This document shows, one piece after another, positions 1 to 64,000 of a stretch of DNA of 64,000 bases. The notes beneath the pieces were generated by a model. The model did no database searches. It saw only the letters and a program-made list of their open reading frames with translations, and was not told the origin of the DNA. Made by a program: the position numbers and the translations under genes. Position 1 is the first letter of the stretch, and the number at the start of each line of letters is the position of its first letter. The stretch spans positions 65,034-129,033 of the forward strand of contig CALCZR010000058.1 in NCBI GenBank assembly GCA_937903325.1, given 5' to 3'. This stretch comes from an uncultured Candidatus Saccharibacteria bacterium. GTDB lineage: Bacteria; Patescibacteriota; Saccharimonadia; Saccharimonadales; AWTP1-31.

Positions 1-1105
<1,105 letters not shown>

Positions 1106-1531
1106 TTAAAATCTTCTTGTCGTATCATTAGCTCCGAACACTGCAGCTGGCGACGGAAAGCCAGCTCGATCCACAAATTCCTGTAACCCCATAGCATCAG
1201 CGCGATATAGGTCATCAAAAATCCCAAACCGGATGCCGTGACCCGCGGGCTGCAACCCATCCTCGCCGAACATTAATGGTGCTGTTGCCCACATAACATC
1301 ACGTGTAGGTGGATGTAAAAGTGCAGACTGAACCACGAACAACCCCGCAGACTCCGCTGCTTCTTCTATGCGGGCGTCACGCGGATTAACAGTATCTCCA
1401 AGGTCGGTAAAACTTAAAATAGATGTAATTCCTCGTTCCAACATAATTGGTCTAAAAATTTGTCCTATTCGAGTGATATCACCGTGATCAACATCATGCA
1501 ATACTACCAATGAATTTTGACTTACGCGCAT
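1106..1531 (-). CDS. hypothetical protein wedged between atpG and atpD
   Basis: 141-aa ORF. Its ATG overlaps the atpG stop (TAATG), and GGAGG lies about 10 nt upstream. Its stop is 9 nt before the atpD ATG. No family recognised with confidence. Confidence 0.5.
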   Translation of the reverse strand: MRVSQNSLVVLHDVDHGDITRIGQIFRPIMLERGITSILSFTDLGDTVNPRDARIEEAAESAGLFVVQSALLHPPTRDVMWATAPLMFGEDGLQPAGHGIRFGIFDDLYRADAMGLQEFVDRAGFPSPAAVFGANDTTRRF

Positions 1532-2397
1532 TATTTTATTGCCTCCGCTCCACCGGTTATTTCTGCTAATTCCTGAGTAATTGCCGCTTGTCGAGCCGTG
1601 TTAAAGGCCAGGGTAAGGTCATCAATAAGGTCGCTAGCGTTATCTGTTGCGTTCTTCATAGCCATCATACGCATAGACTGCTCACTAGCTGCTGATTCCA
1701 TAAATGCCTGGTTAAGCTGTGATTCGATTAAACGCTCCGTAACTTCTTCCAGTACCACCTTTGGAGATGGTTCAAAGACAGCATTCTCTAGATCTGGTTC
1801 TACCGGATCTTCTACATAAGCAGCAGGCAAGAGTCGCTCTACGGTAACTTCCTGGGCAATGCTTGATTTGTAATCAGTGTAGGTAACGTCTACAACATCT
1901 ACTTCGCCGGTTACAAACTTCTCAACAACAGTTGCTAGAATTGGACGAATGTCGTTAGCCGTTGGATGGTCGGGGAAGTCCTGGTAGGCTGCAACAACTT
2001 CTACGTGTTCGAAGCGGACGATAAAGCGTGCACCCTGCTTACCAATCACGATCGCCTGACTAGCGATGCCAGCTTCTTTGTCTTCGGTCAGTTCACGAGT
2101 CAGCTGCTTCAAGACATTACTGTTATATGCACCAGCTAAACCACGGTTACTGGTAACAATAATGTGCAGACGAGTCTTTACTGGTCGCTGCACATATAGT
2201 GGGTGCTTGCGTACGTCAGTCAGCTCACGAAGGCGGGCCAGGATCTGCCGAGCTAGGTTACGGTAATCACGGCTCTTTACAGCCAGCTCCTGCGCACGAC
2301 GCATCTTACTCGCACTCACCAGCTCCATAGCTTTGGTGATTTGCTTAGTGCTTTTAACACTAGTAATGCGTGACTTTAATTGTTGTCGACTAGCCAT
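1531..2397 (-). CDS. atpG: F1 ATP synthase subunit gamma
   Basis: Typical gamma termini: MASRQQLKSRITSVKSTKQITKAMELVSASKMRRAQ at the N-terminus and ARQAAITQELAEI at the C-terminus. I chose the ATG at 2397 rather than the upstream 2448. Confidence 0.9.
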   Translation of the reverse strand: MASRQQLKSRITSVKSTKQITKAMELVSASKMRRAQELAVKSRDYRNLARQILARLRELTDVRKHPLYVQRPVKTRLHIIVTSNRGLAGAYNSNVLKQLTRELTEDKEAGIASQAIVIGKQGARFIVRFEHVEVVAAYQDFPDHPTANDIRPILATVVEKFVTGEVDVVDVTYTDYKSSIAQEVTVERLLPAAYVEDPVEPDLENAVFEPSPKVVLEEVTERLIESQLNQAFMESAASEQSMRMMAMKNATDNASDLIDDLTLAFNTARQAAITQELAEITGGAEAIK

Positions 2398-2869
2398 GCT
2401 GACCCCCTGGGATTGGGGCTGTCGGAGCTGGTACTGGTTCTGCCGCAAAATGGAGGAGTGAAGCTACCTGGACCCCAGCTAATGCACTTCGTGCGTTTTC
2501 TGTTAGCTCACCCCCGGGATCACGCTCGGTTAACGCCATAGCTCTCGATACGTCAATGCCCAGCGCTTCAGCTATTAAAGCAACCTGCTGGGAGTCATGC
2601 TGCTCGACAAGCGCATCACGAACCTGGCGAATTCCGCCGTTAATTATCAATAGATCATCTGCATTCGGATCGCGCTCAGCGTTACCGAACAAACCCTTGC
2701 CAACCAATGGCTTGTGGCAAACATCGTCTATGGCTCCAACACTCACACCAAATCGCGCGGCTATTCTTGCCCTATCTGCGGCAACAGCCCTCTCAACGGC
2801 GCGGTGCGTAACATCCGAATGCTCGCGAGCGCGTATGAGATCTGGAGAATGACCGACCCGGCTGTTCAT
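2390..2869 (-). CDS. hypothetical protein wedged between atpA and atpG
   Basis: 159-aa ORF that starts 2 nt after the atpA stop, with AAGGA upstream. Its stop overlaps the atpG ATG by 8 nt (ATGGCTAG). It is Ala/Arg/Asp-rich. No family recognised. Confidence 0.5.
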   Translation of the reverse strand: MNSRVGHSPDLIRAREHSDVTHRAVERAVAADRARIAARFGVSVGAIDDVCHKPLVGKGLFGNAERDPNADDLLIINGGIRQVRDALVEQHDSQQVALIAEALGIDVSRAMALTERDPGGELTENARSALAGVQVASLLHFAAEPVPAPTAPIPGGQHG

Positions 2870-2871
2870 TG

Positions 2872-4401
2872 TTAGTCCTTCTGACCTTCGGCGATTGTCT
2901 TAGCAACCTTCAGGATAATCTCTTTGGTCTTGTCAGCTGGCTTGTCACCCTTGTTGAGTTCATCCATTTCTTTCTTGTACTGACTCTTTAGTTCCTGGAG
3001 CAGGCTTGCTTGTGCAGCCTTAATCTTAGCAACCGGGACATCGTCAAAGGCACCGTTAGTTGCAGCGTGGAGAGATGCAGTTTGTTCCCACACACCAAGT
3101 GGTGAGTACTGTGGCTGCTTAAGGAGTTCGGTCAAACGCTGACCACGTTCGATTTTCTGCTTGGTTTCTGCATCTAGATCCGACCCGAACTGTGCGAATG
3201 CAGCAAGCTCACGGAACTGCGCCAGGTCAAGCCGAAGACTACCAGCCACTGACTTAACAGCCTTAGTCTGTGCAGCACCACCCACACGAGAAACAGATAG
3301 ACCGACTGAAACAGCTGGTCGAATACCTTGGTTAAACAGGTTGGTTTCCATGAAGATCTGACCGTCGGTAATAGAAATCACGTTGGTTGGGATATAGGCA
3401 GAGATGTCTCCAGCCTGGGTCTCGATGATAGGTAGGGCAGTCAGGCTACCGCCACCCTTAGCGTCGCTCATTTTAGCAGCACGTTCGAGCAGACGAGAGT
3501 GCAAGTAGAAGACATCACCAGGGTAGGCTTCGCGACCCGGTGGACGTCGGAGAAGCAGTGACATTTGTCGATAGGCAACAGCGTGCTTACTAAGGTCATC
3601 GTAGGTGATCAGGGCGTGTTGACCGTTATCTCGGAAGTATTCGCCGATTGCTGCACCAGCATAGGGAGCCAGGTACTGCAGGGAAGCAGGGTCAGATGCA
3701 GATGTGGCAACCACAATAGTCTGGTCCATAACACCTTCACGTTTTAAGCGTTCAATAATACGAGCAACCTTGCTGAGCTTCTGCCCAACTGCAACGTAAA
3801 TGTTAACGATGCCAGACTTCTGCCGATACTGGTTAATCATGGTGTCGACAGCAATTGCAGTTTTACCCGTCTGACGGTCACCAATAATGAGCTCACGCTG
3901 GCCACGACCAATTGGCACCATAGCGTCAATTGCAATAAGACCAGTCATCATCGGTTCACCAACACTTTGTCGGTCAAGTACACCCGGAGCAACTTGCTCT
4001 ACAAGGCCCATTTGCGTGGACTTGATTGGACCCTTATCGTCGAGTGGACGACCAAGTGGATCAACCACACGGCCAATAAGCTCTGGACCAACCGGAATCT
4101 GTAGCACCTGACCAGATAGCTTAGCGCGCATACCAGCTTTAACATCTACGTCACCGCCCATCAGTACGGCACCGATTTCACCCTCTTGGAGGTTTAGAGC
4201 AAAAGCAGGGATGGTTACACCATCGCCCTCGATTTCGATCATTTCGTTGTAGCCGCAATTCTGGAGACCATAAATCCAAGCCACACCGTCACCGATGCGG
4301 GTAACGATACCAACGCTCTCAACTTCAGGGCTGGTCTTGAGCTCAGCAATTGCTTTCCGGATGTCGGCGCTTAAGTCCTTGATATTAATGTCTGTAGCCA
4401 T
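2872..4401 (-). CDS. atpA: F1 ATP synthase subunit alpha
   Basis: 509 aa with Walker A GDRQTGKT. Alpha-subunit signatures run through the whole ORF. Confidence 0.97.
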
Positions 4402-4415
4402 ATGTCTAATTCTCC

Positions 4416-4811
4416 TTAGGTAGTCTGACTCTTAAGTCGCTGTAATTGTCGGCGTACGGTCAAATCCAACTGGTGGTCAGCGGTAGTTAATCGCACCCCG
4501 CCAATTACATCGGGGTTAATAGTTTCTTGAATAATTACTTGCTTAGCTCCAGTTTGAGCCATAAAGATCTTCTGGATTTCTGCACTCTGCTCGTTTTGTA
4601 GGCTATACGCAGTCTCGGCTTGTACATATAGTTTGCCGTCTTGCTGTAGCAACTGCCGTTCGATGTCTCGCAAAATTGTACTCAGATCACCCATGCGACT
4701 CTCTTCAATTAAGTAGGCAGCTAGCGAACGGGTAATATCTTGCGTGCTTTTGCCGGCAGCTAGATCTTCTAGCAGAGCACGAGCGATGGTTGAGTTAGAC
4801 TCTTTAGCCAT
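4416..4811 (-). CDS. atpH: ATP synthase subunit delta (OSCP-like), short form
   Basis: Operon position between atpF and atpA. The C-terminal segment [26 protein letters not shown] is delta-like. At 131 aa it is shorter than the usual ~180 aa. Confidence 0.75.
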
Positions 4812-5353
4812 TACGCTCGTACCCTTGCTAGCGCTCGCTCAATGAGCGATGCATCTTTCTTGGCATCGACTTTCTCGTCGATAATAACTTCAGTTGCCTC
4901 AGAAACAAGTGCCAGCATCTCACCACGAAGTTCTTTTCGGGCGGTCTGCATTTCCCGCTCAATGCGAGCGTTAGCATCCTTGAGCATCTGATCAACTTTC
5001 TTAGCTGCATTTGCTTCGCCGTCCTTGATGATCTGACTCGCTTCAGCTTGGGCACCAGTTAGAATCTTATTAGCTTCCTCGCGGGCTTTATGCTGCATGC
5101 CTTTCAGCTCTTCATCAAACTTCTCCTTAGCAGATTGCATTTCAATACCGAGTGCCACACCTTTATCGATGGTCTTGCGACGCTTCTCTAGGGTGTCTAC
5201 GATACCGCGAAGAGCAAACTTTTTTAGGAGCAAGAATAGTAGCAGGAAAGTTCCGGCCTGAAGGACAATAGCCTTAGGATCAATACCAAGTACAGCAATA
5301 CCTTCCTTCTCGGCGGCTTCTGCTGCAAATAGTACTGTTACGGGATTAATCAT
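4811..5353 (-). CDS. atpF: Fo ATP synthase subunit b
   Basis: One N-terminal TM helix followed by a long charged coiled coil; operon position fits. Confidence 0.85.
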   Translation of the reverse strand: MINPVTVLFAAEAAEKEGIAVLGIDPKAIVLQAGTFLLLFLLLKKFALRGIVDTLEKRRKTIDKGVALGIEMQSAKEKFDEELKGMQHKAREEANKILTGAQAEASQIIKDGEANAAKKVDQMLKDANARIEREMQTARKELRGEMLALVSEATEVIIDEKVDAKKDASLIERALARVRA

Positions 5354-5423
5354 ATATTCTTTGTCTCTTATCTCTTACTAATAATGGGCCGGATGGTTGC
5401 CCACCCGGTCTCCACAGTTCAGC

Positions 5424-5690
5424 TTATTTTACGATGATGGCGCCTAGGAATGCTAGAAGCGCTGTAACTTCGATCATAGCTGCGATAATCACAACCTGAC
5501 CAGCGGCCTTACCTGCTTCTGGGTTACGGCCGAGAGCCTTCATATAAGCCTGGCCAACCATTCCGAGGCCTAGAGCAGCACCCAAAAAGGCGATACCGAG
5601 CATGAATGACTTAGCTGCAGTTGGATTCCAACCACCGCGTTGTGTGACTTCTGCTGCTTCTGCTGCAAATCTTGTTACTTGTGGAACCAT
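5424..5690 (-). CDS. atpE: Fo ATP synthase subunit c
   Basis: Two-helix hairpin with the GRNPE loop and the carboxylate in AAMIEVTALL. Carries an unusual ~25-aa N-terminal extension. Confidence 0.9.
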   Translation of the reverse strand: MVPQVTRFAAEAAEVTQRGGWNPTAAKSFMLGIAFLGAALGLGMVGQAYMKALGRNPEAGKAAGQVVIIAAMIEVTALLAFLGAIIVK

Positions 5691-5782
5691 ATTAGTTCTC
5701 CTTAGTTTGTTACCATAAGTGCCCTAAAATTTAGAACGGTCCCATGGGTATTAATATAAAAGTTTGGCCACTCGAAGCGGGC

Positions 5783-6634
5783 CTAGCTTACATCGCCCTC
5801 AAGCCTTCCCACAACCGGGTCGACTTCGTGAGCGGTGTGCTCGTCATCGTGGCCGTGAGCAATCGCAAGACCTAGGTATGTGGCGGCAAGCACCGTGAAT
5901 ACATAGGCCTGGATGCACGCAACCAGGATTTCGAACATCGCTATGGGCAAAATCGTAAACGACTGGAAGTCTTTGCCAATGTAGGCAAATACTGCAATCA
6001 AGATTTCACCGACTACGGTGTTCAAAAACAAACGAAGACTAAGACTAATCATACGGGTAAACTCACCGAATACTTCGAGTAATCCAATAAACGCGTTAAC
6101 CGGGTTCAGGGGCTTATCAGTAAAGTAGTGCTTAAGGTGACCGACAAAACCAGACTCACGAATAGAGAGGTATTGGACGGTAAGGATGGCAAAAACTGCC
6201 ATAGCGATGGTGCCGTTGAGATCAGCGGTAAAGGCACGAAATAGCGGGAAGGTGCCCTCGTGGGTAGTCACGTGAATCCCAGGACCAACCCACGGCATGA
6301 TACCCATAATGTTATTGAAGATAATAAACAAAAAGAACGTCCCAAAGATTGGTGCGTATTGTACTGCTTTCTTGCGTGAGCCAAGCGGCCCCTCAATAAG
6401 ACCAACCACAAATTCTACGAGAATCTCAACAATTTGTGTAAAGCCCTTAACTGCATTAAGCCGTAATTTCTTGCGAGCGGCCAGCCCAAGAGCAAGAAGT
6501 AACACGGCACAGATAGCACCGTAGATAGTGGAGTTCGTAATAGGCAAACCACCAATTTTGTAGATAGCTTCAGGCGCCAGCGCAATATGCGGGCCGTCTT
6601 CAGAAGCTACACGGGTTAGTAGGGCGCCTAACAT
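5783..6634 (-). CDS. atpB: Fo ATP synthase subunit a
   Basis: Polytopic membrane protein containing LSLRLFLN (the conserved Arg). It is the first gene of the operon. Confidence 0.9.
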   Translation of the reverse strand: MLGALLTRVASEDGPHIALAPEAIYKIGGLPITNSTIYGAICAVLLLALGLAARKKLRLNAVKGFTQIVEILVEFVVGLIEGPLGSRKKAVQYAPIFGTFFLFIIFNNIMGIMPWVGPGIHVTTHEGTFPLFRAFTADLNGTIAMAVFAILTVQYLSIRESGFVGHLKHYFTDKPLNPVNAFIGLLEVFGEFTRMISLSLRLFLNTVVGEILIAVFAYIGKDFQSFTILPIAMFEILVACIQAYVFTVLAATYLGLAIAHGHDDEHTAHEVDPVVGRLEGDVS

Positions 6635-6820
6635 ACTCCTCCGGTTGTTTTACACTCCCAGGAGTTCGTCGTCAGCCCACAATTGGCGATGGCGGCGATA
6701 GAGATACTCATCTTTCGGCAGTATATCAGGCTGACCTCATATATTCAATAAGGTATTCCATATGTTTGTCACAATTTCGGTGCTTTGCCTAGACCGGAGA
6801 CACGGGTGTATACTACAAGC

Positions 6821-7051
6821 ATGAGTATTACACTATATACCTCTCCAGCATGCGCTTACTGTCACATGGCACGTGAGTACCTAAAGAGCAAGAAACTCAA
6901 ATTCAAAGAGTACGACATCGCTGACAATCCTAAGGCCCTCGAGTGGGTACGCGACAACGTAGGACAGCTTGCTACACCAGTTCTAGATATTAATGGCACC
7001 GTGATCTTAGGCTTTGACCGACCTAAAATTGACCTCGCTTTACGTGATTAA
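6821..7051 (+). CDS. glutaredoxin-like protein (NrdH/Grx family)
   Basis: MSITLYTSPACAYCH contains a CxxC motif, followed by a thioredoxin-fold tail (TPVL..NG). The ATG at 6821 lies 6 nt after TATACT. Confidence 0.85.
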   Translation: MSITLYTSPACAYCHMAREYLKSKKLKFKEYDIADNPKALEWVRDNVGQLATPVLDINGTVILGFDRPKIDLALRD

Positions 7052-7124
7052 ACACCACATATAGGGTTTGTAGTTTACACAACGACACCATTTATGCTAT
7101 CCTCCTGACAGCGGAGGAACATCT

Positions 7125-7721
7125 ATGGCCGAACCAAGACCTTTGATTGTGGATATCGCCCCACACCTCACCGTGGTACCGACCGGTCCCGCGGAGTTAC
7201 TATTTGTTGATTTTGGTGGATACCGACCGTCTAGTCCTAACATGGCGGTCCTTGAGAATGAAATTTTTGATGCCGACAGTGCGGCCATTATGATGGCCAG
7301 TCTCGGTGCCGCTGGTCTTATCTTAAGCACAGAGACCGTACCGGGACTACGCAGAGAACTTAAGACACCCCAAGCGCGCAACGAAGCACGCAGGACGACG
7401 ATCGAAGCAGCCTTGGCACGGCAACGAGCTGCAAGTGCACTCATCAATAAAACTATCGGTGACTTTACCGAGAATTTCACAATCACCATAGATGCCGCCA
7501 CAGAGAAAGGCATGGCCCGACGGGTACTGGATCATAGCCAATACGATAGGCTATTAGCACGAACCGCCCGTGTGAGTGGCGCCACTCCAATAAAAGTAGT
7601 CACTGATCTCAAAAACGCTGCAAAACGCAAGGTTATTGCCGAAGAAGATCGACTCGAGGCAGAGAGAAGTATGCTCTTACTATACGACCGAGCTCTGCAA
7701 GACAGAGAACGGCACGCGTAG
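7125..7721 (+). CDS. hypothetical protein
   Basis: 198-aa ORF with GGAGGA 8 nt upstream of the ATG. Preferred over the antisense ORF 7097..7513. Confidence 0.5.
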   Translation: MAEPRPLIVDIAPHLTVVPTGPAELLFVDFGGYRPSSPNMAVLENEIFDADSAAIMMASLGAAGLILSTETVPGLRRELKTPQARNEARRTTIEAALARQRAASALINKTIGDFTENFTITIDAATEKGMARRVLDHSQYDRLLARTARVSGATPIKVVTDLKNAAKRKVIAEEDRLEAERSMLLLYDRALQDRERHA

Positions 7722-7735
7722 TACACTAGACGCAG

Positions 7736-8305
7736 ATGAGTTTCGAAGACTATAAGACAAAAGAAGCCGTTGTTATTGTCTACACCGGAGACAGCAAAGG
7801 TAAAACCAGTGCCAGCCTAGGTCTGTTAGTCCGTGCCCTCGGCAACCGTTGGAACGTAGCTTTTATACAGTTTATTAAGTATTGGGGAGTAGGGGAGCAC
7901 GTCTTTATTCGTGATATCCAATCTCTGTATAAAGACCAGTTGTACTTCTATAAAGGCGGCAAAGGATTTTACAAAGCTGGCGACCTCAGTCCACAGCACA
8001 TTAGCGAAGACCAGCACAAACAGGCAGCTCAAGAAACATACGACGAAGCTTACGGCAAAGCCACGAGTGGTAAGTATGACCTGGTCATTTGTGACGAGAT
8101 TAATAACGCCGCCAACGACGGACTAATCACCAAGGACCAGCTCAGGAAACTAATAGAAGACAAAGCCAAGAACACCAGTCTATGTCTAACAGGTCGAAAC
8201 TTCCCAGAAGACCTACTACCACTGGTAGATATCGCTACCAACATGACCAAGATAAAGCACCACTTTGATGAGAAGTTCCTGGCAAATCCAGGGATTGACT
8301 ATTAG
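7736..8305 (+). CDS. cobO: ATP:cob(I)alamin adenosyltransferase (CobA/CobO/BtuR type)
   Basis: P-loop-like YTGDSKGKTSASLG, plus IQFIK, ICDEIN, LTGRN and IKH motifs. Confidence 0.85.
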   Translation: MSFEDYKTKEAVVIVYTGDSKGKTSASLGLLVRALGNRWNVAFIQFIKYWGVGEHVFIRDIQSLYKDQLYFYKGGKGFYKAGDLSPQHISEDQHKQAAQETYDEAYGKATSGKYDLVICDEINNAANDGLITKDQLRKLIEDKAKNTSLCLTGRNFPEDLLPLVDIATNMTKIKHHFDEKFLANPGIDY

Positions 8306-9402
8306 ATACTACTACCACGCTTGCGATAGTATTCACTCGCAGTTGCTGGTGGTGCAGCTACCCGCCACGCAGTAACGTGGCCTTCATGCGTTTCGTATTG
8401 AAGGGGGGTTCTGTTGCCAAGAATCCACTCCAAGCGATGCAGTACAACAGGTCTGATATCTTCTACTCCGAGTAGAGTAGCGATATCTGAAGTTGTTAGG
8501 ACTTCACCTACTTCTCTGGATGCCAGAGCTGCACTAAGCTGCTCACCAAGTTCATAAATACCACCTTTTTTGTCCGAACCCGAGGCTAAGTAATCACGAC
8601 GAAAAAGATGTGGTAGCGTAGCACGCTTCTCGGGTGTGTGTAAGTAGTTCCGTAGAAGACCAAGACCAGCCTCTTGCTGTCCTGCAGGATCTTCTTGATA
8701 CGCGGTAATTAGGTCAACAACCTCTTGAAAGATCTCACGACCATCCTTAGTCATACGCCAGCTGTAAGGGACTGTGTTGCGATCACGCTTTCTCTCAAGC
8801 ATCCTTGCCTTGAGCCACACATTAAGCCGATCTGTGAGACCTCCCTTTGCCACTGGCCCCAAACGAGAATCATCTAGCATGCGTTCAATCGTTACGCTTC
8901 CTGCAAGTCCTCCCATGTAGCCTCCTAACGTCAGAAGCCTGTCCTGGGCACTAGGCTCCGCTTCCTCTGGGCCACCTTTTTGGTGCGTAGCGCCTAGTAG
9001 TCTACGCAAAGCAATATTCCGCCGAAAAGATAAGTCCAACAAGTGACCTCCCCATGAAGCTTGTCGGACGCCATCCTCAGTCAGGCTAACCGCTCGCTCT
9101 CCAAGCGATCCTGCTCCCTCGGAGTTTATTTGGTGACTTTCTTGAGGCAGACGCTCAATCATATTCCGAATGTACGCTGGGCGGAGAAATCGTGCAGCAT
9201 CAGGAATCAGCTTCCTGTACGCTTCTTGGGCTTGATCGAAAGTCAGGCCGTCAAAAGGCTCTTCCTGTGCCGCCCCAAGAACGCCCATCATAATGCTACG
9301 GCCTTCCGAATTGCCAACACCTAAGTCTTGAGATATTTGTGAACCAGTGACCTCTACAATAAAGGGGTGGTTTGCGTGCAAGTCTTTTATATCTAAAGCC
9401 AT
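8302..9402 (-). CDS. hypothetical protein
   Basis: 366-aa ORF convergent with cobO (4-nt overlap). No family recognised. Confidence 0.6.
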   Translation of the reverse strand: MALDIKDLHANHPFIVEVTGSQISQDLGVGNSEGRSIMMGVLGAAQEEPFDGLTFDQAQEAYRKLIPDAARFLRPAYIRNMIERLPQESHQINSEGAGSLGERAVSLTEDGVRQASWGGHLLDLSFRRNIALRRLLGATHQKGGPEEAEPSAQDRLLTLGGYMGGLAGSVTIERMLDDSRLGPVAKGGLTDRLNVWLKARMLERKRDRNTVPYSWRMTKDGREIFQEVVDLITAYQEDPAGQQEAGLGLLRNYLHTPEKRATLPHLFRRDYLASGSDKKGGIYELGEQLSAALASREVGEVLTTSDIATLLGVEDIRPVVLHRLEWILGNRTPLQYETHEGHVTAWRVAAPPATASEYYRKRGSSI

Positions 9403-9511
9403 AGTACGAATCTCGTTAATTCAGCCTAATACTGTATAACTTTTTAAGAATATTTGCAAGCACAGCAATCCATCGTTGTACATTTTTCCTACAAAAAGCT
9501 ACTCTAAATAC

Positions 9512-10021
9512 ATGCCCACACTCTACCTAATGCTAGGCTATCCTGGATCCGGCAAAACTACCGCCAGTAAGCTTATCCATGAACTCACTGGCGCCCAACA
9601 CATGTGGGCAGATCAAGAACGCCGTATTCGTTTTGACAAACCTACCCACAGCCACGAAGAAAATCTGAAACTCTACGATGCCCTGAACCACAAAGCCCAA
9701 GCCCTTCTGGAAGATGGGCAGAGTGTTATATATGACACCAACTTTAACTTCTTTAGAGACCGTCAGAGAATGCGAGAAATCGCCGAGCAGACCAATGCAG
9801 AAGTAGTACTTATCTGGGTGCGAACTCCAAAAGAAACCGCTAAGGAGCGCGCCACCCAGAACGCAAGCCAGCAGGGAACCCGTGTATTGGGAGATATGCC
9901 GGAAGACGCTTTTGAGCGAATTTCAGGAAACATGGAACCACCACACGAAGATGAAGATTTCGTCGAACTAGACGGCACCCAGATTGGTAAAGAATATATT
10001 GCTGAAAAACTAGGGCTGTAA
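9512..10021 (+). CDS. P-loop kinase/ATPase (AAA_33-like)
   Basis: Walker A in MLGYPGSGKTT. The ATG at 9512 lies 6 nt after TACTCT. Confidence 0.7.
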   Translation: MPTLYLMLGYPGSGKTTASKLIHELTGAQHMWADQERRIRFDKPTHSHEENLKLYDALNHKAQALLEDGQSVIYDTNFNFFRDRQRMREIAEQTNAEVVLIWVRTPKETAKERATQNASQQGTRVLGDMPEDAFERISGNMEPPHEDEDFVELDGTQIGKEYIAEKLGL

Positions 10022-10026
10022 CCATA

Positions 10027-10587
10027 GTGAGTCGTCGTAAAGCCAAGAAGACACTCATTATTGGCCTCCTGACGCTACTACTAGCATTTGCCCAGCAACA
10101 AGGCTGGCTAACACCAGCTGCCAAACAAGCCGAGAAAGCACAGCCTGGCCTGTACCGCGTCGTGACTTTCACCGACGGCGACACTATTGCCGTAGACATG
10201 AACGGGGTCACCGAAAAGGTCAGACTTATCGGTGTCGACACTCCTGAAACACATGACCCGCGCAAGGAAGTACAGTGCTACGGAGAAGCAGCCGCCCAGT
10301 TTACTAAAAACCTTATTGGCGCTAACAACGTCCGGCTAGAAGCCGATCCCACCAACACCAACCGAGACCGGTACGACCGACTACTACGATACGTATATCT
10401 GCCAGACGGTACGTTAGTGAACGCCGAGATTATTAAGCAAGGCTATGGCTTCGCCTATACCTACTTCCCATTCACTAAACTAGAGGAATTTAAAGATTAC
10501 CAAAAGCAGGCCGAGGGTGCAAAGCTCGGACTGTGGGGTAATTGCAGCATCGTAAATGAAGATAACGGGCAAGTTCACACTAACTAA
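10027..10587 (+). CDS. nuc: secreted thermonuclease (SNase family)
   Basis: N-terminal signal or TM segment, then DGDTI..VRLIGVDTPE, RYDRLLRYVY and GLWG motifs. Confidence 0.85.
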   Translation: MSRRKAKKTLIIGLLTLLLAFAQQQGWLTPAAKQAEKAQPGLYRVVTFTDGDTIAVDMNGVTEKVRLIGVDTPETHDPRKEVQCYGEAAAQFTKNLIGANNVRLEADPTNTNRDRYDRLLRYVYLPDGTLVNAEIIKQGYGFAYTYFPFTKLEEFKDYQKQAEGAKLGLWGNCSIVNEDNGQVHTN

Positions 10588-10605
10588 GTGATTACATAGT
10601 CCAGA

Positions 10606-11475
10606 CTAACTCAACCAATTCTTGTCATGGAAGACCCACTTCATGACGTAGTCTATAGGCCAAAAGACAAAACTCACCGTGAAGAATATGGGCAGTAGAA
10701 TCATGCCCGGCATGACCCACAGGAACGCCAATATCCAGAGGGGAGGGGAACGCTTCAGTGCCTTAAAGGCAGGACGATCTGCATGCTGCCGTTTTGTCTG
10801 GTAGGTTCGCTTAGTGTAGTGCAGAAGCTTAGGAAAGTAGTGGTAGGTCTGCTCGCTGGTTGTCATGAGCAGACGGTCGTCGCGACCAAGACTACCGCCA
10901 GATTCCAGGATACATAGTGTTAGGTCCTGGTCTTCGTGTACTAGTTGGTCGTCGTTAATGACGTCGTCCTTAACGTGTAACCACGCTTCGCGGCGGATAG
11001 CCAAGTTGGCACCCCACAGCATAGGCGTACGGAAGATACCGAGCATCCAGAAATAATACAAACTAACCCAAATAGTTGTTTGTGGCTTTTGCAGACGGGG
11101 CAGCAGTGCCGAATGCCCGGAACCAGCCAATCCTGCAATAGGGGAGTCTAGAAAGTTCTGCTTAGCCCGCTCTACCCAGTCCGGATCTAGAATAACGTCG
11201 GCATTAATTCTGCCTAAAATATCTGACTTGGCGGTGTTAAACCCTTTATTCCGGGCTGCTGCTTGGCCTTGTTTTTTCTCTGTTACAACTCGTACGAAAG
11301 AGTACTTCTTGGCGATCTCCGCGCTGTTATCTGTTGAATTGTTATCCACGACTATTACTTCGTCTGGTGCTTCTGTTTGGGTAGCAATAGCCTGCAGCGT
11401 CGCGTCGAGTACGTCTGCTTCGTTATAAACTGGTATAATAAGTGATAATGTTAACGCTTTCTTAGTGGGCATCAT
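10606..11475 (-). CDS. family 2 glycosyltransferase with C-terminal TM segments
   Basis: LSLIIPVYNE, VVDNNSTDNS and a DxD-like region. Confidence 0.85.
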   Translation of the reverse strand: MMPTKKALTLSLIIPVYNEADVLDATLQAIATQTEAPDEVIVVDNNSTDNSAEIAKKYSFVRVVTEKKQGQAAARNKGFNTAKSDILGRINADVILDPDWVERAKQNFLDSPIAGLAGSGHSALLPRLQKPQTTIWVSLYYFWMLGIFRTPMLWGANLAIRREAWLHVKDDVINDDQLVHEDQDLTLCILESGGSLGRDDRLLMTTSEQTYHYFPKLLHYTKRTYQTKRQHADRPAFKALKRSPPLWILAFLWVMPGMILLPIFFTVSFVFWPIDYVMKWVFHDKNWLS

Positions 11476-11489
11476 ATAAATAGTACCAA

Positions 11490-12695
11490 ATGAAACAAAA
11501 AACCAGAGTCAAACAGACCAGTACCAAGGAATTACGAGCTGAACGCAAATTGCTAAATCAGCACTACGGTGACAAAGAAGAGCGCCGCTACAAGCGCATC
11601 CTGAACCACCTACGTATTGAAAAGCCACGTTTCTGGTGGAAAGAACGCAAGATCTGGCAGAAGATCGGTATCGCAATCTCTATAGTAGTATTCCTACTAG
11701 TAGGATCAGCCTATGGTATTGCCCGGTGGTATATCGCCACCCAAGCTCACAAAGAGTTTAAGTTCGGCGCCACTTTTATTCCAAGCTATGCCCGTTACTT
11801 TGACCTTGAGCCCCAGGAAACCATGCAGGCCATGATCGACGACCTAAACCTACGCCATTTCCGGCTCGTAAGTTACTGGGATGAAATCGAGAAAACACCC
11901 GGGACATATGACTTTAGTGAACTAGATTGGCAGTTTAAGAAGGTCGAAGCTGCCGGTGGCACCGTGTCATTAGCACTCGGGCTACGCCAACCACGCTGGC
12001 CAGAGTGCCATATGCCTGAGTGGGCGACTAACCAACCCAAACAACAATGGTACGGTGAGCTCAAGACATTCATAGGCGAGGTAGTGAACCGCTACAAAGA
12101 CAGCCCGGCATTAGATACCTACCAGTTAGAAAACGAATTCTTCTTAAGTGTTTTTGGTATCTGCACCGACTTTAACAGGGATCGATTAGTAGACGAGTTT
12201 GACTACGTTAAGCAACTCGATCCGAATCATAAGATTATCGTGACCCGCAGCAACAACGCATGGGGCTGGCCGGTTAATGAACCGAAACCGGATATCTCCG
12301 GCGTTTCTATTTACAAACGAGTGTGGGATAAAACCATTACCAAGCGCTACTTTGAATACCCCTTCCCAGCCTGGTTCTATGCGTTCCTAGCGGGTGGGAC
12401 CAAACTATTCACCGGCCGCGACCTCATTGTCCATGAACTCCAAACCGAATCCTGGGGACCCGATAAGGGCATTAAAGAGATGACCATTGAAGAACAAAAC
12501 GAATCACTTAATGCCGAGCGGCTAACCGACCGTATCGCCTACGGTAAAGCTACCGGTATGCGCGAGATAGACCTGTGGGGCGTCGAGAGCTGGTACTGGC
12601 GCAAGACCAAGATGAACGACCCAAGCCTCTGGGAAGCCGGCAAAGCCGCCATCCACGACCAGCAGTGCTACCAATGCTACTTACCACGAGACTAA
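11490..12695 (+). CDS. membrane-anchored glycoside-hydrolase-like TIM-barrel protein (clan GH-A-like)
   Basis: N-terminal TM helix, then FRLVSYWDEIE..GTYDF and the YQLENEFF acid/base-like motif. Confidence 0.7.
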   Translation: MKQKTRVKQTSTKELRAERKLLNQHYGDKEERRYKRILNHLRIEKPRFWWKERKIWQKIGIAISIVVFLLVGSAYGIARWYIATQAHKEFKFGATFIPSYARYFDLEPQETMQAMIDDLNLRHFRLVSYWDEIEKTPGTYDFSELDWQFKKVEAAGGTVSLALGLRQPRWPECHMPEWATNQPKQQWYGELKTFIGEVVNRYKDSPALDTYQLENEFFLSVFGICTDFNRDRLVDEFDYVKQLDPNHKIIVTRSNNAWGWPVNEPKPDISGVSIYKRVWDKTITKRYFEYPFPAWFYAFLAGGTKLFTGRDLIVHELQTESWGPDKGIKEMTIEEQNESLNAERLTDRIAYGKATGMREIDLWGVESWYWRKTKMNDPSLWEAGKAAIHDQQCYQCYLPRD

Positions 12696-12718
12696 GACAA
12701 ACCCGGTATACTGATGCT

Positions 12719-13603
12719 ATGCAAATCGGTGCCAGTCTTTCTATTAAGCAGTGTCGCAACTTTGGCCTGGACGACCAAAAGGTGCTCAAGAGTGCCATCA
12801 CTGATCTAGGAATCAAGCACTTCCGCCTGATGAGCTACTGGGATGAGATTGAGCAGCAACAAGGAACATACGACTTTGCCTTATTGGATAAGCAAATTAA
12901 AACCGTCTCGAAGCACCAGGGTTACGTTTCGCTATGTCTCGGGGCACGCCAGCCTCGCTGGCCAGAGAGTCACTGGCCCGACTGGACTAAGAGCCTGAGT
13001 AAAGAGGAACGCAACCAAGCGCTCTATGCCTTTATCACAGCCGTGGTACAGCGCTACAAAGACAACAAGACGGTTGTAAGTTGGCAGCTTGAAAATGAAG
13101 CACTCCTCAAAAACTTTGGCGAGAACGGTGACTTTGACCGCAAGCGACTTCGTCATGAATTTAGGTTAGTAAAACACATTGACCCAACCCGACCCGTTAT
13201 TATGACAACCAGCACCAGCTGGGGAATACCCCTCGGAAGACCCACACCAGATATTGTGGGGTTCTCCTACTACCGAGTCACCTACGACAAAGGTAATTAT
13301 CGTAAGTCGATCTACCAACCGTGGATCTTCAGGCTCCGGGCCTTACTTATCCGGATTATCTGGCGACGGCCAAGCTTTATTCATGAACTCCAAGCCGAGC
13401 CGTGGGGACCACAGAACATTTGGGAGATGAGCAAGACCGAACAAGCCAAGTCCATGAGCCCCGACCTTCTGCAAGCCAACGTAGCGGCCGCGAAGAGTAC
13501 TAAGCTGCACCCCATAGACCTGTGGGGGTTAGAGTGGTGGTATTGGCTCAAGCAACAGGCAAACCCTGAAATATGGAATACCGTAAAAAAGCTTACCAAA
13601 TAA
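12719..13603 (+). CDS. glycoside-hydrolase-like TIM-barrel protein; tandem paralog without a TM anchor
   Basis: Shares FRLMSYWDEIE..GTYDF, WQLENEAL and HELQAEPWGP with the preceding gene. I chose the ATG at 12719; the track start at 12575 overlaps the upstream gene. Confidence 0.7.
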   Translation: MQIGASLSIKQCRNFGLDDQKVLKSAITDLGIKHFRLMSYWDEIEQQQGTYDFALLDKQIKTVSKHQGYVSLCLGARQPRWPESHWPDWTKSLSKEERNQALYAFITAVVQRYKDNKTVVSWQLENEALLKNFGENGDFDRKRLRHEFRLVKHIDPTRPVIMTTSTSWGIPLGRPTPDIVGFSYYRVTYDKGNYRKSIYQPWIFRLRALLIRIIWRRPSFIHELQAEPWGPQNIWEMSKTEQAKSMSPDLLQANVAAAKSTKLHPIDLWGLEWWYWLKQQANPEIWNTVKKLTK

Positions 13604-13611
13604 TATAGCAT
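13604..13611. repeat. target-site duplication TATAGCAT (left copy) of transposon 1
   Basis: An identical 8-mer abuts the right inverted repeat at 17840..17847. Confidence 0.85.
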
Positions 13612-13659
13612 GGCAATTATATACTTGACGTTACCACTTACCTCTGTTAGAATGGATAT

Positions 13660-14604
13660 ATGGAGTCATTCAATCTCATCCAGTTCTATCAGAAGTTCGG
13701 TACTGAAAAACAATGCCAGAACTTCTTGTATAAGGCTCGCTGGGTGGATGGTGTAACCTGTCCGAAGTGCGGTGAGATTAATGTTAAGACCTATAAACTA
13801 GCTAGCGGTCGTATAAAGTGTGCCAGTTGCCGTAATACTTTTACCGTTCGTACTCGCAGTGTCATTGAAGACAGCCCAGTACCACTCCAGAAGTGGTTCC
13901 TAGCAATCTACTTGTGTGGCAGCTACAAAAAAGGCATCTCCTCAATTCAGCTCAGTAAGTATATTGGCGTCACGCAGAAGACTGCTTGGTTCATGCTTCA
14001 ACGTATCCGCTACGTCTTTGAAAACGACAGCTTTGAGCTACTGAACGGTGAAGTTGAAATGGATGAGGCCTACATCGGGGGCAAAGACAGCAACAAACAC
14101 GCGCACAAGAAACTAAAGGCTGTCACTGGCAAAGGTGCACAAGGTTTTGGTAGCAAGAACAGTAAAGCTCCAGTTGTTGGCATGGTCGAACGTGGTGGCC
14201 AGTTGCACGCTATCGCTACAAAAGATACTGGCAGCAAAACACTCATGACCTTAGCCCGCATACATATAGACATTAACGCCACGATCTACACAGACGAACA
14301 TATGCCCTATCGAACACTGCCTAAGATCGGCTTTAAGCACGAAAGCGTTAATCACGGCGTTAAAGAATTTGTAAACGGCATGGCCAGTACTAACACGACC
14401 GAGTCGTTTTGGTCACATTTAAAACGAGGCATTAATGGTATTTACCACCACGTCAGCACCAAACATCTGCAACGTTATTGCGATGAATACAGCTACCGTT
14501 GGAATACCCGTGAGCTAACTGACGGTGAACGGTTTGAGGACTGGTTTAATCACCTAAACGGCAAGCGACTAACCTACAGCAGCCTCGTTGCTAAAAAGAA
14601 CTAA
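13660..14604 (+). CDS. IS1595-family (ISXO2-like) DDE transposase
   Basis: N-terminal zinc ribbon CPKCG..CASC, then GISSIQLSKYIGVTQKTAWFMLQRIR, DEAYIGG, IYTDE and NTTESFWSHLKR. The promoter has its TTGACG -35 inside the left repeat, then 17 nt, TAGAAT, 6 nt and the ATG. Confidence 0.9.
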   Translation: MESFNLIQFYQKFGTEKQCQNFLYKARWVDGVTCPKCGEINVKTYKLASGRIKCASCRNTFTVRTRSVIEDSPVPLQKWFLAIYLCGSYKKGISSIQLSKYIGVTQKTAWFMLQRIRYVFENDSFELLNGEVEMDEAYIGGKDSNKHAHKKLKAVTGKGAQGFGSKNSKAPVVGMVERGGQLHAIATKDTGSKTLMTLARIHIDINATIYTDEHMPYRTLPKIGFKHESVNHGVKEFVNGMASTNTTESFWSHLKRGINGIYHHVSTKHLQRYCDEYSYRWNTRELTDGERFEDWFNHLNGKRLTYSSLVAKKN

Positions 14605-14818
14605 ACTTACCTACTGATACCCAACGTATCTTTCTTGAAATGCCCCTACATATTCCTCCTTTCTTTTCTCCCTCTCTTTCTATATAAATATAGAAGAGAA
14701 CAGATTAATTGAGTGATGTAGGGTTATGAGTAGATGTTAGGTGTAAGTTTTGTGAGTTGTATGGTCTGTAGTGTTGAGTGTAGTTTTGGTGAATTAGTGA
14801 GTACCGGTAAGTGATGAT

Positions 14819-15655
14819 ATGGGTGAAGTTAAGTATCGAAGACCATTGAATAAACAGCAGATTAGAACTCTACATTTACTGTATTGGTACCGCTTTTGTA
14901 CGAGCAAACAACTTGCTAGATCTTTTGACAAAGCCAGTCCCAAAGCCATCCAAAACAAACTGCAGATACTGGAAGCCCAAGAACTTATTAGCAAGCGCTA
15001 CGATAAGTCCTACAAGTTAGCTGGACGATCTGCTGAATACTTCATTACCCCAAAAGGTGCTCGAGCACTGGAAAAAGCCAACCCTGATTCAACTAATGCT
15101 TGGGCAACTAAGAGCCTGTATAAGAATAAAACAGTTTCAGACGACTTTCTCAAACACTGTATCGCTGTAACTGAAACGGCTCAAAGACTCCGAGAAATAT
15201 ACGGTGACAACAAAAAACTACACATACTCCCTAAAAGTTATATGGCGCAATGCGACCATTACCCAAGCTGGACACCCGACCTACATCTTGAGATACATGG
15301 CACAGGTGAAACACCAACCAAACACTACTTTCTAGATGTATGGGATGACACCAAACCATTCTTTGTAAGTGTCAGGAAAACCAGAAACTACGCTAACTTC
15401 AAGGATAGTGGTGACTGGCAAGAAGACGAACCGTACCCAGCAATCTCAGCTATCTGTAAAGATGAACGAACCCAGAAGAAGCTAAACCGACAAATGAAAC
15501 GTATCTCCGACGAACAATGGGATGATGAGTGGGTGTTTACAACCACGACCAGGCAACAGCTCGAGCATGCAACAAGAGCAATTGAGAAGATATGGTATGT
15601 CGTCGGAATGGGTGAGCAGAGGTCGCTAATACGAGTACAAGATACCGAAGATTAG
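14819..15655 (+). CDS. replication-relaxation-family-like protein (winged-helix N-terminus)
   Basis: LNKQQIRTLHLLYWYRFCTSKQLARSF..LQILEAQELISKRY matches the replication-relaxation pattern by eye. A paralogous gene occupies the same position in transposon 2. Confidence 0.65.
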   Translation: MGEVKYRRPLNKQQIRTLHLLYWYRFCTSKQLARSFDKASPKAIQNKLQILEAQELISKRYDKSYKLAGRSAEYFITPKGARALEKANPDSTNAWATKSLYKNKTVSDDFLKHCIAVTETAQRLREIYGDNKKLHILPKSYMAQCDHYPSWTPDLHLEIHGTGETPTKHYFLDVWDDTKPFFVSVRKTRNYANFKDSGDWQEDEPYPAISAICKDERTQKKLNRQMKRISDEQWDDEWVFTTTTRQQLEHATRAIEKIWYVVGMGEQRSLIRVQDTED

Positions 15656-15760
15656 GCGATACTACTACAGTGATTTGTGTGACGTGACTAAACAGATTGA
15701 CAATAGGGGCTATGTGTTACAATAACCGTAAGCGTATAAAGTAAAACAGGAAATTTCTCC

Positions 15761-17521
15761 ATGCAAAGCATCCTTAGCTCACTCAATAACCTTACTAAAA
15801 CAAACAAACTCGTACTCGCCACCTTCGCCTTCCTGGCGGTGTTAGCGTTTGGAGGTGGAAGGGCCCATGCAGCAAGTCTTACGGTTGGCGGTGGCTGCAC
15901 GCTCCCTATTGCCATTAACTCAGTCAATGCAGGATCAGTACAAGTAGGCTGTGGTTCAAATACTTCTGGTGTCTATGGAACTAATGACACTATTACATTG
16001 CCAGCGGGGACTATTACGCTTTCTGCGGATCTTCCGCACATTGAAGACAAGGCGGTTAGTGTTATTGGAGCTGGCAAAAATACAACCACAATTGATGCTG
16101 ATGGCTACGCTGGGTTCTATATTGATGCATATCCTGGGCCGTCAGGTGTCTATAGTCACGTACTCAGAGACTTTACTATAACGGGCGCAGCTACGGCGGG
16201 TATTATCGCGCTGGACGCAGATACATTCACGCTCGAGAACATGGTGGTTACCGACTCAACAATGGGGGTATTTATCCGTGCCATTCATACGATAGTGACA
16301 AACTCCAATATCATCAATAATACTAATTCGAGTGTTAACGACAACTGGATCGAAGGTACCTTTGGGAGTTCTCTTGCCGGGCTAGGCATAGTCCCCCAGG
16401 GTGCGTCCTCAAGCGACATCCCGTCTGTAGATATTACAGGCAGCGTAATTAGTGGCAACCAGTCTGAGTCCGCAGGACTTTCAGTACATTTCTTTGCAAA
16501 TACACAGTCCGGCAATGTTGACAGTCTGAGTTTTCATATGGACAACACCACAATATCTGACAATATTGCTGAAAAGTGGGCTGGTGCTATTCTGTTCGAA
16601 GAGGGCGGAACAACATCTGTTGTTGGGGTTGACCTAACACTTGACGCTGTTACTATCTCGGGTAACTCGGTGGAGGTTCAGGATGCCGACCCGCTCGTAG
16701 ACCCCTTCCAAAGCAAACCATATGTTTCGGGATTTATCTTTAACGGTACACTTGAAGACACTCGGAACCTTACTAATGTGACATCGGCATACAATACCAT
16801 TATCAATGATATGGATAACCAATTGACCGTTGCCGGGTTCATTGGGAGCCTATCTCCTGATAGTGCAGGTTTAACTTTTACAAATGCCACTATAGTCGGT
16901 AATGAGGTTACGCAGTCACAGCTTGGAGCGTTCTTCCAGGACTTTCTAGCCAGTGGAGTTAACGCCGCCTTCTTTGTACACACAACCGATCCTAACGCTC
17001 CAGATATAAACAACGCTGCAAGCGCACAAAATAGCTTGGTGGCTGGGAATTCGCGAAACGGTGATGTAGGAAGTTGTATACAGGGCGATAAGTCGGCGCT
17101 TGGACTCTCCGGCATGATGGATCTAACACCCACCAGTCTTGGCAACAACATCACCGATGATCCGAACTGTACCGGATACACCGTAGTGTCAAATATCCTC
17201 TCGACGCTTGGTCCATTACAAGATAACGGTGGCCCGGTAGAAACTATCGCCTTGCTTGACGGCTCTCCAGCCATCTCCGCTGGTGGTGCGGTCCTCGGTG
17301 TGACTACCGATGCTCGTGGTATCGCCCGTCCTAGCAGTTGTGTATCTGTTGGTGCCTTCCAATTCGAAGGTGCTGTGTGCGGCACTTCTACAACCAACAA
17401 TGGCACGAATGCTGGTGCTCCTAACACCGGAATAGGCTCAGTTTCCAATACACTGAACGCTCTGGCCAGTCTCGTTGGGTTAGCTACCATTAGCTATACA
17501 CTTCGTAAACGTGAGGTATAG
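15761..17521 (+). CDS. secreted parallel beta-helix surface protein with C-terminal APNTG sorting signal
   Basis: Signal peptide, then a GGGCTLPIAINSVN motif (CSLREA-like). Repetitive Gly/Asn/Thr-rich beta-helix-type sequence follows. The C-terminus is APNTG, a hydrophobic stretch, then RKREV. Confidence 0.8.
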   Translation: MQSILSSLNNLTKTNKLVLATFAFLAVLAFGGGRAHAASLTVGGGCTLPIAINSVNAGSVQVGCGSNTSGVYGTNDTITLPAGTITLSADLPHIEDKAVSVIGAGKNTTTIDADGYAGFYIDAYPGPSGVYSHVLRDFTITGAATAGIIALDADTFTLENMVVTDSTMGVFIRAIHTIVTNSNIINNTNSSVNDNWIEGTFGSSLAGLGIVPQGASSSDIPSVDITGSVISGNQSESAGLSVHFFANTQSGNVDSLSFHMDNTTISDNIAEKWAGAILFEEGGTTSVVGVDLTLDAVTISGNSVEVQDADPLVDPFQSKPYVSGFIFNGTLEDTRNLTNVTSAYNTIINDMDNQLTVAGFIGSLSPDSAGLTFTNATIVGNEVTQSQLGAFFQDFLASGVNAAFFVHTTDPNAPDINNAASAQNSLVAGNSRNGDVGSCIQGDKSALGLSGMMDLTPTSLGNNITDDPNCTGYTVVSNILSTLGPLQDNGGPVETIALLDGSPAISAGGAVLGVTTDARGIARPSSCVSVGAFQFEGAVCGTSTTNNGTNAGAPNTGIGSVSNTLNALASLVGLATISYTLRKREV

Positions 17522-17530
17522 TTTGTTTCC

Positions 17531-17797
17531 TTAGCCAATCATACGATTCCTCGTAGAGTATAATTCAGGTACTATGACAGATAAGAAACCTAGCAGTGAG
17601 CAAATTAAAGCACTAGAAGCACAAATTAAGAGTGACCAAGATAGACCGGTACGTGAGAATGAACGACGTGTAAGGATTGAAGAGAGCGTTGACAGCGCTA
17701 TTGAAAAGATGGCAAAGGCTCCACCTATTACTAACAAAAACCTCGTACAGTGGACTAAGAAACAAAGAAACACAAGCCAAGACTGACACAGAACCAT
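17531..17797 (-). CDS. small hydrophobic membrane protein next to the right repeat of transposon 1
   Basis: 88-aa hydrophobic ORF. The homologous position in transposon 2 (47543..47833) holds only a minus-strand membrane ORF. The two share the motif LL[VL]IG.A....S. Confidence 0.4.
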   Translation of the reverse strand: MVLCQSWLVFLCFLVHCTRFLLVIGGAFAIFSIALSTLSSILTRRSFSRTGLSWSLLICASSALICSLLGFLSVIVPELYSTRNRMIG

Positions 17798-17839
17798 AAC
17801 AATCTCCTGTAATTTGGTAGCGTCAAGTATATAATTGCC

Positions 17840-17847
17840 TATAGCAT
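17840..17847. repeat. target-site duplication TATAGCAT (right copy) of transposon 1
   Basis: Identical to 13604..13611 and lies immediately outside the right inverted repeat. Confidence 0.85.
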
Positions 17848-17886
17848 TAGCTTTGTCTATTCACTGTTATCCGTTACAATGAAAGG

Positions 17887-18357
17887 ATGGCCAAGAAGAA
17901 GCCCAATCAACCAAAGACCATTAGTAATCGCCGAGCCCGTCACGACTATGCCCTCGACGATAGCTTGCTCGTGGGCATTGTTCTGACTGGTGCCGAGACA
18001 AAGGCCCTCCGCCATGGCCACGGACAGCTCCGGGGAGCCTACGTAACCATTAAGGATAATGAGCTGTGGCTCATTAACGCTACTATCTCAGCCATGCCCG
18101 GAATAGCCATTGAAGAGACTGCCCAAACCCGTACCCGAAAACTCCTGGCTAAACGAAAAGAAGTCGACAAACTTATTGAAGTAAAACACCAGGGCAGAAC
18201 CATTGTGCCACTTGAGATTCTTACCCAAGGTAGGTACATAAAGCTCCGTATTGCTGCCGGAAAAGGTAAGAAGCAGTACGACAAACGTCAGACCTTAAAG
18301 GCTCGCGACCAAGGCAGAGAAGCCAAAGCCGCCATTAAGCAGCGGGCGCGTTCCTAA
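17887..18357 (+). CDS. smpB: SsrA-binding protein
   Basis: NRRARHDY, GAEVKALR-like TGAETKALRHG, and a basic C-terminal tail. TACAAT lies 6 nt before the ATG. Confidence 0.95.
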   Translation: MAKKKPNQPKTISNRRARHDYALDDSLLVGIVLTGAETKALRHGHGQLRGAYVTIKDNELWLINATISAMPGIAIEETAQTRTRKLLAKRKEVDKLIEVKHQGRTIVPLEILTQGRYIKLRIAAGKGKKQYDKRQTLKARDQGREAKAAIKQRARS

Positions 18358-18869
18358 TGAGTGCTACGGGCGACGGCATTGTCGTTGACGACGATGACAA
18401 TGTTATTGCCAACAAATTCTGGCCTGAAGTTATACCAACAGACCGCGTCCGCATTTCTGCGGTATTCATTGAGAATTCAAAAGGTGAAGTCCTTATAGCC
18501 CAGCGCAGTCACCACAAACGACACCAACCAAACCTGTGGGGGCCTTCTGCCAGTGGCACCGTGGAGCCAGGTGAGTCATACGAGCAGAACGCTTACAAGG
18601 AACTTGAAGAAGAAGTAGGACTGAGCGGTATTACATTACGGGAAGTAAAGAAACTTAAATGGGACGGCAGTCCTACCGACAAGCGCTACTGTGTTTGCTA
18701 CCGAGGTGTCTGTGATTGGCCGATTAAAAAGTTTACCCTGCAGGAATCAGAAGTAGACGCCGTAGCCTGGATTAGTATCCCGGACCTACTGAAAGAACTT
18801 AAAGAACAACCGGATAAGTATTTGCCGAACACCGAAACGTGGCTAAGACACTTTGGTTTGATTAGTTGA
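18357..18869 (+). CDS. Nudix hydrolase
   Basis: Nudix box in GTVEPGESYEQNAYKELEEEVGL. The start overlaps the smpB stop (TAATG). Confidence 0.85.
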   Translation: MSATGDGIVVDDDDNVIANKFWPEVIPTDRVRISAVFIENSKGEVLIAQRSHHKRHQPNLWGPSASGTVEPGESYEQNAYKELEEEVGLSGITLREVKKLKWDGSPTDKRYCVCYRGVCDWPIKKFTLQESEVDAVAWISIPDLLKELKEQPDKYLPNTETWLRHFGLIS

Positions 18870-18916
18870 GGTGGTTAGTGACCCCTGCAGATAGATAGCA
18901 ATCCTTCATCTAAGCA

Positions 18917-18945
18917 TTGCATGAACCGCCTCTGTTAGGTATAAT
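18917..18945 (+). promoter_or_regulatory. sigma70-like promoter upstream of tRNA-Asn
   Basis: TTGCAT, a 17-nt spacer, then TATAAT. Confidence 0.5.
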
Positions 18946-19026
18946 TTGTCGGTCGCTACTTTGCGTAGCATGTACCTTTATTTTACAGGCGATGAGAACT
19001 TGAGTATTCAAGCTTCTCATTGTTAT

Positions 19027-19101
19027 TCGGGAGTAGCTCAATGGTGGAGCAAGAAGCTGTTAACTTCGAGGTTGCCGGTTCGAGTCCGGCCTCCCGAGCC
19101 A
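19027..19101 (+). tRNA. tRNA-Asn: tRNA-Asn (anticodon GTT), CCA encoded
   Basis: Cloverleaf folded by hand. Acceptor TCGGGAG/CTCCCGA; D arm GCTC-AATGGTG-GAGC; anticodon loop CTGTTAA; T arm GCCGG-TTCGAGT-CCGGC; then G and CCA. Confidence 0.9.
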
Positions 19102-19114
19102 AGTATCGAACCAA

Positions 19115-19149
19115 AATAACAGAGGTGAATAGCCTCTGTTATTTTTATT
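19115..19149 (+). terminator. rho-independent terminator after tRNA-Asn
   Basis: An 11-bp stem (AATAACAGAGG / CCTCTGTTATT) with a 7-nt loop, followed by TTTATT. Confidence 0.75.
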
Positions 19150-19186
19150 GGGTGGACACAGCGACGGATTTCGAATCGTCTGATTA

Positions 19187-19215
19187 TTGACATGGGTCAA
19201 TGGTTATGCTAATAT
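19187..19215 (+). promoter_or_regulatory. sigma70-like promoter of the ABC-F leader region
   Basis: TTGACA, a 17-nt spacer, then TAATAT. Confidence 0.55.
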
Positions 19216-19244
19216 AGTTTAAACGTAAAGGAAGAACGTATCCA

Positions 19245-19268
19245 ATGATAGATCTAATCAACAGCTAA
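19245..19268 (+). CDS. putative 7-codon leader peptide (MIDLINS)
   Basis: AAGGAAG lies 10 nt upstream of the ATG. The ORF sits between the promoter and the attenuator hairpin of the ABC-F gene. Confidence 0.45.
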   Translation: MIDLINS

Positions 19269-19327
19269 GATGTCACGCTAACAGGCGCAAACTTTGCTAT
19301 TGATTTGATTTCATTACTAAAATTCTG

Positions 19328-19375
19328 AAAACCGAGCGTGCGTGACATTTGTCTGCCTGCTCGGTTTTTCTTTTG
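19328..19375 (+). terminator. attenuator terminator upstream of the ABC-F gene
   Basis: Stem AAAACCGAGC (19328..19337) pairs with GCTCGGTTTT (19359..19368), followed by a TCTTTT run. The hairpin ends about 25 nt before the ABC-F ATG. Confidence 0.65.
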
Positions 19376-19397
19376 GAAAGAAATAGAGGATAAAGTA

Positions 19398-20858
19398 ATG
19401 GCTTTTTTACGTCATATATACAAATCATTCCCGAATAAGACTGTTCTTGAGGACGTCGACCTGGCCATTAACCGTGGCGAAGTAGTCGCTCTAATTGGTG
19501 AAAACGGAGCTGGTAAAACAACTCTGTTGGAGATTCTCAGAGGAAAGCTCAAGCCCGATGCTGGAAGCGTTCAAGTTTCTGGTGTCGTTGGGTATGTTCC
19601 ACAGGAAGCAGTACTCGGGAAAACAATTCGACAAAGTTTTTCGGCTACGACGCAGTCCTGGCAGATTAATTACGCCCTGGGGCGAACAGGCTTAGGTGAC
19701 AAAAATCTAAGCACACCGATTAGCGTGTTAAGCGGCGGCCAGAAGACTCGGCTAGCCTTCGCAGGAGTTCTGGCGCAAGATCCAGAACCGTCCCTATTAC
19801 TACTGGATGAGCCGACTAACAACCTGGATGCAAACGGCCTGGTTTGGCTGGCGGATTTTGTTCGCAGCTTCGACGGAGCTGTGTTGCTCGTTAGTCACGA
19901 CCGTGAGTTCATTAACAACACGGCAACCAAAATTGCTGAGTTACACAACGGAAAGCTGACTCAATACGGTGGAGATTACGATTTTTACCGAGAGCAGAAA
20001 GGACTTGAGGAGGCCGCAGCACGGATGCGTTACCAACAGAATATCGAAGAGCGTAGCCACCTCACTAAAGCTATTACGGCTCAAAGAGAAAACAGTAAGC
20101 ATGCTCACGAACACTTTAAGTCATCCGATAACGATAAGATGCAGAACCACTACTTTAAGAACAGGGTGACTGTTAAGTATGGCAAGCAAGCTCGTATGCT
20201 GGAAAAGCGACTCGACCAGTTAGAAGAAGTCGAACGACCGGAATTCGCCAAAGATTACCGCATTGTTTTGGGTGGTGAAGTAGATAGTGGCAAATTGGTG
20301 CTTAGCTTGAACGAAATCTGCAAAGGATTTCCAGAACCAGTGCTTGACAGTGTGGATCTAGAAATCCGCGGCGGAGAACGAGTTCATGTGCAAGGCAAAA
20401 ATGGCAGCGGTAAAACTACACTGCTTACCATTGCTGCTAGACAGTCTAACCCAGATAGCGGGGAAGTCAGTTACGGCACAAGAATCAGCGTCGGCTATTT
20501 CTCACAGAATGTAGACGGCCTAGACCATCATACAACCGGGCTAAATAACCTTGTTGCAACCGAAGCTCAGATGACCGATATCTTCCGCGAAGCTCGCAGT
20601 CTAGAGCTAACTGACACTGACCTAAAGAAACCAGTGAGTGAGTTGTCGCGTGGTCAGCAGGCCAAGCTTGGCTTTGCCAAGTTGCTGCTTGGGTCACACC
20701 ATCTGCTGATCCTGGATGAGCCAACCAATCATCTGGACATTCCAACCAGAGAGCAGATTGAATCTGCTCTACTACAGTACCGTGGCGCAGTTCTGTTTGC
20801 GTCGCACGACAAGTACTTTGCCCAGAAACTAAAACCAACCAAGGAATTACAGCTATGA
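19398..20858 (+). CDS. ABC-F family ATPase (two ABC domains, no TM; ARE-like)
   Basis: Two Walker A motifs (GENGAGKTT and GKNGSGKTT) and two signature motifs (LSGGQ and LSRGQ), joined by a charged interdomain linker. GAGGA lies 8 nt upstream of the ATG at 19398. Confidence 0.9.
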   Translation: MAFLRHIYKSFPNKTVLEDVDLAINRGEVVALIGENGAGKTTLLEILRGKLKPDAGSVQVSGVVGYVPQEAVLGKTIRQSFSATTQSWQINYALGRTGLGDKNLSTPISVLSGGQKTRLAFAGVLAQDPEPSLLLLDEPTNNLDANGLVWLADFVRSFDGAVLLVSHDREFINNTATKIAELHNGKLTQYGGDYDFYREQKGLEEAAARMRYQQNIEERSHLTKAITAQRENSKHAHEHFKSSDNDKMQNHYFKNRVTVKYGKQARMLEKRLDQLEEVERPEFAKDYRIVLGGEVDSGKLVLSLNEICKGFPEPVLDSVDLEIRGGERVHVQGKNGSGKTTLLTIAARQSNPDSGEVSYGTRISVGYFSQNVDGLDHHTTGLNNLVATEAQMTDIFREARSLELTDTDLKKPVSELSRGQQAKLGFAKLLLGSHHLLILDEPTNHLDIPTREQIESALLQYRGAVLFASHDKYFAQKLKPTKELQL

Positions 20859-22030
20859 ATTTGCTAAAACATAACATGCGGGCTTTGTTCCGCTTTAGCT
20901 TCTTGTTCAGTTTCCAGCCCTACTATGGGGTACTGATACTGTACTTCGCACATATACTCCATTCATACACGCTTGGTACTAGCGTTTGGGCATTCGTTCA
21001 GATCGCCCAAGCAGCCTTGGAGATTCCCACCGGTGTTGTGTCCGATCGCTTTGGTAGAGTTGTTAGTTTACAGATCGGGACGTTGGCCAACCTGGCTGCA
21101 TTACTAATCTACGCTCTGTCGCCAAGTTATGTGCTTCTGTTGGTGGGCGCAGCACTGCAAGGACTTAACCTTGCCTTGTTCAGCGGCAACAACGACGCCT
21201 TAATGTATGACTCAGCACGACATGCCGGAGAAAAAGAAGGATTCCATCATCATTACAGTAAGATTAATATTGCCATGGAGGTCGCCGGCGCCATCTCTGC
21301 GATTATCGGGTCGATCCTGGCTGCCATCTCCTACTCCTTAGTATTGTGGATATCGGTAGTACCACAGGTTCTTGCCATGCTGGTTGCTACTACATTGATT
21401 GAACCACCAAGAACCACAGCGTTGTCTGGCAATATTCTGAGTCACCTTGGCGATGTCTATAGGTATTACAAAAAGAACGCCCACTTGCGCATGCTAAGTG
21501 TAGCTTCAATCATGAGTGAAGGAATAGGTGGTGCTTCGTGGAATATGATGCCAGCGTATTACCAACAGTACGTTCCGTTGTCATACGTCGGAAGCCTCAG
21601 GTCGGCTAACTATATTTGGAGTACAGTTGGTTTTAGAATAAGTGGTTGGTTCATGAAGCGGTTTAAACCAGCAACCATTTTGCTCGTCAGTGAGGCGTAT
21701 TCCCGAGCGGTTTCATTTATAGCTTTGGCAGTATCTTCGGTAGCTTCACCATTCATTATGGCATTCCATGGTCTACCATACGGCCCTAGTGACACCGCTA
21801 AACAACATCTACTACATGAAGAGTTTACCGATGCACAACGGGCGACCATGGCTTCGCTGAACTCGCTAGCAAGCAGCGGAGTCTATGCAGCTTTCTTGGT
21901 GCTAACTGGCTATCTAGCCGACAAATTCAGCCCGAGAGTTTCGATATTGGTCTGCAACATCTGTTTGCTACCGGTGTTTTTCATTACTCGAGCAACCTTC
22001 AGATCAAAGTTAAATGGTAATATTAAGTGA
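20855..22030 (+). CDS. MFS transporter
   Basis: About 12 TM segments and an MFS loop motif (GVVSDRFGR). The start overlaps the ABC-F stop (ATGA). Confidence 0.85.
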   Translation: MNLLKHNMRALFRFSFLFSFQPYYGVLILYFAHILHSYTLGTSVWAFVQIAQAALEIPTGVVSDRFGRVVSLQIGTLANLAALLIYALSPSYVLLLVGAALQGLNLALFSGNNDALMYDSARHAGEKEGFHHHYSKINIAMEVAGAISAIIGSILAAISYSLVLWISVVPQVLAMLVATTLIEPPRTTALSGNILSHLGDVYRYYKKNAHLRMLSVASIMSEGIGGASWNMMPAYYQQYVPLSYVGSLRSANYIWSTVGFRISGWFMKRFKPATILLVSEAYSRAVSFIALAVSSVASPFIMAFHGLPYGPSDTAKQHLLHEEFTDAQRATMASLNSLASSGVYAAFLVLTGYLADKFSPRVSILVCNICLLPVFFITRATFRSKLNGNIK

Positions 22031-22602
22031 TGAGTAGTAAAAATAAGACATATATTGTGTTCCTGCTCGGCTATCCGGGCGTAGGTAAACGAACCGTGGG
22101 TACTGCACTTGCAAAGCTCCTTGACGGAGTATTAGTGGATAACCAGCTGATCAATGTTCCGATACTCACTCTTTTTAAGTGGGATGGGAAGTTTCAGTTG
22201 CCACCAAATGTGTTTGATTACACAGCACCAATTAGGCAGGCGGTCCTTAAAACCATTGAAGAGCTGGCGCCTGCAACAAATAGCTACATATTCACAAACG
22301 TACTTGAGGCTGAGGACGCCGACGGTTCACAAAAAGAGTATGACAAGCTGCGGGCACTCGCAAAGCACCGTGGTTCTGTGTTCCAGGCTGTGCGTATAAC
22401 CTGTGACCCAGAAGTACAGATTACTAGGATCGATACTCCGGATCGGCGCGCACGGTTAAAGGGCTCCGATCCCGAAGGCTACCGTTGGTTCACCCAGAAT
22501 GTGCCACTATGGTGGCCGCCCGAAGATGATCTACTTACAATTGACTCAACGAGTGCAACTCCTGAGGAGTCTGCCAAACTGATCTATGATCACTTGCAGT
22601 AG
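22030..22602 (+). CDS. P-loop kinase-like protein (AAA_33 / chloramphenicol-phosphotransferase-like)
   Basis: Walker A in LLGYPGVGKRT. The start overlaps the MFS stop (TGATG). Confidence 0.6.
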   Translation: MSSKNKTYIVFLLGYPGVGKRTVGTALAKLLDGVLVDNQLINVPILTLFKWDGKFQLPPNVFDYTAPIRQAVLKTIEELAPATNSYIFTNVLEAEDADGSQKEYDKLRALAKHRGSVFQAVRITCDPEVQITRIDTPDRRARLKGSDPEGYRWFTQNVPLWWPPEDDLLTIDSTSATPEESAKLIYDHLQ

Positions 22603-22696
22603 CATTATAGTTGCAAAGTATGTCCACTGGGGGCAAGTTTAGAACCAAAGTGACAGAGGTTTCCGCCTTTGCTACTTACTTTGGTATCATAACTCC

Positions 22697-23107
22697 ATGA
22701 AAGTACTATTCGTTTGCCGTGGCAATGTTGCACGGAGCCAAATGGCCGAAGCGATATATAACAAGCTTACTAATTCCCAAGACGCAAATTCCGCAGGAAC
22801 ACACGTTGAGGCGCAAGGCGAAACACTTGGGGCGCGTAAAAAGCGAGTTGGCAGATCAGATGCCGTGGATGTCATGAATGACCATGGCCTTATACCAAAC
22901 GACAAGCAGCAAACTCAACTCACCAAAGACATGCTATCCGAGTACGATCTTGTGGTAAGCATGGCCGCCAAGAGATACACACCTAAGTGGTTATCTTCGT
23001 CACCAAAGTACGTCTATTGGAAGATAACAGACCCAAAAGGACGAGGCTATGAGATTACCAATCGAACCAGGCAACAAATCGAACGGAAGATTCGAGAGAT
23101 CACCTAG
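22697..23107 (+). CDS. low-molecular-weight phosphotyrosine phosphatase / ArsC-LMWP family
   Basis: CX5R(S) P-loop in VLFVCRGNVARSQMAE. An extended -10 (TGGTATCAT) lies 6 nt before the ATG. Confidence 0.85.
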   Translation: MKVLFVCRGNVARSQMAEAIYNKLTNSQDANSAGTHVEAQGETLGARKKRVGRSDAVDVMNDHGLIPNDKQQTQLTKDMLSEYDLVVSMAAKRYTPKWLSSSPKYVYWKITDPKGRGYEITNRTRQQIERKIREIT

Positions 23108-23177
23108 TTTTCTGTCGTAGATTTAATTAATTACGTAATTCTTTGTGCTTACAAGCATTTTGGCATACCATTTATGT

Positions 23178-23351
23178 ATGGCTCGTCCAGAAAACGATCA
23201 AACTAGTAAGCGGCGCCTCGGTCTGGTCGGGGCTAAGACCTACGCGGTCAGCATCCCCATTGAAATTGTGCGTCAGCTCAAACTCAAAAAGGGAGACGCC
23301 CTGATTGTACGACGGGTCAGTAACAAAATAGTCATTGAAAAAGGGGAATAA
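23178..23351 (+). CDS. AbrB/MazE/SpoVT-type DNA-binding protein
   Basis: SpoVT-AbrB-like segment AVSIPIEIVRQLKLKKGDALIV. I chose the ATG at 23178. The ORF ends 1 nt before glmS. Confidence 0.55.
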   Translation: MARPENDQTSKRRLGLVGAKTYAVSIPIEIVRQLKLKKGDALIVRRVSNKIVIEKGE

Positions 23352-23352
23352 T

Positions 23353-25161
23353 ATGTGCGGCATCATGGGGTATATCGGCAACAAGCCAGCAAAGAACGTA
23401 ATCTTTAACGGGCTCCAACGGCTCGAATATCGTGGCTACGACTCAGCCGGTATCGCAACTATTAATAAAGATCTGCAAGTCACCAAGGCCGTAGGCGAAA
23501 CCAGCAACCTAAACCTAGATGCTATCGATGACAAAGCCCACATGGGTATTGGTCATACACGCTGGGCAACTCATGGTAAGCCCACAGAAACCAACGCACA
23601 CCCCCACACGTACGGCGCCGTCACCCTTGTACATAACGGCATCATCGAGAATTATGAAGAACTAAGAGGCGTTATAGATACCTCAAGGCTCCAAAGCCAA
23701 ACCGACAGTGAAGTTTTAGCCGCCCTTATAGACCACTACTTCACCAAGAGCAAAGATCTACTCCAAGCTACTAAGTTGGCACTTGCTGACGCTAAAGGCA
23801 CACTTGGGATAGCCGTGATATCTAAGGCTAGCCCCGAACAGATTGTAGTAGCCCGGCGGGGAAGCCCCATCGTGATTGGTGTTGGCGATAAGCAACACTA
23901 CGTAGCCAGTGACCCCTCTGCCATTATTGACCATACCGACAAAGTTATTTACCTCGAAGACGACCAGATTGCCGTCGTAAAAGCCAATTCGGTTGGACTA
24001 TATGACCTCAAGTTAAACTCACAGGATTTTGCGGTTGAGACGCTAGAGAATAAGTCCGAATCGTTAGACAAAGGACACTTTGGTAGTTTCCTGGAGAAAG
24101 AGATACACGAACAACCAACGGCACTCGAGAACGTCATGCGAGGACGCGTCAGCAGCGACGAATCCATCGTATTGGGTGGCCCAAACCTCACCCAGGAAGA
24201 TATTGCAGGCCTTAAACACATCCTCATCATTGGCTGCGGCACAGCCTACTACGCCGGCTACTACGCCAAGTACGAACTAGAGAAGATCCTTGGTATACCG
24301 GTAAGTATTGAGCATGCCAGTGAGTTTAGGTACCGTTATGGTGCTTTTGATTCTGAAGCTACGCTCGCTATCTTCATGAGCCAGTCCGGCGAAACGGCAG
24401 ATACCCTGGCATCCCTCCGCGAAGCTAAACGTCGTGGTATGAAGACTATGGGTATCATTAACACGGTCGGTTCAACCATCGCACGCGAAGTAACCCACGG
24501 CGGTATCTACCTGCATGCTGGTGTCGAGTCGTCCGTTGCCAGTACCAAGGCCTACAGCTCCATGGTAGCCGCACTCCTGATGTTCGGTGGATTCATCGCC
24601 TACAAGCAAGGGAAAGATGCCACCACTACCCGCAAGATCGCCCATGAACTCCGGGCACTGCCAAACGAAATATCTCTCGCCACCGAGCAAATGCCTACCA
24701 TAGAGAAGCTGGCCCAGAAGCTCACCAAGTACCACGACTGGTTCTTCTTGGGCAGGGAAACACTGTATCCAGTAGCCCTCGAGGGAGCTCTTAAACTAAC
24801 TGAAGTAGCCTACATACATGCTCAGGCATTCCCCAGCGGAGAAATGAAACACGGCCCCATTGCACTCATTGACGAGAAACATATGTCGGTCCTATTACTA
24901 CCAGAAGATGGGTTGCTGTACAAAAAGAGCCTATCCGCTCTAGAGGAGATCAAAGCTCGCGGCGGTAAGACCCTCACCATCTCGACTCGTCCCAAAGAGC
25001 CACTTAGCGACTTCCATCTTGAAGTAGCCCATGTTGGCGAGTATACCGACGGCCTTATCTACAATGTATGTCTCCAACTACTGACGCTTGCCATAGCTAC
25101 CAAGAAGAACCTGAATATTGACCGGCCTCGAAATCTCGCTAAGTCTGTGACCGTAGAATAA
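23353..25161 (+). CDS. glmS: glutamine--fructose-6-phosphate aminotransferase
   Basis: MCGIMGYIG N-terminal nucleophile, two SIS domains, and a KSVTVE C-terminus. Confidence 0.97.
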   Translation: MCGIMGYIGNKPAKNVIFNGLQRLEYRGYDSAGIATINKDLQVTKAVGETSNLNLDAIDDKAHMGIGHTRWATHGKPTETNAHPHTYGAVTLVHNGIIENYEELRGVIDTSRLQSQTDSEVLAALIDHYFTKSKDLLQATKLALADAKGTLGIAVISKASPEQIVVARRGSPIVIGVGDKQHYVASDPSAIIDHTDKVIYLEDDQIAVVKANSVGLYDLKLNSQDFAVETLENKSESLDKGHFGSFLEKEIHEQPTALENVMRGRVSSDESIVLGGPNLTQEDIAGLKHILIIGCGTAYYAGYYAKYELEKILGIPVSIEHASEFRYRYGAFDSEATLAIFMSQSGETADTLASLREAKRRGMKTMGIINTVGSTIAREVTHGGIYLHAGVESSVASTKAYSSMVAALLMFGGFIAYKQGKDATTTRKIAHELRALPNEISLATEQMPTIEKLAQKLTKYHDWFFLGRETLYPVALEGALKLTEVAYIHAQAFPSGEMKHGPIALIDEKHMSVLLLPEDGLLYKKSLSALEEIKARGGKTLTISTRPKEPLSDFHLEVAHVGEYTDGLIYNVCLQLLTLAIATKKNLNIDRPRNLAKSVTVE

Positions 25162-25165
25162 GGTA

Positions 25166-25492
25166 TTACTTAGACTTCGAGCGATTATTAAGCACCCACT
25201 GCACCGACTTGCTGACTTCTTTGTCGGTTCGGTGGATACAGCCTATCCAGCAACATGGCCGACGTTTTCCTTCTTTGAGTTCTTTGGTAGTTCGCTTGAT
25301 GTGGTCTTTTCTAGTCGCTGCTTGCTTAACCGTAACATTCCAACAAATCCATTCATTGCGGGCCAGGGGAGTAAGACCGTTCCACAGAACCAGAGCCTTA
25401 CCATCTGCCAGGAGTGCTTTCTTCAGATCGGCAGGCATTTCGTGTACCACGCCCCCGGCGATCTGTGTGTTACTTGTTGGTGCAAATCTCAT
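25166..25492 (-). CDS. YdeI/OmpD-associated family protein
   Basis: LTPLARNEWICWNVTVKQAATRKDHI pattern. Several overlapping ORFs on other frames were rejected. Confidence 0.65.
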   Translation of the reverse strand: MRFAPTSNTQIAGGVVHEMPADLKKALLADGKALVLWNGLTPLARNEWICWNVTVKQAATRKDHIKRTTKELKEGKRRPCCWIGCIHRTDKEVSKSVQWVLNNRSKSK

Positions 25493-25539
25493 ACTATCCA
25501 GTGTATCTCAGCTTATGTTTAGTAAGCAAGGCATCAAAT

Positions 25540-26316
25540 TCAAGCGGCGTTACGCTCCGTAACAGAAGCTACAGCAGCGCCCAGACTAGCAGCAATCGCC
25601 TCCATATATGCACCAGCGGGTTGGCCAGGTCGTGGCGGAACCGGTTCACCAAATGCAATCTCAAGTTCCTTAGGAATGTTGCTTGTTTTCTCAGTTTTCG
25701 AAACGAGCGCAATAGGCAGCGCAGTAACCTCTTCCGTAAGAGACATGACCATACCAATACCTTCGCGTAAGATTGTGCCACCCTTAGTCCCGGCAGGAAA
25801 ACTACCCAAGACACTGAGCGGTGAAGTGATGAGGCGTTCCCCAGAATGACTTACTAACGCTTCGGTGACGGCCTCCTTCTCCTCGTCGGTCGGAGACAGT
25901 CCGAACTTGGCGTAATCACCGCTACGGTTAACAGATATTCCTCCCAGTCTGGTTACGATAGGCCCAAAGACCGGATGATTCATATATGGTGATGCTGCCC
26001 AAACATTGGTATATTCGACCCGGTCAATCAGAGCTGGCGTACCGAAAACCGCTGCTGCCGCAGCTATGGGATCATGGAGTTTCTCTAGACCTCGGTGGGT
26101 AAATGTTAGGGCTAAAGGGCCAGGCGGAATACTTCCGAAATAATCTTCCGCACTCACACCACCATGGTAAGAGAAATGCGGTTTAGCCAGTCGCATAGCA
26201 CCATTACCTACAATTTTCACCAGCCATGGATGGGGGTAATTCTTAAACGCTCTTTCATAGAATGCGTCAGGATTGGCTAATGCGTGGGCGGGGTGATCAG
26301 GGTTTCGTCTACTCAT
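25540..26316 (-). CDS. putative acyltransferase (PlsC-like); weak assignment
   Basis: The only evidence is the PVFGPIVTRLGGISVNRSG segment, which resembles an acyltransferase motif III. Confidence 0.4.
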   Translation of the reverse strand: MSRRNPDHPAHALANPDAFYERAFKNYPHPWLVKIVGNGAMRLAKPHFSYHGGVSAEDYFGSIPPGPLALTFTHRGLEKLHDPIAAAAAVFGTPALIDRVEYTNVWAASPYMNHPVFGPIVTRLGGISVNRSGDYAKFGLSPTDEEKEAVTEALVSHSGERLITSPLSVLGSFPAGTKGGTILREGIGMVMSLTEEVTALPIALVSKTEKTSNIPKELEIAFGEPVPPRPGQPAGAYMEAIAASLGAAVASVTERNAA

Positions 26317-26360
26317 ATAGTCACTATAGCCTCACACAGCCCTTTTGCAAAAAGCTCCTG

Positions 26361-27020
26361 CTAATATTCAAGTAGGTCTTTTAGGGCGCTCACGTCCTTA
26401 ATGGTTATCTGCTTCTTGCGGATACTAATATGACCCCCTTTAGTAAACTCCCGAAGTGTTTTACTAATACTCTCACGACTGACGTGCAAGAAGTTGGCAA
26501 TAGTATCCTGGGTTAGTGGCACCATTATTCGTGTGCCTTCGCTCGTCTCTTCACCGTAGTAGCGAGCCATGAGCATCAGCCAGCGCACACAGCGATTGTG
26601 TATGCGATTCTCGCCAAGGTAAATAACCAGGTCAGTGGTAAATATCCTAAACAGCAATGCCATCTGCAAATACTCTTGGTTAAACTTTGGTACTTTTGCC
26701 ACTTGCTTTAGGAAGTCGTCTCGATGCACCCGCAAGATAACTGTCTTGGTAATGGTCAGGTATTTTAGATCACCGCCGGCATCGTCAAAGAAAGAACGGT
26801 TCTGGGCAAAGATTGAATTTGGCACGAAGTAGCCTAACATCCGATCAACCCCGTCAGGGAAGGCGTAGCTAGCCTCTACAATACCGTCTTCTAGAAAATA
26901 GACCCAGGGCTGGGGATCATCGGCACGCACCAGCGTCTGTCGCTTCTCATATTCAAGGCGTTGCCCATGTTTTTCAAAGTAGGCGTGCATGGTTGGAGAT
27001 TCTGGAATAAAACTCTGCAT
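26361..27020 (-). CDS. Crp/Fnr family transcriptional regulator
   Basis: A cNMP-binding-like beta-roll plus a C-terminal helix-turn-helix (TQDTIANFLHVSRESISKTLREF). Confidence 0.85.
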   Translation of the reverse strand: MQSFIPESPTMHAYFEKHGQRLEYEKRQTLVRADDPQPWVYFLEDGIVEASYAFPDGVDRMLGYFVPNSIFAQNRSFFDDAGGDLKYLTITKTVILRVHRDDFLKQVAKVPKFNQEYLQMALLFRIFTTDLVIYLGENRIHNRCVRWLMLMARYYGEETSEGTRIMVPLTQDTIANFLHVSRESISKTLREFTKGGHISIRKKQITIKDVSALKDLLEY

Positions 27021-27114
27021 ATAGACATAATAGGGAATTCTTAACTTTTTGTGAAATGGATCACGAAAAAAGATTGAAATTTGTCACGTCAATCATAGGC
27101 TATACTAGAGATAT

Positions 27115-27785
27115 ATGAGTAAACACTACGTAATCTATTCTCATGGCTTTGGGTTCGTAAAGACGGCCGAGGCTTACTCACTGATATCGCCGCGACACTA
27201 CCCAAATACGAACACATCTTCTTCGACTACAACGACTTTGACGACACCGCTAACACTCTTACAGCACGCCCTCTCGACCAACAAGCCCAGATGCTTCTTG
27301 CGCAGATTACCGCCATTACAGAGAAGAAAGAAGATGTAGTCATAGACATTGTCGCCCACTCCCAAGGCTGCGTCGTAGCCGCTCTAGCCAATCCAAAACA
27401 CATTCGCCGTGTAGTGTTCCTAGCTCCACCAGCCCAATTCCTAGGGCTGGAGAAACGTGACATTCTTGCTGGCAGAGCAGGCGCAAAGACAGCAGAAGAC
27501 GGTACGGTCTATATGCCTCGCCGTGACGGTAGCACCACTATTATCAAGGAAGATTACTGGAAAAGCCGAGAAGGCATTCGGCCCATTGAACTCTATAATG
27601 AACTCGTGAAGAATACCGAGCTCGTCATTGTCTCTGCCACTAAGGACGAGATCCTCACCAGTACCGACTTTACTGGACTAGCCGAAGGTATCCAGATAAT
27701 CCAGCTCGAAGCAGACCACGACTTCACCGGAACATATCGCCCAGCACTCCTCGATACGATCACTGGCCTACTAAATAATAAGTGA
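27115..27785 (+). pseudogene. alpha/beta hydrolase interrupted by a 1-nt frameshift
   Basis: Frame 1 reads MSKHYVIYSHGFGFVK (HG oxyanion motif). From 27162 another frame continues DGRGLLTDIAATLPKYEHIFFDYNDF...AHSQG (nucleophile elbow). The switch is at about 27160..27162. Confidence 0.7.
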
Positions 27786-27853
27786 AGATTTATACACGAC
27801 TCCAAAGCCGACTGTGAAACAATAGAGTAAACAACATAAGAGGAGTAATAACC

Positions 27854-28312
27854 ATGCAACAAATAACACCCAACCTGTGGTTCGACGGTAACGCCAAAGA
27901 AGCAGTGGACTATTACGTTTCCGTCTTCCCAAACAGTAAAGTCATCTCAACTGCTTACTACCCTAAGACCGAAGCAGAAGGCCTTGCCGACTTCCAGAAA
28001 GACCTCGCAGGACAGCCGTTGGCAATTGAGTTTGAACTAAACGGCATGCACTTTACGGCCATTAACGCAGACTCCACCTTTAAGTTCACCGAAGCAACTT
28101 CGTTTGCCGTGTATTGTAAAGACCAGGAAGAAATAGATTTCTACTGGGAGAAACTATCTAAAGTTCCTGAATCAGAACAGTGCGGCTGGTGCAAAGACCA
28201 ATATGGATTAAGTTGGCAGATTGTTCCCGAGAACATGGAAGAACTCATGAGCAGACCTGGCGCCTACGCCAAGATGATGCAGATGCACAAGCTTGAGATA
28301 GATAAGTTCTAG
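27854..28312 (+). CDS. VOC / PhnB-like (3-demethylubiquinone-9 3-methyltransferase domain) protein
   Basis: ITPNLWFDGNAKEAVDYYVSVFPNS plus a QCGWCKDQYGLSWQI tail. AGGAG Shine-Dalgarno site upstream. Confidence 0.8.
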   Translation: MQQITPNLWFDGNAKEAVDYYVSVFPNSKVISTAYYPKTEAEGLADFQKDLAGQPLAIEFELNGMHFTAINADSTFKFTEATSFAVYCKDQEEIDFYWEKLSKVPESEQCGWCKDQYGLSWQIVPENMEELMSRPGAYAKMMQMHKLEIDKF

Positions 28313-28316
28313 ATAT

Positions 28317-28520
28317 CTAGGCCGTAAAGTTCTGCAAGATATTGTAGATAAGAATAGCTGGCCACACAGCAGCCTTAAGCAACGCCGCCACAATATTCCA
28401 GAAGCCATCTACTTGGTTCACAAAGTACACTGCTGCACCAATATAGGTTAGGAATGCAACCGTACCGGACTGCTTCCTTTCCTTACCGATCTTAATAAAG
28501 TTGTTTTCGGTCTTACTCAT
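28317..28520 (-). CDS. small membrane protein
   Basis: 67 aa with two hydrophobic helices. Translationally coupled to the upstream gene. Confidence 0.5.
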   Translation of the reverse strand: MSKTENNFIKIGKERKQSGTVAFLTYIGAAVYFVNQVDGFWNIVAALLKAAVWPAILIYNILQNFTA

Positions 28521-28909
28521 TACTTGATCCTCTCTAAGACGCCCTTACGTTTTACTATATTCTTGTAGTCCCACTGAATGGCCTCAGCCTTCTTTAGCCA
28601 CCGCTGGACATCTTTACTGTTAATCTGGTCAACACTGGTATAGCGCTTCTCGGCAGCCTTAAAAGAGCCTTCCTTGGCAAGCCCTGGTTCGTCAAAGGAC
28701 TGTCCGCTCCAGAAGAGCAGGCGGGTTGAATCTTTGAGTACGTCGTAACCCACTACTGGGTTACCATCGATAAACCATACCGGAGCACCATGCCAAATCT
28801 TGTTCTCGGCGTCAGGCAGCCCTGTATATATCTCGCTGGCAAGCACTTCGCAGATGCCTTGGCGATCTGGGGCCTGGGTATCGTTATAGGTTTGTATGTC
28901 TTTGTTCAT
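28520..28909 (-). CDS. DUF1801 (YdhG-like) domain protein
   Basis: The KIWHGAPVWFIDGNPVVGY pattern. I chose the ATG at 28909. Confidence 0.65.
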   Translation of the reverse strand: MNKDIQTYNDTQAPDRQGICEVLASEIYTGLPDAENKIWHGAPVWFIDGNPVVGYDVLKDSTRLLFWSGQSFDEPGLAKEGSFKAAEKRYTSVDQINSKDVQRWLKKAEAIQWDYKNIVKRKGVLERIK

Positions 28910-28961
28910 ATAACCATAGTACACCATACGAATTCACTTACGGTTAGTGTACTCTAGATAT

Positions 28962-29234
28962 ATGGGTAAGACACAGGTAGAACAACTCAAACTGAAGCAA
29001 CTCCTTACTGAGATCCAGAGAGACATAACCATTGGGGCTCGTTACGTACATTACAAAGGCGCAGACAAAATCTATGAGGTAACCGACATTGCCTTCATGG
29101 AAGTAGATAATACCCCGTGCGTCATTTACAAGGCACTCTACGGTGAGCAGCTAACTTTTATCCGCCCCGTGTCCAGCTGGATCGAATCAGTGAAATGGCA
29201 AGGGGAAACCGTCCCACGCTTTACCAAACTCTAG
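28962..29234 (+). CDS. DUF1653-like protein
   Basis: YVHYKGADKIYEVTDIAFMEVDNTPCVIYKALYG pattern. Confidence 0.65.
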   Translation: MGKTQVEQLKLKQLLTEIQRDITIGARYVHYKGADKIYEVTDIAFMEVDNTPCVIYKALYGEQLTFIRPVSSWIESVKWQGETVPRFTKL

Positions 29235-29240
29235 TAGACT

Positions 29241-29609
29241 CTAACTTGTATACTTCTTGACCGCATCAACGATCTGGTAGGGGCTGTAGTCAGCCTTTAG
29301 GAGGTAATCCGTAGCGCCAAGCTTCTTAGAAGCTGTCACAACTTGTTCGTTATCTATATTACTAAGCACCAAGATTACCGCCTTGGGTAGCTTCAATGCC
29401 TTGTACTGCTTAAGAAAATCTATGCCGTCCTGCTCAGGCATGAGCATATCCACGAAAATAACGTCTGGTTCTTCCTTTTGAGCTATCTCTAGAGCATCCG
29501 TAACTCGATTGGCAACGAAGGCCTTGTGCCCAGCCTTTTCCAGTACCTGACTATATACTTCCGTCAGAACTTGTTCGTCGTCTATTACTAATATCTTCAT
29601 AGCACTCAT
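29241..29609 (-). CDS. single-domain response regulator (CheY-like receiver only)
   Basis: Acidic pocket in ILVIDDE, phospho-acceptor Asp in IFVDMLMP, and Lys in LLKAD. No output domain. Confidence 0.9.
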   Translation of the reverse strand: MSAMKILVIDDEQVLTEVYSQVLEKAGHKAFVANRVTDALEIAQKEEPDVIFVDMLMPEQDGIDFLKQYKALKLPKAVILVLSNIDNEQVVTASKKLGATDYLLKADYSPYQIVDAVKKYTS

Positions 29610-29612
29610 GGT

Positions 29613-30857
29613 CTAGTCGCGGTGTAGCGCCTCAATTGGATCGATCATAGTAGCTCTTCGAGCAGGGAAGAAGACGACAATAAGGCCGATAAGAGCACTG
29701 AGAGCAAGAGTTATGAGTATCAGCTCGGCCGAGAAGCTAAAGGCCGTTATATGGTCCTTAACGCCGTTATGCTGGGCGTACCTATTGAGTGCAAAGTTAC
29801 CGATAACCGACAAGGTTATAGCCCCGATAACACCGAATAATCCACCAAGGAACGATAGCAGTACCGCTTCAGTTGTAAATAGCCGACGGATGTCTTGCTT
29901 ACGAGCACCAAGCGAGATCATGAGAGCAATCTCACGAGTTCGCTCAATGAGCGAAATGGTCAGAGTGTTAAACATACCCAAGATCGCAATCACAATACCG
30001 ATACCGCCAAAGCCTACAAAGACGTATCGCAGCAGATTAAAGACCTGGTCAATCTGTTCTAGCGTGTCTTGCGGTGAGGTTGTCGTAAAGCCAAGGCTCT
30101 CAATAGCCTTGCGCACACTGTTGATCTTGTCCTTGTCATTAACCACTACTTTCAGCTGGGTGGCGTCTGCTGTTCCGACTTGTTCAAAGTTCTTAGCAGC
30201 GATAAAAGATTCAGCCCGTGACTCACTCTCGAATACCGCCCCAATAACAAAGTCTTTGGTAACAGTCTTCTTTTCACCCTTGTCATTCACCGTATCGAAC
30301 GAAAGATTAACTGACTTATCGATAGCCTTACTGTTATCACTAAAGCCCAGCACGTTAGCTAATGAATTATTAATAATAATCTTGTTGCCGGTATCGGCAT
30401 CAAAGTTATTACCAGCTGTATACTTCAGCCCGCTTAGATCTACAAAATTGGTATCAGCACCATATACTACCGTCTCGGTCTGGGAGCTCTGCTGCTTAAT
30501 CTTACCAGCGGTGTTATACGACCTACCCATCTCATCAACGCCGCCCATACCACTAATCTGGTTGTAAGCTTCGGTGTTTAGCTTGAGGATCTTAGAACGC
30601 GGGGACGTAACATCTATGGTTTGCACTGAACTAGATCCTACCACTTGCTGGCTTACGAGGTTCTGCAGTCCAAAACCAAATGAGAAGAGGAACACAATAG
30701 AACCAATACCAATAATCACAGCTAGAACGGTGAGCATAGTACGGAGCTTGTTAAAGAACAAGTTCTTGTAGGCTAGCCGCATAAGAATATGGAACTGAAT
30801 AACACCACGCTTGTCGGCGGCACGAAATTCACTACCGTTACGTACGTTATTAACCAC
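29613..30857 (-). CDS. MacB/FtsX-type ABC transporter permease with large extracytoplasmic domain
   Basis: NKLRTMLTVLAVIIGIGS in TM1, then a ~230-aa loop, then the FtsX domain (LISLGARKQDIRRLF). The GTG at 30857 has GAGGTGAT upstream; an alternative ATG lies at 30782. Confidence 0.9.
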   Translation of the reverse strand: MVNNVRNGSEFRAADKRGVIQFHILMRLAYKNLFFNKLRTMLTVLAVIIGIGSIVFLFSFGFGLQNLVSQQVVGSSSVQTIDVTSPRSKILKLNTEAYNQISGMGGVDEMGRSYNTAGKIKQQSSQTETVVYGADTNFVDLSGLKYTAGNNFDADTGNKIIINNSLANVLGFSDNSKAIDKSVNLSFDTVNDKGEKKTVTKDFVIGAVFESESRAESFIAAKNFEQVGTADATQLKVVVNDKDKINSVRKAIESLGFTTTSPQDTLEQIDQVFNLLRYVFVGFGGIGIVIAILGMFNTLTISLIERTREIALMISLGARKQDIRRLFTTEAVLLSFLGGLFGVIGAITLSVIGNFALNRYAQHNGVKDHITAFSFSAELILITLALSALIGLIVVFFPARRATMIDPIEALHRD

Positions 30858-31635
30858 CGATCACCTCTTTTGCTGACTTACTTAGCTTCATCATACTAGC
30901 AACTTTGTTAAACTGCTGGTTAATGTCCGCACGGTAACCACCTTGATCCTCGGTCACGACACCGTCACTAATATACAAACGGTGGTCACTAAGCGGCAGA
31001 TAGTCGCTGTTGTGAGTAACCAGAATAATAGTGGACTGGTGTTCGCTCTTGTAGCTGGTAATAAGCCGCATAATCATATCACCATTCTTGCTATCGAGGT
31101 TTCCGCTTGGCTCGTCAGCTACGAGTAGCAGGGGAACAGAGACCGTGGCACGGGCCATGGAAATACGTTGTTGCTGACCAACAGACAAGACCTGGGGACT
31201 GTAGTTAGCATACTTATCGAGCTCAACACGCTTTAGACTGTCTCGAGCCTCCCTAAAGGCAGCATCCCGATCATGTCCGGACAAGTACAATGGAAGAGCA
31301 ATGTTCTCGAGTACGTTAAGACTGGATACCCAGTTATTGGTCTGGTAGACAGTGCCGAAGTTTCGAGCGCGGAACTTGGCCCGATCGTTCTGGTTAAGCT
31401 TGTATAGGTCTTCGCCGTCCACAATAATCTGCCCAGAACTCGGCGCCAACAGTCCGAGAATCATATTCAGAATCGTCGTCTTACCACTACCGGATGGACC
31501 ATAGATGATCGTGAAGGTATTACGCTCAATCGTAAAGCTCACATCCTTCAGAACTGAAACGGTTCCTTCTTGGGTGGTGTACTGTTTGTTGACATTGACC
31601 AACGAAACAAGAGTATTACTAGCGGGTTTACTCAT
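30850..31635 (-). CDS. ABC transporter ATP-binding protein (MacB/LolD-like)
   Basis: Walker A GPSGSGKTT, Q-loop, signature LSVGQQQR and Walker B LLVADEP. Confidence 0.95.
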   Translation of the reverse strand: MSKPASNTLVSLVNVNKQYTTQEGTVSVLKDVSFTIERNTFTIIYGPSGSGKTTILNMILGLLAPSSGQIIVDGEDLYKLNQNDRAKFRARNFGTVYQTNNWVSSLNVLENIALPLYLSGHDRDAAFREARDSLKRVELDKYANYSPQVLSVGQQQRISMARATVSVPLLLVADEPSGNLDSKNGDMIMRLITSYKSEHQSTIILVTHNSDYLPLSDHRLYISDGVVTEDQGGYRADINQQFNKVASMMKLSKSAKEVIGG

Positions 31636-31676
31636 AGATTAGTACCAGTATATCTGTTAAACGTAAGCATTACCAA

Positions 31677-34600
31677 TTAATTTCGCCTTCCAAATATCGA
31701 CTCAAGGGCATTGAAGATGATAGTAAAGACATTTTCAGAGGCGCGGCCCACTACTACCGTCTGATTATCTGAATGTGAAATATTACGCGCTTTATCTGCC
31801 GAGAAGACTTGCAAGTGGTAGATACTCGAAACCTGTACGTCAGACAACACTACGACATGGTCAGTCGTCAGGTTATTGTCTTCGCCAGTACGATTCGTGA
31901 GTGCACCCGTTTGGCCAATACCGTAGCCTACCTGGCTAGTAGATAGCTCATCCGTCTTCCAGGAAACCACTACTTGACCTCGAGCCTCTGAGCCAGTTCC
32001 ACGAACAGACGATTCTATAACTACCTCAGATATCTTTGGTGGGCGAGTATCCAGGGCCGTCTTAAAGGTCCGTACTTCGGAGCTCGCACTAATACCTTCG
32101 GCATTCACCGATATAGCCTGTAAGGCGTAGTCAGTGTCATCGACAAGGCCAGTAAGGACAATGCTGTGCTGCGTGACAAGTGCGGAATCAACAGCGTCCT
32201 TAGGTGGTGTGCTCTGTGGTCCGTAACTTACCCGCGAAGTAGCCGGTACGTTGGTATCCCAGGTAATCTGCTGAGTAGAACTTGGAGCGTCTGCGACGGG
32301 CTGGAATCGCAAGTTTGTAATCTTTGGTCGTGCCTTGGTGGTAAAGGTTTGTACATCCTTGATATACAAGTTGCCGTCAGCGTCCACTAGATCAATCCGG
32401 AAATAGAACTTCGTATCGTCAGATAAACCGTCAAGGTTAACTGAGTACGTAGAAGTTGTAGCTGCCGTATCAATAGTCTTAACAGCACCGAAGGACTCAC
32501 TGGCACCGTAACTCAGTCGAGCCTGACTAGCCCCCGTAACTGAGAAGGAAATAGTTGCACCGGAAACACTAACACCTGTTATCGCCACTTCACCAACATT
32601 CGGAGCGGGAAGCGTCGTAAAGCTCTTCTCCGGGCTGGTGCCCGTATTACCATCACTGTCCGTCCACTTGGTTACATAGTAGTAGGTCGTAGAAGGCTGC
32701 AGGTTAGTCAGATCTACCTGGTGGTCAGGTTGTTGGGCAGAATTACCGATCTCTTGCTGGGCGTATTGCCCCGGCGCTGTGCCAATAGCGACCTTACTGT
32801 CGCTGTCTCTATCTGTTGTCCAGGTGATGGTAGCCTTCTTGGGGCCAATATTCGTTGCCTTTGGTTGGCCAGAAACTGTTAAGTTAGCAGGACTAGTGAA
32901 GCGACCGGTTGGCTTCTTGGTTGCCACGTTGCTCGGAACACCACAGTTATTAGCGTTGTCACAAGCTCGGACGTAGTAATAGTAGGTAATTTGGGACAGG
33001 CCAGCATCGATAAAGCTCAGGTTAGAAGGTGAGGTAGTACCCACCTGCGTGAAGCTAACATTGTCGGTGGAACGATAAATCTTGTACGAGGCTATGCCAC
33101 TCCCTGGCTGCGACGGCGCTACCCAAGAGCTTGCCAATTTCCAACTGGAGGTTGCTCGTGTAGAGACATCTGCTAGATCCATGTCGGTAGGAGCACCAGG
33201 AGCCGTCGTACTGGCAGAGAAGGTGACGGTAGCAACATTGGCCGCACTAAAGTTACCCGGCTGGTCCTTGGCAACTATCCGCATCGTGTTTACACCTTGC
33301 TCAGTAGCGTACGGTCCGGCCGCTAGCTGAGTTACGCCAGCACCCGTCCAGTGACAATTACTCTGGTCATCTTCAATGGGCTCATTCACTGTCCAACAAT
33401 AGTTTATATCTGGGGTCGACCCAGAGAAACTAGAGGGAGCATCCCACGTAAACGAGAAATTATTACTAGTACTGCTAGATGGGGTAACCTGTAGGTTCTG
33501 TGGTGCAGAAGGAGCCTGCACAGAAATGACCACGTAAGGGGCTGATGAAGCCATTCCTTCGACATTACCGGCATTATCTACTACGGCCATAAGCACCCCG
33601 TTAACTCCAGAACCGCCTGTAGTGCCGTCATCGAGTCGAGCAGCGTCGGCTGCCACAGTGGTAAAGCCTTGAGCACTCATAGGCAATACATCACTAGTAT
33701 CCCGTAAATCCCCCGACGTATGGTTTGCACCGTACCAGTTCATATCGTCTTCGTCACATCCTGCAAAGTTTTCGTCTACCTTTGCAACACAGTACTTAGC
33801 ACCAGCGATACCTGAGTGTTCATCAACAGCTTCAAGTAGTCCCGGCACAATGGTCCATGCAGTGGTGAATATCTTGCTGTTCTGGACCGTACCCGGCGTG
33901 TTATAGAAAACCATGCCGTCCGGTTCTTCATCATCAAACCTAAAACTGGTAGTAATCAGCGGATCACTCTGCGCGTTGCCAGCGTTGTCTACTGCAGCGA
34001 TTCTAACGTAGTAGCGCTCACCAGACGTCATGTTGCCCGGCGCCGCCTGAGCAAGATCTAGATACGTGTTACGCGTACTAAAACCACAATCCCCTACGAT
34101 ATAATTATTAAGCGCGTCTGAACCCAATACACCCTGTTCACCTAGACTACCCGGGTCTTCCTGTGTACCTACATACACACAGTAGCCAGCGATACCTGAA
34201 TCAGCATCAGTTGCGGCCGTCCAACTTACATAGGGCTTGAGTCGGACCCAACCATCTGGTGCTACAACCGGACCAGAGCTAGATTTTTTAATAGTCAGAC
34301 CACTTGGTACGCCTGGGGCATTCGTGTCATTAGAGTACTCGATACTAACGGAGTTAACACTAATGTCAGGCGTAGCCTCGTCGGACAGAATAATCTGGTA
34401 CTGCACATACCGCTCATTCAATGCTACACATGCAGTAGCCGTGATAGCATCGCCACTAGCAAGTAGTGGGCAGTCATTAAAGTCCTTAGCACCAGCCATA
34501 GAGTCGCTTGCTGAAGTACGTACCCGTATACCCGATATTCCTGTCCCACTTGTATTGTAGATGACATTACCGAAGTAGGGGTGTTCGTCAAAGTCAACGA

Positions 34601-36257
34601 TCGCAGAGGTGAGTCGGCCAACACCACCACCGTTAAATTCGGTCAATCCCAATGAGGACACGATCACTCTATGGGTATAAGAATAGGCTATGATCGACCT
34701 AAGTTTCGATTGTCTACCACCACCACTGAAACTAATACTTTGATTCACCGAGTAACCAAAAGAACGACTGAGACCCGGTATTGTCTGGTATGTTAAGCCG
34801 CCATTACTGCTATATGTCAGGTCTGCGCCATATCCCGATTGACTACCGTAACGGACCATACGGAATCGGTACCATGTATCAAGTTGAAAATGTGTCGCTC
34901 GGAGCTGATCCCAGTTGTAGCTCGTTCCTTGGGGACCGCTTATGTGGAAATAATTCCCATCATCACAGCCGATGTCCACTCCAAATATAAGCTTGTACCC
35001 AGCATAGTTACTAGAATTACAGTCGCCAGGTGCTACCTGAAGGTCGAATTCTACGACTGCATCTTTTGAGTCATCCAAGCCATTCATGGCATTGAAACTC
35101 GCACCGTCATACAATGTTGCAGTATCCCCGGTAATACTAAACCTGGCAGGGTCGTCCCACTGGTACCACTGCCAAGGACTTGGCAGACCCGTACCGAGAT
35201 TAGCATCGTTATAGTACGTACCCAGCAACCCTTGAACCGTGTTACTAGTATCGGGGTCTACGGCCGTTAGTACACTAGAGGGCACCGTCTCAATCGAGAT
35301 AGCGTTACTTGACCAACGTAACTGTGCATACCCAGGACCAGACTGCTGCTGATACTCTATACGTATATCATGCTCTCCTGCCGTAAGAGAGATGATCTGA
35401 GCGGTCGAGGTAGGACCGCCCCAGCTTCCAAACAGCGGGTTGCCGTCCACGAACATTCGGTTCCCATCGTCACTCGATATGTAAAACGTATAATTATCGT
35501 CAGCCGGGATAGTAATCTTACCCGTCCAACGCACACTCCAGTTATCGGCGCCAACTCCAGTAATTGGTGACGTACCGTTCAAGGCAAAATCAATGTTTGC
35601 GTCAATCCTTGTTGCTGCCGGGGTACCCGCACTTGCAAAATTATCCTGGAAGAGCAGGCTGCTTTTGGCTGACCCCGTGCTAGCAGCCCCATTGCCAAAA
35701 TACACATACATATTGTTGGCTCCACTGTAAATATTAGTAGGGCTAACAACATACTCTGCAGAGACCCCGTCGGTCTTAGCGTTTAGATAGAAACCGACAT
35801 CGTATGCACCGTCCTGACTTACAAACCGAATGTCGTCAAAGTCATTCTGCATAGCCGCATCGTATGGAATTGTTATACGGAACGCTGTCGAGGCAAGGAA
35901 ACCATTGTCCAAATTAGTTGCGGTAAACAATTTACGACGAGTCCAACTGCTATTACACTTAGCCGTATTACACCAGTCAGCATTAACCTGATTACCAATC
36001 GCAAGTGTCGCTCCAGCATCCATATTAGTGGCTTCGCTATACTGAGAACTTGGATCAGTTCCAACGCCGCCCGACCAGTCATTCTGTGTATAGGTACTTA
36101 ACGCACTTACCGTTGCCTTATCGATAAGGGGGAAGGCGATCGTTGCGAGCAACACGACGGCCAGACCACCTGCCACAACTCGCTTACTTCGCTCGACCGC
36201 TCGAACTCTTCGTCCAGCCTGCAAGAATTTCTGACCAATAGTACGTACTAATTTCAT
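31677..36257 (-). CDS. giant membrane-anchored surface protein (1526 aa): DUF2341-like, PA14, LamG-like and multiple FN3 domains
   Basis: N-terminal TM helix and a QNDWSGGVG motif. DFDDIRF...YVYFGN is DUF2341-like. NWSVRWTGKI..YTFYISSDDGNRMFVDG..IRIEYQQ is PA14. FN3 repeats include YKIYRSTDN and ITWTTDRDSDSKV. Confidence 0.9.
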   Translation of the reverse strand: MKLVRTIGQKFLQAGRRVRAVERSKRVVAGGLAVVLLATIAFPLIDKATVSALSTYTQNDWSGGVGTDPSSQYSEATNMDAGATLAIGNQVNADWCNTAKCNSSWTRRKLFTATNLDNGFLASTAFRITIPYDAAMQNDFDDIRFVSQDGAYDVGFYLNAKTDGVSAEYVVSPTNIYSGANNMYVYFGNGAASTGSAKSSLLFQDNFASAGTPAATRIDANIDFALNGTSPITGVGADNWSVRWTGKITIPADDNYTFYISSDDGNRMFVDGNPLFGSWGGPTSTAQIISLTAGEHDIRIEYQQQSGPGYAQLRWSSNAISIETVPSSVLTAVDPDTSNTVQGLLGTYYNDANLGTGLPSPWQWYQWDDPARFSITGDTATLYDGASFNAMNGLDDSKDAVVEFDLQVAPGDCNSSNYAGYKLIFGVDIGCDDGNYFHISGPQGTSYNWDQLRATHFQLDTWYRFRMVRYGSQSGYGADLTYSSNGGLTYQTIPGLSRSFGYSVNQSISFSGGGRQSKLRSIIAYSYTHRVIVSSLGLTEFNGGGVGRLTSAIVDFDEHPYFGNVIYNTSGTGISGIRVRTSASDSMAGAKDFNDCPLLASGDAITATACVALNERYVQYQIILSDEATPDISVNSVSIEYSNDTNAPGVPSGLTIKKSSSGPVVAPDGWVRLKPYVSWTAATDADSGIAGYCVYVGTQEDPGSLGEQGVLGSDALNNYIVGDCGFSTRNTYLDLAQAAPGNMTSGERYYVRIAAVDNAGNAQSDPLITTSFRFDDEEPDGMVFYNTPGTVQNSKIFTTAWTIVPGLLEAVDEHSGIAGAKYCVAKVDENFAGCDEDDMNWYGANHTSGDLRDTSDVLPMSAQGFTTVAADAARLDDGTTGGSGVNGVLMAVVDNAGNVEGMASSAPYVVISVQAPSAPQNLQVTPSSSTSNNFSFTWDAPSSFSGSTPDINYCWTVNEPIEDDQSNCHWTGAGVTQLAAGPYATEQGVNTMRIVAKDQPGNFSAANVATVTFSASTTAPGAPTDMDLADVSTRATSSWKLASSWVAPSQPGSGIASYKIYRSTDNVSFTQVGTTSPSNLSFIDAGLSQITYYYYVRACDNANNCGVPSNVATKKPTGRFTSPANLTVSGQPKATNIGPKKATITWTTDRDSDSKVAIGTAPGQYAQQEIGNSAQQPDHQVDLTNLQPSTTYYYVTKWTDSDGNTGTSPEKSFTTLPAPNVGEVAITGVSVSGATISFSVTGASQARLSYGASESFGAVKTIDTAATTSTYSVNLDGLSDDTKFYFRIDLVDADGNLYIKDVQTFTTKARPKITNLRFQPVADAPSSTQQITWDTNVPATSRVSYGPQSTPPKDAVDSALVTQHSIVLTGLVDDTDYALQAISVNAEGISASSEVRTFKTALDTRPPKISEVVIESSVRGTGSEARGQVVVSWKTDELSTSQVGYGIGQTGALTNRTGEDNNLTTDHVVVLSDVQVSSIYHLQVFSADKARNISHSDNQTVVVGRASENVFTIIFNALESIFGRRN
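32590..33205. repeat. high-identity segment shared with the upstream paralog (partner 37165..37790)
   Basis: About 620 bp that align with only scattered mismatches by eye. The encoded FN3 region is nearly identical (ADMDLADVS.RATSSWKLASSW...ITWTTDRDSDSKVAIGTAPGQYAQQEIGNS). Confidence 0.8.
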
Positions 36258-39200
36258 TCCTTGACTCCAAATATTTTCTGCAGGGCGTTATATATAATAC
36301 TGAATACATTGTCTGAACCGCGTCCGATAATCACAGTCTGCGGATCAGAGACCCTGGCGTTAACCGCTTTATCTCGGCTGACGGGCTGCACGCGGTAAAT
36401 ACTCGAAGTAGGAATATCTGACACGATAACGGTGTGCTCAGTGGTTAATCGAGCGTCTTCCCCAGTTTTGTTGTTAAGCGATCCTTCCTGCCCCTGGGCG
36501 TAGTTGACCTGACTCGTAGAAGGTTCATCTGTCTTCCATGAGACCACTATCTGTCCTCGGGCCTGTAAACCACTACCACGAATAGTTGATTCTATCTGCA
36601 CGTCACTAATCTTTGGAGGGCGAGTATCAAGTGCAGTATGAAAATTCTGTACGTCTGAAGCAGCCCCGTTACCAAGTGCATCTGTACCGGCAGCTACCAG
36701 GGTATAGTCCTTGTCATCCTGGAGGTTCTCCATGGTAATAACGTGTTCTGTCGTCTGCTTGGCATCTAGCTGTTCTGTCTGCTTGGCACCCTTGACGCCG
36801 AAAGTGATACGAGAATCTGTTGCTACGTTGGTTGTCCAGCTAACCTGTAAGGTACTCTTTGGTGCGTCAGTAACAGGCTGGAAACGAATATTAGTAATGG
36901 CCGGTCGGGGTGGAGTAGTGAAGCTATACACATTGCTGTCGTATTGCTGTCCGTCGATGTCAAACATAAGGAGACGGTAGTTGTACTTAGTGCCGTCTTT
37001 TAAGTCCGGCAAACGTACAGTGTACTGAGAAGAGCGGGTTGCGGTATTAACCGTTAGTGAGCGGTCATAGTTGTCGTTGGCTCCGTAGAGGACCACTACT
37101 TTAGTGGCATTAGCTGCTGTAAAGGTTAGGTCTCCGTAGGTATTAGTTAGACCAGAAACGCTAACTTCGCCAACACTTGGCGCAGCCAAGGTTGTGAAGC
37201 TCTTCTCGCTACTTACACCAGTGTTGCCATCCGTATCAGTCCATTTAGCAACATAGTAATATGTTGTACCTGGTTGTAGGTTGGTCAGGTCTACTTGGTG
37301 GTCAGGTTGTTGGGTGGAATTACCGATCTCTTGCTGGGCGTATTGTCCGGGCGCTGTACCAATAGCGACCTTGCTGTCGCTATCTCGGTCGGTTGTCCAG
37401 GTAATAGTAGCCTTCTTTGGACCAATATTAGTGGCTTTTGGCTGACCAGAGACCGTTAGATTAGCGGGGCTTGTAAACCGTCCTGTCGGTTTCTTGCTGG
37501 CAGTATTGCTTGGGATACCGCAGTTATTAGCGTTATCGCAAGCCCGGACGTAGTAGTAATACGTAACCTGGGAAAGGCCAGCATCGATAAAGCTCAAGTT
37601 AGAAGGTGAAGTAGTACCTATTTGCGAGAAGTTAACATTATCTGTAGAACGGTAAATCTTGTACGAAGCTACACCGCTGCCGGGTTGCGTTGGGGCAGAC
37701 CAGGAACTAGCCAATTTCCAACTGGAGGTTGCCCGACTGGAAACATCTGCCAGGTCCATATCGGCAGGGGCACCAGGAGCGGAAGTATTAGCAGTGAAGG
37801 TTACACTGGCCGCATTATTAGACGAAAAGTTTCCTGTCTGGTCTTTAGCCATGACGTAGAGAGTGTTTGTTCCTTGTTGCGTAGCATACGCACCAGCCGC
37901 CAGTTGCGTAATACCCGCACCAGTCCAGTGGCAGTTTGATCCGTTGGCCGCAATAGGAGTGTTGATACTGTAGCAGTAGTCCATCTGATTAAGCGGACCT
38001 GTGAACGTTTCAGGCGGAGACCAAGAAAAACTAAAGTTGTTCTGTGCACTGCTAATCGGCGATGCCTGGAGATTTCGCGGTACAGAAGGCGGATTTTGGG
38101 TAATAAATATGTACCCAGCTGAGCCGTCACCCGCTCGTGCATTACCAACATTATCGATAGCAGCAACATAGATAATATTAAAGCCAATACCGTTACCGAA
38201 GGCTCCGCCGTCGCTACCGTCATCCAGTTCACCTGCAGCTTCAGGACCAACGTCTATTCGACTAGCGGAGAAGGGTATAGTGTTTGTAGAGACGTTGGCA
38301 TAGCCCTTGGTTTTGTCCGCACCAAACCAGTTTGGAGCACTCGGATCACAGTAATCATCCGGATCAATACCGCCTTCACCGGTATACTTAGCGATACAAT
38401 ATTTGAGACCTGCTACGCCTGAGGCACTATCATAGAGCGAGCCCAGAGGCGGTCCTATCCAAGAAACGGTGAAATTCTTACTACCAAGAGTACCTGATGG
38501 GAATGAGAATATGGTACGAACTTCTGGGTGCTGAGTGTCAGCTTTTAACGTTAGTGTACTCGAGGCTCCGATATTGCCAAGGTTATCTACCGGAGCTACT
38601 ACGAAGTAGTACGTATCACCATTATTAAGACTAAAATTATTAAACTCCTGTTTGTCTAGAGAGGTACCCGCCCTGGCGTACGCACATGAGGTTTGTATAG
38701 GGCTAGTGGTGCTATTCGAAAGCATTCCGCCCGTTTGAGTCAACGACGGTGACGAGTCTTGCCCAAGATACAAACAGTACCCAGCCAAGCCGGAGCCACC
38801 ATTTTCATCCGTTGAAGCATCCCAGCTGAAGTAAGGCCTGTCCTGGACCCAACCACCGTCTGCTACTGTGAAGCCATTTACGCTGGTCTTCATAGTTAAG
38901 CCGGTAATACTGCTTGGCGCAGTCACATCGGAGTCATACTGCAAGGTAATACTCGTAAACTCGGCGTCCCGAGCATTATTTGTTGTTAGCATAATCTGGT
39001 ACTGCATGTATGCTTTGCCTGTAGTTACACAACTTGAATTCTGAATGTCCTGCTCGTCATACAAGGTATTACAGGTGGCAAAGTCAGCGGCGTCACTCAT
39101 ATCAGATTGATTCGCTGTACGTATCTTAACGCCAGCCTGGCCGTCGCTATAGCCTAAGAAGATCTTCCCAAAATGTGCTCCGCTAGGGAGGGGGATCGCC

Positions 39201-40465
39201 GCTGAATTGAGTGTTCCTGCATACCCGTTGTACTCTTCGGTAACGCCAGCCTGAGCAGTTACCCCCAATGCCGAGTGATATGCGACTACATTGCGAATTA
39301 GCTTCTCCGCATTAGCACCACTCATATTAAAATATATGTAATCGGTATCACCATACTGCATCGGCAGATCAAGGCCAGTAATCTTTGTGTAGGTCTGGCC
39401 ACCGTCGGTACTAAAATAGTGGGTGTTGTAGTGGTAAGAGGGCCATTGGCCATTCGTACGCTCAACAACACTCCTCACAATCTTAAATCGATACCAGGTA
39501 TTGTAGTTAAAATCGAGCGCACTGGCCATTGCACTGTTAGCATAATCAAACTGGACACCCATGCTACTAGATACCCCAGTATTTCTATTACAACGGTGGT
39601 CGGCATAGCTATTAAACTGTATCCTTCCGTTCATACCGAACCCATCCGTATTAAAGTCTGAGGCGCCCCGACAGTCATATTGACTGCCATCAATCTGCAC
39701 ATCGAATTCAAGTACAGACTCCTGTCCAGTAGTATATTGTCCGGTTGTAGGCAGATTATCATATGCGTGGAGCCGGACAGTATCACCAGATAGTGTCGCA
39801 TTAGTACCGCCCCACTGTGGACCTAGTACTCCGTCACTAAAGTTGTCCTGCAGGTCTACGATTGATTTCGTAGACAACGAGCTTGCACCGGTATTACCGA
39901 AGTACATAGCAATGCGTGAAAGACCATATGGAATATCTGCAACCTTGACGTACACAACCGCCGAAACACCGTCCGTCTTGCTTTGTACCCAATATGGTAC
40001 ATCTTGGTCGCCCGTTTCGTTGGTAAAACGTAGGTCATCAAAGTCAGCCTGCATGGCAGCATCGTACGATACATTAATCTTTACCGTTTCGTTGGTATAG
40101 GAAGGTACTCCATTACTAAGAGTATTGAATTGAATCATCTTTCGATATGTCCAGCTACTACTACATTCGCTTGTTGCACACCACGCTACTCCAGCCGTAT
40201 TACCAACGGTCAAAGTGCTACCATCAGTAATATTATCTGCCGATGCATACTGATTTATCGGGTTGGCCCCAACTCCACCGGACCAATCGTTCTGGACAAA
40301 ATCCACGTAGGCGTCAGCTCGGCTATAGTAGAGAACAGGGGCAACAATCGTAGCAATAAGCAGCAGAGCGAGCGCACCGGCAGCCATCCGGCTCTTTGGC
40401 CGCTTCAGAGCATTCCGAAGCTTATTCCAATTACCGTTTAACCGTTGTGCCATCTTCAGCTTCAT
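36254..40465 (-). CDS. giant membrane-anchored surface protein (1403 aa): DUF2341-like, LamG-like and multiple FN3 domains
   Basis: Paralog of 31677..36257 with the same N-terminal TM helix, QNDWSGGVG and DFDDLRF..MYFGN. It lacks the PA14 segment. ATGA overlaps at both gene junctions. Confidence 0.9.
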   Translation of the reverse strand: MKLKMAQRLNGNWNKLRNALKRPKSRMAAGALALLLIATIVAPVLYYSRADAYVDFVQNDWSGGVGANPINQYASADNITDGSTLTVGNTAGVAWCATSECSSSWTYRKMIQFNTLSNGVPSYTNETVKINVSYDAAMQADFDDLRFTNETGDQDVPYWVQSKTDGVSAVVYVKVADIPYGLSRIAMYFGNTGASSLSTKSIVDLQDNFSDGVLGPQWGGTNATLSGDTVRLHAYDNLPTTGQYTTGQESVLEFDVQIDGSQYDCRGASDFNTDGFGMNGRIQFNSYADHRCNRNTGVSSSMGVQFDYANSAMASALDFNYNTWYRFKIVRSVVERTNGQWPSYHYNTHYFSTDGGQTYTKITGLDLPMQYGDTDYIYFNMSGANAEKLIRNVVAYHSALGVTAQAGVTEEYNGYAGTLNSAAIPLPSGAHFGKIFLGYSDGQAGVKIRTANQSDMSDAADFATCNTLYDEQDIQNSSCVTTGKAYMQYQIMLTTNNARDAEFTSITLQYDSDVTAPSSITGLTMKTSVNGFTVADGGWVQDRPYFSWDASTDENGGSGLAGYCLYLGQDSSPSLTQTGGMLSNSTTSPIQTSCAYARAGTSLDKQEFNNFSLNNGDTYYFVVAPVDNLGNIGASSTLTLKADTQHPEVRTIFSFPSGTLGSKNFTVSWIGPPLGSLYDSASGVAGLKYCIAKYTGEGGIDPDDYCDPSAPNWFGADKTKGYANVSTNTIPFSASRIDVGPEAAGELDDGSDGGAFGNGIGFNIIYVAAIDNVGNARAGDGSAGYIFITQNPPSVPRNLQASPISSAQNNFSFSWSPPETFTGPLNQMDYCYSINTPIAANGSNCHWTGAGITQLAAGAYATQQGTNTLYVMAKDQTGNFSSNNAASVTFTANTSAPGAPADMDLADVSSRATSSWKLASSWSAPTQPGSGVASYKIYRSTDNVNFSQIGTTSPSNLSFIDAGLSQVTYYYYVRACDNANNCGIPSNTASKKPTGRFTSPANLTVSGQPKATNIGPKKATITWTTDRDSDSKVAIGTAPGQYAQQEIGNSTQQPDHQVDLTNLQPGTTYYYVAKWTDTDGNTGVSSEKSFTTLAAPSVGEVSVSGLTNTYGDLTFTAANATKVVVLYGANDNYDRSLTVNTATRSSQYTVRLPDLKDGTKYNYRLLMFDIDGQQYDSNVYSFTTPPRPAITNIRFQPVTDAPKSTLQVSWTTNVATDSRITFGVKGAKQTEQLDAKQTTEHVITMENLQDDKDYTLVAAGTDALGNGAASDVQNFHTALDTRPPKISDVQIESTIRGSGLQARGQIVVSWKTDEPSTSQVNYAQGQEGSLNNKTGEDARLTTEHTVIVSDIPTSSIYRVQPVSRDKAVNARVSDPQTVIIGRGSDNVFSIIYNALQKIFGVKE
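37165..37790. repeat. high-identity segment shared with the downstream paralog (partner 32590..33205)
   Basis: See the partner entry at 32590..33205. Confidence 0.8.
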
Positions 40466-41133
40466 AGGGTATATGCCTTCACAATTCCCGCCGTAGGTCG
40501 GACGCTTAGTAGATTAGTCCCCAGGGCTTTACTGGACATCAGGAAGGCAGTGAAATACTGCGTTATTTCGCCGCGCCTATCTGCTGGCAATGCAGAGACG
40601 TTAGTTGTAGTAGAGGCAAGTTGGGCCGCTTTCTTGTTTGAGTAATACTCTATGCGCAGCGACGATGGCTTAGGAATACTCGTCTGCGTCTCATACTCAA
40701 CATCTTTGCCTTCTGCTTCCTTATTGCCAATCGCATAGCTATCCTTGTAGTGCTCGAGTAGGGCATCGTTTAGCTTTGTAATTTTAGCTGAATCAGTATC
40801 TGAGGCATAGACCGTTACCGTAAGTGTATTAGCTGTTCTTCGCTGGCCCACGAGCTCGTATCCAGAAGTGCCGACTGGGGCAGGAATAGGGTTCTCCAAT
40901 TTCTGAGCAGGCAATGTCTGTACCTTTGCTGCTGGTTTGCTAGTTTTCTTTGCTTCCTTCTTACCACCTGGCCATACCAGCAATCCAACCCCAGCAACCA
41001 CCAGCACAACTAATGCTGCGTATATGGGGTAAATTCTACGTTTACGAAGAAGCTTAATATGTACTGCCTTATGCCAATAATGGCGATATCCAGTGGCGAG
41101 TAGCAGTACCACAACAATGCCTAATACAATCAA
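40462..41133 (-). CDS. membrane-anchored hypothetical protein; first gene of the giant-protein operon
   Basis: 223 aa with two N-terminal hydrophobic segments. TTG start at 41133. Its stop overlaps the next gene's ATG (ATGA). Confidence 0.55.
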   Translation of the reverse strand: MIVLGIVVVLLLATGYRHYWHKAVHIKLLRKRRIYPIYAALVVLVVAGVGLLVWPGGKKEAKKTSKPAAKVQTLPAQKLENPIPAPVGTSGYELVGQRRTANTLTVTVYASDTDSAKITKLNDALLEHYKDSYAIGNKEAEGKDVEYETQTSIPKPSSLRIEYYSNKKAAQLASTTTNVSALPADRRGEITQYFTAFLMSSKALGTNLLSVRPTAGIVKAYTL

Positions 41134-41136
41134 TAG

Positions 41137-41144
41137 AATTCTAT
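41137..41144. repeat. target-site duplication AATTCTAT (left copy) of transposon 2
   Basis: An identical 8-mer abuts the right inverted repeat at 47859..47866. Confidence 0.8.
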
Positions 41145-41192
41145 CGCGACTATATACTTGACAAACCTAGCAGATAAAACTACACTGTAGAT

Positions 41193-42068
41193 ATGAGCTT
41201 GCTAGACTTCCAGAACCAATTCAAGACTGAAGAAGCCTGTCACACATTCCTTGAGGAACAACGCTGGAAGAATGGCCGTTTTTGCCCTCATTGTGGCACG
41301 TATGAGACGTATAAGTTTAAAGACGGCAAACTATTCAAGTGTCAGGACTGTAAAAAACAGTTCACTGTTAAGGTTGGTACCATATTTAGCGATAGTCACG
41401 TCCCGCTGACTAAATGGTTCTACGCGATTTATCTTAATACCTCCCTCAAAAAGGGCATTTCCTCAATCCAACTAAGCAAGTATCTCGGTATTACTCAAAA
41501 ATCAGCCTGGTTTATGCTCCAGCGCATTCGTTACGGTGTTGAAGCTGCTGGGCGCAGCGACCTACTAAATAACATTGTTGAAGTGGATGAAACCTATGTT
41601 GGTGGTAAACAAACGGGTGCACGTCGTGGCCCCGCCGATAAGGCTGTGGTCTTCGGTGCAGTTGAGCGTGGCGGTAAAGCCATGATTAAACATGTACCAA
41701 GTTCAGGCGTGCGTGTACTCATACCTGAGATTCATAAGAACATTAGTCCTGAAGCTACTATATATTCTGATCAATACGGGTCATACAAAAGCCTAAAGCG
41801 TCGTGGCTATACACATACTACCGTTAACCACTCAAAGCTGGAGTTTGCTCGCGGGCTAGTTCACACAAACACAATTGAAGGAGCTTGGGCACACTTCAAG
41901 TTAGGCATCGCAGCCATTTACCTAGGCGTTAGCGTTAAGCATTTACAGCTTTACTGTAGTGAGTTTGAATACCGCTATAACACCAAAGAGATGACTGACT
42001 ACGAACGATTCACGAGTTGGTTTGGTAACTGCCGAGGCCGTGTTACCTACAAAAAACTAATAGCTTAA
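41193..42068 (+). CDS. IS1595-family (ISXO2-like) DDE transposase
   Basis: Zinc ribbon CPHCG..CQDC, then GISSIQLSKYLGITQKSAWFMLQRIR, DETYVGG, IYSDQ and NTIEGAWAHFK. About half the residues match the transposon 1 transposase by eye. Promoter layout: TTGACA, 17 nt, TACACT, 6 nt, ATG. Confidence 0.9.
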   Translation: MSLLDFQNQFKTEEACHTFLEEQRWKNGRFCPHCGTYETYKFKDGKLFKCQDCKKQFTVKVGTIFSDSHVPLTKWFYAIYLNTSLKKGISSIQLSKYLGITQKSAWFMLQRIRYGVEAAGRSDLLNNIVEVDETYVGGKQTGARRGPADKAVVFGAVERGGKAMIKHVPSSGVRVLIPEIHKNISPEATIYSDQYGSYKSLKRRGYTHTTVNHSKLEFARGLVHTNTIEGAWAHFKLGIAAIYLGVSVKHLQLYCSEFEYRYNTKEMTDYERFTSWFGNCRGRVTYKKLIA

Positions 42069-42206
42069 TCCTCCAAAACTGCCATTTTTATTGCTATTGT
42101 TCTTTGCCCCCATGGGCGAGGGCAAGAATGCGCTTGTGTCAAACTGTTAATTTCAGAATATATTGGTACCTACCTTTAAATAATACGGGTAGGAGGGTTT
42201 GGCAAA

Positions 42207-43070
42207 ATGAAACTAACGCAAATTCCAAAAATAACCTATAAACAAAGAACAATACTAGATCTCATATATACCCATAGATTCCTTACTAGAATACAAATAC
42301 AGACATTCCTAAAACATAAAGATAAAAAGACTATTAACCTGTGGCTTAAAGATCTTAGAGACAAAGAATATATAAATTGGATCTACAATAAAGATCACTT
42401 TGCTGAGAAAACTAAACCAGCTATCTACTACTTAGGCATTAATGGTATACGGCATATGCAGAATATGGATTTCCATCCAGACAAAGAAATTCATAAACGC
42501 TACCGGGAACACGAACGCAGCCAGGGCTTTATTGATCGTAGCCTTCTGCTGGCAGAAGTCTGCTTAGAGCTTGATGACGAACGAAACGGCAGCTACTACA
42601 TGACAACACGGTACTACTACGAGACTGAGGCCGATTACCGTAGTGAGATGCGTTACCATTTCTTGAGCGACAACGAGCTAATCCACCCCGATATATGTAT
42701 TGCTCAGTCAGAGGGTGATACAGATGACAGCATTGGCGATCCCGACACCACCGTAGCAAGCTACTTACTGGAGATCTTTGATGCTACATTGCCGAGGTAC
42801 CGTTTACGCAACAAACTGAAGAAGTACGTACAATATCTAGAGGAAGAATTAGACGAATGGGATGAACAGACGGGCAAAGATCCAAGACCGACTATATTAC
42901 TGGTCTGTGCTAGCCTCACAGACCTCATCTACGCTAAACGTAGAACCAGAGGGCTGTTGGCAGAAATCTGGGAGTATGATGACGAAGAAAGACCGCAAGT
43001 GCGGTTTACGACTGTAGGGAATCTCAAAGACAATGGCGTACTTTCCGAGGAGAGTTGGGAGACGGCGTGA
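42207..43070 (+). CDS. replication-relaxation-family-like protein
   Basis: ITYKQRTILDLIYTHRFLTRIQIQTFL..WLKDLRDKEYI (winged-helix pattern). AGGAGG Shine-Dalgarno site upstream. Same position as 14819..15655 in transposon 1. Confidence 0.7.
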   Translation: MKLTQIPKITYKQRTILDLIYTHRFLTRIQIQTFLKHKDKKTINLWLKDLRDKEYINWIYNKDHFAEKTKPAIYYLGINGIRHMQNMDFHPDKEIHKRYREHERSQGFIDRSLLLAEVCLELDDERNGSYYMTTRYYYETEADYRSEMRYHFLSDNELIHPDICIAQSEGDTDDSIGDPDTTVASYLLEIFDATLPRYRLRNKLKKYVQYLEEELDEWDEQTGKDPRPTILLVCASLTDLIYAKRRTRGLLAEIWEYDDEERPQVRFTTVGNLKDNGVLSEESWETA

Positions 43071-43114
43071 GTAGCGTGCTCAACTCTTATTACTCCATAT
43101 GCCCCAAGTTGGTA

Positions 43115-44446
43115 CTAGAACCTTTTGATACTCCCGTGGTTATTTCTTCTCAGTACAGTAATACTCAGACGATATCGTAGTAAGGGTAAGGTGACTATTT
43201 TGATGTGGTGGCCAAAGGTATAAGGAATAGTCGAGTCTTCCTCAGTAAGTGGTTTCTTATGACGTCGGTAGTCTATATAGATATATACCGTTAAAGCCAC
43301 TAACAAGCCAATGAAGAGTAGACTTGGAAGAAGAACGCCGCCAGTAACTGCTAATGTTGGCTGTTTTGTATCGGGGCTGGTAGGACCCGTTCCTGGGTTT
43401 GGTGTTGGCGTCGGGCTGGGTTCTGGCTCTGGTTCGGGATCTGGGATGAGGCGAGATACACCAATCTTATTCACGCCTGGAGCGGATTCTACAAACCAAA
43501 TACTGCCGTCGGTGCCTGCGGCAATACTATTGGGATATGATGCTGGCGTTGGAATATCATACTCAGTGACCGTACCAGAGGTAGTGATCATAGCTACCTT
43601 GTTATTAAATAGTTCGGTTACCCAAAGATTGCCGTCTGAACCTACCGTAATGTTTCTGTAATAACCAAATGTTTCACCCGTCAATCCTGGGACTGCAGTG
43701 AAGTTTCCATCAACGGTAATCTTTCCAACTTGATAGATGCCTGTACCTGCTACACTGACCCATAGATTACCATCTGGGCCTTGGGTAATGCCAGATGGAT
43801 ACCCGCTTCCACTCGGCAGGCTGTACAGTGTGACGTTTCCATCAACGGTGATCTTTCCAACTTCCTGCGTTCCAAATTTGGTAAACCACAGATTTCCATC
43901 CGGACCGGTTGTTATGGTACCTAGATCAAACGTACCGGTATTAGCAACGGGATACTCGGTAACCACTCCGGCAGTAGTCATTTTACTTATCTTCCCTTCC
44001 TCTGACTGGGTAAACCACAGATTTCCATCCGGACCGGTTGTTATGCTATTTAAGTATGCATTAAGGTTGCCGACGGGATATTCAGTAACAACTCCTGAAG
44101 TAGTGATCTTACCTATTTTATCTATATTCCTTTCTACAAACCACAAATTACTATCCGGGCCAACGGTTATCTCGTTTAACCCGGAACTTGGGGTTGTGAC
44201 TGGATACTTCGTTATGCTTCCGCTAGGCGTAATCACCCCGATCTCGTTAGAACCTACATCGGTAAACCACATATTATTATCGGGGCCACGAACAATTGAC
44301 CCAAGGCCTACGTTGTCGCCACTGACAGGATATTCTTGAATTTCACGTCCTGCGGCGTAGACGGCAGGGAGCAACAATGATGCTGAAAGAATCATGCAAA
44401 ACGCCAGAAGCGATAAGCTGACAATCCGATGTTTCATTGTAATCAT
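43115..44446 (-). CDS. secreted seven-repeat beta-propeller protein (Vgb/streptogramin-lyase-like repeats) with LAVTG-type anchor
   Basis: Signal peptide, then seven G[PST]D[GSN][NS][LMI]W[FV] repeats and a Pro-rich linker (PEPEPEPSPTPTP). The end is LAVTG, a TM helix and RRHKK. I chose the ATG at 44446; the track's TTG is at 44482. Confidence 0.8.
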   Translation of the reverse strand: MITMKHRIVSLSLLAFCMILSASLLLPAVYAAGREIQEYPVSGDNVGLGSIVRGPDNNMWFTDVGSNEIGVITPSGSITKYPVTTPSSGLNEITVGPDSNLWFVERNIDKIGKITTSGVVTEYPVGNLNAYLNSITTGPDGNLWFTQSEEGKISKMTTAGVVTEYPVANTGTFDLGTITTGPDGNLWFTKFGTQEVGKITVDGNVTLYSLPSGSGYPSGITQGPDGNLWVSVAGTGIYQVGKITVDGNFTAVPGLTGETFGYYRNITVGSDGNLWVTELFNNKVAMITTSGTVTEYDIPTPASYPNSIAAGTDGSIWFVESAPGVNKIGVSRLIPDPEPEPEPSPTPTPNPGTGPTSPDTKQPTLAVTGGVLLPSLLFIGLLVALTVYIYIDYRRHKKPLTEEDSTIPYTFGHHIKIVTLPLLRYRLSITVLRRNNHGSIKRF

Positions 44447-44566
44447 ATCCCTTATGGTATTTGATGGGTAGAGACTCGTCAATGAAGTAGCATACTAGAG
44501 CATCAGACTTGATGCAACATACAAATATGCTTATACTTAATGCTAAAGATGTGAGGTGAAATAAAT

Positions 44567-47365
44567 ATGCATAAAATAAAACGTAGTTTTACAACCGGCA
44601 GTCTCGTAGCACTTCTATTGATTACTGGGGTACTCTTTGGTTTTCAGAGCTGGCAACCCGTCCAAGCTGCTGCCATTATCGAAGTTAACTCTACTGCCGA
44701 TACAATGACAGCCAGCGACGGCGAATGCACGCTTCGAGAAGCGATCATAAACGCGAATAATGATAGCGACGGCACAGGCGGTGACTGTACCGCCGGTTCT
44801 GGCGCAGACACTATCAACTTCAATCTCTCTGGCACCGCAGACTTCACCAATGCCTCCCAAGATGGCTACACGATTTCACCAGCTTCTCCACTGCCGGCAA
44901 TCACTGAACAAGTTACCATTGATGGTTTTTCACAGGCGGATTCAGCACCGAACTCAACAGCCAGCCCGCAACCTTTTGATGCAGTCCTGCTTATAGAGAT
45001 TGATGGCTCTAACACCACCATTAACACTGGCTCCTGTCTCAAGGTTGAAAATGCAGACGGCACCATTATCAAAGGTCTGACTATCAACAACTGCGCCAAC
45101 CATGGTATCGAAGTGGAAAATTCCAACAACGTAACCATTCAAGGTAATTACATTGGCACAAATCCTCAAGGAACTTCTGGAGAAGGCGCAGGACGAAACT
45201 ATAGCAGTGGCCCCATCGCCAATGGCATCCTAGCAGTTGCATCTAACCACCTGAAAATTGGTGGTACTGCTGCAGCCGAGCGCAATATTATCGCCGCTAG
45301 CCAAACCAACGATGTGTGGTGGCACAACGAAGCTGATGACGCTAATCCTTCAAGTGATAATGTTCTCCAGGGTAATTATATTGGCCTAGCAGCAAATGGC
45401 ACCACACCGCTGCCAGCTGGCTATGTATCAGGTGTCGGCAATGCGGTACTAATTGGTAACTCGCAAAATGACCTTATAGGTGGAACAACTTCTGGTGCAC
45501 GTAATGTCATAGCCAGTTCCGCTGAATACGGCGTTGGCACCAGAGATGCCGTAACGGGACTCGTTATCCAGAGTAATTATATTGGCACCGATTATACCGG
45601 ATCGGCAGCCGTAACACATACGTATGGCACCGGTCATCCATATGCAGGCATTCACATCGGAGTGGTTAGTAATGCGGGCTTTACGAACCCGCCACACAAC
45701 ATTGATATTGGAGGTACGACTGCAAGTGCTCGCAATATTATCTCTGGCAATACGCGAACCGGTGGCTTTACGCCAGGAGTATTGATGAATGATGATGCAT
45801 ATGACGTGCGGGTTCGCGGTAATTATATTGGCACCGATGCGGCTGGTACCGCTGCCGTACCTAATCAAATTGGCGTTAGTTTCGACACCTTCAATGGGCA
45901 TCCAACCTACGATAACATTATTGGTGGCACGGTCGCAGGTGCCGGCAACGTTATCTCGGGAAACATCTATAACGGTGTCGTGTTTAGTGGTGAGGATACC
46001 TACGACAATCTCTTGCAGGGAAACCGGATAGGAACTGCGGAAGATGGGACGAGTGATCTAGGTAATGACGAGGAGGGCGTGCGCGTTCAAAACGCTGCAG
46101 CGCACAATATCATTGGCGGCACCGCTTCTGGAGCCGGGAATATCATTGCCTTCAATGGTAGTAACGGGGTTAACGTGGTTGACGATGGTTCTTCGGCTTC
46201 AATTATTTCTAACTCTTTGTTCTCTAATACTGGACTGGGTATCAAGCTCGGTTTTGGTACGGGCGTTACGGCGAATGATTCGGGTGACGTTGACAGTGGA
46301 CCAAATAATTTACTTAACTACCCGGACCCAATTCTTTATTGGTCATATGGGGGAGATACCTACATCTCTTATGACCTTGATGTACCGGCCGGTAACTACA
46401 GAGTAGAGTTTTATAGCAATCCATCTGCTGATAGCAGTGGCCATGGCGAGGGGAAAACCTTGATTGGTAGCCAAAATATTACAAGTGGGGGCCTGGGCGC
46501 ACAAGGCTACATAACCAATTTCGTTGCGACCGGTCTCACCAACATAGTTGCCACTGTTACGCAAGTAACGACTGGGTTTAGTGGGTTTGGCTCAACCAGC
46601 GAATTTAGCACTGTTGCCCAAGCGGCTCCACCAGTGAATGATATTGCACTCAGTAAAACCTTAACGAATCCAGAAGACGTTAGTCCTGGTGCGGAACTAC
46701 ACTATGCGATAGAAGTGGCGAATACCGCAGAATCAACCAACGCAATCGATCTATCACAAAGTAATAACAGCGCCCCTGGCGTCAACTCCTTGTTCATCGA
46801 CTTATTACCACCGCAACTTACTTTTATCAGCGTAACAACGCCTGACATTAGTTGCATCACCCTACCAGCCACCGCCTTTGGCCCTAACAGTATGAGTAGT
46901 GGTGACCATGCCTCGTATAACCTGATACTCTGCGGATTCACCGGTGCTTCACCCACCATGCTAAACCCTAACGAGAGTATCACTATTGACCTCGTGGCGA
47001 CCGTTAACCCAGGCGTAGATACAGCCTTCACCAACTACGTCGTTGGGGGTATCGTTAGTAGCGATCCAGATCTAGCAGGCATTGGCGGGGTTTTTGGCAG
47101 TGGGACAGATATTATCGATGGGCTGACGGCAACACCGTATAACAACTTTGCTTCAGCTGCCTACATGCCCACACCTCCTGAAGAACCCGGAAACAATTCC
47201 GGCGGTGGCAACAACAACGGGCAGTCTAATGCCGGAACATCGTCGCCTCTTGGTACCACTGGCCAAGCAACATTAGTTGTCCTGCCACTCGTTCTCCTTT
47301 GGTCGTCACTTGCAATGCTTCGACATATCAAACGAAGAACCGCTTCCTACCGGCACCGTTTGTAA
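44567..47365 (+). CDS. large secreted parallel beta-helix protein (CSLREA-type N-terminus) with C-terminal sorting signal
   Basis: Signal peptide and a GECTLREAIINANND motif. Many N.I(G/S)GT..G.GN.I(S/A) beta-helix turns follow. The C-terminus is LGTTG, a hydrophobic helix, then RHIKRR. Confidence 0.85.
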   Translation: MHKIKRSFTTGSLVALLLITGVLFGFQSWQPVQAAAIIEVNSTADTMTASDGECTLREAIINANNDSDGTGGDCTAGSGADTINFNLSGTADFTNASQDGYTISPASPLPAITEQVTIDGFSQADSAPNSTASPQPFDAVLLIEIDGSNTTINTGSCLKVENADGTIIKGLTINNCANHGIEVENSNNVTIQGNYIGTNPQGTSGEGAGRNYSSGPIANGILAVASNHLKIGGTAAAERNIIAASQTNDVWWHNEADDANPSSDNVLQGNYIGLAANGTTPLPAGYVSGVGNAVLIGNSQNDLIGGTTSGARNVIASSAEYGVGTRDAVTGLVIQSNYIGTDYTGSAAVTHTYGTGHPYAGIHIGVVSNAGFTNPPHNIDIGGTTASARNIISGNTRTGGFTPGVLMNDDAYDVRVRGNYIGTDAAGTAAVPNQIGVSFDTFNGHPTYDNIIGGTVAGAGNVISGNIYNGVVFSGEDTYDNLLQGNRIGTAEDGTSDLGNDEEGVRVQNAAAHNIIGGTASGAGNIIAFNGSNGVNVVDDGSSASIISNSLFSNTGLGIKLGFGTGVTANDSGDVDSGPNNLLNYPDPILYWSYGGDTYISYDLDVPAGNYRVEFYSNPSADSSGHGEGKTLIGSQNITSGGLGAQGYITNFVATGLTNIVATVTQVTTGFSGFGSTSEFSTVAQAAPPVNDIALSKTLTNPEDVSPGAELHYAIEVANTAESTNAIDLSQSNNSAPGVNSLFIDLLPPQLTFISVTTPDISCITLPATAFGPNSMSSGDHASYNLILCGFTGASPTMLNPNESITIDLVATVNPGVDTAFTNYVVGGIVSSDPDLAGIGGVFGSGTDIIDGLTATPYNNFASAAYMPTPPEEPGNNSGGGNNNGQSNAGTSSPLGTTGQATLVVLPLVLLWSSLAMLRHIKRRTASYRHRL

Positions 47366-47542
47366 CTGCCTACAGAGTGCGCTCCTGAATACAGAAACGT
47401 TCGCTGACATAATCAATGTACTGCACTGTGATAGTCTACTATGCGAATACACTGGCAATGACGGTTTTCCGACATAGTTTTGGGCACATGTACTGATTGC
47501 GTTGCCGTTAAGCACAATGACTTGTTGCACAGTAAGTTTGAT

Positions 47543-47833
47543 TCACAAGTTGACAATGACCGCAAAATAAAAAACAAGCAATGCACCCACCTTCAGTAAA
47601 AATTTAGCAGCATACTTTTTGTTTGCAAATCGAATTATATTGAAATCTAAGTGATAAACTGTACATATGACAGACCAGCATAAGCTTAAGCCAATAACAA
47701 TTGCAAAATTTACGAAGGTTGTTGAGATACTGGCCAGTACAGCCCCTATTAGCAATAAGGAGATCCTCAAAAGATCTAAGAAGAGTAAGAAGAAATAGAT
47801 TATTCCAGACACAAGAAGGTGATCACTATTCAT
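47543..47833 (-). CDS. small hydrophobic membrane protein next to the right repeat of transposon 2
   Basis: 96 aa with 3 hydrophobic helices. The ATG is 2 nt from the right inverted repeat. Its counterpart lies at 17531..17797. Confidence 0.5.
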   Translation of the reverse strand: MNSDHLLVSGIIYFFLLFLDLLRISLLLIGAVLASISTTFVNFAIVIGLSLCWSVICTVYHLDFNIIRFANKKYAAKFLLKVGALLVFYFAVIVNL

Positions 47834-47858
47834 TGGGTGTGTAAACTATATAGGTGCG

Positions 47859-47866
47859 AATTCTAT
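47859..47866. repeat. target-site duplication AATTCTAT (right copy) of transposon 2
   Basis: Identical to 41137..41144. Confidence 0.8.
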
Positions 47867-48056
47867 TCATTACTTCTGTTTTTATGCGAATCTGTGACTA
47901 ACCACAGATTAATCCCCTCAAGGTACGTTTAATCATAATTAGTATACGTCACTACTACCGTAAGCACAATGCTTTTTGATCTGTTTTCTGAACTTACTTG
48001 CAGCTGCTAAAAGTATCCATTAATTGCAGTTTCGTCTATAATATTAGGTAACTACT

Positions 48057-48674
48057 ATGCGTCACTATTCCTACGATAAACAAACCAAATCAAACAAACG
48101 ACTACGCAGTCGCAATACTCTCGTATTGGGCATCCTTTTAGGATTCGTTATAGGAGTTATTTCATATAACCGGCTATTCACCCATAAAACAGATCTACAC
48201 GCTCAAGAAACAGCATCCCAGAGCCGTTCAGCCGGCAGCCAGAGCCAATCTGCCACTTGGCAGCCAACCATTACCGAACAGGGACTGCTGGATGGAACGA
48301 ATGCTGTCCGCATTACTGCCGGGCTGCCAGCACTTACCCTCAACAAACAGCTGACTGCGTCAGCTACGGCCAAATGCAAGGACATGACGCTCAAGGATTA
48401 TTGGGCCCACAACGATCCGCAGGGTAGAGAACCGTGGCATTTTATTGATGAGTCAGGCTACATCAAGCAGGCTGCTGGCGAAAACTTAGCCTATGGCTTT
48501 AGTGACAACAAAGGTGTTATCGACGGTTGGATGAACAGCCCCGCGCACAAAGCCAATCTGCTTGACACTCGTTACCAAGATATTGGTTTTGGAATCTGTC
48601 GCAGTGAAAACTTTGTGAAGTCCGGCAAACAAACCATCGTAGTCCAGCACTTCGGACAGCCTTTACCGCAGTAG
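48057..48674 (+). CDS. membrane-anchored CAP/SCP (YkwD-like) domain protein
   Basis: N-terminal TM helix, then NAVRITAGLPAL, YWAHNDPQG, GENLAYG and WMNSPAHKANLL motifs. Confidence 0.85.
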   Translation: MRHYSYDKQTKSNKRLRSRNTLVLGILLGFVIGVISYNRLFTHKTDLHAQETASQSRSAGSQSQSATWQPTITEQGLLDGTNAVRITAGLPALTLNKQLTASATAKCKDMTLKDYWAHNDPQGREPWHFIDESGYIKQAAGENLAYGFSDNKGVIDGWMNSPAHKANLLDTRYQDIGFGICRSENFVKSGKQTIVVQHFGQPLPQ

Positions 48675-48723
48675 AGCTGGTGCACCTAGAAACAATCTGG
48701 TCACGTTTGCTATAGTTTAGAGC

Positions 48724-49623
48724 ATGAACATTATCGACCGCTCTATTAAAAATCTCGACGTCTTCCAACAAAAACATCCGGTTATCGGCTTTCCGTACGC
48801 CGTCATAAAGAAAGTCGGTGAAGACGACGCCGGGTACCAAGCAGCACTCATAACCTACTATGGATTCCTCTCACTATTTCCGCTTCTTCTGGTAGCCACT
48901 TCGCTCGTGGGCATCCTTTCGCTTGGCAATGCAAGCGTAGAAGCCAAGGTCATGCACAGTGTCGGCACCTACTTCCCAGTGGTCGGTGACCAGCTGTCAC
49001 GCAATATCCAGGCTTCCAGTAAGTCAGGTCTGGCCCTGGTGGTTGGTCTCGTATTAGCATTCTACGGTGCACGGGGTGGGGCAGATGCCTTCCGTAATGC
49101 CTTGAATCACCTATGGCACGTACCCAAGAAACGACGTACTGACTTTCCTAAATCACTTATTAAAAGCCTGGGCATGACCCTATTCGGTGGACTCGGCCTC
49201 ATGATCGCTGCCGTACTGTCTGCTTCTGCTTCCGGGCTTGGCAGGTCAGTGGTCTTCAAGATTCTGTCGACAATCGTTAGTTTCGTAATCCTGGTACCGA
49301 CCTTTTACTTTTTGTACTGGATTAGCTTACCTCGTAACTATGTTCCTAAGGTTCATCTTATCCGGGGAGCGGTAGCGTCGGGTATTGGTATTGTTATTAC
49401 CCAGGCTCTGGGGAGTTATCTGGTTACTAGTCAGCTTAAAACACTTAGTCCACTGTATGGCACCTTTGCCATCGTCCTGGGGTTACTATTCTGGATATAC
49501 TTGCAGTCACTTATTGTGATGTATGCCGTAGCCTTTAGTATTGTCGTAAAACAGAATGCCTGGCCGCGTAGTTTATCTGGCAAAGTCCTCACAGCCGCCG
49601 ATCGATCTGCTACACTAGAGTAA
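48724..49623 (+). CDS. YihY/BrkB family membrane protein
   Basis: AALITYYGFLSLFPLLLV plus 6 TM segments. Confidence 0.85.
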   Translation: MNIIDRSIKNLDVFQQKHPVIGFPYAVIKKVGEDDAGYQAALITYYGFLSLFPLLLVATSLVGILSLGNASVEAKVMHSVGTYFPVVGDQLSRNIQASSKSGLALVVGLVLAFYGARGGADAFRNALNHLWHVPKKRRTDFPKSLIKSLGMTLFGGLGLMIAAVLSASASGLGRSVVFKILSTIVSFVILVPTFYFLYWISLPRNYVPKVHLIRGAVASGIGIVITQALGSYLVTSQLKTLSPLYGTFAIVLGLLFWIYLQSLIVMYAVAFSIVVKQNAWPRSLSGKVLTAADRSATLE

Positions 49624-50628
49624 ATGATTGCTCAACTCGCTTCAGCGACGGCTGAAAACGTCCACCATTATCATGTGCCCTGGTTTATGTATCTCCTTAT
49701 TGGTATAGCCTTGCTCGGTTATACGGCTATTGAGATCCACCATACCAAGAAAGATCACGAAATCAAGTTTAGTGAAGCAGTTCGCTGGTCAATCTTCTAT
49801 ATCTCTATCGCCTTGGCCTTCGCTATCCCGGTCTTCTTCTTTATCGGTCATCAGGCTGCTGGTGAGTACCTTGCTGCCTGGGCCATTGAAAAAGCTCTCA
49901 GTCTCGACAACCTATTTGTGATGGGACTTATCTTTACTAGCTTCAACGTCAGCAAGAAGCTAGAACGCCGTATGCTCAACTACGGTATTGCCGGTGCTAT
50001 TATCTTCCGACTTATCTTTATTCTGGCCGGGCTTGAACTCCTCAAACGCTTTGAGTGGGTCAGCATTATCTTCGGTGTCATTCTTATGCGTGCTGCCTGG
50101 AAGGCCTTCCAAGAGGCCAGGGGAGGAGACGACATAGAGGAAGAAGTCGAGATTACCGACAAGCGACTCTGGAAAGTCATGACCAAGGTTCTACCAATCC
50201 ACCACGAATTCGTTGGGCACAAACTGACCACCAAGGTTAACGGCAAACGCATGTTAACCCTCATGGCCGCCGTGATTATCCTGATCGAGCTCACCGATAT
50301 CATCTTTGCCGTGGACAGCGTGCCGGCCGTACTGGCCGTCAGCCCTGACCGCTTTGTGGCCTATTCCAGTAACGTCTTTGCCTTGCTCGGACTCCGAGCA
50401 CTCTTCTTTGTCTACCAGTCAGTAGCAGACAAGTTCTGGGCTCTGTCATGGGCACTCTCTGGCATCTTAGCTTGGATTAGCTTCAAGATGATCGCCGCTC
50501 CACTGGGCTTGCATGTTCCGGTCGCTATAAGCCTAGCAGTACTAGCAGTCTTCTTGTTTGGCAGTATCTTTGTGTCACTCAAATGGCCCAAGAAACTCAA
50601 GAGCCAGCCGATTCATATCGACGAGTAG
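49624..50628 (+). CDS. TerC family integral membrane protein
   Basis: EKALSLDNLFVMGLIF and DIIFAVDSVPAVLAVS motifs. Confidence 0.9.
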   Translation: MIAQLASATAENVHHYHVPWFMYLLIGIALLGYTAIEIHHTKKDHEIKFSEAVRWSIFYISIALAFAIPVFFFIGHQAAGEYLAAWAIEKALSLDNLFVMGLIFTSFNVSKKLERRMLNYGIAGAIIFRLIFILAGLELLKRFEWVSIIFGVILMRAAWKAFQEARGGDDIEEEVEITDKRLWKVMTKVLPIHHEFVGHKLTTKVNGKRMLTLMAAVIILIELTDIIFAVDSVPAVLAVSPDRFVAYSSNVFALLGLRALFFVYQSVADKFWALSWALSGILAWISFKMIAAPLGLHVPVAISLAVLAVFLFGSIFVSLKWPKKLKSQPIHIDE

Positions 50629-50649
50629 CAAACCGCATCCGAGCCTAAA

Positions 50650-51279
50650 CTACTGAACAATTGCTACGAGTTGTCTAACGACAGGTTCGAAGCTACTAGA
50701 CGGTGGACATTGGTTATACCTGACAACTGTCAGCCCTTGTTCTGTGCTATCCACGTCAAAGCCAAAGCCAACTTCATCACCCCCCAAATCTCCCAGTGCG
50801 CTGTAGACCAAGTCGAATCCTTCATTTCCGGATAAGTCAGGATGATGAGCACTTAGTTTAAATTCCATTGCATGCCTATCTGCAGTGCCTTCAGCCGCAT
50901 ACCCTGCGTCTGAGAGCAGCGTTACAGCTGAACCCATTCGTAGTAGGTACTCTTTGTGCCAAATGCTTTCTTGTCGGTCGGTATTACCTGGTATTCCATA
51001 CCACTCATTCTCTGCGCTAGCCACAGCATCAGATTCTGCGTAACTCAGTAGAAAGGTCGCGAAATCGTATAGGTCATCTGGATGTGCCTCAAACCACGTG
51101 TCGACTGCATCGGCGACCTCGAGGAGCATTACTCCTGCAGATATTGCATCATCATTGCCATTCTTTTCGCGTACAGCAGCTATTTCTCGATACATAGTAG
51201 TATCATGTGACATGCTTCGAGCAAGCCATCCACCTTCAGGGGGATATTCACCATTAAAGTGCCAGTTTCTATTTGCCAT
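50650..51279 (-). CDS. hypothetical acidic protein
   Basis: 209-aa ORF, strongly acidic. No family recognised. Confidence 0.55.
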   Translation of the reverse strand: MANRNWHFNGEYPPEGGWLARSMSHDTTMYREIAAVREKNGNDDAISAGVMLLEVADAVDTWFEAHPDDLYDFATFLLSYAESDAVASAENEWYGIPGNTDRQESIWHKEYLLRMGSAVTLLSDAGYAAEGTADRHAMEFKLSAHHPDLSGNEGFDLVYSALGDLGGDEVGFGFDVDSTEQGLTVVRYNQCPPSSSFEPVVRQLVAIVQ

Positions 51280-51374
51280 AAAGTAAGTCTATATCTGCAA
51301 GTACAATTTGCAAGCATAAGCAAATGATGGAGTCCCCATGAGCGAAGGAGCAACCGTGCCCACAGCGGACTAGT

Positions 51375-51653
51375 CTACTTTTTGACGATCTGATACTCAG
51401 ACTGGATGTACAGCAGATCCCTAATAACGCGTTGCAACTCTACGGTGGCGACGTCGTTTTCTTGGACCTCAGCACAGATACTGTCTAGCTCGATAGCTAG
51501 CGCCTTGAAATAATCCCCAGAGTTAATGAGTGACTGCAAGTACAGAGCCTGCAAATGTCGTTTGTTCTCAGCCATGTCCATGACTAGACTATTGCTATCC
51601 ATAGTGCCGAATAGGCTGTGCAGGGGGCTTAGTTGGTAGGTTAGTGTATACAT
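51375..51653 (-). CDS. hypothetical protein
   Basis: 92-aa ORF lying 9 nt downstream of radC. Confidence 0.45.
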   Translation of the reverse strand: MYTLTYQLSPLHSLFGTMDSNSLVMDMAENKRHLQALYLQSLINSGDYFKALAIELDSICAEVQENDVATVELQRVIRDLLYIQSEYQIVKK

Positions 51654-51662
51654 CGTTGCTCC

Positions 51663-52415
51663 TTATGCGTAATCATTATCTGGCAAGATACTCAGGTATT
51701 CATCTTCGGCAATCACCAGGTGATCCAGCACGTCTATGCCTAAGAGTTTACCGGCAGTTATAAGTCGTTCGGTCACCTCGTGGTCAGCCAGGGTTGGCGC
51801 CAGACTACCAGAAGGATGGTTATGGGCGATCAGAACGGCTACGGCACCGTGCTCAATGGCTGGCTGAAAGACTTCCCGCGGATGCACAATATTAGCCGTC
51901 AAGCTACCAACTGAAATAACCTCTTCGTGGATAACTTGGTAGCGGCTGTTCAAGTACAGGCCGCGAAGTTGCTCTTTCTTCATGGTGCCCATGTCACGCA
52001 GGTAATCAAACGCTTGGTTGGCAGTACTAATAAATACTGAGCGACCAGCTCGCTTCTGGTAGAAACGGCGACCGAGCTCGAGGCTGGCGACAATCTGACA
52101 GGCCTTAGGCAAGGGAATAGCTAGCGAATCCGCCAGTCGTTGTGCATTACGCTCATTCACAATAGCTGCTTCACCGTATTCTTTGAGGATACGGTGGGCC
52201 ATCTGCATGACTTCCTCTTTCTTAGTACCAACGCCCATGAGAATAGCAACCAGTTCAGCTACCGAAAGGGACTGAGGGCCTTGTGCCAACATCTTCTCTC
52301 TAGGCTTCTCTTCGAGCGGCAGATCTCGAACTCGAATGACATACTGCGTATCACCTTCGCCCATTACTTGGTCGTTATCACGTAACTGGTAGCGCTGAAG
52401 CACGGCTGTAGACAT
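51663..52415 (-). CDS. radC: RadC-like JAB domain protein
   Basis: An HhH-like N-terminus and a JAMM motif (HNHPSG..PT.AD). Confidence 0.9.
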   Translation of the reverse strand: MSTAVLQRYQLRDNDQVMGEGDTQYVIRVRDLPLEEKPREKMLAQGPQSLSVAELVAILMGVGTKKEEVMQMAHRILKEYGEAAIVNERNAQRLADSLAIPLPKACQIVASLELGRRFYQKRAGRSVFISTANQAFDYLRDMGTMKKEQLRGLYLNSRYQVIHEEVISVGSLTANIVHPREVFQPAIEHGAVAVLIAHNHPSGSLAPTLADHEVTERLITAGKLLGIDVLDHLVIAEDEYLSILPDNDYA

Positions 52416-52483
52416 AGAACCCCCTTATGTACAGGTATGATCGCACAAGGCTTCCGGTGTGTAAATCGTGTGATCAGAAGGAT

Positions 52484-53017
52484 TTAAGATTTGAGTGCAT
52501 CTTCTAACTGGCGACGCTGTTCTTTGATCGTCTCAAGTCGTTTGGCGTAGTCAGCAAGGTACTCTTTCTGTTCCTTGGTTTTACCAGCCTTTGCTGGAAC
52601 GACCTTAGTGAAATACTCACCAACAATATTTTGGTAGTCGTCCAGTAGGGTATCGTAGCGTTTGTCGAGATCACGCGTCTGCTGGTACTTACCGCTGACT
52701 ACCGGCCCAAGCATGACAGCTTTTATATGTAGTTCTTTTTCTTGGTAGTTAGCCAGCAGGGTCTTCATGTCAGCGAAGGTTTCAGACTCAGATTGTTTCT
52801 GCTTCTCAATAGCGTCCGTACTAGCCCGCAGCGACCCAAGCTCGCTCTTAAGCGTCACGCGGTACTTGCTGGCTGTGTCGTTAGCGATAACGAAGACGCT
52901 GCCAAGAATACCAATAATAATGGCTAAGGAAAGCAGGACAAAGGCTAAAGGGATCTTTCTTTTTGTTGGTGCTGATATTTCTTGCGTAGCTTCTGTAACT
53001 TCCATAGCGACCTCCAA
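52484..53017 (-). CDS. membrane-anchored coiled-coil hypothetical protein
   Basis: One TM helix (LAFVLLSLAIIIGILGSVFVI) followed by a charged helical region. Confidence 0.55.
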   Translation of the reverse strand: MEVAMEVTEATQEISAPTKRKIPLAFVLLSLAIIIGILGSVFVIANDTASKYRVTLKSELGSLRASTDAIEKQKQSESETFADMKTLLANYQEKELHIKAVMLGPVVSGKYQQTRDLDKRYDTLLDDYQNIVGEYFTKVVPAKAGKTKEQKEYLADYAKRLETIKEQRRQLEDALKS

Positions 53018-53454
53018 TTCAGTGGCTTTAGTCTAGCACAATGCCCAATATATTGCCCGGGTCCGTATCTGTTAAGTCCTCATTATGGTCCGCCCAACAG
53101 AAGTCCAGTAGTTGTAAAAAACAAACTTGTGCAATGCTAACCGTAAGCGCATACTTGCTTCTAGCAATATGGGTGCTGGTTCAAGGTCTCTTTGAGGCCC
53201 TCAACCTTCCTACTCATAGGCTTACAATCTCCACCTGCGGGTGGTTAGTCAACTCGGGGACCACACTCACTAGCTATGATCTTTTCTTAGCCAAGCGTCA
53301 CTGGAAACCTTCAAGATTTGCTCCTGGGCATACGTAGTTCGCATCGGACGGTTGCAGTTCTACGGCACAGAAAGCTCCAATCTTTTATCCGTCCTGTCAA
53401 AGGGTTAACCCTCCGACAATCTCTTACAAATTTATAAAATCTGGAGCACAAATC

Positions 53455-53748
53455 ATGTCGATTACTCATTATCAGGAAACCGAAAACCAACAATTCGTAA
53501 ACAAAGAAGTCACCGTTAACTCACTCTCTTTCCGCGGCCGCGGCAAGCTCCGCAGCTTCCCAAAGCAAATTACTATCGATGCCGAGGAAGTAACCTTTGT
53601 CGAAACCGGTATGCGCTACTTACTCCAAAAAGGACAGAGCATTGTGCAGCTATTCGACATGACTGACGGCAACAAGAACTACCGCCTACAGTTCGACAAC
53701 CAGAGCTTCACCTGGACCTTGCTGAACGTGTCTAACGTACCTCGTTAA
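53455..53748 (+). CDS. hypothetical protein
   Basis: 97-aa ORF with GGAG 9 nt upstream and a terminator directly downstream. Confidence 0.55.
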   Translation: MSITHYQETENQQFVNKEVTVNSLSFRGRGKLRSFPKQITIDAEEVTFVETGMRYLLQKGQSIVQLFDMTDGNKNYRLQFDNQSFTWTLLNVSNVPR

Positions 53749-53771
53749 GACTTACTAATACGACAGCATAG

Positions 53772-53799
53772 AACACCCCACAAGGGGTGTTTTTTCTTT
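53772..53799 (+). terminator. rho-independent terminator
   Basis: Stem AACACCCC / GGGGTGTT around an ACAA loop, followed by TTTTTCTTT. Confidence 0.7.
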
Positions 53800-53817
53800 C
53801 CACCTGCATTAGCGACA

Positions 53818-54858
53818 CTAAGCATTAACTGGTATTGCAACCGTAAAGGTCGCACCCTTGGCCTTAGCACTCTGCACGGATATGGAGCCACCATGACGCG
53901 TAACTATATCTTTAGCCAAGGCCAACCCTAACCCATGGCCACTCGACTTAAGAATTGTTGCTTGGGCACCTCGATAGAAACGTTCGAAGATCTTTTCCTG
54001 CTCAACTAGCGAGATACCGGGCCCTTTATCACTTACCGTCAGTAGTAAGTGATCGGTTACTCTCTTCAGCCCAACAGAAATGTCCGGTTTGGCACCACCA
54101 TATGTCACGGCGTTATCTACTAAGATGCCGAGTACTTGGGTATACAAGACAGGGTCAACATTTGCTGTCAGCTTATCTTCCACCGAAACGGCAATATCCT
54201 GTCCATGCCGTTTGGAGAGCTTGATTGTCTCATCTAGAACAAGCCTACTGACAGTAACTTTCTTGAGCTTAAGTGGAGCTTCTGCACGGGTCAGGCCGAG
54301 TAGCTGGTCACTTAACTGTCGGAGTCGTTCTACTTCCTCTAGGTTGCTCTTAAGGGCTTCTTTGGCTTCACCACTAGAAAGTTTTTTGTTACGCAGTGCA
54401 ACTTCAATTTCGGTCTGCATTACAGCCAGCGGAGTACGGAGTTCGTGACTGGCGTTGGCGGTGAACTTGGCCTGGGCTTCGTGAGCATCTTCTATGGGTT
54501 GCAGGGTATGACGGGCGAACCAGTAGCCGGCAAAGCCACCGATTAAGGTAATGGTGCTATCTATAATGACGAAGCTGATGAAAAGCTCGCGGCGATCTTC
54601 AGCCAGTTGTTTCTCACGCTGCTGCTCGATCTGTGGAATGAACTGACCCGACTGGAACGGATCGGGTAGGCGACGCACGATATCTGTTTGCAGTTCTGCA
54701 CCACGGCGCAGCCGTGCAGAAGCAACATTGTAGAGGGGGATGCTAAAGACAAAGCAGACAAGAACCAGGACAGCAACGTACCACGCAGTAAGCTTTACAA
54801 CCGCTGATTTAAACACGACTGGTCCTGAGACGGTAGCCAAAACCGCGGATCGTTTCAA
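53818..54858 (-). CDS. sensor histidine kinase
   Basis: Two TM segments, a HisKA H-box (ASHELRTPL) and HATPase N/G boxes (DNAVTYG, GHGLGLA). The track's TTG start overlaps the regulator gene by 50 nt; a GTG at 54816 is a plausible real start. Confidence 0.9.
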   Translation of the reverse strand: MKRSAVLATVSGPVVFKSAVVKLTAWYVAVLVLVCFVFSIPLYNVASARLRRGAELQTDIVRRLPDPFQSGQFIPQIEQQREKQLAEDRRELFISFVIIDSTITLIGGFAGYWFARHTLQPIEDAHEAQAKFTANASHELRTPLAVMQTEIEVALRNKKLSSGEAKEALKSNLEEVERLRQLSDQLLGLTRAEAPLKLKKVTVSRLVLDETIKLSKRHGQDIAVSVEDKLTANVDPVLYTQVLGILVDNAVTYGGAKPDISVGLKRVTDHLLLTVSDKGPGISLVEQEKIFERFYRGAQATILKSSGHGLGLALAKDIVTRHGGSISVQSAKAKGATFTVAIPVNA

Positions 54859-55489
54859 TCAATGAATCGCTTGAGGTTCCATCGATCTTCTTACGCAGAC
54901 TCCGGATAAACACCTCAACAGTATTCGGCAATACGTCTGAATCAAAATCCCAAACGTGTTCCAATATTTGGTCCTTACTAGATATCTGGTCAGTATGGTG
55001 GGCAAGGTACTCGAGTAGGGCATACTCTTTCTTGCTGAGCTTCACTGGCTTACCAGCCACCTGGACCTGTTTCAGTACCGTGTCGATACGTAAGCTACCG
55101 TGAGCGATAACTGGACCAACTGTTTGGCTAGGGCGGCGCTGCAGTGCCCGTAGGCGAGCCAGCAGTTCACTGTACTCAAAGGGCTTTACCAGGTAATCAT
55201 CGGCTCCGGCATCTAGACCCGTCACACGGTCAGTGGTTTCACCCCGGGCGGTCAGCATAAGGGTAGGGGTAGTATTTCCTTGCTTACGAAGCTCGCGGCA
55301 GATATCTAGCCCGTCTTTGTTATCTGGTAGCATACGGTCCAGGACAATGACGTCGTAGTTCTCAGTTTCAGCATAGGCCAAACCTTCGTCAGCAGTCTCC
55401 AGGTGATCTACGGCGTAGCCATCTTGTTCGAGTCCTGCCTTAATGGCGCGGCCTAGTTTCGTTTCGTCTTCTACAAGTAGTATTTTCAC
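54809..55489 (-). CDS. OmpR-family response regulator
   Basis: Receiver domain (ILLVEDE, VIVLDRMLP) plus a winged-helix output domain (IETIRGFGYRL). Confidence 0.95.
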   Translation of the reverse strand: MKILLVEDETKLGRAIKAGLEQDGYAVDHLETADEGLAYAETENYDVIVLDRMLPDNKDGLDICRELRKQGNTTPTLMLTARGETTDRVTGLDAGADDYLVKPFEYSELLARLRALQRRPSQTVGPVIAHGSLRIDTVLKQVQVAGKPVKLSKKEYALLEYLAHHTDQISSKDQILEHVWDFDSDVLPNTVEVFIRSLRKKIDGTSSDSLIETIRGFGYRLRTSRV

Positions 55490-55570
55490 TCTTGTATTGT
55501 ACTGCTTGTTGGCTGAAAAATTCCTGAGCTCAATAACGCTTCACCCGCAGAAGCAAGCAGAGCCTCAAAC

Positions 55571-55598
55571 GTGTGGTTCGAGTCCCTGCTGGCCCTCC
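55571..55598 (+). other. tRNA 3'-end-like fragment (T arm, acceptor strand, CCA) with no matching 5' half
   Basis: Reads TGTGG-TTCGAGT-CCCTG-CTGGCCC-T-CCA. I could not fold the upstream 50 nt into the acceptor, D or anticodon arms. Confidence 0.35.
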
Positions 55599-55640
55599 AA
55601 TCCCGGTTATGTTTAAACTCCTCAAGCGAGGAGTTTTTCT
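55589..55640 (+). repeat. cassette-boundary element copy A (core and right arm only)
   Basis: TGGCCCTCCAATCCCGGTTATGTTTAAACTCCTC-AAGC-GAGGAGTTTTTCTT. The left arm is absent. Confidence 0.8.
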
Positions 55641-55679
55641 TATGCTTGCACTTCTAAGATTTAATGACACAATAGCCAT

Positions 55680-56120
55680 ATGGCAAATCCAAGTATTGCA
55701 ATGATTGGTAGCTTCCACAGAGCACTTGAAACTATGCAAACAGCAATTGATACGTTCAATAAACATGCTATCCAGGTAGTTAACCCTCTTAGTACCGTGC
55801 CATTTGAACCGAGTGATGAGTTTGTGCGCTTTGAAACTGATGAACCTGGATTGTCGGATGCCGAAATTCAGGTCCAGGCACTTCAAAGGATCCTAGGTGC
55901 TTCGGCAGTTTACGTCGTATGTCCAGAAGGCTATGTTGGCAAGACTACCTCTTATGAATGGGGTTTTATTGAAGAACGCCAAAGCCCTGCATACTTTAGT
56001 GAAGAGCCAGAAGTTTGGTTTATGAAACGACATGCCCAGGACCGTATTGTAACCCCGCAAGAACTTGCAGTAATGGTCTGCGATGGATCAATATCACCTA
56101 TCCACAAGTTTGAAGGCTAG
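55680..56120 (+). CDS. cassette 1: hypothetical protein, possibly nucleoside 2-deoxyribosyltransferase-like
   Basis: 146 aa. IAMIGSF...VVNP...VGKTTSYEWGF gives a weak by-eye resemblance. TTG start at 55680; an ATG at 55701 is the alternative. Confidence 0.5.
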   Translation: MANPSIAMIGSFHRALETMQTAIDTFNKHAIQVVNPLSTVPFEPSDEFVRFETDEPGLSDAEIQVQALQRILGASAVYVVCPEGYVGKTTSYEWGFIEERQSPAYFSEEPEVWFMKRHAQDRIVTPQELAVMVCDGSISPIHKFEG

Positions 56121-56190
56121 TTGCGATTAGCTCCACAATGGCCCTCCAATCCCGGTTATGTTTAAACTCCTCGTCTTGAGGAGTTTTTGT
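56118..56190 (+). repeat. cassette-boundary element copy B (full)
   Basis: TAGTTGCGAT-TAGCTC-CACAATGGCC-CTCCAATCCCGGTTATGTTTAAACTCCTC-GTCT-TGAGGAGTTTTTG. It includes the stop codon of cassette 1. Confidence 0.85.
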
Positions 56191-56206
56191 TTGGTATACT
56201 GCCTTT

Positions 56207-56554
56207 ATGAATCAGGCAGGCGTACCCTTATATCAATACATTTTTAATCTACTCGATTTTGGCGATGAGTTGCTAAAGCAACTGGCCGAGGCTGATGAAT
56301 ATAACCGTAATAACTACATACTAATCTTAATATACATTGAAGATATATTGGATAAAGGTGGCCGCGCGATAGTGTCTAAGAGTGCGCGAGAGCATCTGGG
56401 TACTTATGAAGAAGGTGAAAAGATGATGATAGAAGCAACAAAAAGATTGGATTTGCTACGGGGCGAACTAAAAAGATTAGTTGCTAGTTATGATCTCGAT
56501 GAGACCATTAAGTTTAGGAGTGCTGCCATCTTCCAGACTTGGCAAAGGCGCTAG
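56207..56554 (+). CDS. cassette 2: hypothetical helical protein
   Basis: 115 aa. An extended -10 (TGGTATACT) lies 6 nt before the ATG, and there is no Shine-Dalgarno site. Confidence 0.55.
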   Translation: MNQAGVPLYQYIFNLLDFGDELLKQLAEADEYNRNNYILILIYIEDILDKGGRAIVSKSAREHLGTYEEGEKMMIEATKRLDLLRGELKRLVASYDLDETIKFRSAAIFQTWQRR

Positions 56555-56582
56555 TAGCTAGCTGTAGCTAACGTTGATAATG

Positions 56583-56657
56583 TAGTTCCAATAGAGTCTA
56601 CGATGGCCCTCCAATCCAGTTATGTTTAAAGTCCTCAGAAACGGGGAGTTTTTCTTA
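56583..56657 (+). repeat. cassette-boundary element copy C (full)
   Basis: TAGTTCCAAT-AGAGTC-TACGATGGCC-CTCCAATCCAGTTATGTTTAAAGTCCTC-AGAAAC-GGGGAGTTTTTCTTATGCTTGCA. Confidence 0.85.
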
Positions 56658-56694
56658 TGCTTGCATTGTGACAGGGGTATTGTATATTCATTGG

Positions 56695-57657
56695 ATGGCC
56701 TCAGTAGAAGCTCCTGTACGGATTGCCACCCAAGGTAATCAATATTCATATCATGCCCATGCTGCACGGATGGCTGTTGGTGCAGCTATCGAGGCAGTCG
56801 ATTTTAGCAAGTTCGATGACGTAGTAGCGGCAAGTCGACGAAAAGATCCCGGACTTGGCGTAATAGCGATTAACACTGCCGCCGGGGCGGTAGAGGCTTC
56901 TGCGAAGGCTATGTTTGGCAAGCGAACTTCAGCTTTACCTTGGATTGTAGCAAGGGAAGATGTACCAATCCAGCTTGCACTTATTAGTTCACATGAACAA
57001 ACAATAGCAGAGCTACAACGCGGCGGTGTCAGGTGTGTCGCACAGGCAGCAGCTGCAAGGCAAAGTTACGACCTGCTTAAAGAGCAGTTTCCGCGTATGC
57101 GTATCCGAGATAATGGTCCCGAGTCCACTCGTTGCATTCGTACTGTCGTTGAGCGTGGCGATCGTAACTTTCTTACCATTGGCCCTGCTCATGCAGCCGA
57201 GCCAATGGGTGGCTTTATCGTCGAAGGACAAGAACGGGTTAGCCCGGAGGGTAATGTGACAAGTTTTTACGTGCTCCAGAGGGATCCAAGGGAACAAATA
57301 CTACCGGCTGATGCAGATAAATCAGAGAACCTAACCGTACTTGCCATAGCATACCCCGAGGGAGAAGGTGAACTGGCTAAGTGTTTAGAAGTTGCCGAGA
57401 CCATAGGACTTGAAGCAGTGCGATACATGCCCTATAACCCTAGAGATTCAACGAGGCATAATCCTAATCTCAAGCGTGATGGGGGGATTCTGGAGGTGCG
57501 TGGAGGTTATTTTGACGAACATATTACCGAGTTTTGTGCGCAAGTTAACCAGCTTCAGGCGATTGACGGCGCGGATGGTCCTTTCAACGGCAAGCGCCTT
57601 GGGCAATATCAATGGTATCCTGGTGATGTTATTGACCTTCAAGCCCTTGCGACATAA
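56695..57657 (+). CDS. cassette 3: divergent prephenate-dehydratase-like protein (PDT plus ACT-like)
   Basis: VRIATQGNQYSYHAHAA...GVIAINTAAGAVEAS...NVTSFYVL...LAIAYPEGEGELAKCLEV resembles PheA by eye. The ATG at 56695 lies 6 nt after TATATT. Confidence 0.5.
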   Translation: MASVEAPVRIATQGNQYSYHAHAARMAVGAAIEAVDFSKFDDVVAASRRKDPGLGVIAINTAAGAVEASAKAMFGKRTSALPWIVAREDVPIQLALISSHEQTIAELQRGGVRCVAQAAAARQSYDLLKEQFPRMRIRDNGPESTRCIRTVVERGDRNFLTIGPAHAAEPMGGFIVEGQERVSPEGNVTSFYVLQRDPREQILPADADKSENLTVLAIAYPEGEGELAKCLEVAETIGLEAVRYMPYNPRDSTRHNPNLKRDGGILEVRGGYFDEHITEFCAQVNQLQAIDGADGPFNGKRLGQYQWYPGDVIDLQALAT

Positions 57658-57661
57658 AAAT

Positions 57662-57730
57662 TAGTTGCAATAAATTCCACGATGGCCTCCAATCCCAGTT
57701 ATATTCAAAAGCTTCTTCGGAAGTCTTTTC
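57662..57730 (+). repeat. cassette-boundary element copy D (full, diverged hairpin)
   Basis: TAGTTGCAAT-AAATTC-CACGATGGCC-TCCAATCCCAGTTATATTCAAAAGCTTC-TTCG-GAAGTCTTTTC. Confidence 0.8.
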
Positions 57731-57748
57731 ATTAGCTATACTTAGTGC

Positions 57749-58573
57749 ATGTCAGATCGTAATCCAAGAATATTCATTTTGTCTGGATATCGCATGACTT
57801 CTCAAATAGTTTGCGAAGCTGTAACTACTGCGCTACCAGCAGATATCGGGTTATACAGAATTCCGTATTCGCAGTGGTTTAGCTGGGTAGCATATAGGAT
57901 TAAGCGTTTTGGTGCGATGACAATGATCGGGCATATCGGACTGTCACTATACCTAAGTTTTCGGACAGTGCTACTTCGCTTTAATAGACACGCTTGGAGT
58001 AAAACAAGTCATTACACACTTCCTGACCGAGCTGTGAGTCTGAAATCCGAACGAGCACTCCTGGACAAGTTTAAGAGTGCAGATGCTGTGCTGCTGATGG
58101 AACCGTTCCGCTTACCGAGATCAGCCTACTCTAATAAATCGACAACATACTTAGAAGTTGTTTGGGGCGGAACGCCAGACTATATGGGGGATAGCGCTGG
58201 CTGGTGGCAGAAAGTAAATGAGGATGGAACGAGTACGAGCGTGAGTATAATTCAAAGGGCTGGTGAAGCGTCGGATCTAACGTTACTGGCAGCTTGGGAG
58301 GTCCCGCTTGAGCCCAACTATACCATTGGTAGGGTACGTCTTGAACAGGCAAAGGTGCTCATGAAGCAGCTTCCAATATTCCTAAAACAATATACGGTGA
58401 ATAAACCAATGCAGAACAAGTCGGTAGTAAGACGACAAAGTGGTTATAGTTACGTCTCGCCTACACTGGGAGAATACCTTAGATACAATCGGGCAAAAGT
58501 TGTGCCAGAGTCAGTGATTAATCGACGCAGAAGTCGTGTTGACTATAAAGTGAGGGTACATGAAGTTAAATAG
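57749..58573 (+). CDS. cassette 4, gene a: hypothetical protein
   Basis: 274 aa. TATACT lies 6 nt before the ATG. There is a faint formyltransferase-like pattern (RIFILSG..TPDYMG), which I do not trust. Confidence 0.55.
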   Translation: MSDRNPRIFILSGYRMTSQIVCEAVTTALPADIGLYRIPYSQWFSWVAYRIKRFGAMTMIGHIGLSLYLSFRTVLLRFNRHAWSKTSHYTLPDRAVSLKSERALLDKFKSADAVLLMEPFRLPRSAYSNKSTTYLEVVWGGTPDYMGDSAGWWQKVNEDGTSTSVSIIQRAGEASDLTLLAAWEVPLEPNYTIGRVRLEQAKVLMKQLPIFLKQYTVNKPMQNKSVVRRQSGYSYVSPTLGEYLRYNRAKVVPESVINRRRSRVDYKVRVHEVK

Positions 58574-59213
58574 CCGCTATCAGGTTGCACTATTCGCTGT
58601 TGCTGTGTTTATAGTTTTATTTTTGCACGATAGTAATCTCTATCCTCAGTTATCAAATGCACATCGCTTTGTTTTAAGCTCGCTACGGTTCACTCTACTG
58701 GCTGGCCCAGTATTGCTTTCCGTTATGCTTAAGCACACAAAACTGTCTAGCGTTAGAGCTGTCATTTCGGTCGCATTAGCATTGTTCATCCCATATACGT
58801 TGTACAGTGTTACTGAAATCAGGCATATCACAGAGTTGTGTCCCGTACACTCTGTAACATACTTTACCGATAGCTGCAGTCTTTCCAGTTGGAAACTCTT
58901 GCCGCCAATCGTCTATGCCATGATTGGCATAGCAGTATATGGTGTGTGTTTACAACAGCTGAATGTTCGGAGAATGAGGTGGTGGCTGGGGCTGTTTGTA
59001 CTGTATATCGCTCTTGCTTCACAGTTTGCACTACAAAGCAGATTGAACATTTGGAATATTGCCACCCAGCCGGCTGATGTACTAAATGAGCTAATCAAGG
59101 CTGCTACAGCGAAAGAGTTTTGGCTGAACAGCGGGGCTTACTTTCTATTCTTTATGGCTATAACGGCTGTAATTACTCATTCAGTTAATAACATGGCCTT
59201 TAAACAGAAGTGA
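58560..59213 (+). CDS. cassette 4, gene b: polytopic membrane protein
   Basis: 217 aa with about 6 TM helices. Overlaps the upstream gene by 14 nt. Confidence 0.55.
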   Translation: MKLNSRYQVALFAVAVFIVLFLHDSNLYPQLSNAHRFVLSSLRFTLLAGPVLLSVMLKHTKLSSVRAVISVALALFIPYTLYSVTEIRHITELCPVHSVTYFTDSCSLSSWKLLPPIVYAMIGIAVYGVCLQQLNVRRMRWWLGLFVLYIALASQFALQSRLNIWNIATQPADVLNELIKAATAKEFWLNSGAYFLFFMAITAVITHSVNNMAFKQK

Positions 59214-59219
59214 AGAGTT

Positions 59220-59252
59220 TAGTTGCGATAACATCTACGATGGCCGCTCCAA
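59220..59252 (+). repeat. cassette-boundary element copy E (left arm and core only)
   Basis: TAGTTGCGAT-AACATC-TACGATGGCC-GCTCCAA, after which the sequence diverges (AACTAAC...). No right arm or hairpin. Confidence 0.8.
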
Positions 59253-59258
59253 AACTAA

Positions 59259-60185
59259 CTAAAACCACTTGTTCCGCTTGAAGAAGGCAGCAGCAAATCC
59301 AATAAAGCCACCGGTTATGCTAAGGATAATCCAAAAGGCATTAGGGTTGTGTGCTGCTGGCAGGGCAATATTCATGCTATAGATACCGGTAATCAGGGTA
59401 AAGATACCCATAAGTATCGTGATGCTGGTCATGAGCTTGAAGACCTTGTTTAGGCTATTGGCCATAATAGTCGCGTAGGCTTCACGAATGTTACGCAGCG
59501 TAGTCAAACGTGACTGCGCAAGCAGCGTTAGCTCCTGATTCCCCAACGAGAGGTCTTCGATTAGATCTTTGTCTTCTTCATAGAGACGCATAAAGCGTCC
59601 GTTGAGCAATGAATTAAGCACCGCTGCCATTGGCTCAAGTACAAGTAAGAAATCGTTAAGATCTTCTTCGATGTCGATAAAACCAATGAAGTCCCTGTTG
59701 GTGATCTGGTCTTTATCCAGGTGAGACCGCGTTTGCAGAATTCGGCGGCTTGCCGTGTTGATACGCCGCTTGTAGCCTCCGTTAATTGCCTGCAGGATCT
59801 CGAGGATCAGCTGAGCACGCTTGCTGGTAATAATACCGAACGGGCCCTTGGTGATTTGCTCCAGGTGTGTAAAGGTTTGTTCACAGATCGTGATAGTAAC
59901 ACCTTTGGTATAGACAATAAGTAGTGGGGCAGTGGTTATCTTTTCGGCTTCAGGCAGGCAGAAACGGGTAAATATATATACTTGTTCACCATCCCGTTCG
60001 ATACGGGGCGACTCGTTAGGGTCAATGCCGTCCTTAAGCAGGTCGAGGTCTAGCTTGTGTTCAACACTGAGGGCGGTAAGGTCGTCTTCTGTCGGAGACT
60101 CTAAGTGAATCCAAGCACCATCTGTTACTTGGGTAAGCTCTGCCAGCTCCGGGGACTTTGTCGAGCTATGGAATATTCTTGTCAT
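59259..60185 (-). CDS. corA: CorA-family divalent cation transporter (YSMN variant of the GMN motif)
   Basis: Two C-terminal TM helices around GIYSMNI, with a cytoplasmic CorA-like N-terminal domain. Confidence 0.8.
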   Translation of the reverse strand: MTRIFHSSTKSPELAELTQVTDGAWIHLESPTEDDLTALSVEHKLDLDLLKDGIDPNESPRIERDGEQVYIFTRFCLPEAEKITTAPLLIVYTKGVTITICEQTFTHLEQITKGPFGIITSKRAQLILEILQAINGGYKRRINTASRRILQTRSHLDKDQITNRDFIGFIDIEEDLNDFLLVLEPMAAVLNSLLNGRFMRLYEEDKDLIEDLSLGNQELTLLAQSRLTTLRNIREAYATIMANSLNKVFKLMTSITILMGIFTLITGIYSMNIALPAAHNPNAFWIILSITGGFIGFAAAFFKRNKWF

Positions 60186-60315
60186 GAAACGTCTTTCTAT
60201 TTTTGAACTTCTTAGATCCTAGTATAGATCACCTGTATCACAGCAGGCAACCTGAAACAGATATGACACGGGTCGCTGCTTTATACTTGAGGCCCTTTAC
60301 TCTATACTTCCGGCT

Positions 60316-60939
60316 ATGGGGCAACCTATTAAAACCGACTTAAACATTCCATTTAGCCAAGAGGTTTCTGAGTGGCTTGCCGGCAAACAGACCAAAACTC
60401 TGGGCACCATGATCGATATGTTCGAACAGAAGAGTTTTGCCATTGTCTTTCTCTTAATGCTGAGTGTGCCGGCACTACCCGTCACTACCGGTGGCATAAC
60501 CCACATCTTACTACTCCCCGTTTCCTTTATCGCGGCCGCGCAGATGTTGGTTGGTCGCCGTTCACTCTGGATGCCACAACGCTTTCGGAAGATCTCACTG
60601 GAAGGTCGGATCCTCAAACGAGCCCTGCCATTCATGGTCAGGCGCATCAAGTGGTTTGAGAAGTATTCCCGGCCTCGGCTCAGCGGACTGCTCGAGAATA
60701 ACATCATCCGCTCAATCTTGGGGTTCATAGTGCTACTCTGTACGGCCGGAGCATTCTTCGCCGTACCGTTCTCTGGTCTCGACACTCTCCCAGCGCTTGG
60801 GGGTGTGATCATAGCATTAGCCATTATCTTAGAAGACTTTGCGCTCAGTATCTTAGGTATTGTAGTGGGCATGGTCGGTATCGGCCTAATCATCGGCTCA
60901 GGTGCCGCTATTACCTCACTCTTGCAACACGCGTTCTAG
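60316..60939 (+). CDS. ExoD-family membrane protein
   Basis: EQKSFAIVFLLMLSVPALPVTTGGITH and RRSLWMP motifs. The antisense ORF 60297..60893 was rejected. Confidence 0.75.
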   Translation: MGQPIKTDLNIPFSQEVSEWLAGKQTKTLGTMIDMFEQKSFAIVFLLMLSVPALPVTTGGITHILLLPVSFIAAAQMLVGRRSLWMPQRFRKISLEGRILKRALPFMVRRIKWFEKYSRPRLSGLLENNIIRSILGFIVLLCTAGAFFAVPFSGLDTLPALGGVIIALAIILEDFALSILGIVVGMVGIGLIIGSGAAITSLLQHAF

Positions 60940-60956
60940 TAGCGCTGCCAGATGTA

Positions 60957-61451
60957 TTAACTTTTCTTTGCGTATCGGTAGACATGCCAGCTACCGCTGC
61001 TTGTATGTGCAGTCTTTTTGCTCACAATAGGAAAGATGTAGCTCACCAGCAGCGCAGAGGGCTTTAGTTCTGTAGCTGCCTTGCGATCTAGCTTTGGCAT
61101 TGTGCGAGGTACCAGAAAGGCCATGACAACATCTGCTTTACTCAGATCTGCTTTCCAGAGATCCCCCAGCATTACAGTCGTGTTCGGTTGTCCTAAGCAA
61201 CGGAGCCAGGCAACGACCCACAGAAAGGGATTTAGTTCGTACCCAATAGCCTGAGCACCTCGAGCTGCAGCTGCTTTGACCAGGCGACCGTCACCACAAC
61301 CAAGTTCATAGAAGACATCGCCTTTCTTGAGTTTGACATCGTCCAGGAGTTTCTCGATGTCAAAGGAACGAGCAGGCACCCAGGGAGCACCTGAGATACT
61401 AGTGACCATAAAGATAAGGGCGACAAGTAGAAATATACCAAGAAAGACCAT
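60957..61451 (-). CDS. class I SAM-dependent methyltransferase with N-terminal TM helix
   Basis: Motif I in VFYELGCGDGRL. Confidence 0.8.
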   Translation of the reverse strand: MVFLGIFLLVALIFMVTSISGAPWVPARSFDIEKLLDDVKLKKGDVFYELGCGDGRLVKAAAARGAQAIGYELNPFLWVVAWLRCLGQPNTTVMLGDLWKADLSKADVVMAFLVPRTMPKLDRKAATELKPSALLVSYIFPIVSKKTAHTSSGSWHVYRYAKKS

Positions 61452-61513
61452 TCAGCCTATTATACCGGAACGGGGGTATCAGCCCCTCGCAATGTTGTAT
61501 ACTGCTAGTAGTT

Positions 61514-62809
61514 ATGAATCTAAACAAAAAGTTATCTCTGTCAGACCTCCCAAACATTAGCCTCAACGTTAACCCAGTGACCTTAGCAGATATTCTGTTC
61601 CAAAAGGACAAACGCATCCGCGTATTCCTTGAACTCGAGCCTGACAAGCGCATCGATATGCTGCGCTCAGTCACTAAGGCTGTACGAAAAGACCTACTCC
61701 GCAAGTTACCAGAAGAAGAGCTAGTAAAACTGCTCCAGACGCTATCGCCAACTGAGGCGACAGATCTGTTGCAACTACTTAGCAAAGCCAAACGAGAACG
61801 CGTACTGAGTGGAGTAAGCCAAGAGCTCAAAGACTCACTGTCTACGCTACTGGCCTTTGACCCGGAAACGGCAGCGGGGCTCATGAACCTGGATTACATA
61901 CAGGTGGAGGCAAGTGAGAATATTGAGGCGGCAGCTAAGAAGTTCATGCGCCACGAACAGCAAACCGGACGACCACCGGTCATTATCATAATGGACCAAG
62001 GCAAAGCTATTGGTACACTACCAGGTCACCGATTGGGCCTCGCTGCCAAGAGTGAACTTATTGGTAAGTACAGTAAGAAGCTACTAACCGTAACGTATGC
62101 TGCGCGGCACCGAGATGTGGTAGCTCTATTTCAGGCCAACCCGCATAACAAGATTGCCGTACTAAACGACAGTAACGAAGTAGTTGGCATTATCTACTCC
62201 GACGACATGCTCAAGATCCTGCAAGACGACCAAGCATCTTCACTGTATAACTTTGCTGGTATCGTCCAGTCAGAAAGCGTTACTGACTCTGCCAAAGCTA
62301 AAGTAAAGAACCGCTACCGCTGGCTGATTATTAACTTAGCTACCGCATTCCTGGCATCCTTTACCGTTGGTCGGTTTGAACCGGTACTCAGTAAGTACGT
62401 GCTACTTGCTGTCTACATGCCAATCGTGGCTGGCATGGGTGGTAACGCTGCCACCCAAACCCTTGCAGTACAGGTGCGAGGTATTGCCTTGAAGCAGATC
62501 GAACTCAAGACTGCCTGGAAGACCCTGCGCAATGAACTGGGGGCAGGCCTCATGAACGGCCTTATTAACGGCGTGCTCGTGGCAGCTGTAGTAATGGTCC
62601 TGAATCGAGATGCCAAGATCGCCATTATTCTAGCCATGGCCATGATCATTAACCTCCTGGTAGCAGGCTTTTTTGGAACACTCGTACCACTCATCATGCA
62701 GAAGCTTGGTAAAGACCCCGCAACCTCTGCGACCATCTTTATTACAACTGCAACTGACATCTTAGGCTTTATGGCCTTCTTGGGACTGGCTACGATAATC
62801 CTGAAGTAG
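61514..62809 (+). CDS. mgtE: magnesium transporter MgtE
   Basis: MgtE N-domain, a CBS pair, and a TM domain containing PIVAGMGGNAATQ and TATDILGF. Confidence 0.95.
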   Translation: MNLNKKLSLSDLPNISLNVNPVTLADILFQKDKRIRVFLELEPDKRIDMLRSVTKAVRKDLLRKLPEEELVKLLQTLSPTEATDLLQLLSKAKRERVLSGVSQELKDSLSTLLAFDPETAAGLMNLDYIQVEASENIEAAAKKFMRHEQQTGRPPVIIIMDQGKAIGTLPGHRLGLAAKSELIGKYSKKLLTVTYAARHRDVVALFQANPHNKIAVLNDSNEVVGIIYSDDMLKILQDDQASSLYNFAGIVQSESVTDSAKAKVKNRYRWLIINLATAFLASFTVGRFEPVLSKYVLLAVYMPIVAGMGGNAATQTLAVQVRGIALKQIELKTAWKTLRNELGAGLMNGLINGVLVAAVVMVLNRDAKIAIILAMAMIINLLVAGFFGTLVPLIMQKLGKDPATSATIFITTATDILGFMAFLGLATIILK

Positions 62810-62833
62810 GCAAGTAGAGTACACTGTAGCTAC

Positions 62834-63337
62834 ATGGAAGATTCCAACAAACTAATCCAGGAGCGTATTCAGCGAGCTAAAGAGCTCCTCAAAGTTCGGC
62901 ATGCCAGCATGGCAACCGTTAACGAAGATGGATCACCACACAATAGTCCATATCGTTTTATGTATAGCCCAGATCTTACAAAGCTATATTGGGGCTCCCA
63001 CCCAGGCTCTCTCCACTCACAGAACATCCTCCGAACTGGACAATTGTTTGTAGCCGTTTACGATGCGTATGAGCGAGGTGGGCTATACATCAAAGCTAGC
63101 AATGGACACATCGCCGACGGAGGCGAACTAACCGAAGCCTTAGCGGTACATAACAAACTCCGAACTGAGAACAACGAGACGCCCATTGAGCGTAGTTACT
63201 ACGAAGGCGATGGCCCTCAACGAATGTGGGTAGCCGACATTACAGAGCTGTCTATTAACTACTCCGAGAAGAATGAACAAGGTTTGTTAGTCCAGGATCT
63301 ACGTCGTGAAATTACGGCAAACGATCTGCTGACCTAG
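62834..63337 (+). CDS. pyridoxamine 5'-phosphate oxidase-family (general-stress-26-like) protein
   Basis: ASMATVNEDGSPHNSPYRF pattern. Confidence 0.7.
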   Translation: MEDSNKLIQERIQRAKELLKVRHASMATVNEDGSPHNSPYRFMYSPDLTKLYWGSHPGSLHSQNILRTGQLFVAVYDAYERGGLYIKASNGHIADGGELTEALAVHNKLRTENNETPIERSYYEGDGPQRMWVADITELSINYSEKNEQGLLVQDLRREITANDLLT

Positions 63338-63354
63338 CAAAGTACTAGTTTGTT

Positions 63355-64000
63355 TTAAAATCCACCAGTTCGTAGAGCCTCAATAGGATCTTTTCGGGCT
63401 GCCTTGATAGCTGGGATAGTACCAAACACAATACCAACCGCAATGGACACACCGGCTGCAATAACGACCACTTGCCAGGTAATAAACGGATGGAAGTTGG
63501 TGGTAATACGCAGCATATAGTTCACAAAGAACGATACTACGACTCCTACAATACCGCCGGCAAGACTGAGGACAATGGCTTCTGCCATAAACTGGTTACG
63601 GATCTGCCTGTTAGTCGCGCCTACAGCCTTACGAATACCAATCTCATGGGTACGTTCGCTGATCGACACCAGCATAATGTTCATGATGCCAATTCCGCCA
63701 ACCAGTAGGGAAATGGCAGCAATACTAGCTACAAAGCCAGTAAGCAGTGTCAGCATGTCATTGGTTACCATGACGTTCTCGTCCTGACGCAGGATGGTAA
63801 TGTCGTGCTGGCCGCCATGTGCCTTAGCAAGATTAGCGGTCAAGTCGTTCATGACCTTAGGAGTTTGGTCGAGGTTATCTGGTCGAATAAGAATCTGGAC
63901 AAGCTGCGTGGAGCCTTTTGCCACTTCGTTCAGCATAGTACGCGGGACAAAAACTGCTTTGTTAAGATCAATGCCTTGGCCAATAGTAGTGCTACCAAAC
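63355..64000 (-). CDS. MacB/FtsX-type ABC permease; 5' part lies beyond the window
   Basis: FtsX C-terminal domain (ISERTHEIGIRKAVGATNRQIRNQF and PAIKAARKDPIEALR). The reading frame stays open to the window edge. Confidence 0.85.
   Translation of the reverse strand, partial: FGSTTIGQGIDLNKAVFVPRTMLNEVAKGSTQLVQILIRPDNLDQTPKVMNDLTANLAKAHGGQHDITILRQDENVMVTNDMLTLLTGFVASIAAISLLVGGIGIMNIMLVSISERTHEIGIRKAVGATNRQIRNQFMAEAIVLSLAGGIVGVVVSFFVNYMLRITTNFHPFITWQVVVIAAGVSIAVGIVFGTIPAIKAARKDPIEALRTGGF

What the first reader, a model, noticed from the sequence alone, without database searches (positions are those of the whole stretch)
15761..17521. All three large cargo proteins are secreted and end in an xxTG, hydrophobic, basic sorting signal
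Seen directly at the three C-termini:
- The 586-aa protein ends ...GAPNTG-IGSVSNTLNALASLVGLATISYTL-RKREV.
- The 932-aa protein (44567..47365) ends ...PLGTTG-QATLVVLPLVLLWSSLAML-RHIKRR...
- The 455-aa propeller (43115..44446) has ...LAVTG-GVLLPSLLFIGLLVALTVYIYI-DYRRHKK, followed by an unusually long tail.

The two beta-helix proteins also share a C-[ST]-L-x-x-A-I-x-x-[AV]-N motif just after the signal peptide.

Transposons that move cell-wall-anchored adhesin-like proteins would remodel the cell surface horizontally. That matters for an epibiotic or host-attached lifestyle. No sortase gene lies in this window.
Basis: partly seen in the sequence, partly recalled or inferred. Interest (0 to 1): 0.65.

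Follow-up and report, generated by a model that had tools for sequence, protein, structure and literature searches.

The report
Sortase-type surface proteins on transposons
Three secreted surface proteins of a Saccharibacteria (TM7) bacterium carry variant sortase-type cell-wall anchoring signals and ride as passenger genes inside two insertion-sequence transposons; a sortase gene lies about 6 kb past the end of the window.

Summary
All three proteins have an N-terminal signal peptide and a C-terminal xxTG motif, a hydrophobic helix and a basic tail: APNTG, LGTTG and LAVTG.

The motifs are conserved, not chance. In the 586-aa family, all 58 homologues with a C-terminal anchor keep xxxTG (41 APNTG). 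Distant members have canonical LPETG, LPNTG or LPDTG. T556 and G557 are invariant.

A contig 100% identical to window 56143-64000 carries a 417-aa sortase about 6.3 kb beyond the window, with invariant His/Cys/Arg. In an island with matching coverage, APNTG paralogues are directly followed by small class-F-like sortases.

The "shared N-terminal motif" is the known CSLREA domain in the 932-aa protein. The 586-aa protein has a choice-of-anchor Q domain.

Both gene sets lie in genuine IS1595-family transposons with terminal inverted repeats and 8-bp target duplications.

The "unusually long tail" of the propeller is not junk. It is a widespread conserved module (171 representative clusters) with no Pfam or NCBIfam model.

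Verdict: variant LPXTG-type sorting signals, a known kind, with three new twists: Ala at motif position 1, an extended tail module, and transposon carriage. Cleavage and wall attachment are inferred, not shown.

The parts
13604..13611 (.). Left 8-bp target-site duplication TATAGCAT of transposon A
   Evidence: The same octamer lies at 17840-17847, directly outside the inverted repeats.
13612..13636 (+). Left terminal inverted repeat of transposon A (25 nt)
   Evidence: 24/25 complementary to 17815-17839. Its first 19 nt occur in at least 119 metagenome stretches next to IS1595 transposases.
13660..14604 (+). IS1595-family transposase A (314 aa)
   Evidence: PF12762 at 151.5 bits, PF12760 at 42.2 bits, NF033547 at 193 bits.
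14819..15655 (+). Replication-relaxation family protein A (278 aa)
   Evidence: PF13814 at 52.5 bits, cut-off 25.3.
15761..17521 (+). 586-aa secreted beta-helix protein with choice-of-anchor Q domain and APNTG sorting signal
   Evidence: NF041518 at 62.1 bits, aa 482-535. AF2 pLDDT 82.3, beta-helix at 76-498. Best PDB fold match is Rhombotarget A.
15761..15871 (+). Signal peptide of the 586-aa protein (aa 1-37, ...GGGRAHA|A)
   Evidence: Sequence inspection. Conserved in homologues. AF2 helix at 13-30.
17417..17518 (+). C-terminal sorting signal of the 586-aa protein: APNTG (17417-17431), hydrophobic segment (17432-17503), RKREV (17504-17518)
   Evidence: Coordinates. T556 and G557 invariant in 35 homologues. 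Motif counts. TIGR01167 at 13.7 bits, below the 15.9 cut-off.
17815..17839 (-). Right terminal inverted repeat of transposon A
17840..17847 (.). Right 8-bp target-site duplication TATAGCAT of transposon A
41136..41143 (.). Left target-site duplication GAATTCTA(T) of transposon B
   Evidence: Repeated directly at 47858-47865(6). The boundary is ambiguous by 1 nt.
41145..41167 (+). Left imperfect terminal inverted repeat of transposon B (CGCGACTATATACTTGACAAACC)
   Evidence: About 17/22 match to the reverse complement of about 47835-47857. Shares CTATATAnTTnAC with transposon A's repeat.
41193..42068 (+). IS1595-family transposase B (291 aa; 46% identical to A)
   Evidence: PF12762 at 123.5 bits, NF033547 at 181 bits. 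Identity.
42207..43070 (+). Replication-relaxation family protein B (287 aa; 21% identical to A)
   Evidence: PF13814 at 56.1 bits. Identity.
43115..44437 (-). Secreted Vgb-lyase-family beta-propeller (440 aa from MKHRIV) with LAVTG, TM and a conserved long tail
   Evidence: PF24684 at 268.7 bits. Signal peptide at 44354-44437.
43118..43354 (-). Extended C-terminal module: LAVTG (43340-43354), TM (43274-43339), conserved 52-aa tail DYRRHKKPL...HHIKIVTLPLLRYRLS...KRF (43118-43273)
   Evidence: 171 representative clusters at E<=1e-3. Alignment A2. AF2 pLDDT 86, helix-turn-helix. No Pfam or NCBIfam family.
44567..47365 (+). 932-aa secreted CSLREA-domain beta-helix protein with LGTTG sorting signal
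   Evidence: TIGR04214 at 31.8 bits, aa 40-64. Homologues carry PF13229, PF05048 and PF01345.
44684..44758 (+). CSLREA N-terminal domain (aa 40-64; contains CTLREAIINAN)
   Evidence: TIGR04214 above the cut-off of 25.
47249..47362 (+). C-terminal sorting signal of the 932-aa protein: LGTTG (47249-47263), hydrophobic segment (47264-47320), RHIKRRTASYRHRL (47321-47362)
   Evidence: Coordinates. Anchored homologues mostly carry L[AGS]xTG.
47835..47857 (-). Right imperfect terminal inverted repeat of transposon B
47858..47865 (.). Right target-site duplication GAATTCTA(T) of transposon B

Best explanation
**What it is.** The three proteins are Sec-exported surface proteins of a Saccharimonadales (Saccharibacteria/TM7) bacterium. 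Their C-termini are variant LPXTG-type cell-wall sorting signals.

**How it most likely works.**
1. The signal peptide drives export.
2. The C-terminal helix and the basic residues hold the precursor in the membrane.
3. A sortase cleaves after the Thr of [A/L][P/A/G]xTG and links the passenger to peptidoglycan. The passengers are two right-handed beta-helices and one beta-propeller, each on a disordered stalk.

**Which sortase.** The APNTG type is probably served by small class-F-like sortases encoded next to APNTG paralogues elsewhere. The L[A/G]xTG types are probably served by the conserved 417-aa sortase about 6.3 kb beyond the window.

**Genomic setting.** The genes are passengers in two different IS1595-family transposons with the same layout: transposase, Replic_Relax, then surface protein(s). 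This surface repertoire is therefore mobile.

**Shown versus inferred.**
- Shown: sequence anatomy, conservation of the motifs, presence of sortases, transposon boundaries.
- Inferred: export, cleavage, wall attachment, which sortase pairs with which motif, and any adhesin role.
For: **Signal anatomy and conservation**
- The tripartite signals are at the stated coordinates.
- 586-aa family: 58 of 61 homologues have a C-terminal TM plus basic tail. All 58 carry xxxTG (41 APNTG, 4 APSTG, 2 LPETG, plus LPNTG and LPDTG among others). T556 and G557 are invariant at 30-88% identity.
- 932-aa family: 33 of 41 anchored homologues carry xxxTG, mostly L[AGS]xTG.
- Unrelated propeller homologues also end in APNTG or VPNTG plus TM plus basic tail (P0284, P0287).
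- The choice-of-anchor Q domain sits just upstream of the signal.
- The AF2 model shows signal-peptide helix, beta-helix, a disordered stretch at 541-565 containing APNTG, then a C-terminal helix at 563-585.

**Sortase in the same genome**
- L005 is 100% identical to window 56143-64000 over 7858 nt and carries a 417-aa PF04203 protein.
- That protein scores 71.2 bits on TIGR01076, above the 39.35 cut-off.
- H294, C362 and R371 are invariant in 25 orthologues.

**Substrate-sortase gene pairs**
- APNTG genes are followed after about 15 nt by 227-232-aa sortases (L038, L039/L040).
- These match the class F model end to end at E = 1e-32.
- The L039 island occurs in the same samples as the window genome at matching coverage: 5.85 versus 5.61/5.69, and 2.62 versus 2.56. 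Tetranucleotide r = 0.90.

**Transposons**
- Transposon A has a 25-nt inverted repeat (24/25) plus an 8-bp duplication. Transposon B has an imperfect repeat plus an 8-9-bp duplication.

**Literature**
- Sortases are enriched in CPR bacteria (PMC6744442).
- LAXTG is the class E motif and LPXTG the class F motif (PMC8225981).
Against: - None of the three motifs is canonical LPXTG.
- The generic anchor HMMs stay below their cut-offs: TIGR01167 at 13.7 versus 15.9, PF00746 at 13.8 versus 20. There is no hit at all for the 932-aa protein.
- The 417-aa sortase reaches no class-specific cut-off, so its motif preference cannot be read from family membership.
- The class-F-like sortases also fall below their curated cut-off (112-114 versus 166).
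- Their assignment to the window's genome rests on coverage and composition, not on a joined assembly.
- Neither transposon carries its own sortase.
- The propeller's 52-aa conserved tail suggests its TM-plus-tail part has a function of its own, which would fit a protein that remains membrane-anchored.
- No experimental data exist.
Confidence: 0.72

Rival explanations
1. The C-termini are plain type-I transmembrane anchors. The proteins stay in the cytoplasmic membrane, and the xxTG is a conserved stalk or hinge element, not a cleavage site.
For: - The generic LPXTG HMMs are sub-threshold.
- The motifs are non-canonical.
- For the propeller, the conserved 52-aa tail implies a function for the TM-plus-tail part. 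It is predicted with high confidence as a helix hairpin, and it also occurs in proteins without any xxTG.
Against: - The invariant TG lies inside an otherwise disordered, variable linker.
- Distant homologues carry canonical LPETG, LPNTG or LPDTG.
- Sortase genes lie directly downstream of APNTG paralogues.
- A sortase is present in the same genome.
Confidence: 0.18
2. The signals are read by a different C-terminal sorting system (rhombosortase/GlyGly-CTERM, exosortase/PEP-CTERM or archaeosortase type), because this passenger family uses several anchor types in other phyla.
For: - The best PDB fold match is Rhombotarget A, a rhombosortase substrate.
- There is a weak TIGR04212 hit on the 932-aa N-terminus.
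- "Choice-of-anchor" domains are defined by pairing with various anchor types (the family definition is from my own knowledge).
Against: - There is no PEP, GlyGly or PGF motif at these C-termini.
- The only weak C-terminal hits are to LPXTG- or LAVTG-type models.
- No such sorting enzyme was seen in the window or in about 30 kb of flanks.
- Sortases are present and genetically linked to the APNTG family.
Confidence: 0.03
3. The proteins are subunits of sortase-assembled pili, because the 417-aa sortase scores best against class C (pilus-polymerising) sortases.
For: The best class-level score is class C at 75 bits. The best PDB relative is Actinomyces oris SrtC1, 2xwg.
Against: - The class C cut-off of 160 is far from met.
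- The passengers are large beta-helices and a propeller, not Ig-like pilin folds.
- By inspection of the three sequences I saw no pilin-like motif. This was not searched systematically.
- The sortase locus holds no pilin-like substrate genes.
Confidence: 0.03

Closest known systems
LPXTG-type cell-wall sorting signals processed by sortases (TIGR01167 / PF00746)
   Same: - N-terminal signal peptide.
- A disordered stalk.
- A pentapeptide ending in TG, then a hydrophobic helix, then a basic tail.
- A sortase with a His-Cys-Arg triad in the genome.
- Canonical LPxTG in distant homologues.
   Different: - Position 1 is Ala (APNTG) in most of the 586-aa family.
- Position 2 is Gly or Ala in the other two proteins.
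- The generic HMMs are below their cut-offs.
- The host is a CPR/Saccharibacteria epibiont.
Class E sortase / LAXTG system of Actinobacteria (SrtE of Streptomyces and Corynebacterium; PMC8225981)
   Same: LAVTG in the propeller and L[AGS]xTG across the 932-aa family match the LAXTG class of motif.
   Different: The genome's 417-aa sortase scores only 54.5 bits against the class E model (cut-off 160). It also has a conserved N-terminal cytoplasmic domain of about 190 aa that is not part of class E.
Class F sortases (Propionibacterium acnes SrtF; Streptomyces paralogues)
   Same: The small sortases encoded directly after APNTG paralogues align over the whole class F profile (5-154 of 155, E = 1e-32).
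   Different: The score of 112-114 bits is below the curated cut-off of 166. The characterised class F enzyme uses LPXTG, whereas the linked substrates here carry APNTG.
Sortase-anchored adhesins of Gram-positive conjugative elements (PrgB of pCF10; PMC12857230)
   Same: - They are surface proteins with sortase-type signals encoded on mobile DNA.
- Close homologues of both beta-helix proteins lie next to T4SS or TraG-like genes.
- Replic_Relax genes accompany them.
   Different: - The carrier here is an IS1595 transposon, not a plasmid or ICE.
- The passengers are beta-helix and propeller folds, not polymer-adhesin domains.
- No role in mating is shown.
CSLREA-domain and choice-of-anchor proteins, including Rhombotarget A (TIGR04214, NF041518, PDB 9cdv)
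   Same: - The 932-aa protein passes the CSLREA model.
- The 586-aa protein passes choice-of-anchor Q.
- The 586-aa protein's best PDB fold match is Rhombotarget A.
   Different: Rhombotarget A ends in a GlyGly-CTERM signal for rhombosortase. These proteins end in sortase-type signals.
IS1595-family insertion sequences with passenger genes
   Same: DDE_Tnp_IS1595 plus Zn-ribbon transposase, terminal inverted repeats and 8-bp target duplications.
   Different: The cargo is a Replic_Relax gene plus one or two large sortase-type surface proteins, giving 4.2- and 6.7-kb elements. Complete elements with the same 19-nt repeat elsewhere are 1.8-3.0 kb; the three relatives inspected (L066, L086, L106) show no homologue of the three surface proteins.

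Membership tests
Sortase-dependent cell-wall sorting signal (LPXTG type) | N-terminal Sec signal peptide | tested here: met
   Basic n-region, hydrophobic core and AxA site in all three proteins. AF2 helix at 13-30 in the 586-aa protein. No SignalP run was possible.
Sortase-dependent cell-wall sorting signal (LPXTG type) | Score above the curated cut-off of the generic anchor models (TIGR01167, PF00746) | tested here: not met
   - 586 aa: 13.7 versus 15.9, and 13.8 versus 20.
- 932 aa: no hit.
- Propeller: only faint EF0750_LPXTG and Microco_LAVTG hits.
Sortase-dependent cell-wall sorting signal (LPXTG type) | Conserved pentapeptide ending in T-G, directly upstream of a hydrophobic segment and a basic tail | tested here: met
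   - xxxTG in 58 of 58 anchored homologues of the 586-aa protein.
- Canonical LPxTG in distant members.
- TG invariant.
- L[AGS]xTG in the 932-aa family.
Sortase-dependent cell-wall sorting signal (LPXTG type) | A sortase encoded in the same genome | tested here: met
   - A 417-aa PF04203 protein lies on a contig 100% identical to window 56143-64000.
- TIGR01076 scores 71.2 against a cut-off of 39.35.
- H294, C362 and R371 are invariant.
Sortase-dependent cell-wall sorting signal (LPXTG type) | Cleavage between T and G and amide linkage to peptidoglycan | not testable with these tools
   Needs biochemistry or proteomics.
Class E sortase / LAXTG system | Sortase passes the class E model (NF033747) | tested here: not met
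   54.5 bits against a cut-off of 160.
Class F sortase | Sortase passes the class F model (NF033748) | tested here: not met
   The small sortases next to APNTG paralogues score 112.7 and 114.1 bits against a cut-off of 166, although aligned end to end.
CSLREA domain (TIGR04214) | HMM score above 25 bits near the N-terminus | tested here: met
   - 932-aa protein: 31.8 to 34.5 bits at aa 40-64.
- 586-aa protein: no hit even at E<=10. It shares only the short motif.
Choice-of-anchor Q domain (NF041518) | HMM score above 25 bits, located upstream of a C-terminal anchor signal | tested here: met
   586-aa protein: 62.1 bits at aa 482-535, 17 residues before APNTG.
IS1595-family transposon | DDE_Tnp_IS1595 transposase with Zn ribbon, terminal inverted repeats, 8-bp target duplication | tested here: met
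   - Transposase hits.
- A: 25-nt repeats (24/25) and TATAGCAT duplication.
- B: imperfect repeats and GAATTCTA(T) duplication.
Virginiamycin B (streptogramin) lyase | Passes the Vgb(A)/Vgb(B) specific models | tested here: not met
   235 and 188 bits against a cut-off of 600. Only the broad PF24684 propeller family is met, at 268.7 against 50.

The most novel reading that the evidence does not exclude
**The module.** The propeller's C-terminus is an undescribed, Saccharibacteria-wide membrane-proximal module: LAxTG, a TM helix, then DYR[RK]HKKPL...HHx[KR]VV[TS]xPLxxYR.

**Where it occurs.**
1. After LAxTG on many different surface proteins.
2. Between TM2 and TM3 at the N-terminus of giant fn3/HATPase_c proteins.
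3. As stand-alone proteins of about 90 aa.

**Possible role.** It could be a cytoplasmic docking or targeting signal that directs surface proteins to a particular site or partner. One candidate partner is the conserved N-terminal cytoplasmic domain of the Saccharimonadales sortase. That would add a new layer to sortase-type sorting.

**Wider reading.** Together with the transposon carriage, this would mean that epibiont surface architecture is both modularly addressed and horizontally reshuffled.
Probability: 0.2. Interest if true: 0.72.

Novelty: new variant of a known kind. Interest (0 to 1): 0.5.

Why it matters
**Why the biology matters.** Saccharibacteria live attached to host bacteria, and their surface proteins are prime candidates for host recognition. 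Type IV pili are the attachment structures discussed in the papers I read.

**What this locus shows.**
- A sortase-anchored repertoire exists in this lineage.
- It uses motif variants that standard LPXTG models miss, so automated annotation under-counts it.
- At least part of it sits in IS1595 transposons with fresh target duplications, so it can move within and between genomes.

**What it makes testable.**
- It gives concrete peptide substrates (APNTG, LGTTG, LAVTG) and candidate enzymes for biochemical tests.
- It flags an unmodelled conserved tail module that could be turned into a family model.

Tried and rejected
1. **Generic anchor HMMs on the isolated C-termini.** Only sub-threshold hits, so membership by HMM could not be claimed.
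2. **CSLREA model on the 586-aa N-terminus.** No hit.
3. **Sortase inside the window.** None found.
4. **Sortase next to its substrates at the 417-aa sortase locus in 24 species.** Only one small LPVTG protein was found, in L017. That locus is therefore not a substrate cluster.
5. **Naming the window's genome.**
   - The genome-contig scan with the sortase found no identical genome; the best hit was 76%.
   - The cluster look-up gave no accessions for the window proteins.
   - The link between the window and the class-F-like sortase island therefore rests on sample co-occurrence, coverage and composition only.
6. **Empty-site search via the exact SmpB protein.** Every context found carries the transposon end, so no empty site was seen.
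7. **Pfam and NCBIfam on 45 tail modules.** Nothing covers the tail.
8. **Pilus reading and rhombosortase/exosortase reading.** Considered and rejected for the reasons given under the rival explanations.
9. **Streptogramin-lyase function for the propeller.** Rejected, because the specific models are far below their cut-offs.
Full report
**1. Observation**

The window comes from a Candidatus Saccharibacteria (Saccharimonadales) genome, judged by the names of homologues and the titles of related loci. The three ORFs exist as described.
- The 586-aa protein (15761-17521, +) ends ...GAPNTG-IGSVSNTLNALASLVGLATISYTL-RKREV.
- The 932-aa protein (44567-47365, +) ends ...PLGTTG-QATLVVLPLVLLWSSLAML-RHIKRRTASYRHRL.
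- The propeller (43115-44482, -) has ...LAVTG-GVLLPSLLFIGLLVALTVYIYI-DYRRHKK followed by 45 more residues. "455 aa" is the TTG-start ORF; the public call starts at MKHRIV and gives 440 aa.

All three begin with signal-peptide-like sequences ending AHA|A, VQA|A and VYA|A. This is by inspection, because no SignalP was available.

Among the roughly 60 non-overlapping genes of the window, only these three show a motif-TM-basic C-terminus. Fisher p = 3e-5 for the coincidence with being transposon cargo.

**2. What the proteins are**

- *The 586-aa protein.* It has a choice-of-anchor Q domain (NF041518, 62.1 bits, aa 482-535) just before the signal. AlphaFold2 on 35 homologues gives mean pLDDT 82.3. 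The model shows an N-terminal helix (13-30), a beta-strand-rich fold over 76-498 whose fold matches below identify it as a parallel beta-helix, a low-confidence linker (541-565) that contains APNTG, and a C-terminal helix (563-585). Its best PDB fold matches are Rhombotarget A, mannuronan epimerases and polysaccharide lyases, all right-handed beta-helices.
- *The 932-aa protein.* It passes the CSLREA N-terminal domain model (TIGR04214, 31.8-34.5 bits). Its homologues carry Beta_helix, NosD and DUF11 domains. The 586-aa protein shares the short motif (C46, A51 and N56 invariant in its family) but does not reach the model.
- *The propeller.* It belongs to the broad Vgb_lyase propeller family (PF24684, 268.7 bits). 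It is far below the streptogramin-lyase-specific cut-offs.

**3. Are the C-termini real sorting signals?**

Conservation says yes.
- Of 61 homologues of the 586-aa protein, 58 have a C-terminal TM plus basic tail, and all 58 have xxxTG in front of it. The counts are 41 APNTG, 4 APSTG, and APATG, APDTG, SPNTG and VPNTG. In the more distant members there are LPETG (2), LPNTG, LPDTG, LANTG, LADTG and LAKTG.
- T556 and G557 are invariant in an alignment at 30-88% identity, inside an otherwise variable linker.
- Of the 120 best homologues of the 932-aa protein, 41 have such an anchor. Of these, 33 carry xxxTG, nearly all L[A/G/S/P]xTG.
- Unrelated propeller homologues also end in APNTG or VPNTG plus TM plus basic tail (P0284, P0287).

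The generic anchor HMMs do not reach their cut-offs on the window proteins. TIGR01167 scores 13.7 against 15.9, PF00746 scores 13.8 against 20, and the 932-aa protein gets no hit. Membership by those models is therefore not met. The signal is a variant.

**4. Sortases**

That condition does not hold.

*The 417-aa sortase near the window.*
- A Logan contig (L005) is 100% identical to window 56143-64000 over 7858 nt.
- It carries a 417-aa PF04203 protein at the position equivalent to about 70295-71548. That is about 6.3 kb past the window's right end.
- The protein passes the general sortase model (TIGR01076, 71.2 against 39.35).
- It passes no class model: class C 75, class E 54.5, class D 48.6 and class F 30, against cut-offs of 160-166.
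- Its closest solved relative is A. oris SrtC1.
- It has orthologues in 24 Saccharimonadales species.
- H294, C362 (TLITCDP) and R371 are invariant among them, as is a conserved N-terminal cytoplasmic domain.
- No sortase is encoded in the window itself.

*Small sortases next to APNTG paralogues.*
- In related islands, paralogues of the 586-aa protein form arrays. Individual APNTG genes are followed after about 15 nt by sortases of 227-232 aa (L038, L039/L040).
- These sortases align over the whole class F profile (E = 1e-32, 112-114 bits, below the curated 166).
- The L039 island is found in the same samples as the window's genome, at matching coverage. In ERZ650304 it is 5.85 against 5.61 and 5.69. 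In ERZ650243 it is 2.62 against 2.56.
- Its flank has a tetranucleotide correlation of 0.90 with the window, as high as loci known to be from the same genome.
- It therefore probably belongs to the same organism. This is an inference, not an assembly fact.

*Literature.* Sortases are known to be enriched in CPR bacteria (PMC6744442). LAXTG is the class E motif and LPXTG the class F motif in characterised systems (PMC8225981).

**5. Mobile context**

Both gene sets are inside genuine IS1595-family transposons.
- Unit A has 25-nt terminal inverted repeats (13612-13636 and 17815-17839, 24/25) flanked by an 8-bp direct duplication TATAGCAT.
- Unit B has imperfect repeats (about 41145-41167 and 47835-47857) flanked by GAATTCTA(T).
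- The two transposases are only 46% identical and the two Replic_Relax proteins only 21%. Two distinct elements therefore share one layout: transposase, Replic_Relax, then surface protein(s).
- The first 19 nt of A's repeat occur in at least 119 metagenome stretches, many of them (roughly half of those held) next to IS1595 transposases 35-85% identical to A's. Complete elements there are 1.8-3.0 kb.
- Transposase plus Replic_Relax pairs recur with other cargo (L066, L083, L086, L106). The surface proteins are therefore variable cargo.
- Close homologues of both beta-helix proteins lie beside T4SS or TraG-like genes, resolvases and integrases in other Saccharibacteria. This recalls the sortase-anchored adhesins of Gram-positive conjugative elements (PMC12857230).
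- No empty site was found.

**6. The long tail**

A phmmer search with the last 85 residues of the propeller, run against 1.84 billion representatives, found 171 clusters at E<=1e-3 and 68 at E<=1e-10.

*Consensus.* L-A-x-T-G, a TM of about 22 residues, then Y-x-[YFI]-D-Y-R-[RK]-H-K-K-P-L-x3-[DN]-P-x-V-x-Y-[TS]-x2-H-H-x-[KR]-V-V-[TS]-[IL]-P-L-x-[KR]-Y-R-L-S...[HR][KR]F. D34, P41, Y51, H56, V60 and P63 are invariant in 45 sequences.

*Motif use.* Most long representatives carry LA[K/N/E/V/D]TG. A subgroup has L/I-P-x-V-G and D-W-R-R-H.

*Architectures.*
- After beta-helix homologues of the 586-aa protein (P0016, P0049).
- Between TM2 and TM3 near the N-terminus of giant fn3/HATPase_c proteins, including those just downstream of the APNTG-sortase islands.
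- As stand-alone ORFs of about 90-105 aa.

*Structure and annotation.* AF2 predicts it with mean pLDDT 86 as a long helix (TM running into DYRRHKKPL), a turn, and a second amphipathic helix. No Pfam or NCBIfam model covers the tail.

*Reading.* The basic cluster RRHKK directly after the TM can still act as the retention signal of a sortase substrate. The conserved remainder implies an additional, unknown cytoplasmic function. It also leaves open that this class stays membrane-bound.

**7. Verdict**

- My confidence that these are sortase substrates is about 0.7 overall. It is higher for the two beta-helix proteins and lower for the propeller.
- This is a known kind of system in a variant form. 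The variations are Ala at motif position 1, Gly or Ala at position 2, sortases that fit no curated class, an extended tail module on one protein, and carriage by IS1595 transposons.
- Cleavage, wall linkage, sortase-substrate pairing and any adhesin role remain untested.

Noticed in passing
window 43118-43273 (-); also L037 7995-9797, L039 14462-16633, L041 15755-21742, L015/L019 18885-19154, L011 19043-19357: A conserved TM-proximal tail module (DYR[RK]HKKPL...HHx[KR]VV[TS]xPLxxYR) with no Pfam or NCBIfam model. It has 171 representative clusters. It occurs at C-termini after LAxTG, at N-termini of giant fn3/HATPase_c proteins between two TM helices, and as proteins of about 90 aa. AF2 predicts a helix hairpin with pLDDT 86.
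   Followed up: partly
L005 14153-15406 (equivalent to about 70295-71548, 6.3 kb past the window's right end): The 417-aa sortase has a cytoplasmic N-terminal extension of about 190 aa. Its invariant residues (W77, H78, Y80, Y81, W93, E95, F96, Y97 and others) hold across 25 Saccharimonadales orthologues. It matches no domain model and fits no curated sortase class.
   Followed up: partly
window 13612-13636 / 17815-17839; loci L050-L129: The 19-nt transposon end GGCAATTATATACTTGACG is conserved exactly in at least 119 metagenome stretches, many of them next to IS1595 transposases only 35-85% identical to the window's. Transposase plus Replic_Relax pairs recur with different cargo.
   Followed up: partly
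window 31677-40465 (-): Two tandem giant paralogous proteins (1526 and 1403 aa; DNA 74-76% identical over parts, e.g. 32587-33359 versus 37164-37936). Each has an N-terminal signal anchor. An ABC/FtsX pair and a response regulator follow. A related locus (L035) annotates the equivalent protein as DUF2341.
   Followed up: no
window 55590-55650, 56132-56191, 56597-56665: Three copies of an intergenic repeat of about 55-60 nt (80-89% identical), upstream of small genes at 55680-56120, 56207-56554 and 56668-57657.
   Followed up: no
window 17531-17797 and 47543-47833 (-): Each transposon carries one more small ORF between the last surface-protein gene and the right inverted repeat. In A it is an 88-aa membrane-like ORF on the minus strand, or a 70-aa ORF on the plus strand; gene callers disagree. 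In B it is a 96-aa membrane protein. Function unknown.
   Followed up: no
L035 1825-4353, L042 2123-9798: Close homologues of the 932-aa protein (81%) and the 586-aa protein (88%) in other Saccharibacteria lie directly beside TraG/VirD4-like, VirB4-like, TrbL-like and CHAP genes of a type IV secretion or conjugation cluster.
   Followed up: partly
L043 1-924: A surface-protein ORF upstream of the P0002 homologue ends ...GAPNTGFRQ-stop, with no TM segment. It may be a truncated or frameshifted sorting signal, or an assembly error at 0.84x coverage.
   Followed up: no

What the first reader, a model, noticed from the sequence alone, without database searches (positions are those of the whole stretch)
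19187..19397. Leader-peptide attenuator in front of an ABC-F (ARE-like) gene
Elements found between the promoter and the ABC-F ATG at 19398:
- Promoter: TTGACA, 17 nt, TAATAT.
- A Shine-Dalgarno-preceded 7-codon ORF, MIDLINS (19245..19268).
- A 3-codon ORF, MSR (19270..19281).
- A 10-bp-stem terminator with a T-run (19328..19375).

In addition, ATGTCACGC (19270..19278) is perfectly complementary to GCGTGACAT (19340..19348) inside the terminator loop. CACGCT (19274..19279) can also pair with AGCGTG (19335..19340), which invades the terminator stem.

This is the classical design of ribosome-stalling attenuators that switch on antibiotic-resistance ABC-F genes (the Vga/Msr/Lsa/VmlR class) when a ribosome-targeting drug is present.
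Basis: partly seen in the sequence, partly recalled or inferred. Interest (0 to 1): 0.6.

Follow-up and report, generated by a model that had tools for sequence, protein, structure and literature searches.

The report
Leader-peptide attenuator before Saccharibacteria ABC-F gene
A roughly 175-base RNA leader with a 7-codon mini-gene, two competing RNA pairings and a transcription terminator sits before a ribosome-protection-type ABC-F gene in a Saccharibacteria (TM7) genome; it is conserved across that lineage and is most likely a sensor of stalled ribosomes, of a well-known kind but not described for these bacteria in the literature I searched.

Summary

The window comes from a Candidatus Saccharibacteria (CPR) genome. 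Sixteen aligned leaders (twelve distinct) from relatives whose ABC-F is 52-100% identical all carry the same layout:
- the promoter;
- an SD and a uORF of exactly 7 sense codons ending in UAA;
- a hairpin that pairs the uORF with a near-invariant downstream segment (P1);
- a two-part terminator.

Three helices covary:
- P1;
- the apical hairpin of the terminator;
- a long-range helix between the bases just after the uORF stop and the 5' strand of that apical hairpin.

That strand therefore has two mutually exclusive conserved partners, which is the signature of a switch. The 'MSR' mini-ORF is not conserved; those bases act through RNA pairing.

The ABC-F and six relatives pass NCBI's ribosomal-protection ABC-F model. 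They fail the EttA/Uup models and every named ARE subfamily model.

Verdict: a real, conserved ribosome-dependent transcription attenuator, a new member of a known kind. Still unproven are the inducing drug, the stall site, and how an anti-terminator that overlaps only the top of the terminator blocks termination.

The parts
19187..19215 (+). Sigma-70-type promoter: -35 TTGACA (19187-92), 17-nt spacer, extended -10 TGcTAATAT (19207-15). The inferred transcription start is near 19222.
   Evidence: scores it 10/12 plus TG. The same TTGAC(A)-17-TGnTAATAT, with a conserved GGTTATG spacer, lies at the same distance in nearly all relatives whatever gene is upstream; the -35 is degenerate in L097 and L102. 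The start site is inferred, not measured.
19228..19234 (+). Shine-Dalgarno of the uORF: AAGGAAG here, AAGGAG in most relatives.
   Evidence: In relatives it pairs with the spacer AACUUC just before the terminator (helix P0). Support for P0 is weak (p about 0.03), and it is degenerate in the window.
19245..19268 (+). Leader uORF: 7 sense codons plus TAA, encoding MIDLINS.
   Evidence: 18 of 18 loci (17 relatives' loci plus the window) have [A/G]TG + 6 codons + TAA at the same place. Variants are MIDLINS, MIDLIKS, MIDLINR, MIDRVNL, MIDIINR, (GTG)IDIINS, MTDQINS, MIVTINR and MLQNTNL.
19250..19311 (+). Anti-antiterminator hairpin. P1 pairs the uORF bases 19250-19269 with segment 2 (19292-19311, which includes the conserved CTTTGCTATTGAT). 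It encloses the small hairpin P2 (19276-79 : 19284-87).
   Evidence: It is in the minimum-free-energy fold of all 16 leaders. On the MAFFT alignment, P1 has 14 pairs, 91.7% of cells paired and 6 pairs with compensatory changes. In the derangement test 0/7337 reached the cognate sum.
19268..19278 (+). Segment 1', the 5' strand of the anti-terminator (AT) helix: aGATGTCACGC. It includes the non-conserved 'MSR' ATG.
   Evidence: It pairs with 19340-50. Cognate duplexes are -12.4 to -19.0 kcal/mol in all 16 leaders. Cognate sum -151.0 against a deranged mean of -108.3, 0/7337. The core helix is 95.5% paired with 4 compensatory pairs.
19327..19374 (+). Two-part intrinsic terminator: basal stem 19327-38 : 19358-69 (GAAAACCGAGCG / UGCUCGGUUUUU), apical hairpin 19340-46 : 19351-56, U-run 19365-74.
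   Evidence: -24.3 kcal/mol, z = -4.9. The basal stem is almost invariant in 16 leaders. The apical hairpin covaries: cognate sum -64.9 against -47.6, no derangement as low.
19340..19350 (+). 5' strand of the terminator's apical hairpin, which is also the 3' strand of the AT helix. This is the contested strand.
   Evidence: It has two mutually exclusive, independently covarying partners. It begins 1-4 nt after the basal arm in every relative.
19385..20858 (+). SD (AGAGGA, 19385-90) and coding sequence (ATG 19398 to TAA 20858, 486 aa) of the ribosomal-protection-like ABC-F.
   Evidence: NF000355, 411 bits against cutoff 380; 2x ABC_tran plus ABC_tran_Xtn; AF2 model, pLDDT 88.7.
20855..22602 (+). 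Co-transcribed downstream genes with overlapping start and stop codons: an MFS transporter (20855-22030) and a P-loop kinase-like protein (22027-22602).
   Evidence: In relatives the gene after the ABC-F varies: MFS, an APH(4)-like kinase, an AAA_33 kinase or an Exo_endo_phos protein.

Best explanation
This is a ribosome-dependent transcription attenuator that controls an ABC-F/MFS/kinase operon in a Saccharibacteria genome.

Proposed sequence of events:
1. Transcription starts near 19222.
2. By default the leader folds into one long hairpin. The uORF pairs with segment 2 (helix P1), and the bases just after the uORF stop (segment 1') are held in the small hairpin P2.
3. The downstream two-part terminator, a basal stem plus an apical hairpin followed by a U-run, then forms completely. 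Transcription stops before the ABC-F gene.
4. If a ribosome stalls early in the 7-codon uORF, with the P site at about codons 1-5, P1 cannot form.
5. Segment 1' (19268-78) is then just outside the ribosome. It captures the 5' strand of the terminator's apical hairpin (19340-50) as soon as that strand is transcribed. This makes an 11-bp anti-terminator helix far more stable than the apical hairpin it replaces.
6. The terminator cannot complete in time, and RNA polymerase reads into the ABC-F gene and the genes behind it.

The stall is most likely caused by a 50S-targeting antibiotic whose effect the ABC-F relieves. That would give induction with negative feedback, as in vmlR, cplR and msrD.

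Shown here: every element exists, is conserved and covaries; the two pairings are mutually exclusive; the ABC-F is of the ribosomal-protection type.

Inferred: termination in vivo, the stall position, the inducer, and that losing the apical hairpin is enough to defeat termination.
For: Organism and sampling:
- Homologues of the ABC-F are Candidatus Saccharibacteria proteins.
- Leaders from relatives with 52-84% identical ABC-F were fetched independently of leader sequence.

Conservation:
- All carry the promoter, the SD, a uORF of exactly 7 codons plus UAA (GTG start in L097), segment 2, and a terminator with a 21-30-nt structured insert.

Covariation on an unbiased MAFFT alignment:
- 91.1% of cells are paired, against 30-42% when partners are slid by 1-3 columns.
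- 13 pairs have changes on both sides, and 0/500 shuffles reach the observed values.
- P1 has 6 compensatory pairs. The AT core has 4 and is 95.5% paired.

Alignment-free derangement tests on 9 clade representatives:
- AT helix: -151.0 against -108.3 (0/7337).
- P1: -105.5 against -79.8 (0/7337).
- Terminator apical hairpin: -64.9 against -47.6, none as low.

Folding:
- With the uORF blocked and the transcript cut before the 3' arm, the AT helix is in the minimum-free-energy structure of the window and of nearly every relative tested for P-site codons 1-5 (L102 needs codon 4 or later).
- At P-site codon 4 it is expected at 7-14 bp in the ensemble of all 16 leaders.
- The AT helix (-12 to -19 kcal/mol) outweighs the apical hairpin (-4 to -7).
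- In a nested-structure model the barrier from the AT state to the terminator state is 13-23 kcal/mol.

The ABC-F:
- NF000355 is passed by the window protein and six relatives.
- The linker forms helices 194-239 and 247-274.
- The best structural matches are VmlR2, LsaA, Sal(B) and VmlR (TM 0.79-0.83), against 0.70-0.72 for EttA and Uup.

Context:
- The genomic setting varies and often includes mobile or defence genes and small-molecule kinases.

Precedent:
- uORF-based attenuation is the established regulation of vmlR (PMC9226507), cplR/vmlR2/lsaA (PMC10201436) and msrD (PMC10314930).
Against: - There are no expression data, so termination at 19374 and read-through are only predictions.
- The covarying AT helix overlaps only the apical half of the terminator. 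With that strand blocked, the basal 10-12-bp stem is still -10 to -17 kcal/mol.
- The AT helix plus the basal stem could in principle coexist as an H-type pseudoknot (connecting loops of 1-4 nt and 8-22 nt). How termination is prevented is therefore not established.
- In the stalled-ribosome ensemble the basal 5' arm is only 27-74% paired, with different partners in different relatives.
- At full length the terminator state is thermodynamically favoured, so the switch must be kinetic.
- The peptide resembles no characterised drug-arrest peptide. Its conservation cannot be separated from the RNA-pairing constraint on the same bases.
- The ABC-F is below the cutoff of every named ARE subfamily. 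Its sequence and fold scores against ARE proteins and housekeeping ABC-Fs differ only modestly.
Confidence: 0.7

Rival explanations
1. The device is the same, but it senses something else. It would be a homeostatic sensor of general translation trouble, such as ribosomes stuck at hard-to-translate sequences or too little ABC-F activity. The ABC-F would then be a lineage-specific translation factor rather than an antibiotic-resistance protein.
For: - The ABC-F fits no named ARE subfamily.
- Its scores against Uup, EttA and YheS are not far below those against ARE proteins.
- The clade is widespread in Saccharibacteria, with identities from 52 to 100%.
- Feedback by the ABC-F on its own leader is documented for ARE ABC-Fs (PMC10201436, PMC10314930).
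Against: - The NF000355 cutoff is passed, while the EttA/Uup/YbiT-type cutoffs are missed by a factor of 2-3.
- The linker aligns with Vga/VmlR/Msr but not with Uup.
- The genomic location varies, sits next to tRNA genes, and has integrase, recombinase and defence neighbours. The co-transcribed partners are an MFS pump or small-molecule kinases. This is the pattern Murina et al. use to flag ARE proteins (PMC6723617).
Confidence: 0.17
2. The leader is a riboswitch or a protein- or sRNA-binding element. The switch between the hairpin and the long-range helix would be set by a ligand or trans-factor, and the uORF would be incidental.
For: - A 16-nt stretch (TAGCTTTGCTATTGAT) is invariant in most relatives, more than simple pairing seems to demand.
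- The RNA helices explain much of the nucleotide conservation inside the uORF.
Against: - A start codon (ATG or GTG), an SD at a fixed distance, exactly 6 further sense codons and UAA are kept in 18/18 loci. This includes L102, whose uORF nucleotides are largely different.
- No Rfam family matches at E <= 1.
- There is no conserved multi-helix junction or ligand-pocket-like core beyond the hairpins.
- The invariant stretch is the complement of the uORF's constrained 3' half.
Confidence: 0.07
3. There is no switch. This would be a structured 5' UTR with a leaky terminator, for example one that insulates the operon from upstream tRNA transcription or stabilises the mRNA, plus a chance mini-ORF.
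For: The basal terminator stem is not touched by the alternative helix. No expression data exist.
Against: - One strand (19340-50) keeps two mutually exclusive partners, each with compensatory changes. That has no purpose in a static structure.
- The leader has its own conserved promoter in every genomic context, with or without an upstream tRNA.
- The tRNA-Asn appears to have its own terminator-like hairpin and T-run at about 19118-19150 (read by eye; not tested).
Confidence: 0.04
4. It is an amino-acid-sensing attenuator of the trp/his/ilv leader type, responding to a shortage of charged tRNA-Ile or tRNA-Asn.
For: The uORF usually has two Ile codons (one the rare ATA) and an Asn codon. The cassette lies beside tRNA-Asn in three genomes.
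Against: - There is no run of regulatory codons.
- The Ile and Asp positions vary (MTDQINS, MIVTINR, MLQNTNL).
- The operon encodes no biosynthetic enzyme.
Confidence: 0.02

Closest known systems
vmlR leader of Bacillus subtilis (uORF MIN; anti-antiterminator SL-1 / antiterminator / terminator; PMC9226507)
   Same: - A short SD-preceded uORF lies inside the 5' hairpin, which acts as the anti-antiterminator.
- A ribosome stalled early on the uORF prevents that hairpin from forming, and an alternative helix forms instead of the terminator.
- It controls an ABC-F of the ribosomal-protection type.
- The layout is promoter, leader of about 200 nt, then U-run terminator just before the ABC-F's SD.
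   Different: - There is no sequence relation, and Rfam finds nothing.
- The uORF has 7 codons, not 3.
- The covarying antiterminator pairs with the apical half of a two-part terminator, not with the base of the terminator stem.
- No NusG pause site or SD-sequestering hairpin for the main ORF could be shown.
- The host is a CPR bacterium.
msrD / mefA-msrD leaders (MsrDL, MYLIFM; PMC10314930)
   Same: - A very short leader peptide of fixed length with a strongly preferred UAA stop.
- Transcription attenuation at an intrinsic terminator.
- An ABC-F linked in one operon with an MFS pump.
   Different: - MsrDL stalls at the stop codon, and the ribosome itself physically blocks a terminator that starts right after the uORF.
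- Here the terminator lies about 60 nt downstream, and a stall at the stop codon would cover the anti-terminator strand. An earlier stall is therefore predicted.
- The gene order is ABC-F then MFS.
- The peptide is unrelated.
cplR, vmlR2, lsaA and lmo0919/vgaL leaders (uORFs MRI, MK[L/Q], MAGN; PMC10201436)
   Same: Conserved mini-uORFs found by comparing upstream regions of ABC-F homologues, each with a hairpin containing the uORF followed by a terminator.
   Different: - Those uORFs have 3-4 codons, and in cplR the terminator sequesters the main SD.
- Here the ABC-F's SD lies outside the terminator.
- The leader family is restricted to Saccharibacteria-type ABC-Fs (one search finds the core motif in none of 80 other ABC-F loci).
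ARE ABC-F proteins (ARE1 Vga/Msr/CplR, ARE2 VmlR, ARE3 Lsa, ARE6 Sal)
   Same: - Two ABC domains, no membrane domain, and a long two-helix linker.
- About 490 aa, with no arm insertion and no C-terminal extension, like Msr and Lsa.
- Passes NCBI's general ribosomal-protection ABC-F model.
- Best structural matches are VmlR2, LsaA, Sal(B) and VmlR.
   Different: - At most about 29% identical to any solved ARE protein.
- Below every subfamily cutoff.
- At most 36% identical to the best-scoring non-CPR ABC-Fs returned by a row-capped scan.
- Saccharibacteria are not mentioned in the text of the 2019 ABCF classification (PMC6723617).
- No resistance phenotype is known.

Membership tests
Ribosome-dependent (leader-peptide) transcription attenuators of ABC-F resistance genes | A short SD-preceded uORF upstream of the ABC-F, conserved among homologues | tested here: met
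   A 7-codon uORF plus UAA, with an SD, in 18/18 loci spanning 52-100% ABC-F identity.
Ribosome-dependent (leader-peptide) transcription attenuators of ABC-F resistance genes | An intrinsic terminator (GC-rich hairpin plus U-run) between the uORF and the main ORF | tested here: met
   -24.3 kcal/mol, z = -4.9. The basal stem and U-run are near-invariant in 16 leaders. This is predicted from sequence; termination itself was not measured.
Ribosome-dependent (leader-peptide) transcription attenuators of ABC-F resistance genes | The uORF lies in a hairpin (anti-antiterminator) whose disruption frees a strand that forms a structure mutually exclusive with the terminator | tested here: met
   P1, the AT helix and the terminator's apical hairpin all covary, and the AT helix and apical hairpin share one strand. 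The AT helix is in the minimum-free-energy fold of the ribosome-blocked, truncated transcripts.
Ribosome-dependent (leader-peptide) transcription attenuators of ABC-F resistance genes | The alternative structure actually abolishes termination | tested here: inconclusive
   The AT helix removes only the apical 6-8 bp. The basal stem keeps -10 to -17 kcal/mol. The nested-model barrier is 13-23 kcal/mol, but a pseudoknot route is not excluded.
Ribosome-dependent (leader-peptide) transcription attenuators of ABC-F resistance genes | Drug-dependent ribosome stalling on the uORF and drug-dependent read-through | not testable with these tools
   This needs toeprinting, Term-seq or reporters.
Ribosome-dependent (leader-peptide) transcription attenuators of ABC-F resistance genes | Homology to a described leader (vmlR, cplR, lsaA, msrDL, ermL families) | tested here: not met
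   No Rfam match at E <= 1. The peptide M-[ITL]-[DVQ]-x-[IVT]-[NK]-[SRL] is unlike MIN, MRI, MAGN or MYLIFM (PMC10201436, PMC10314930). It is therefore analogous to those leaders, not a member of any of them.
ARE-type (ribosomal-protection) ABC-F proteins | Two ABC nucleotide-binding domains joined by a linker, with no transmembrane domain | tested here: met
   Pfam: 2x ABC_tran plus ABC_tran_Xtn. The AF2 model shows two nucleotide-binding domains and a helical hairpin.
ARE-type (ribosomal-protection) ABC-F proteins | Scores above the curated cutoff of NCBIfam NF000355 and below the cutoffs of housekeeping ABC-F models | tested here: met
   411 bits against cutoff 380. EttA scores 256 against 599 and Uup 260 against 900. 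Six relatives score 402-431.
ARE-type (ribosomal-protection) ABC-F proteins | An extended interdomain linker (ARD) comparable to Vga/VmlR/Msr | tested here: met
   Helices 194-239 and 247-274. The phmmer alignments run unbroken through the linker with VmlR2, VmlR, Vga(A)-LC and VgaL but break there with Uup; the summary tables also show a single full-length stretch for MsrE. Whether the tip reaches the peptidyl-transferase centre is not testable here.
ARE-type (ribosomal-protection) ABC-F proteins | Membership of a named subfamily (Vga, Msr, Lsa, Sal, CplR, OptrA, producer type) | tested here: not met
   Vga 306 against 725, Msr 279 against 680, Sal 275 against 725, Lsa 200 against 750, CplR 248 against 780. 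It is a separate Saccharibacteria clade.
ARE-type (ribosomal-protection) ABC-F proteins | Confers resistance to a ribosome-targeting antibiotic | not testable with these tools
   This needs MIC tests after heterologous expression.

The most novel reading that the evidence does not exclude
This would be the first leader-peptide attenuator family documented in the Candidate Phyla Radiation. That would imply working coupling of transcription and translation, and drug-inducible ribosome protection, in ultrasmall epibionts that live on Actinobacteria, the main producers of macrolides, lincosamides and streptogramins.

It would also use an unusual design. The anti-terminator does not compete for the base of the terminator stem. 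Instead it clamps the 5' strand of an apical hairpin that the terminator needs to nucleate. The ABC-F would found a new ARE subfamily specific to Saccharibacteria.
Probability: 0.4. Interest if true: 0.6.

Novelty: new member of a known kind. Interest (0 to 1): 0.45.

Why it matters
- It gives a concrete, testable cis-regulatory RNA in Saccharibacteria, a lineage in which gene regulation is almost unexplored and genetic tools have only recently appeared (PMC10633639).
- It points to inducible ribosome protection as part of how these epibionts survive next to antibiotic-producing hosts.
- It adds a deeply divergent clade to the ARE ABC-F family. The CPR resistome survey does not mention msr, vga, lsa or ABC proteins (PMC8651080), and the text of the 2019 ABCF classification does not mention Saccharibacteria (PMC6723617).
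- The conserved 7-residue peptide could report a new drug- or context-specific stalling rule.
- The apical-clamp geometry offers a natural test of how much of a terminator hairpin is needed for termination.

Tried and rejected
It returned only ABC-Fs 27-36% identical from other phyla, so that single scan was wasted for leader comparison. None of those 80 loci carries the leader core motif.
2. A viral-contig scan for the invariant 16-mer gave 66 hits, none with the uORF/terminator context. These look like chance matches (my own rough estimate of the chance rate, not computed).
3. The 'MSR' second ORF is rejected. L095-L102 have no ATG there, and the length differs in L093.
4. CACGCT:AGCGTG invasion of the stem occurs only in the window, L081 and L082.
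5. CATTACT (19312-18) pairing with AGTAATG at the ABC-F start appears in the window's fold. It is kept only among close relatives, is broken in L084 and is absent in distant ones, so it is not claimed.
6. Segment 2 or the spacer pairing with the basal 5' arm as a classical '2:3' antiterminator is only weak, G-U-rich and heterogeneous, and cannot be tested by covariation because the arm is invariant.
7. The co-transcribed APH-family kinases of relatives are not macrolide phosphotransferases by NCBIfam. Their best, weak hit is APH(4)-Ia, so no drug class can be inferred from them.
8. The SD:spacer helix P0 has only marginal support (p about 0.03) and is degenerate in the window.
9. Rfam gives no family besides the tRNA.
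Full report
**What is in the window.**
Reading 18900-19560 confirms every element at the coordinates given.
- Promoter: TTGACA (19187-92), a 17-nt spacer, and TAATAT (19210-15) preceded by TG. The consensus scan scores it 10/12 with TG.
- uORF: an AAGGA-type Shine-Dalgarno at 19228-34, and a 7-codon ORF ATG19245 to TAA19268 encoding MIDLINS.
- A further ATG-TCA-CGC-TAA at 19270-81.
- A large hairpin at 19327-19369 followed by TTTTTCTTTT.
- The ABC-F start at 19398.

The simple terminator scanner missed the hairpin because its loop rule is 3-8 nt. The hairpin nevertheless folds at -24.3 kcal/mol with z = -4.9. It has two parts: a 12-bp basal stem (19327-38 with 19358-69) and a 6-bp apical hairpin (19340-46 with 19351-56).

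The minimum-free-energy fold of the whole leader adds a long AU-rich hairpin at 19250-19311. There the uORF pairs with a downstream segment (P1), and a small hairpin (P2, 19276-87) sits at the tip.

Immediately upstream lies tRNA-Asn (19027-19101), followed by what looks by eye like its own terminator hairpin and T-run. It is preceded by smpB and a NUDIX gene. Downstream, with overlapping stop and start codons, come an MFS transporter and a P-loop kinase-like gene.

**Whose genome, and which ABC-F.**
The 486-aa protein has an identical copy in the protein collection. A graded series of relatives, 85% down to 52% identical, are named Candidatus Saccharibacteria wherever a name exists.
- It passes NCBIfam NF000355 'ribosomal protection-like ABC-F family protein' (411 bits, cutoff 380).
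- It lies far below the cutoffs of EttA, Uup and the other housekeeping models.
- It is also below every named ARE subfamily: Vga 306 against 725, Msr 279 against 680, Sal, Lsa, CplR and OptrA.
- Six relatives spanning the clade give the same result, 402-431 bits.
- Against solved structures the best sequence hits are VmlR2, Vga(A)-LC, Uup, VmlR, VgaL and MsrE.
- The printed alignments run unbroken through the interdomain linker for VmlR2, VmlR, Vga(A)-LC and VgaL but fall apart there for Uup. MsrE is matched in a single full-length stretch in the summary tables.
- An AlphaFold model built on 30 family members (pLDDT 88.7) shows a linker made of helices 194-239 and 247-274.
- Its best TM-scores are to VmlR2 (0.83), LsaA (0.81), Sal(B) (0.80) and VmlR (0.79), against 0.70-0.72 for Uup and EttA.

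I conclude that it is an ARE-like ABC-F of a separate, Saccharibacteria-specific clade. It is not a member of Vga, Msr, Lsa or VmlR.

**Is the leader conserved?**
I fetched relatives through the protein, not through the leader.
- Seven metagenome loci have ABC-Fs 75-84% identical.
- Eleven further proteins, 52-72% identical, were located on their contigs.

Every one has the same leader:
- TTGAC(A)-17-TGnTAATAT (the -35 is degenerate in L097 and L102);
- an AAGGAG Shine-Dalgarno;
- a uORF of exactly seven sense codons ending in TAA. Variants are MIDLINS, MIDLIKS, MIDLINR, MIDRVNL, MIDIINR, MTDQINS, MIVTINR and MLQNTNL, with one GTG start;
- an almost invariant TAGCTTTGCTATTGAT;
- the basal stem AAAACCGAGC / GCTCGGTTTTTT around a structured insert of 21-30 nt.

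The gene neighbourhood differs between relatives. tRNA-Asn or tRNA-Leu lies close upstream in some. Others have integrase, recombinase, Mrr, BrxA or AbiU2 neighbours. The gene after the ABC-F is variously an MFS, an APH(4)-like kinase, an AAA_33 kinase or a phosphatase-like protein. The leader therefore travels with the ABC-F as one cassette.

The 'MSR' mini-ORF does not survive this comparison. L095-L102 have no ATG there, and L093 reads MSRMKA.

**Which RNA pairings are real?**
On a plain MAFFT alignment of 16 leaders (A2), RNAalifold recovers the P1 core and the basal terminator stem.

I then wrote P1, the basal stem and the long-range helix (19268-78 with 19340-50) as a pseudoknotted structure and counted pairs.
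- 91.1% of cells pair, against 30-42% when partners are slid by 1-3 columns.
- 13 pairs show changes on both sides, and 0 of 500 shuffles reach the observed values.
- P1 has six compensatory pairs. The core of the long-range helix has four and is 95.5% paired.

Because the variable parts align poorly, I also used alignment-free tests.
- The best duplex between the stretch after the uORF stop and the terminator insert is -12.4 to -19.0 kcal/mol in all 16 leaders.
- It always begins 1-4 nt after the basal arm.
- Examples are GTCACACAA/TTGTGTGAC in L095, GTCGCAC/GTGCGAC in L096 and CACACGG/CCGTGTG in L098.
- Among nine clade representatives the cognate sum is -151.0 against a mean of -108.3 for deranged partners (0 of 7337 as low). 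For P1 it is -105.5 against -79.8 (0 of 7337).
- The apical hairpin inside the terminator covaries too: -64.9 against -47.6, none as low.

The 5' strand of that apical hairpin (19340-50) therefore has two conserved, mutually exclusive partners. A static structure has no use for that, so it is the mark of a switch.

**How it most likely works.**
1. With no ribosome, or after normal translation, P1 and P2 are transcribed first and fold. They hold segment 1', the terminator then completes, and transcription stops. This is the minimum-free-energy state of all 16 leaders.
2. I blocked the uORF as a ribosome would, with the P site at codons 1, 4 or 5, and cut the transcript just before the terminator's 3' arm.
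3. Under those conditions the long-range helix is in the minimum-free-energy fold of the window and of nearly every relative tested. L102 needs the P site at codon 4 or later.
4. With the P site at codon 4, 7-14 of its base pairs are expected in the ensemble of all 16 leaders.
5. The helix is far stronger than the apical hairpin it displaces (-12 to -19 against -4 to -7 kcal/mol).

Geometry sets the stall position. The helix starts at the last bases of the stop codon. A ribosome sitting at the stop codon would therefore cover it, whereas one stalled at about codons 1-5 leaves it free. This is the anti-antiterminator / antiterminator / terminator logic shown experimentally for vmlR (PMC9226507). 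It is analogous to cplR (PMC10201436) and msrD (PMC10314930).

**The weak point.**
The covarying anti-terminator overlaps only the top of the terminator.
- With that strand blocked, the basal stem alone still has -10 to -17 kcal/mol.
- The two helices could coexist as an H-type pseudoknot.
- At full length the terminator state is favoured.
- In a nested-structure model the barrier from the anti-terminator state is 13-23 kcal/mol. That would trap the RNA long enough, but the model ignores pseudoknotted routes.
- Pairing of segment 2 with the basal arm is weak and inconsistent between relatives.

My argument that the apical hairpin matters for termination is evolutionary: the hairpin is itself maintained by compensatory change. 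This step is inferred, not shown.

**What is sensed.**
Nothing here identifies the inducer.
- The best specific protein model is Vga.
- The neighbouring kinases are only APH(4)-like or generic P-loop kinases.
- The same window carries a gene of the virginiamycin B lyase family.
- Cultivated Saccharibacteria are reported to grow on Actinobacteria (PMC10633639).

A 50S-targeting natural product is the best guess. A general translation-stress sensor for a lineage-specific ABC-F remains a serious alternative.

**Novelty.**
- No Rfam family matches.
- Full-text searches found no paper that treats ABC-F proteins of Saccharibacteria.
- The text of the 2019 ABCF classification does not mention Saccharibacteria.
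- The CPR resistome survey does not mention msr, vga, lsa or ABC proteins.

The principle is well known. The family, the host lineage and possibly the geometry are new, so I rate it a new member of a known kind.

Noticed in passing
window 43115-44482 (-): A 455-aa protein with a strong match to the virginiamycin B (streptogramin B) lyase family (Pfam Vgb_lyase, 269 bits). It is a possible second streptogramin-related defence gene in the same genome. A CPR resistome survey reports many vgb-like genes in Saccharibacteria (PMC8651080).
   Followed up: partly
window 19027-19101 (+); L084 1603-1677; L095 951-1025; L099 2206-2290: The cassette lies just downstream of tRNA-Asn in the window, with tRNA-Asn also upstream in two relatives. 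In L099 it lies directly after tRNA-Leu. Elsewhere it is flanked by integrase (L100), recombinase and Mrr (L101), BrxA (L098) or AbiU2 (L090, L092). This suggests a mobile or hot-spot-inserted cassette.
   Followed up: partly
window 13660-15655 (+): An IS1595-family transposase (13660-14604) followed by a Replic_Relax (replication-relaxation) protein (14819-15655) and a 586-aa protein with no Pfam match (15761-17521), about 2-5 kb upstream of the cassette.
   Followed up: no
window 31677-40465 (-): Two tandem giant proteins (1526 and 1403 aa) with PA14, DUF2341, fibronectin-III and purple-acid-phosphatase-N domains, probably surface proteins. Next to them is a MacB-type ABC permease (29613-30857), with an uncharacterised adjacent ORF at 30850-31635.
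   Followed up: no
Proteins P0087 (650 aa) and P0094 (685 aa): Two relatives of the ABC-F are about 160-200 residues longer and carry AAA_33/Zeta_toxin/KTI12-type kinase domains. The ABC-F appears fused to the P-loop kinase that follows it in many loci. This may be a real fusion or a missed overlap of stop and start codons, and it hints at a functional link between the ABC-F and the kinase.
   Followed up: no
Loci L090, L092 and L095, flanks of the ABC-F: Relatives carry clusters of small-molecule-modifying genes around the cassette: APH-family kinases (best but weak match APH(4)-Ia), an AAA_18 kinase, a Pol-beta-type nucleotidyltransferase and a double GNAT acetyltransferase.
   Followed up: partly
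window 19193-19209 and the same position in relatives: The promoter spacer keeps a conserved GGTTATG just before the -10 box in most relatives, even where the rest of the spacer varies. This is more than an extended -10 (TG) alone requires.
   Followed up: no
window 19312-19318 with 19394-19400: CATTACT is complementary to AGTAATG, which covers the ABC-F start codon, and the two pair in the minimum-free-energy fold. The pairing is kept only in close relatives, so a translational layer of control is possible but unsupported.
   Followed up: partly

Follow-up and report, generated by a model that had tools for sequence, protein, structure and literature searches.

Type VII ABC transporters characteristically act outside the membrane, and what they do is set by the partner protein on which they act; identification of that partner is used for classifying new systems (PMC12646458). 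The same paper also mentions the aap/dispersin systems. In FtsEX with its partners EnvC, PcsB and RipC, and in YbbAP–TesA, the permease has four transmembrane (TM) helices, the first two of which (TM1 and TM2) flank a large extracytoplasmic domain, a separate nucleotide-binding domain (NBD) of the MacB/LolD/FtsE kind serves as the ATPase, and work is expected outside the membrane rather than transport; the function of YbbAP–TesA is set by a partner encoded nearby, with tesA beside ybbAP (PMC12646458). The locus considered here has a permease and an ATPase of the same design, and two giant proteins likewise adjoin its transporter, for which we also propose work outside the membrane. The best reading of this arrangement is that the giants are a new class of partner for type VII ABC mechanotransducers. 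The initial annotation of the locus knew of no described system of this composition, and the searchable literature likewise yielded no published account.

In contrast to the FtsEX and YbbAP partners, however, the giants are FN3 fibres of 1,000–2,150 aa that have lectin-like heads but neither an enzyme nor an activator domain, recognition presumably rests with a C-terminal FN3 domain and amphipathic helix, and the linkage is near-obligate, with duplication of the whole unit. The FtsE, FtsX, LolD and LolCE models all score under their cut-offs here. MacAB–TolC-type pumps such as the Aat dispersin system have a MacB_PCD plus FtsX permease in common with this locus, and they take up from the periplasmic side substrates that were first exported by Sec. 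Here, by contrast, the organisms are single-membraned, NBD and permease are separate proteins, no inspected locus holds a membrane-fusion adaptor or TolC-like gene, and a giant fibre presumably takes the place of the small toxin or peptide as client. In BceAB–BceRS a type VII ABC transporter is genetically tied to two-component signalling, much as a receiver is coupled to the permease in the clade of our locus; BceB, however, has 10 TM helices and a membrane histidine kinase partner, whereas the permease here has four, and signalling is represented by a lone receiver that has no kinase gene beside it and occurs in a minority of loci.

The locus lies in a 64,000-nucleotide stretch of DNA from an uncultured Candidatus Saccharibacteria bacterium (the window). 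All six minus-strand open reading frames first reported are present (Table 1), and direct reading of the junctions agrees exactly with the earlier account: ATGA overlaps between the small membrane protein and giant 1 and between the two giants, an 8-nt overlap (GTGGTTAA) between ATPase and permease, and gaps of 41 nt between giant 2 and ATPase and 3 nt between permease and receiver. The sigma-70-like site in the larger gap is a consensus match only and is no evidence of a promoter, since promoter-like sites around this gap are no commoner than in shuffled sequence (16 against 18.5).

Table 1. Features of the locus (window coordinates).
Feature	Position	Strand	Extent	Basis or remark
Small membrane protein	40462..41133	minus	223 aa, TTG start	two hydrophobic segments
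Giant protein 1	36254..40465	minus	1403 aa	ORF and translation
Giant 1 predicted Sec signal peptide	40310..40465	minus	aa 1-52	-3/-1 rule
Giant 1 DUF2341 domain	39830..40045	minus	aa 141-212	46.4 bits, cut-off 23.4
Giant 1 conserved C-terminal stalk	36257..38128	minus	aa ~780-1403	common to all 65 complete giants compared
Giant 1 terminal module	36257..36634	minus	aa 1278-1403	ALDTRPPKIS linker, FN3 sandwich, terminal amphipathic helix
Giant 1 terminal amphipathic helix	36269..36307	minus	aa ~1387-1399	conservation and AlphaFold2 model
Giant protein 2	31677..36257	minus	1526 aa	giant 1 paralogue, PA14 insert in head
Giant 2 PA14 domain	35280..35651	minus	aa 203-326	89 bits, E 3.5e-25
Giant 2 terminal module	31680..32057	minus	aa 1401-1526	FN3 and tail ...VVVGRASENVFTIIFNALESIFGRRN
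Giant 2/ATPase intergenic gap	31636..31676	minus	41 nt	weak sigma-70-like match TTGGTA-18-TATACT
ABC ATPase	30850..31635	minus	261 aa	Pfam ABC_tran
Type VII ABC permease	29613..30857	minus	414 aa, GTG start	Pfam MacB_PCD and FtsX
Single-domain receiver	29241..29609	minus	122 aa	Pfam Response_reg

Domain searches bear out the proposed ATPase (ABC_tran) and MacB-like permease (MacB_PCD, aa 40-254; FtsX, aa 283-405). The ATPase belongs to the MacB/LolD/FtsE-like class of NBDs and has Walker A GPSGSGKT, signature LSVGQQQR and Walker B LLVADEP. The permease runs from TM1 through the MacB_PCD extracytoplasmic domain (nt 30096-30740) to the three-helix FtsX C-terminal domain, and its nearest solved sequences are YtrF (9o9x, 2.8e-22), then MacB (5gko, 5nik, 5lil) and then LolE. 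Among the NCBIfam models, FtsE reaches 182 against a cut-off of 265 and FtsX 39-44 against 225-255; LolD and LolCE are likewise below their cut-offs.

Giants and transporter form a genuine cognate unit: in related genomes the ABC genes stay linked to the giants, decisively contrary to the outcome that the initial annotation had named as refuting. Among Saccharibacteria genome loci retrieved with the permease, 79 of the 80 testable ones have a tail-bearing giant immediately upstream of the ATPase and in the same orientation, a recurrence beyond chance. In metagenome contigs retrieved with the giants' C-terminal module, 78 of 81 testable tail-module ORFs are followed by an ABC gene (73, with the permease as well in 61) or by a second giant (5). 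The linked permeases are only 40-60% identical and score at least 264 bits against the window permease; other MacB-type pairs at these loci, which have no giant, reach 58-124 bits. Clusters of permeases and of tails correspond with an adjusted Rand index of 0.75 at both k = 3 and k = 4, an agreement that fits co-evolution and shared inheritance of linked genes alike. Two loci (L014 and L015) carry tandem triads that belong to different paired clades, and the unit has therefore been duplicated whole. Even in distant relatives with another tail variant, and in a different gene order, the giants are still linked to an ABC gene and a MacB-type permease. The conserved unit is made up of only three kinds of gene, one or two giant FN3-rich proteins, the ABC ATPase and the MacB_PCD/FtsX permease, and is not the six-gene system first envisaged. 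Neither DUF2341 nor Pur_ac_phosph_N appears in the published annotation tables of the cultured oral model Southlakia epibionticum, and the system is therefore probably missing from the only genetically tractable relatives.

The two giants of the window are 48% identical. Giant 1 runs from a signal peptide through the motif QNDWSGGVG, the DUF2341 domain, a module of ~200 aa and an FN3-type stalk to an FN3-plus-helix tail. The motif had been recognized correctly, and Pfam places DUF2341 in giant 1 and fn3 and Pur_ac_phosph_N in both proteins; the reported LamG-like jelly roll is putative, the domain search detecting no LamG family in either giant and a structure model of the head reaching a pLDDT of only 45. 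Heads vary across the family (DUF2341 plus PA14, an NHL propeller or an unassigned module); DUF2341 is present in 22 of 23 related heads, and relatives carry NHL propellers and Laminin_G_3. The PA14 domain of giant 2 had been missed in the earlier domain reading. The wider family extends to proteins of 6,321 aa.

At the N-terminus of giant 1, a basic n-region and a hydrophobic core are followed by ADA immediately before YVDFVQNDWSGG, and a hydrophobic 15-mer with a small-x-small site 4-8 residues ahead of the motif is present in 47 of the 48 giants that carry QxDWxG. The hydrophobic segment described earlier as a TM helix is most likely a Sec signal peptide that is cleaved, because an AxA signal-peptidase motif comes after it. 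Such cleavage would shift the cell-proximal end of the giants to the C-terminus; were the N-terminus retained in the membrane instead, the geometry of the fibre model would change.

The C-terminal domain that the giants were said to share is also real, but its size is ~620 aa in complete giants rather than ~130 aa. All 60-aa windows of giant 1 from aa 781 onward match 33/33 shorter and 32/32 longer giants, whereas windows before about aa 750 match few or no longer giants. An AlphaFold2 model of the tail module (pLDDT 87.7) shows an FN3 fold with a terminal helix at residues 134-146, for which Foldseek returned generic FN3 only; the module of giant 2 scores 224 bits against the tail-module profile. 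The tail helix (consensus IIGRxSDxV[L/F]xII[F/L]NxLQKIFG) invariably lies at the very C-terminal end, 1-7 residues following FG, and is amphipathic, with a hydrophobic moment (muH) of about 0.4; the value for giant 1, 0.45, is attained by 0.9% of shuffles. Its polar face is conserved as well, at the N, Q/K and G positions and in the preceding IIGR, a pattern that suggests recognition of a protein, not a generic anchor. The helix could, however, merely rest on the membrane, and the transporter could act on the giant only transiently.

We suggest that Sec exports the giants and that the signal peptide is cut just ahead of the QxDWSGG motif. At the N-terminus the variable head would then face outward and bind a ligand or host, and the conserved FN3 stalk would run back to the membrane, where the tail may dock on the cognate permease, either on the MacB-type extracytoplasmic domain or on the outer-leaflet face. 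In this arrangement the transporter would be the membrane base of a fibre that it does not itself carry across the membrane, and ATP binding and hydrolysis would power mechanotransmission for mounting, holding or re-positioning the giant. A permease dimer could hold one or two giants, here the two paralogues. In the clade of the window the permease is translationally coupled to the CheY-like receiver, which probably acts from the cytoplasm as a gate on the ATPase; the 223-aa protein may be a local accessory or unrelated. What is observed is the gene and domain content, the two-way linkage, the co-divergence, the duplication of whole units, the signal-peptide features and the fold of the tail module; tail docking, fibre orientation, action by ATP and the target of the receiver are inferred. 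The initial annotation had proposed a machine for export, assembly or actuation; export of the giants by this transporter is unlikely, because they have Sec signals and the permease a MacB fold, while assembly, anchoring or actuation may be its role. We are confident that giants and transporter are functionally coupled; the specific docking, anchoring or actuation mechanism, and with it the account overall, we consider an even call. The linkage suggests an undescribed system by which surface fibres are mounted or operated, and such fibres may serve host attachment.

A possible, if doubtful, alternative makes the giant a substrate rather than a stable partner, and its tail a sorting signal: the Sec-exported giant would sit on the outer leaflet by its tail helix until the transporter recognised the tail and pulled it out with ATP, freeing it to the cell wall, surface layer or medium. 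LolCDE, whose LolE is detectably related to the C-terminal domain of our permease, is a type VII transporter that uses ATP in this way to extract an already exported protein by a membrane-embedded terminal feature. The amphipathic tail has the moderate hydrophobic moment typical of in-plane anchors, and linkage and co-divergence fit extraction equally well. The gene arrangement also resembles type I secretion of giant adhesins (LapA, SiiE, RTX), in which a giant repetitive gene adjoins the ABC genes, the binding modules are N-terminal or distal, and an uncleaved signal stands at the extreme C-terminus. In contrast to type I systems, however, the ABC transporter here has the MacB/FtsX fold where theirs has an exporter fold containing a substrate channel, classical N-terminal Sec signal peptides are predicted for the giants, and there is no membrane-fusion protein, outer-membrane component or RTX repeat. 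The parallel with Lol is likewise partial: the terminal feature there is an N-terminal lipid, there is only one permease gene here, the LolCE and LolD scores are far under cut-off, and neither a LolA-like acceptor or chaperone gene nor a wall-anchoring motif (LPXTG, SLH) was found in the giants or their conserved neighbours. A conserved stalk of this length goes far beyond the needs of a sorting signal, and one or two substrate genes per transporter, retained through duplications, look more like a fixed complex.

It is improbable that the transporter is merely a MacB-type pump of the usual kind, serving efflux or resistance (against antimicrobial peptides or lipids, for example), that shares an operon or regulon with independent surface proteins. 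MacB/FtsX-type pumps of monoderm bacteria are commonly resistance pumps, and export ATPases for bacteriocin and darobactin are among the best NCBIfam matches, all of which fall below cut-offs. Against this reading stand the near-obligate two-way linkage across such divergent permeases, its persistence through a change of gene order in a distant lineage, and the duplication of whole triads, with tail type matching permease clade; other MacB-type pairs of the same genomes do stand without giants. More improbable still is a capture device, in which the giants would be an extracellular arm whose lectin-like head grips the host envelope and the type VII base would extract or insert host lipids, lipoproteins or glycolipids for lipid-auxotrophic bacteria. 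Carbohydrate-binding-type head modules (PA14 in the window, NHL propellers and Laminin_G_3 in relatives) are consistent with it, as are the action of type VII systems on membrane-embedded hydrophobic molecules (PMC12646458) and the lack of fatty-acid synthesis in Saccharibacteria (PMC10633639), but it is wholly inferential, it leaves the conserved tail unexplained, the FN3 arrays offer no evident lipid conduit, and the domain search found no lipid-binding or hydrolase domain in the giants. Divisome-style FtsEX control of a wall hydrolase, with the giants as regulated partners, would match the architecture of a type VII ABC with an extracytoplasmic partner and the nearest solved relative, B. 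subtilis YtrF, which the literature ties to cell-wall thickness (PMC8060467), but is scarcely credible given scores so far under the FtsE and FtsX cut-offs, a full MacB_PCD in place of the small FtsX loop, and giants in which the domain search found no hydrolase, LytM, CHAP or coiled-coil activator domain.

The two remaining genes differ from the conserved unit in their distribution. The 223-aa protein, 216 aa in public gene calls, is translationally coupled here yet stands outside the unit: an iterative search for homologues upstream of giants returned only the window's own organism and one marginal match (E 0.0015). The receiver, initially counted as part of the system, is a clade-specific accessory. 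Of 81 testable loci, only 7, all of the closest clade, have it behind the permease on the same strand; another 4 have it on the opposite strand in convergent orientation, and the rest lack it. As first described, it has no output domain (the domain search found Response_reg only), and by reading its phospho-acceptor residues are intact, with D10, D11, D54, S83 and K105 all present.

The two FN3-rich giant proteins of the window operon belong with the ABC ATPase and the MacB_PCD/FtsX permease encoded after them, and the conserved core of the unit is giant(s), ATPase and permease, hereafter a triad. For the forward scan, an alignment of the permease was searched against one genome per species and every ORF in 79 loci was annotated with the window proteins, giving 86 permease instances, 80 of them with upstream DNA long enough to test. 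A giant ORF lies immediately upstream of the ATPase gene, on the same strand, in 79 of the 80; the sole exception (L059) has a truncated ATPase gene. Complete giants in these loci measure 615-2,150 aa, and 10 loci carry two in tandem, as the window does. Giant-linked permeases score at least 264 bits against the window permease, and the other MacB-type pairs in the scanned loci, which have no giant, reach 58-124 bits. The reverse scan, in which an alignment of the giants' C-terminal ~140 aa (the tail module) was searched against metagenome contigs, returned 83 module-bearing ORFs, 81 of them testable. The next gene is an ABC gene in 73 of these 81, with the permease also following in 61 and the contig ending before it in 12; it is a second giant in 5, and 3 have no recognisable neighbour. 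The initial annotation had held that its single-unit reading would fall if giants and ABC genes proved unlinked in related genomes. Counted in both directions they are linked, and that objection therefore clearly fails for the ABC genes.

Closer to the window, metagenome contigs that share its gene order carry a permease of identical sequence, and relatives of the permease come overwhelmingly from Saccharibacteria/Saccharimonadia genomes. Homologues at 63%, 60% and 48% identity all have giant(s), ATPase and permease in their neighbourhoods; a receiver is present in the first two and not in the third.

The linkage does not extend to all six genes that the initial annotation had grouped as one system, as neither the receiver nor the 223-aa protein is a conserved member. 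Of 81 testable loci, 7 have a receiver after the permease on the same strand, and all seven belong to the closest clade (permease at least 57% identical). In 4 more loci a receiver lies convergently directly after the permease; the remaining loci have none. The convergent cases (L052, L062, L072, L083) are single-domain receiver ORFs 1-44 nt past the permease on the opposite strand, in loci distant from the window, and recurrence at such distance may be more than coincidence. We rejected the 223-aa protein as a component because no conserved homologue is found upstream of giants: outside the window's own organism there was one marginal match, and the majority of giants are not preceded by any small ORF in the same direction. 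A further conserved downstream component was likewise ruled out, the genes past the permease being unrelated between loci; they include a phosphoketolase, a HerA/TrwB-like ATPase and, in one subclade, an FN3/NIDO protein. This last protein, of ~747 aa, stands directly after the permease, and its NIDO, FN3/Ig and CarboxypepD_reg domains in L019 suggest a further surface component there.

Direct reading of the window reproduced the six minus-strand ORFs at exactly the positions first assigned to them, and all the junctions: ATGA overlaps at 40462/40465 and 36254/36257, an 8-nt overlap of the ATPase and permease genes (GTGGTTAA), and gaps of 41 and 3 nt. The 223-aa ORF begins at TTG and is 216 aa long in public gene calls. 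Promoter and terminator scans did no better than chance.

Pfam and NCBIfam uphold the original domain calls for ATPase, permease and receiver. The permease has MacB_PCD at aa 40-254 (58.6 bits, cut-off 27) and FtsX at aa 283-405 (59.4 bits, cut-off 25.5), and its sequence matches in the PDB are YtrF, MacB and LolE. The ATPase matches ABC_tran at 105 bits; by reading, its Walker A (GPSGSGKT), signature (LSVGQQQR) and Walker B (LLVADEP) motifs are intact, and its nearest NCBIfam families are the LolD, FtsE, YbbA and MacB nucleotide-binding domains, every one of which it scores below the equivalog cut-off. In permease architecture and cognate nucleotide-binding domain alike, the pair fits the type VII (MacB/FtsX-fold) ABC transporter superfamily. 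The receiver (Response_reg, 76.7 bits, aa 6-116 of 122, no output domain) retains the phospho-pocket residues D10, D11, D54, S83 and K105, and is by fold and residues a CheY-like single-domain response regulator. No kinase gene lies inside the operon. The only kinase found among ~45 window ORFs scanned against Pfam overlaps an OmpR-type response regulator in a classical two-component pair, and could serve as phosphodonor to the orphan receiver.

Coordinates of the operon, of features elsewhere in the window and of related loci
Feature	Position	Strand	Content
Giant/ABC operon	29241-41133	-	223-aa protein, giant 1 (1403 aa), giant 2 (1526 aa), ATPase (261 aa), permease (414 aa), receiver (122 aa)
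Two-FN3 block, giant 1	37164-37886		aa ~860-1100
Two-FN3 block, giant 2	32587-33309		aa ~983-1223
First transposase pair	13660-15655	+	IS1595-family transposase (DDE_Tnp_IS1595 + zinc ribbon), then Replic_Relax protein
Second transposase pair	41193-43070	+	same two genes, same order
Divergent pair	43115-47365		Vgb_lyase-family beta-propeller protein (455 aa, minus strand); 932-aa ORF without Pfam match
Two-component pair	53818-55489	-	HisKA/HATPase_c kinase, OmpR-type response regulator
Second FtsX-like permease ORF	63355-63936	-	phmmer 3.3e-13 against the operon's permease
Tandem triads	L014:69-19397		giant(s)-ATPase-permease, then giant-ATPase-permease, both complete
Tandem triads	L015:205-14737		as L014
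Tandem triads	L020:424-10113		as L014
Tandem triads	L029:2753-21207		as L014
~747-aa protein after permease	L017:7757-10003
~747-aa protein after permease	L018:2189-4429
~747-aa protein after permease	L019:11212-13455
LTP-variant locus	L165:893-4099		triad broken by two 23S_rRNA_IVP-family genes; ATPase split

Giants and transporters have also diverged together. We compared pairwise distances of tail module, permease and ATPase over 77 triads and clustered permeases and tails independently; the two clusterings agree, with an adjusted Rand index of 0.75 at both k = 3 and k = 4. One permease clade pairs with GRG(S/T)(D/E)N(V/I)F tails and DUF2341-type giants, and another with GRASDSVL tails and giants of ~2,000 aa. 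This concordance shows that giant and transporter are passed on together and kept as cognate partners, a matched divergence that co-evolution and co-inheritance would produce alike. Four loci carry two complete triads in tandem. In two of them (L014, L015) there is one triad of each paired tail/permease clade, so that the whole unit has been duplicated and kept matched.

Conservation within the giants is concentrated at the C-terminal end. When sliding 60-aa windows of giant 1 were searched against 65 complete giants, the protein from ~aa 780 to its end was conserved in all 65, and the first ~780 aa in the closer, shorter giants only, in part not even there. The sharpest signature is the tail module, which consists of a TALDTRPPKIS linker, a terminal FN3 domain (VSWKTDEPATSQV...LTTEH...SDL...Y) and a helix with the motif ...QxxIIGR(A/G)SDxV(L/F)xII(F/L)NxLQKIFG, followed by just 1-7 residues. 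AlphaFold2 predicts an FN3 sandwich with a terminal helix (42-sequence alignment, pLDDT 87.7), for which Foldseek returned generic FN3 matches alone. The helix is amphipathic (muH ~0.4, mean hydrophobicity ~0.3, a moment reached by 0.9% of shuffles), and conservation extends to its polar positions (N, Q/K, G). No LPXTG motif occurs in the giants' C-termini, which on this evidence do not appear to be those of sortase-anchored wall proteins.

The two window giants are paralogues, 48% identical overall, and both contain fn3 and Pur_ac_phosph_N-type domains. A two-FN3 block within their stalks, the C-terminal ~620 aa, is 73-95% identical as protein and only 45-57% identical at third codon positions, which points to purifying selection of great strength acting on each copy and led us to reject recent gene conversion as its source. 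The block gives the top scores across all 65 giants and is more constrained than the tail.

To survey the wider reach of the tail, a profile of the tail-module alignment was searched exhaustively against 1.84 billion cluster representatives (50% identity clusters); a word-indexed search with the tail profile had yielded contig-edge fragments of no more than 245 aa only. At E <= 1e-30 there were 1,985 proteins, many of them FN3 repeats without the tail. Among the best 150 matches, at least 60 have the tail at their extreme C-terminus, in proteins of 962-6,321 aa, and most of these carry a second motif variant, ...LTPxxxESVxxxIxxNFExxFG(W/F)... (found among P0170-P0319 of the representatives). 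Both retrievable contexts of this LTP variant (n=2) keep the ABC/MacB linkage: the contig of P0166 encodes, in order, an ATPase (525 aa), a MacB permease, a 1627-aa giant and a 222-aa tail piece, and the second context is the interrupted triad of L165.

At the opposite end, 47 of 48 giants bearing the QxDWxG motif combine a basic n-region with a hydrophobic core and, 4-8 residues ahead of the motif, a small-x-small site (ARA, AKA, ASA, ADA, VSA). By the -3/-1 rule this segment is probably a classical cleavable Sec signal peptide, and the N-terminal TM helix of the initial annotation is therefore probably removed. DUF2341 is present in 22 of 23 related heads, the variable N-terminal parts of the giants. 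In the window, DUF2341 (PF10102) scores 46.4 bits in giant 1 (cut-off 23.4) and is not among the Pfam matches of giant 2 at E <= 0.01, where the region is 43% identical to that of giant 1. Beyond DUF2341 the heads are modular, with PA14 in giant 2 (aa 203-326, overlooked at first), NHL propellers in three relatives, or a ~200-aa module left unassigned. The LamG-like jelly roll of the initial annotation found no Pfam LamG match in either window giant or in any of the 23 related heads; Laminin_G_3 is present in a longer relative (L045). A profile of the 23 heads found no match in the PDB, and the AlphaFold2 model of the giant 1 head, built on an alignment of only 4 sequences, has a mean pLDDT of 45, too low for use. 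A word-indexed homologue search with this head (aa 1-513) gave 2 weak matches and missed the query protein itself. One metagenomic protein, P0001 (552 aa), has the giants' signal peptide, a QTDWSGGVG motif and a '...RVRTS...YVQYQ...' module matching giant 1 aa ~420-510, with a TM anchor at its C-terminus in place of the FN3 stalk and tail. Its layout suggests that motif and module make up one domain, into which DUF2341 and binding modules have been inserted.

The MacB fold is common to type VII ABC transporters, which perform mechanical work outside the membrane and are defined by their partner protein; to classify a new system, the accepted course is to identify that partner (PMC12646458). 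We rate the giant/ABC unit as a type VII ABC system whose partner class and C-terminal signature are both new. It differs from the MacAB-TolC tripartite pump in missing both adaptor and exit duct: neither the window operon nor the annotated surroundings of L001-L007 showed a MacA/HlyD adaptor or TolC-like gene, and scores against the NCBIfam MacB equivalog are 83-151 bits (cut-off 966). Large FN3- or DUF2341-containing surface proteins of Patescibacteria have been noted as candidate adhesins (PMC11809585; PMC13059738) and a Tn-seq study of Southlakia reported essential adhesin-like proteins (PMC10633639); none of the three connects proteins of this sort with a MacB-type transporter. When the Southlakia study (PMC10633639) was searched for a homologous system, its annotation tables showed no DUF2341 or Pur_ac_phosph_N entries, and its FN3 protein SEML1_0890 measures only ~195 aa. 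Targeted literature searching found no description of a giant/MacB-type system.

Near-obligate linkage, matched divergence, a C-terminal module resembling a recognition element, Sec signals and the lack of a channel-type exporter make a docked fibre the most economical reading. We suggest that the giants are exported by Sec as fibres whose C-terminal stalk and tail would dock on the cognate transporter, leaving the variable head to face outward. The transporter would anchor the fibre, and mount or actuate it with ATP. Where a receiver is present it might gate the ATPase, by analogy with BceAB-BceS, a type VII ABC transporter coupled to two-component signalling (PMC12646458).

The main rival to docking, with which linkage and co-divergence agree equally well, is a transient action like that of LolCDE, in which the transporter would pull the amphipathic tail out of the outer leaflet and release the giant. 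Membership of LolCDE itself is not indicated (LolD 189.8 against a cut-off of 307.75; lolCE 74.6 against 362.45), and no LolA-like gene was seen among the neighbours. Independent co-location of giants and transporter fits poorly, being at odds with the forward linkage, the reverse linkage and the co-divergence. So does an FtsEX role: scores lie well under the cut-offs (FtsE TIGR02673, 182 against 264.85; FtsX models, 39-44 against 225-255), and the giants have no hydrolase or activator domain. Type I secretion employs an exporter-fold ABC protein that has a substrate channel and often C39 or CLD, together with a membrane-fusion protein, and its substrates lack Sec signals; it also fits poorly, the permease here being of the MacB/FtsX type and the giants carrying Sec-type signal peptides, and no membrane-fusion protein gene was found.

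A more far-reaching version of the docked-fibre reading, which we consider improbable, is that the module is an ATP-powered surface fibre, phospho-switched in some clades, with the type VII ABC transporter as a basal motor that extends, retracts or re-orients a lectin-tipped giant on an FN3 stalk of tens of nanometres. If true, episymbiotic Patescibacteria would possess an active device for grappling or for docking on hosts, possibly also for motility, and it would represent a new class of surface machine in bacteria, separate from type IV pili; given the wider tail family, with proteins of up to 6,321 aa, such a machine would be widespread.

Life attached to host cells is characteristic of Saccharibacteria and other Patescibacteria, whose giant surface proteins are regularly put forward as adhesins; we know of nothing on how these are mounted or controlled. 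The unit described here supplies a C-terminal tail signature that marks client giants and a dedicated MacB-type ABC subfamily that pairs with it, a new partner class for a family itself classified by partners. Used as an annotation rule, a tail with ABC and MacB_PCD genes next to it places thousands of 'hypothetical FN3 proteins' and of 'ABC transporter permeases' in a single system.

Elsewhere in the window, the second FtsX-like permease ORF lies ~65 nt from the window end; its in-frame open stretch reaches that end, so that the gene may start beyond it, and any partner genes would fall outside the window. The same transposase/Replic_Relax pair occurs twice, in the same order and on the same strand, flanking a ~27-kb segment that holds the giant/ABC operon. 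The two Replic_Relax copies show just 21% identity and have no DNA repeat in common. The second pair begins 59 nt from the operon's first ORF, divergently, and just past it sit the Vgb_lyase-family protein and the 932-aa ORF, themselves divergent from each other.
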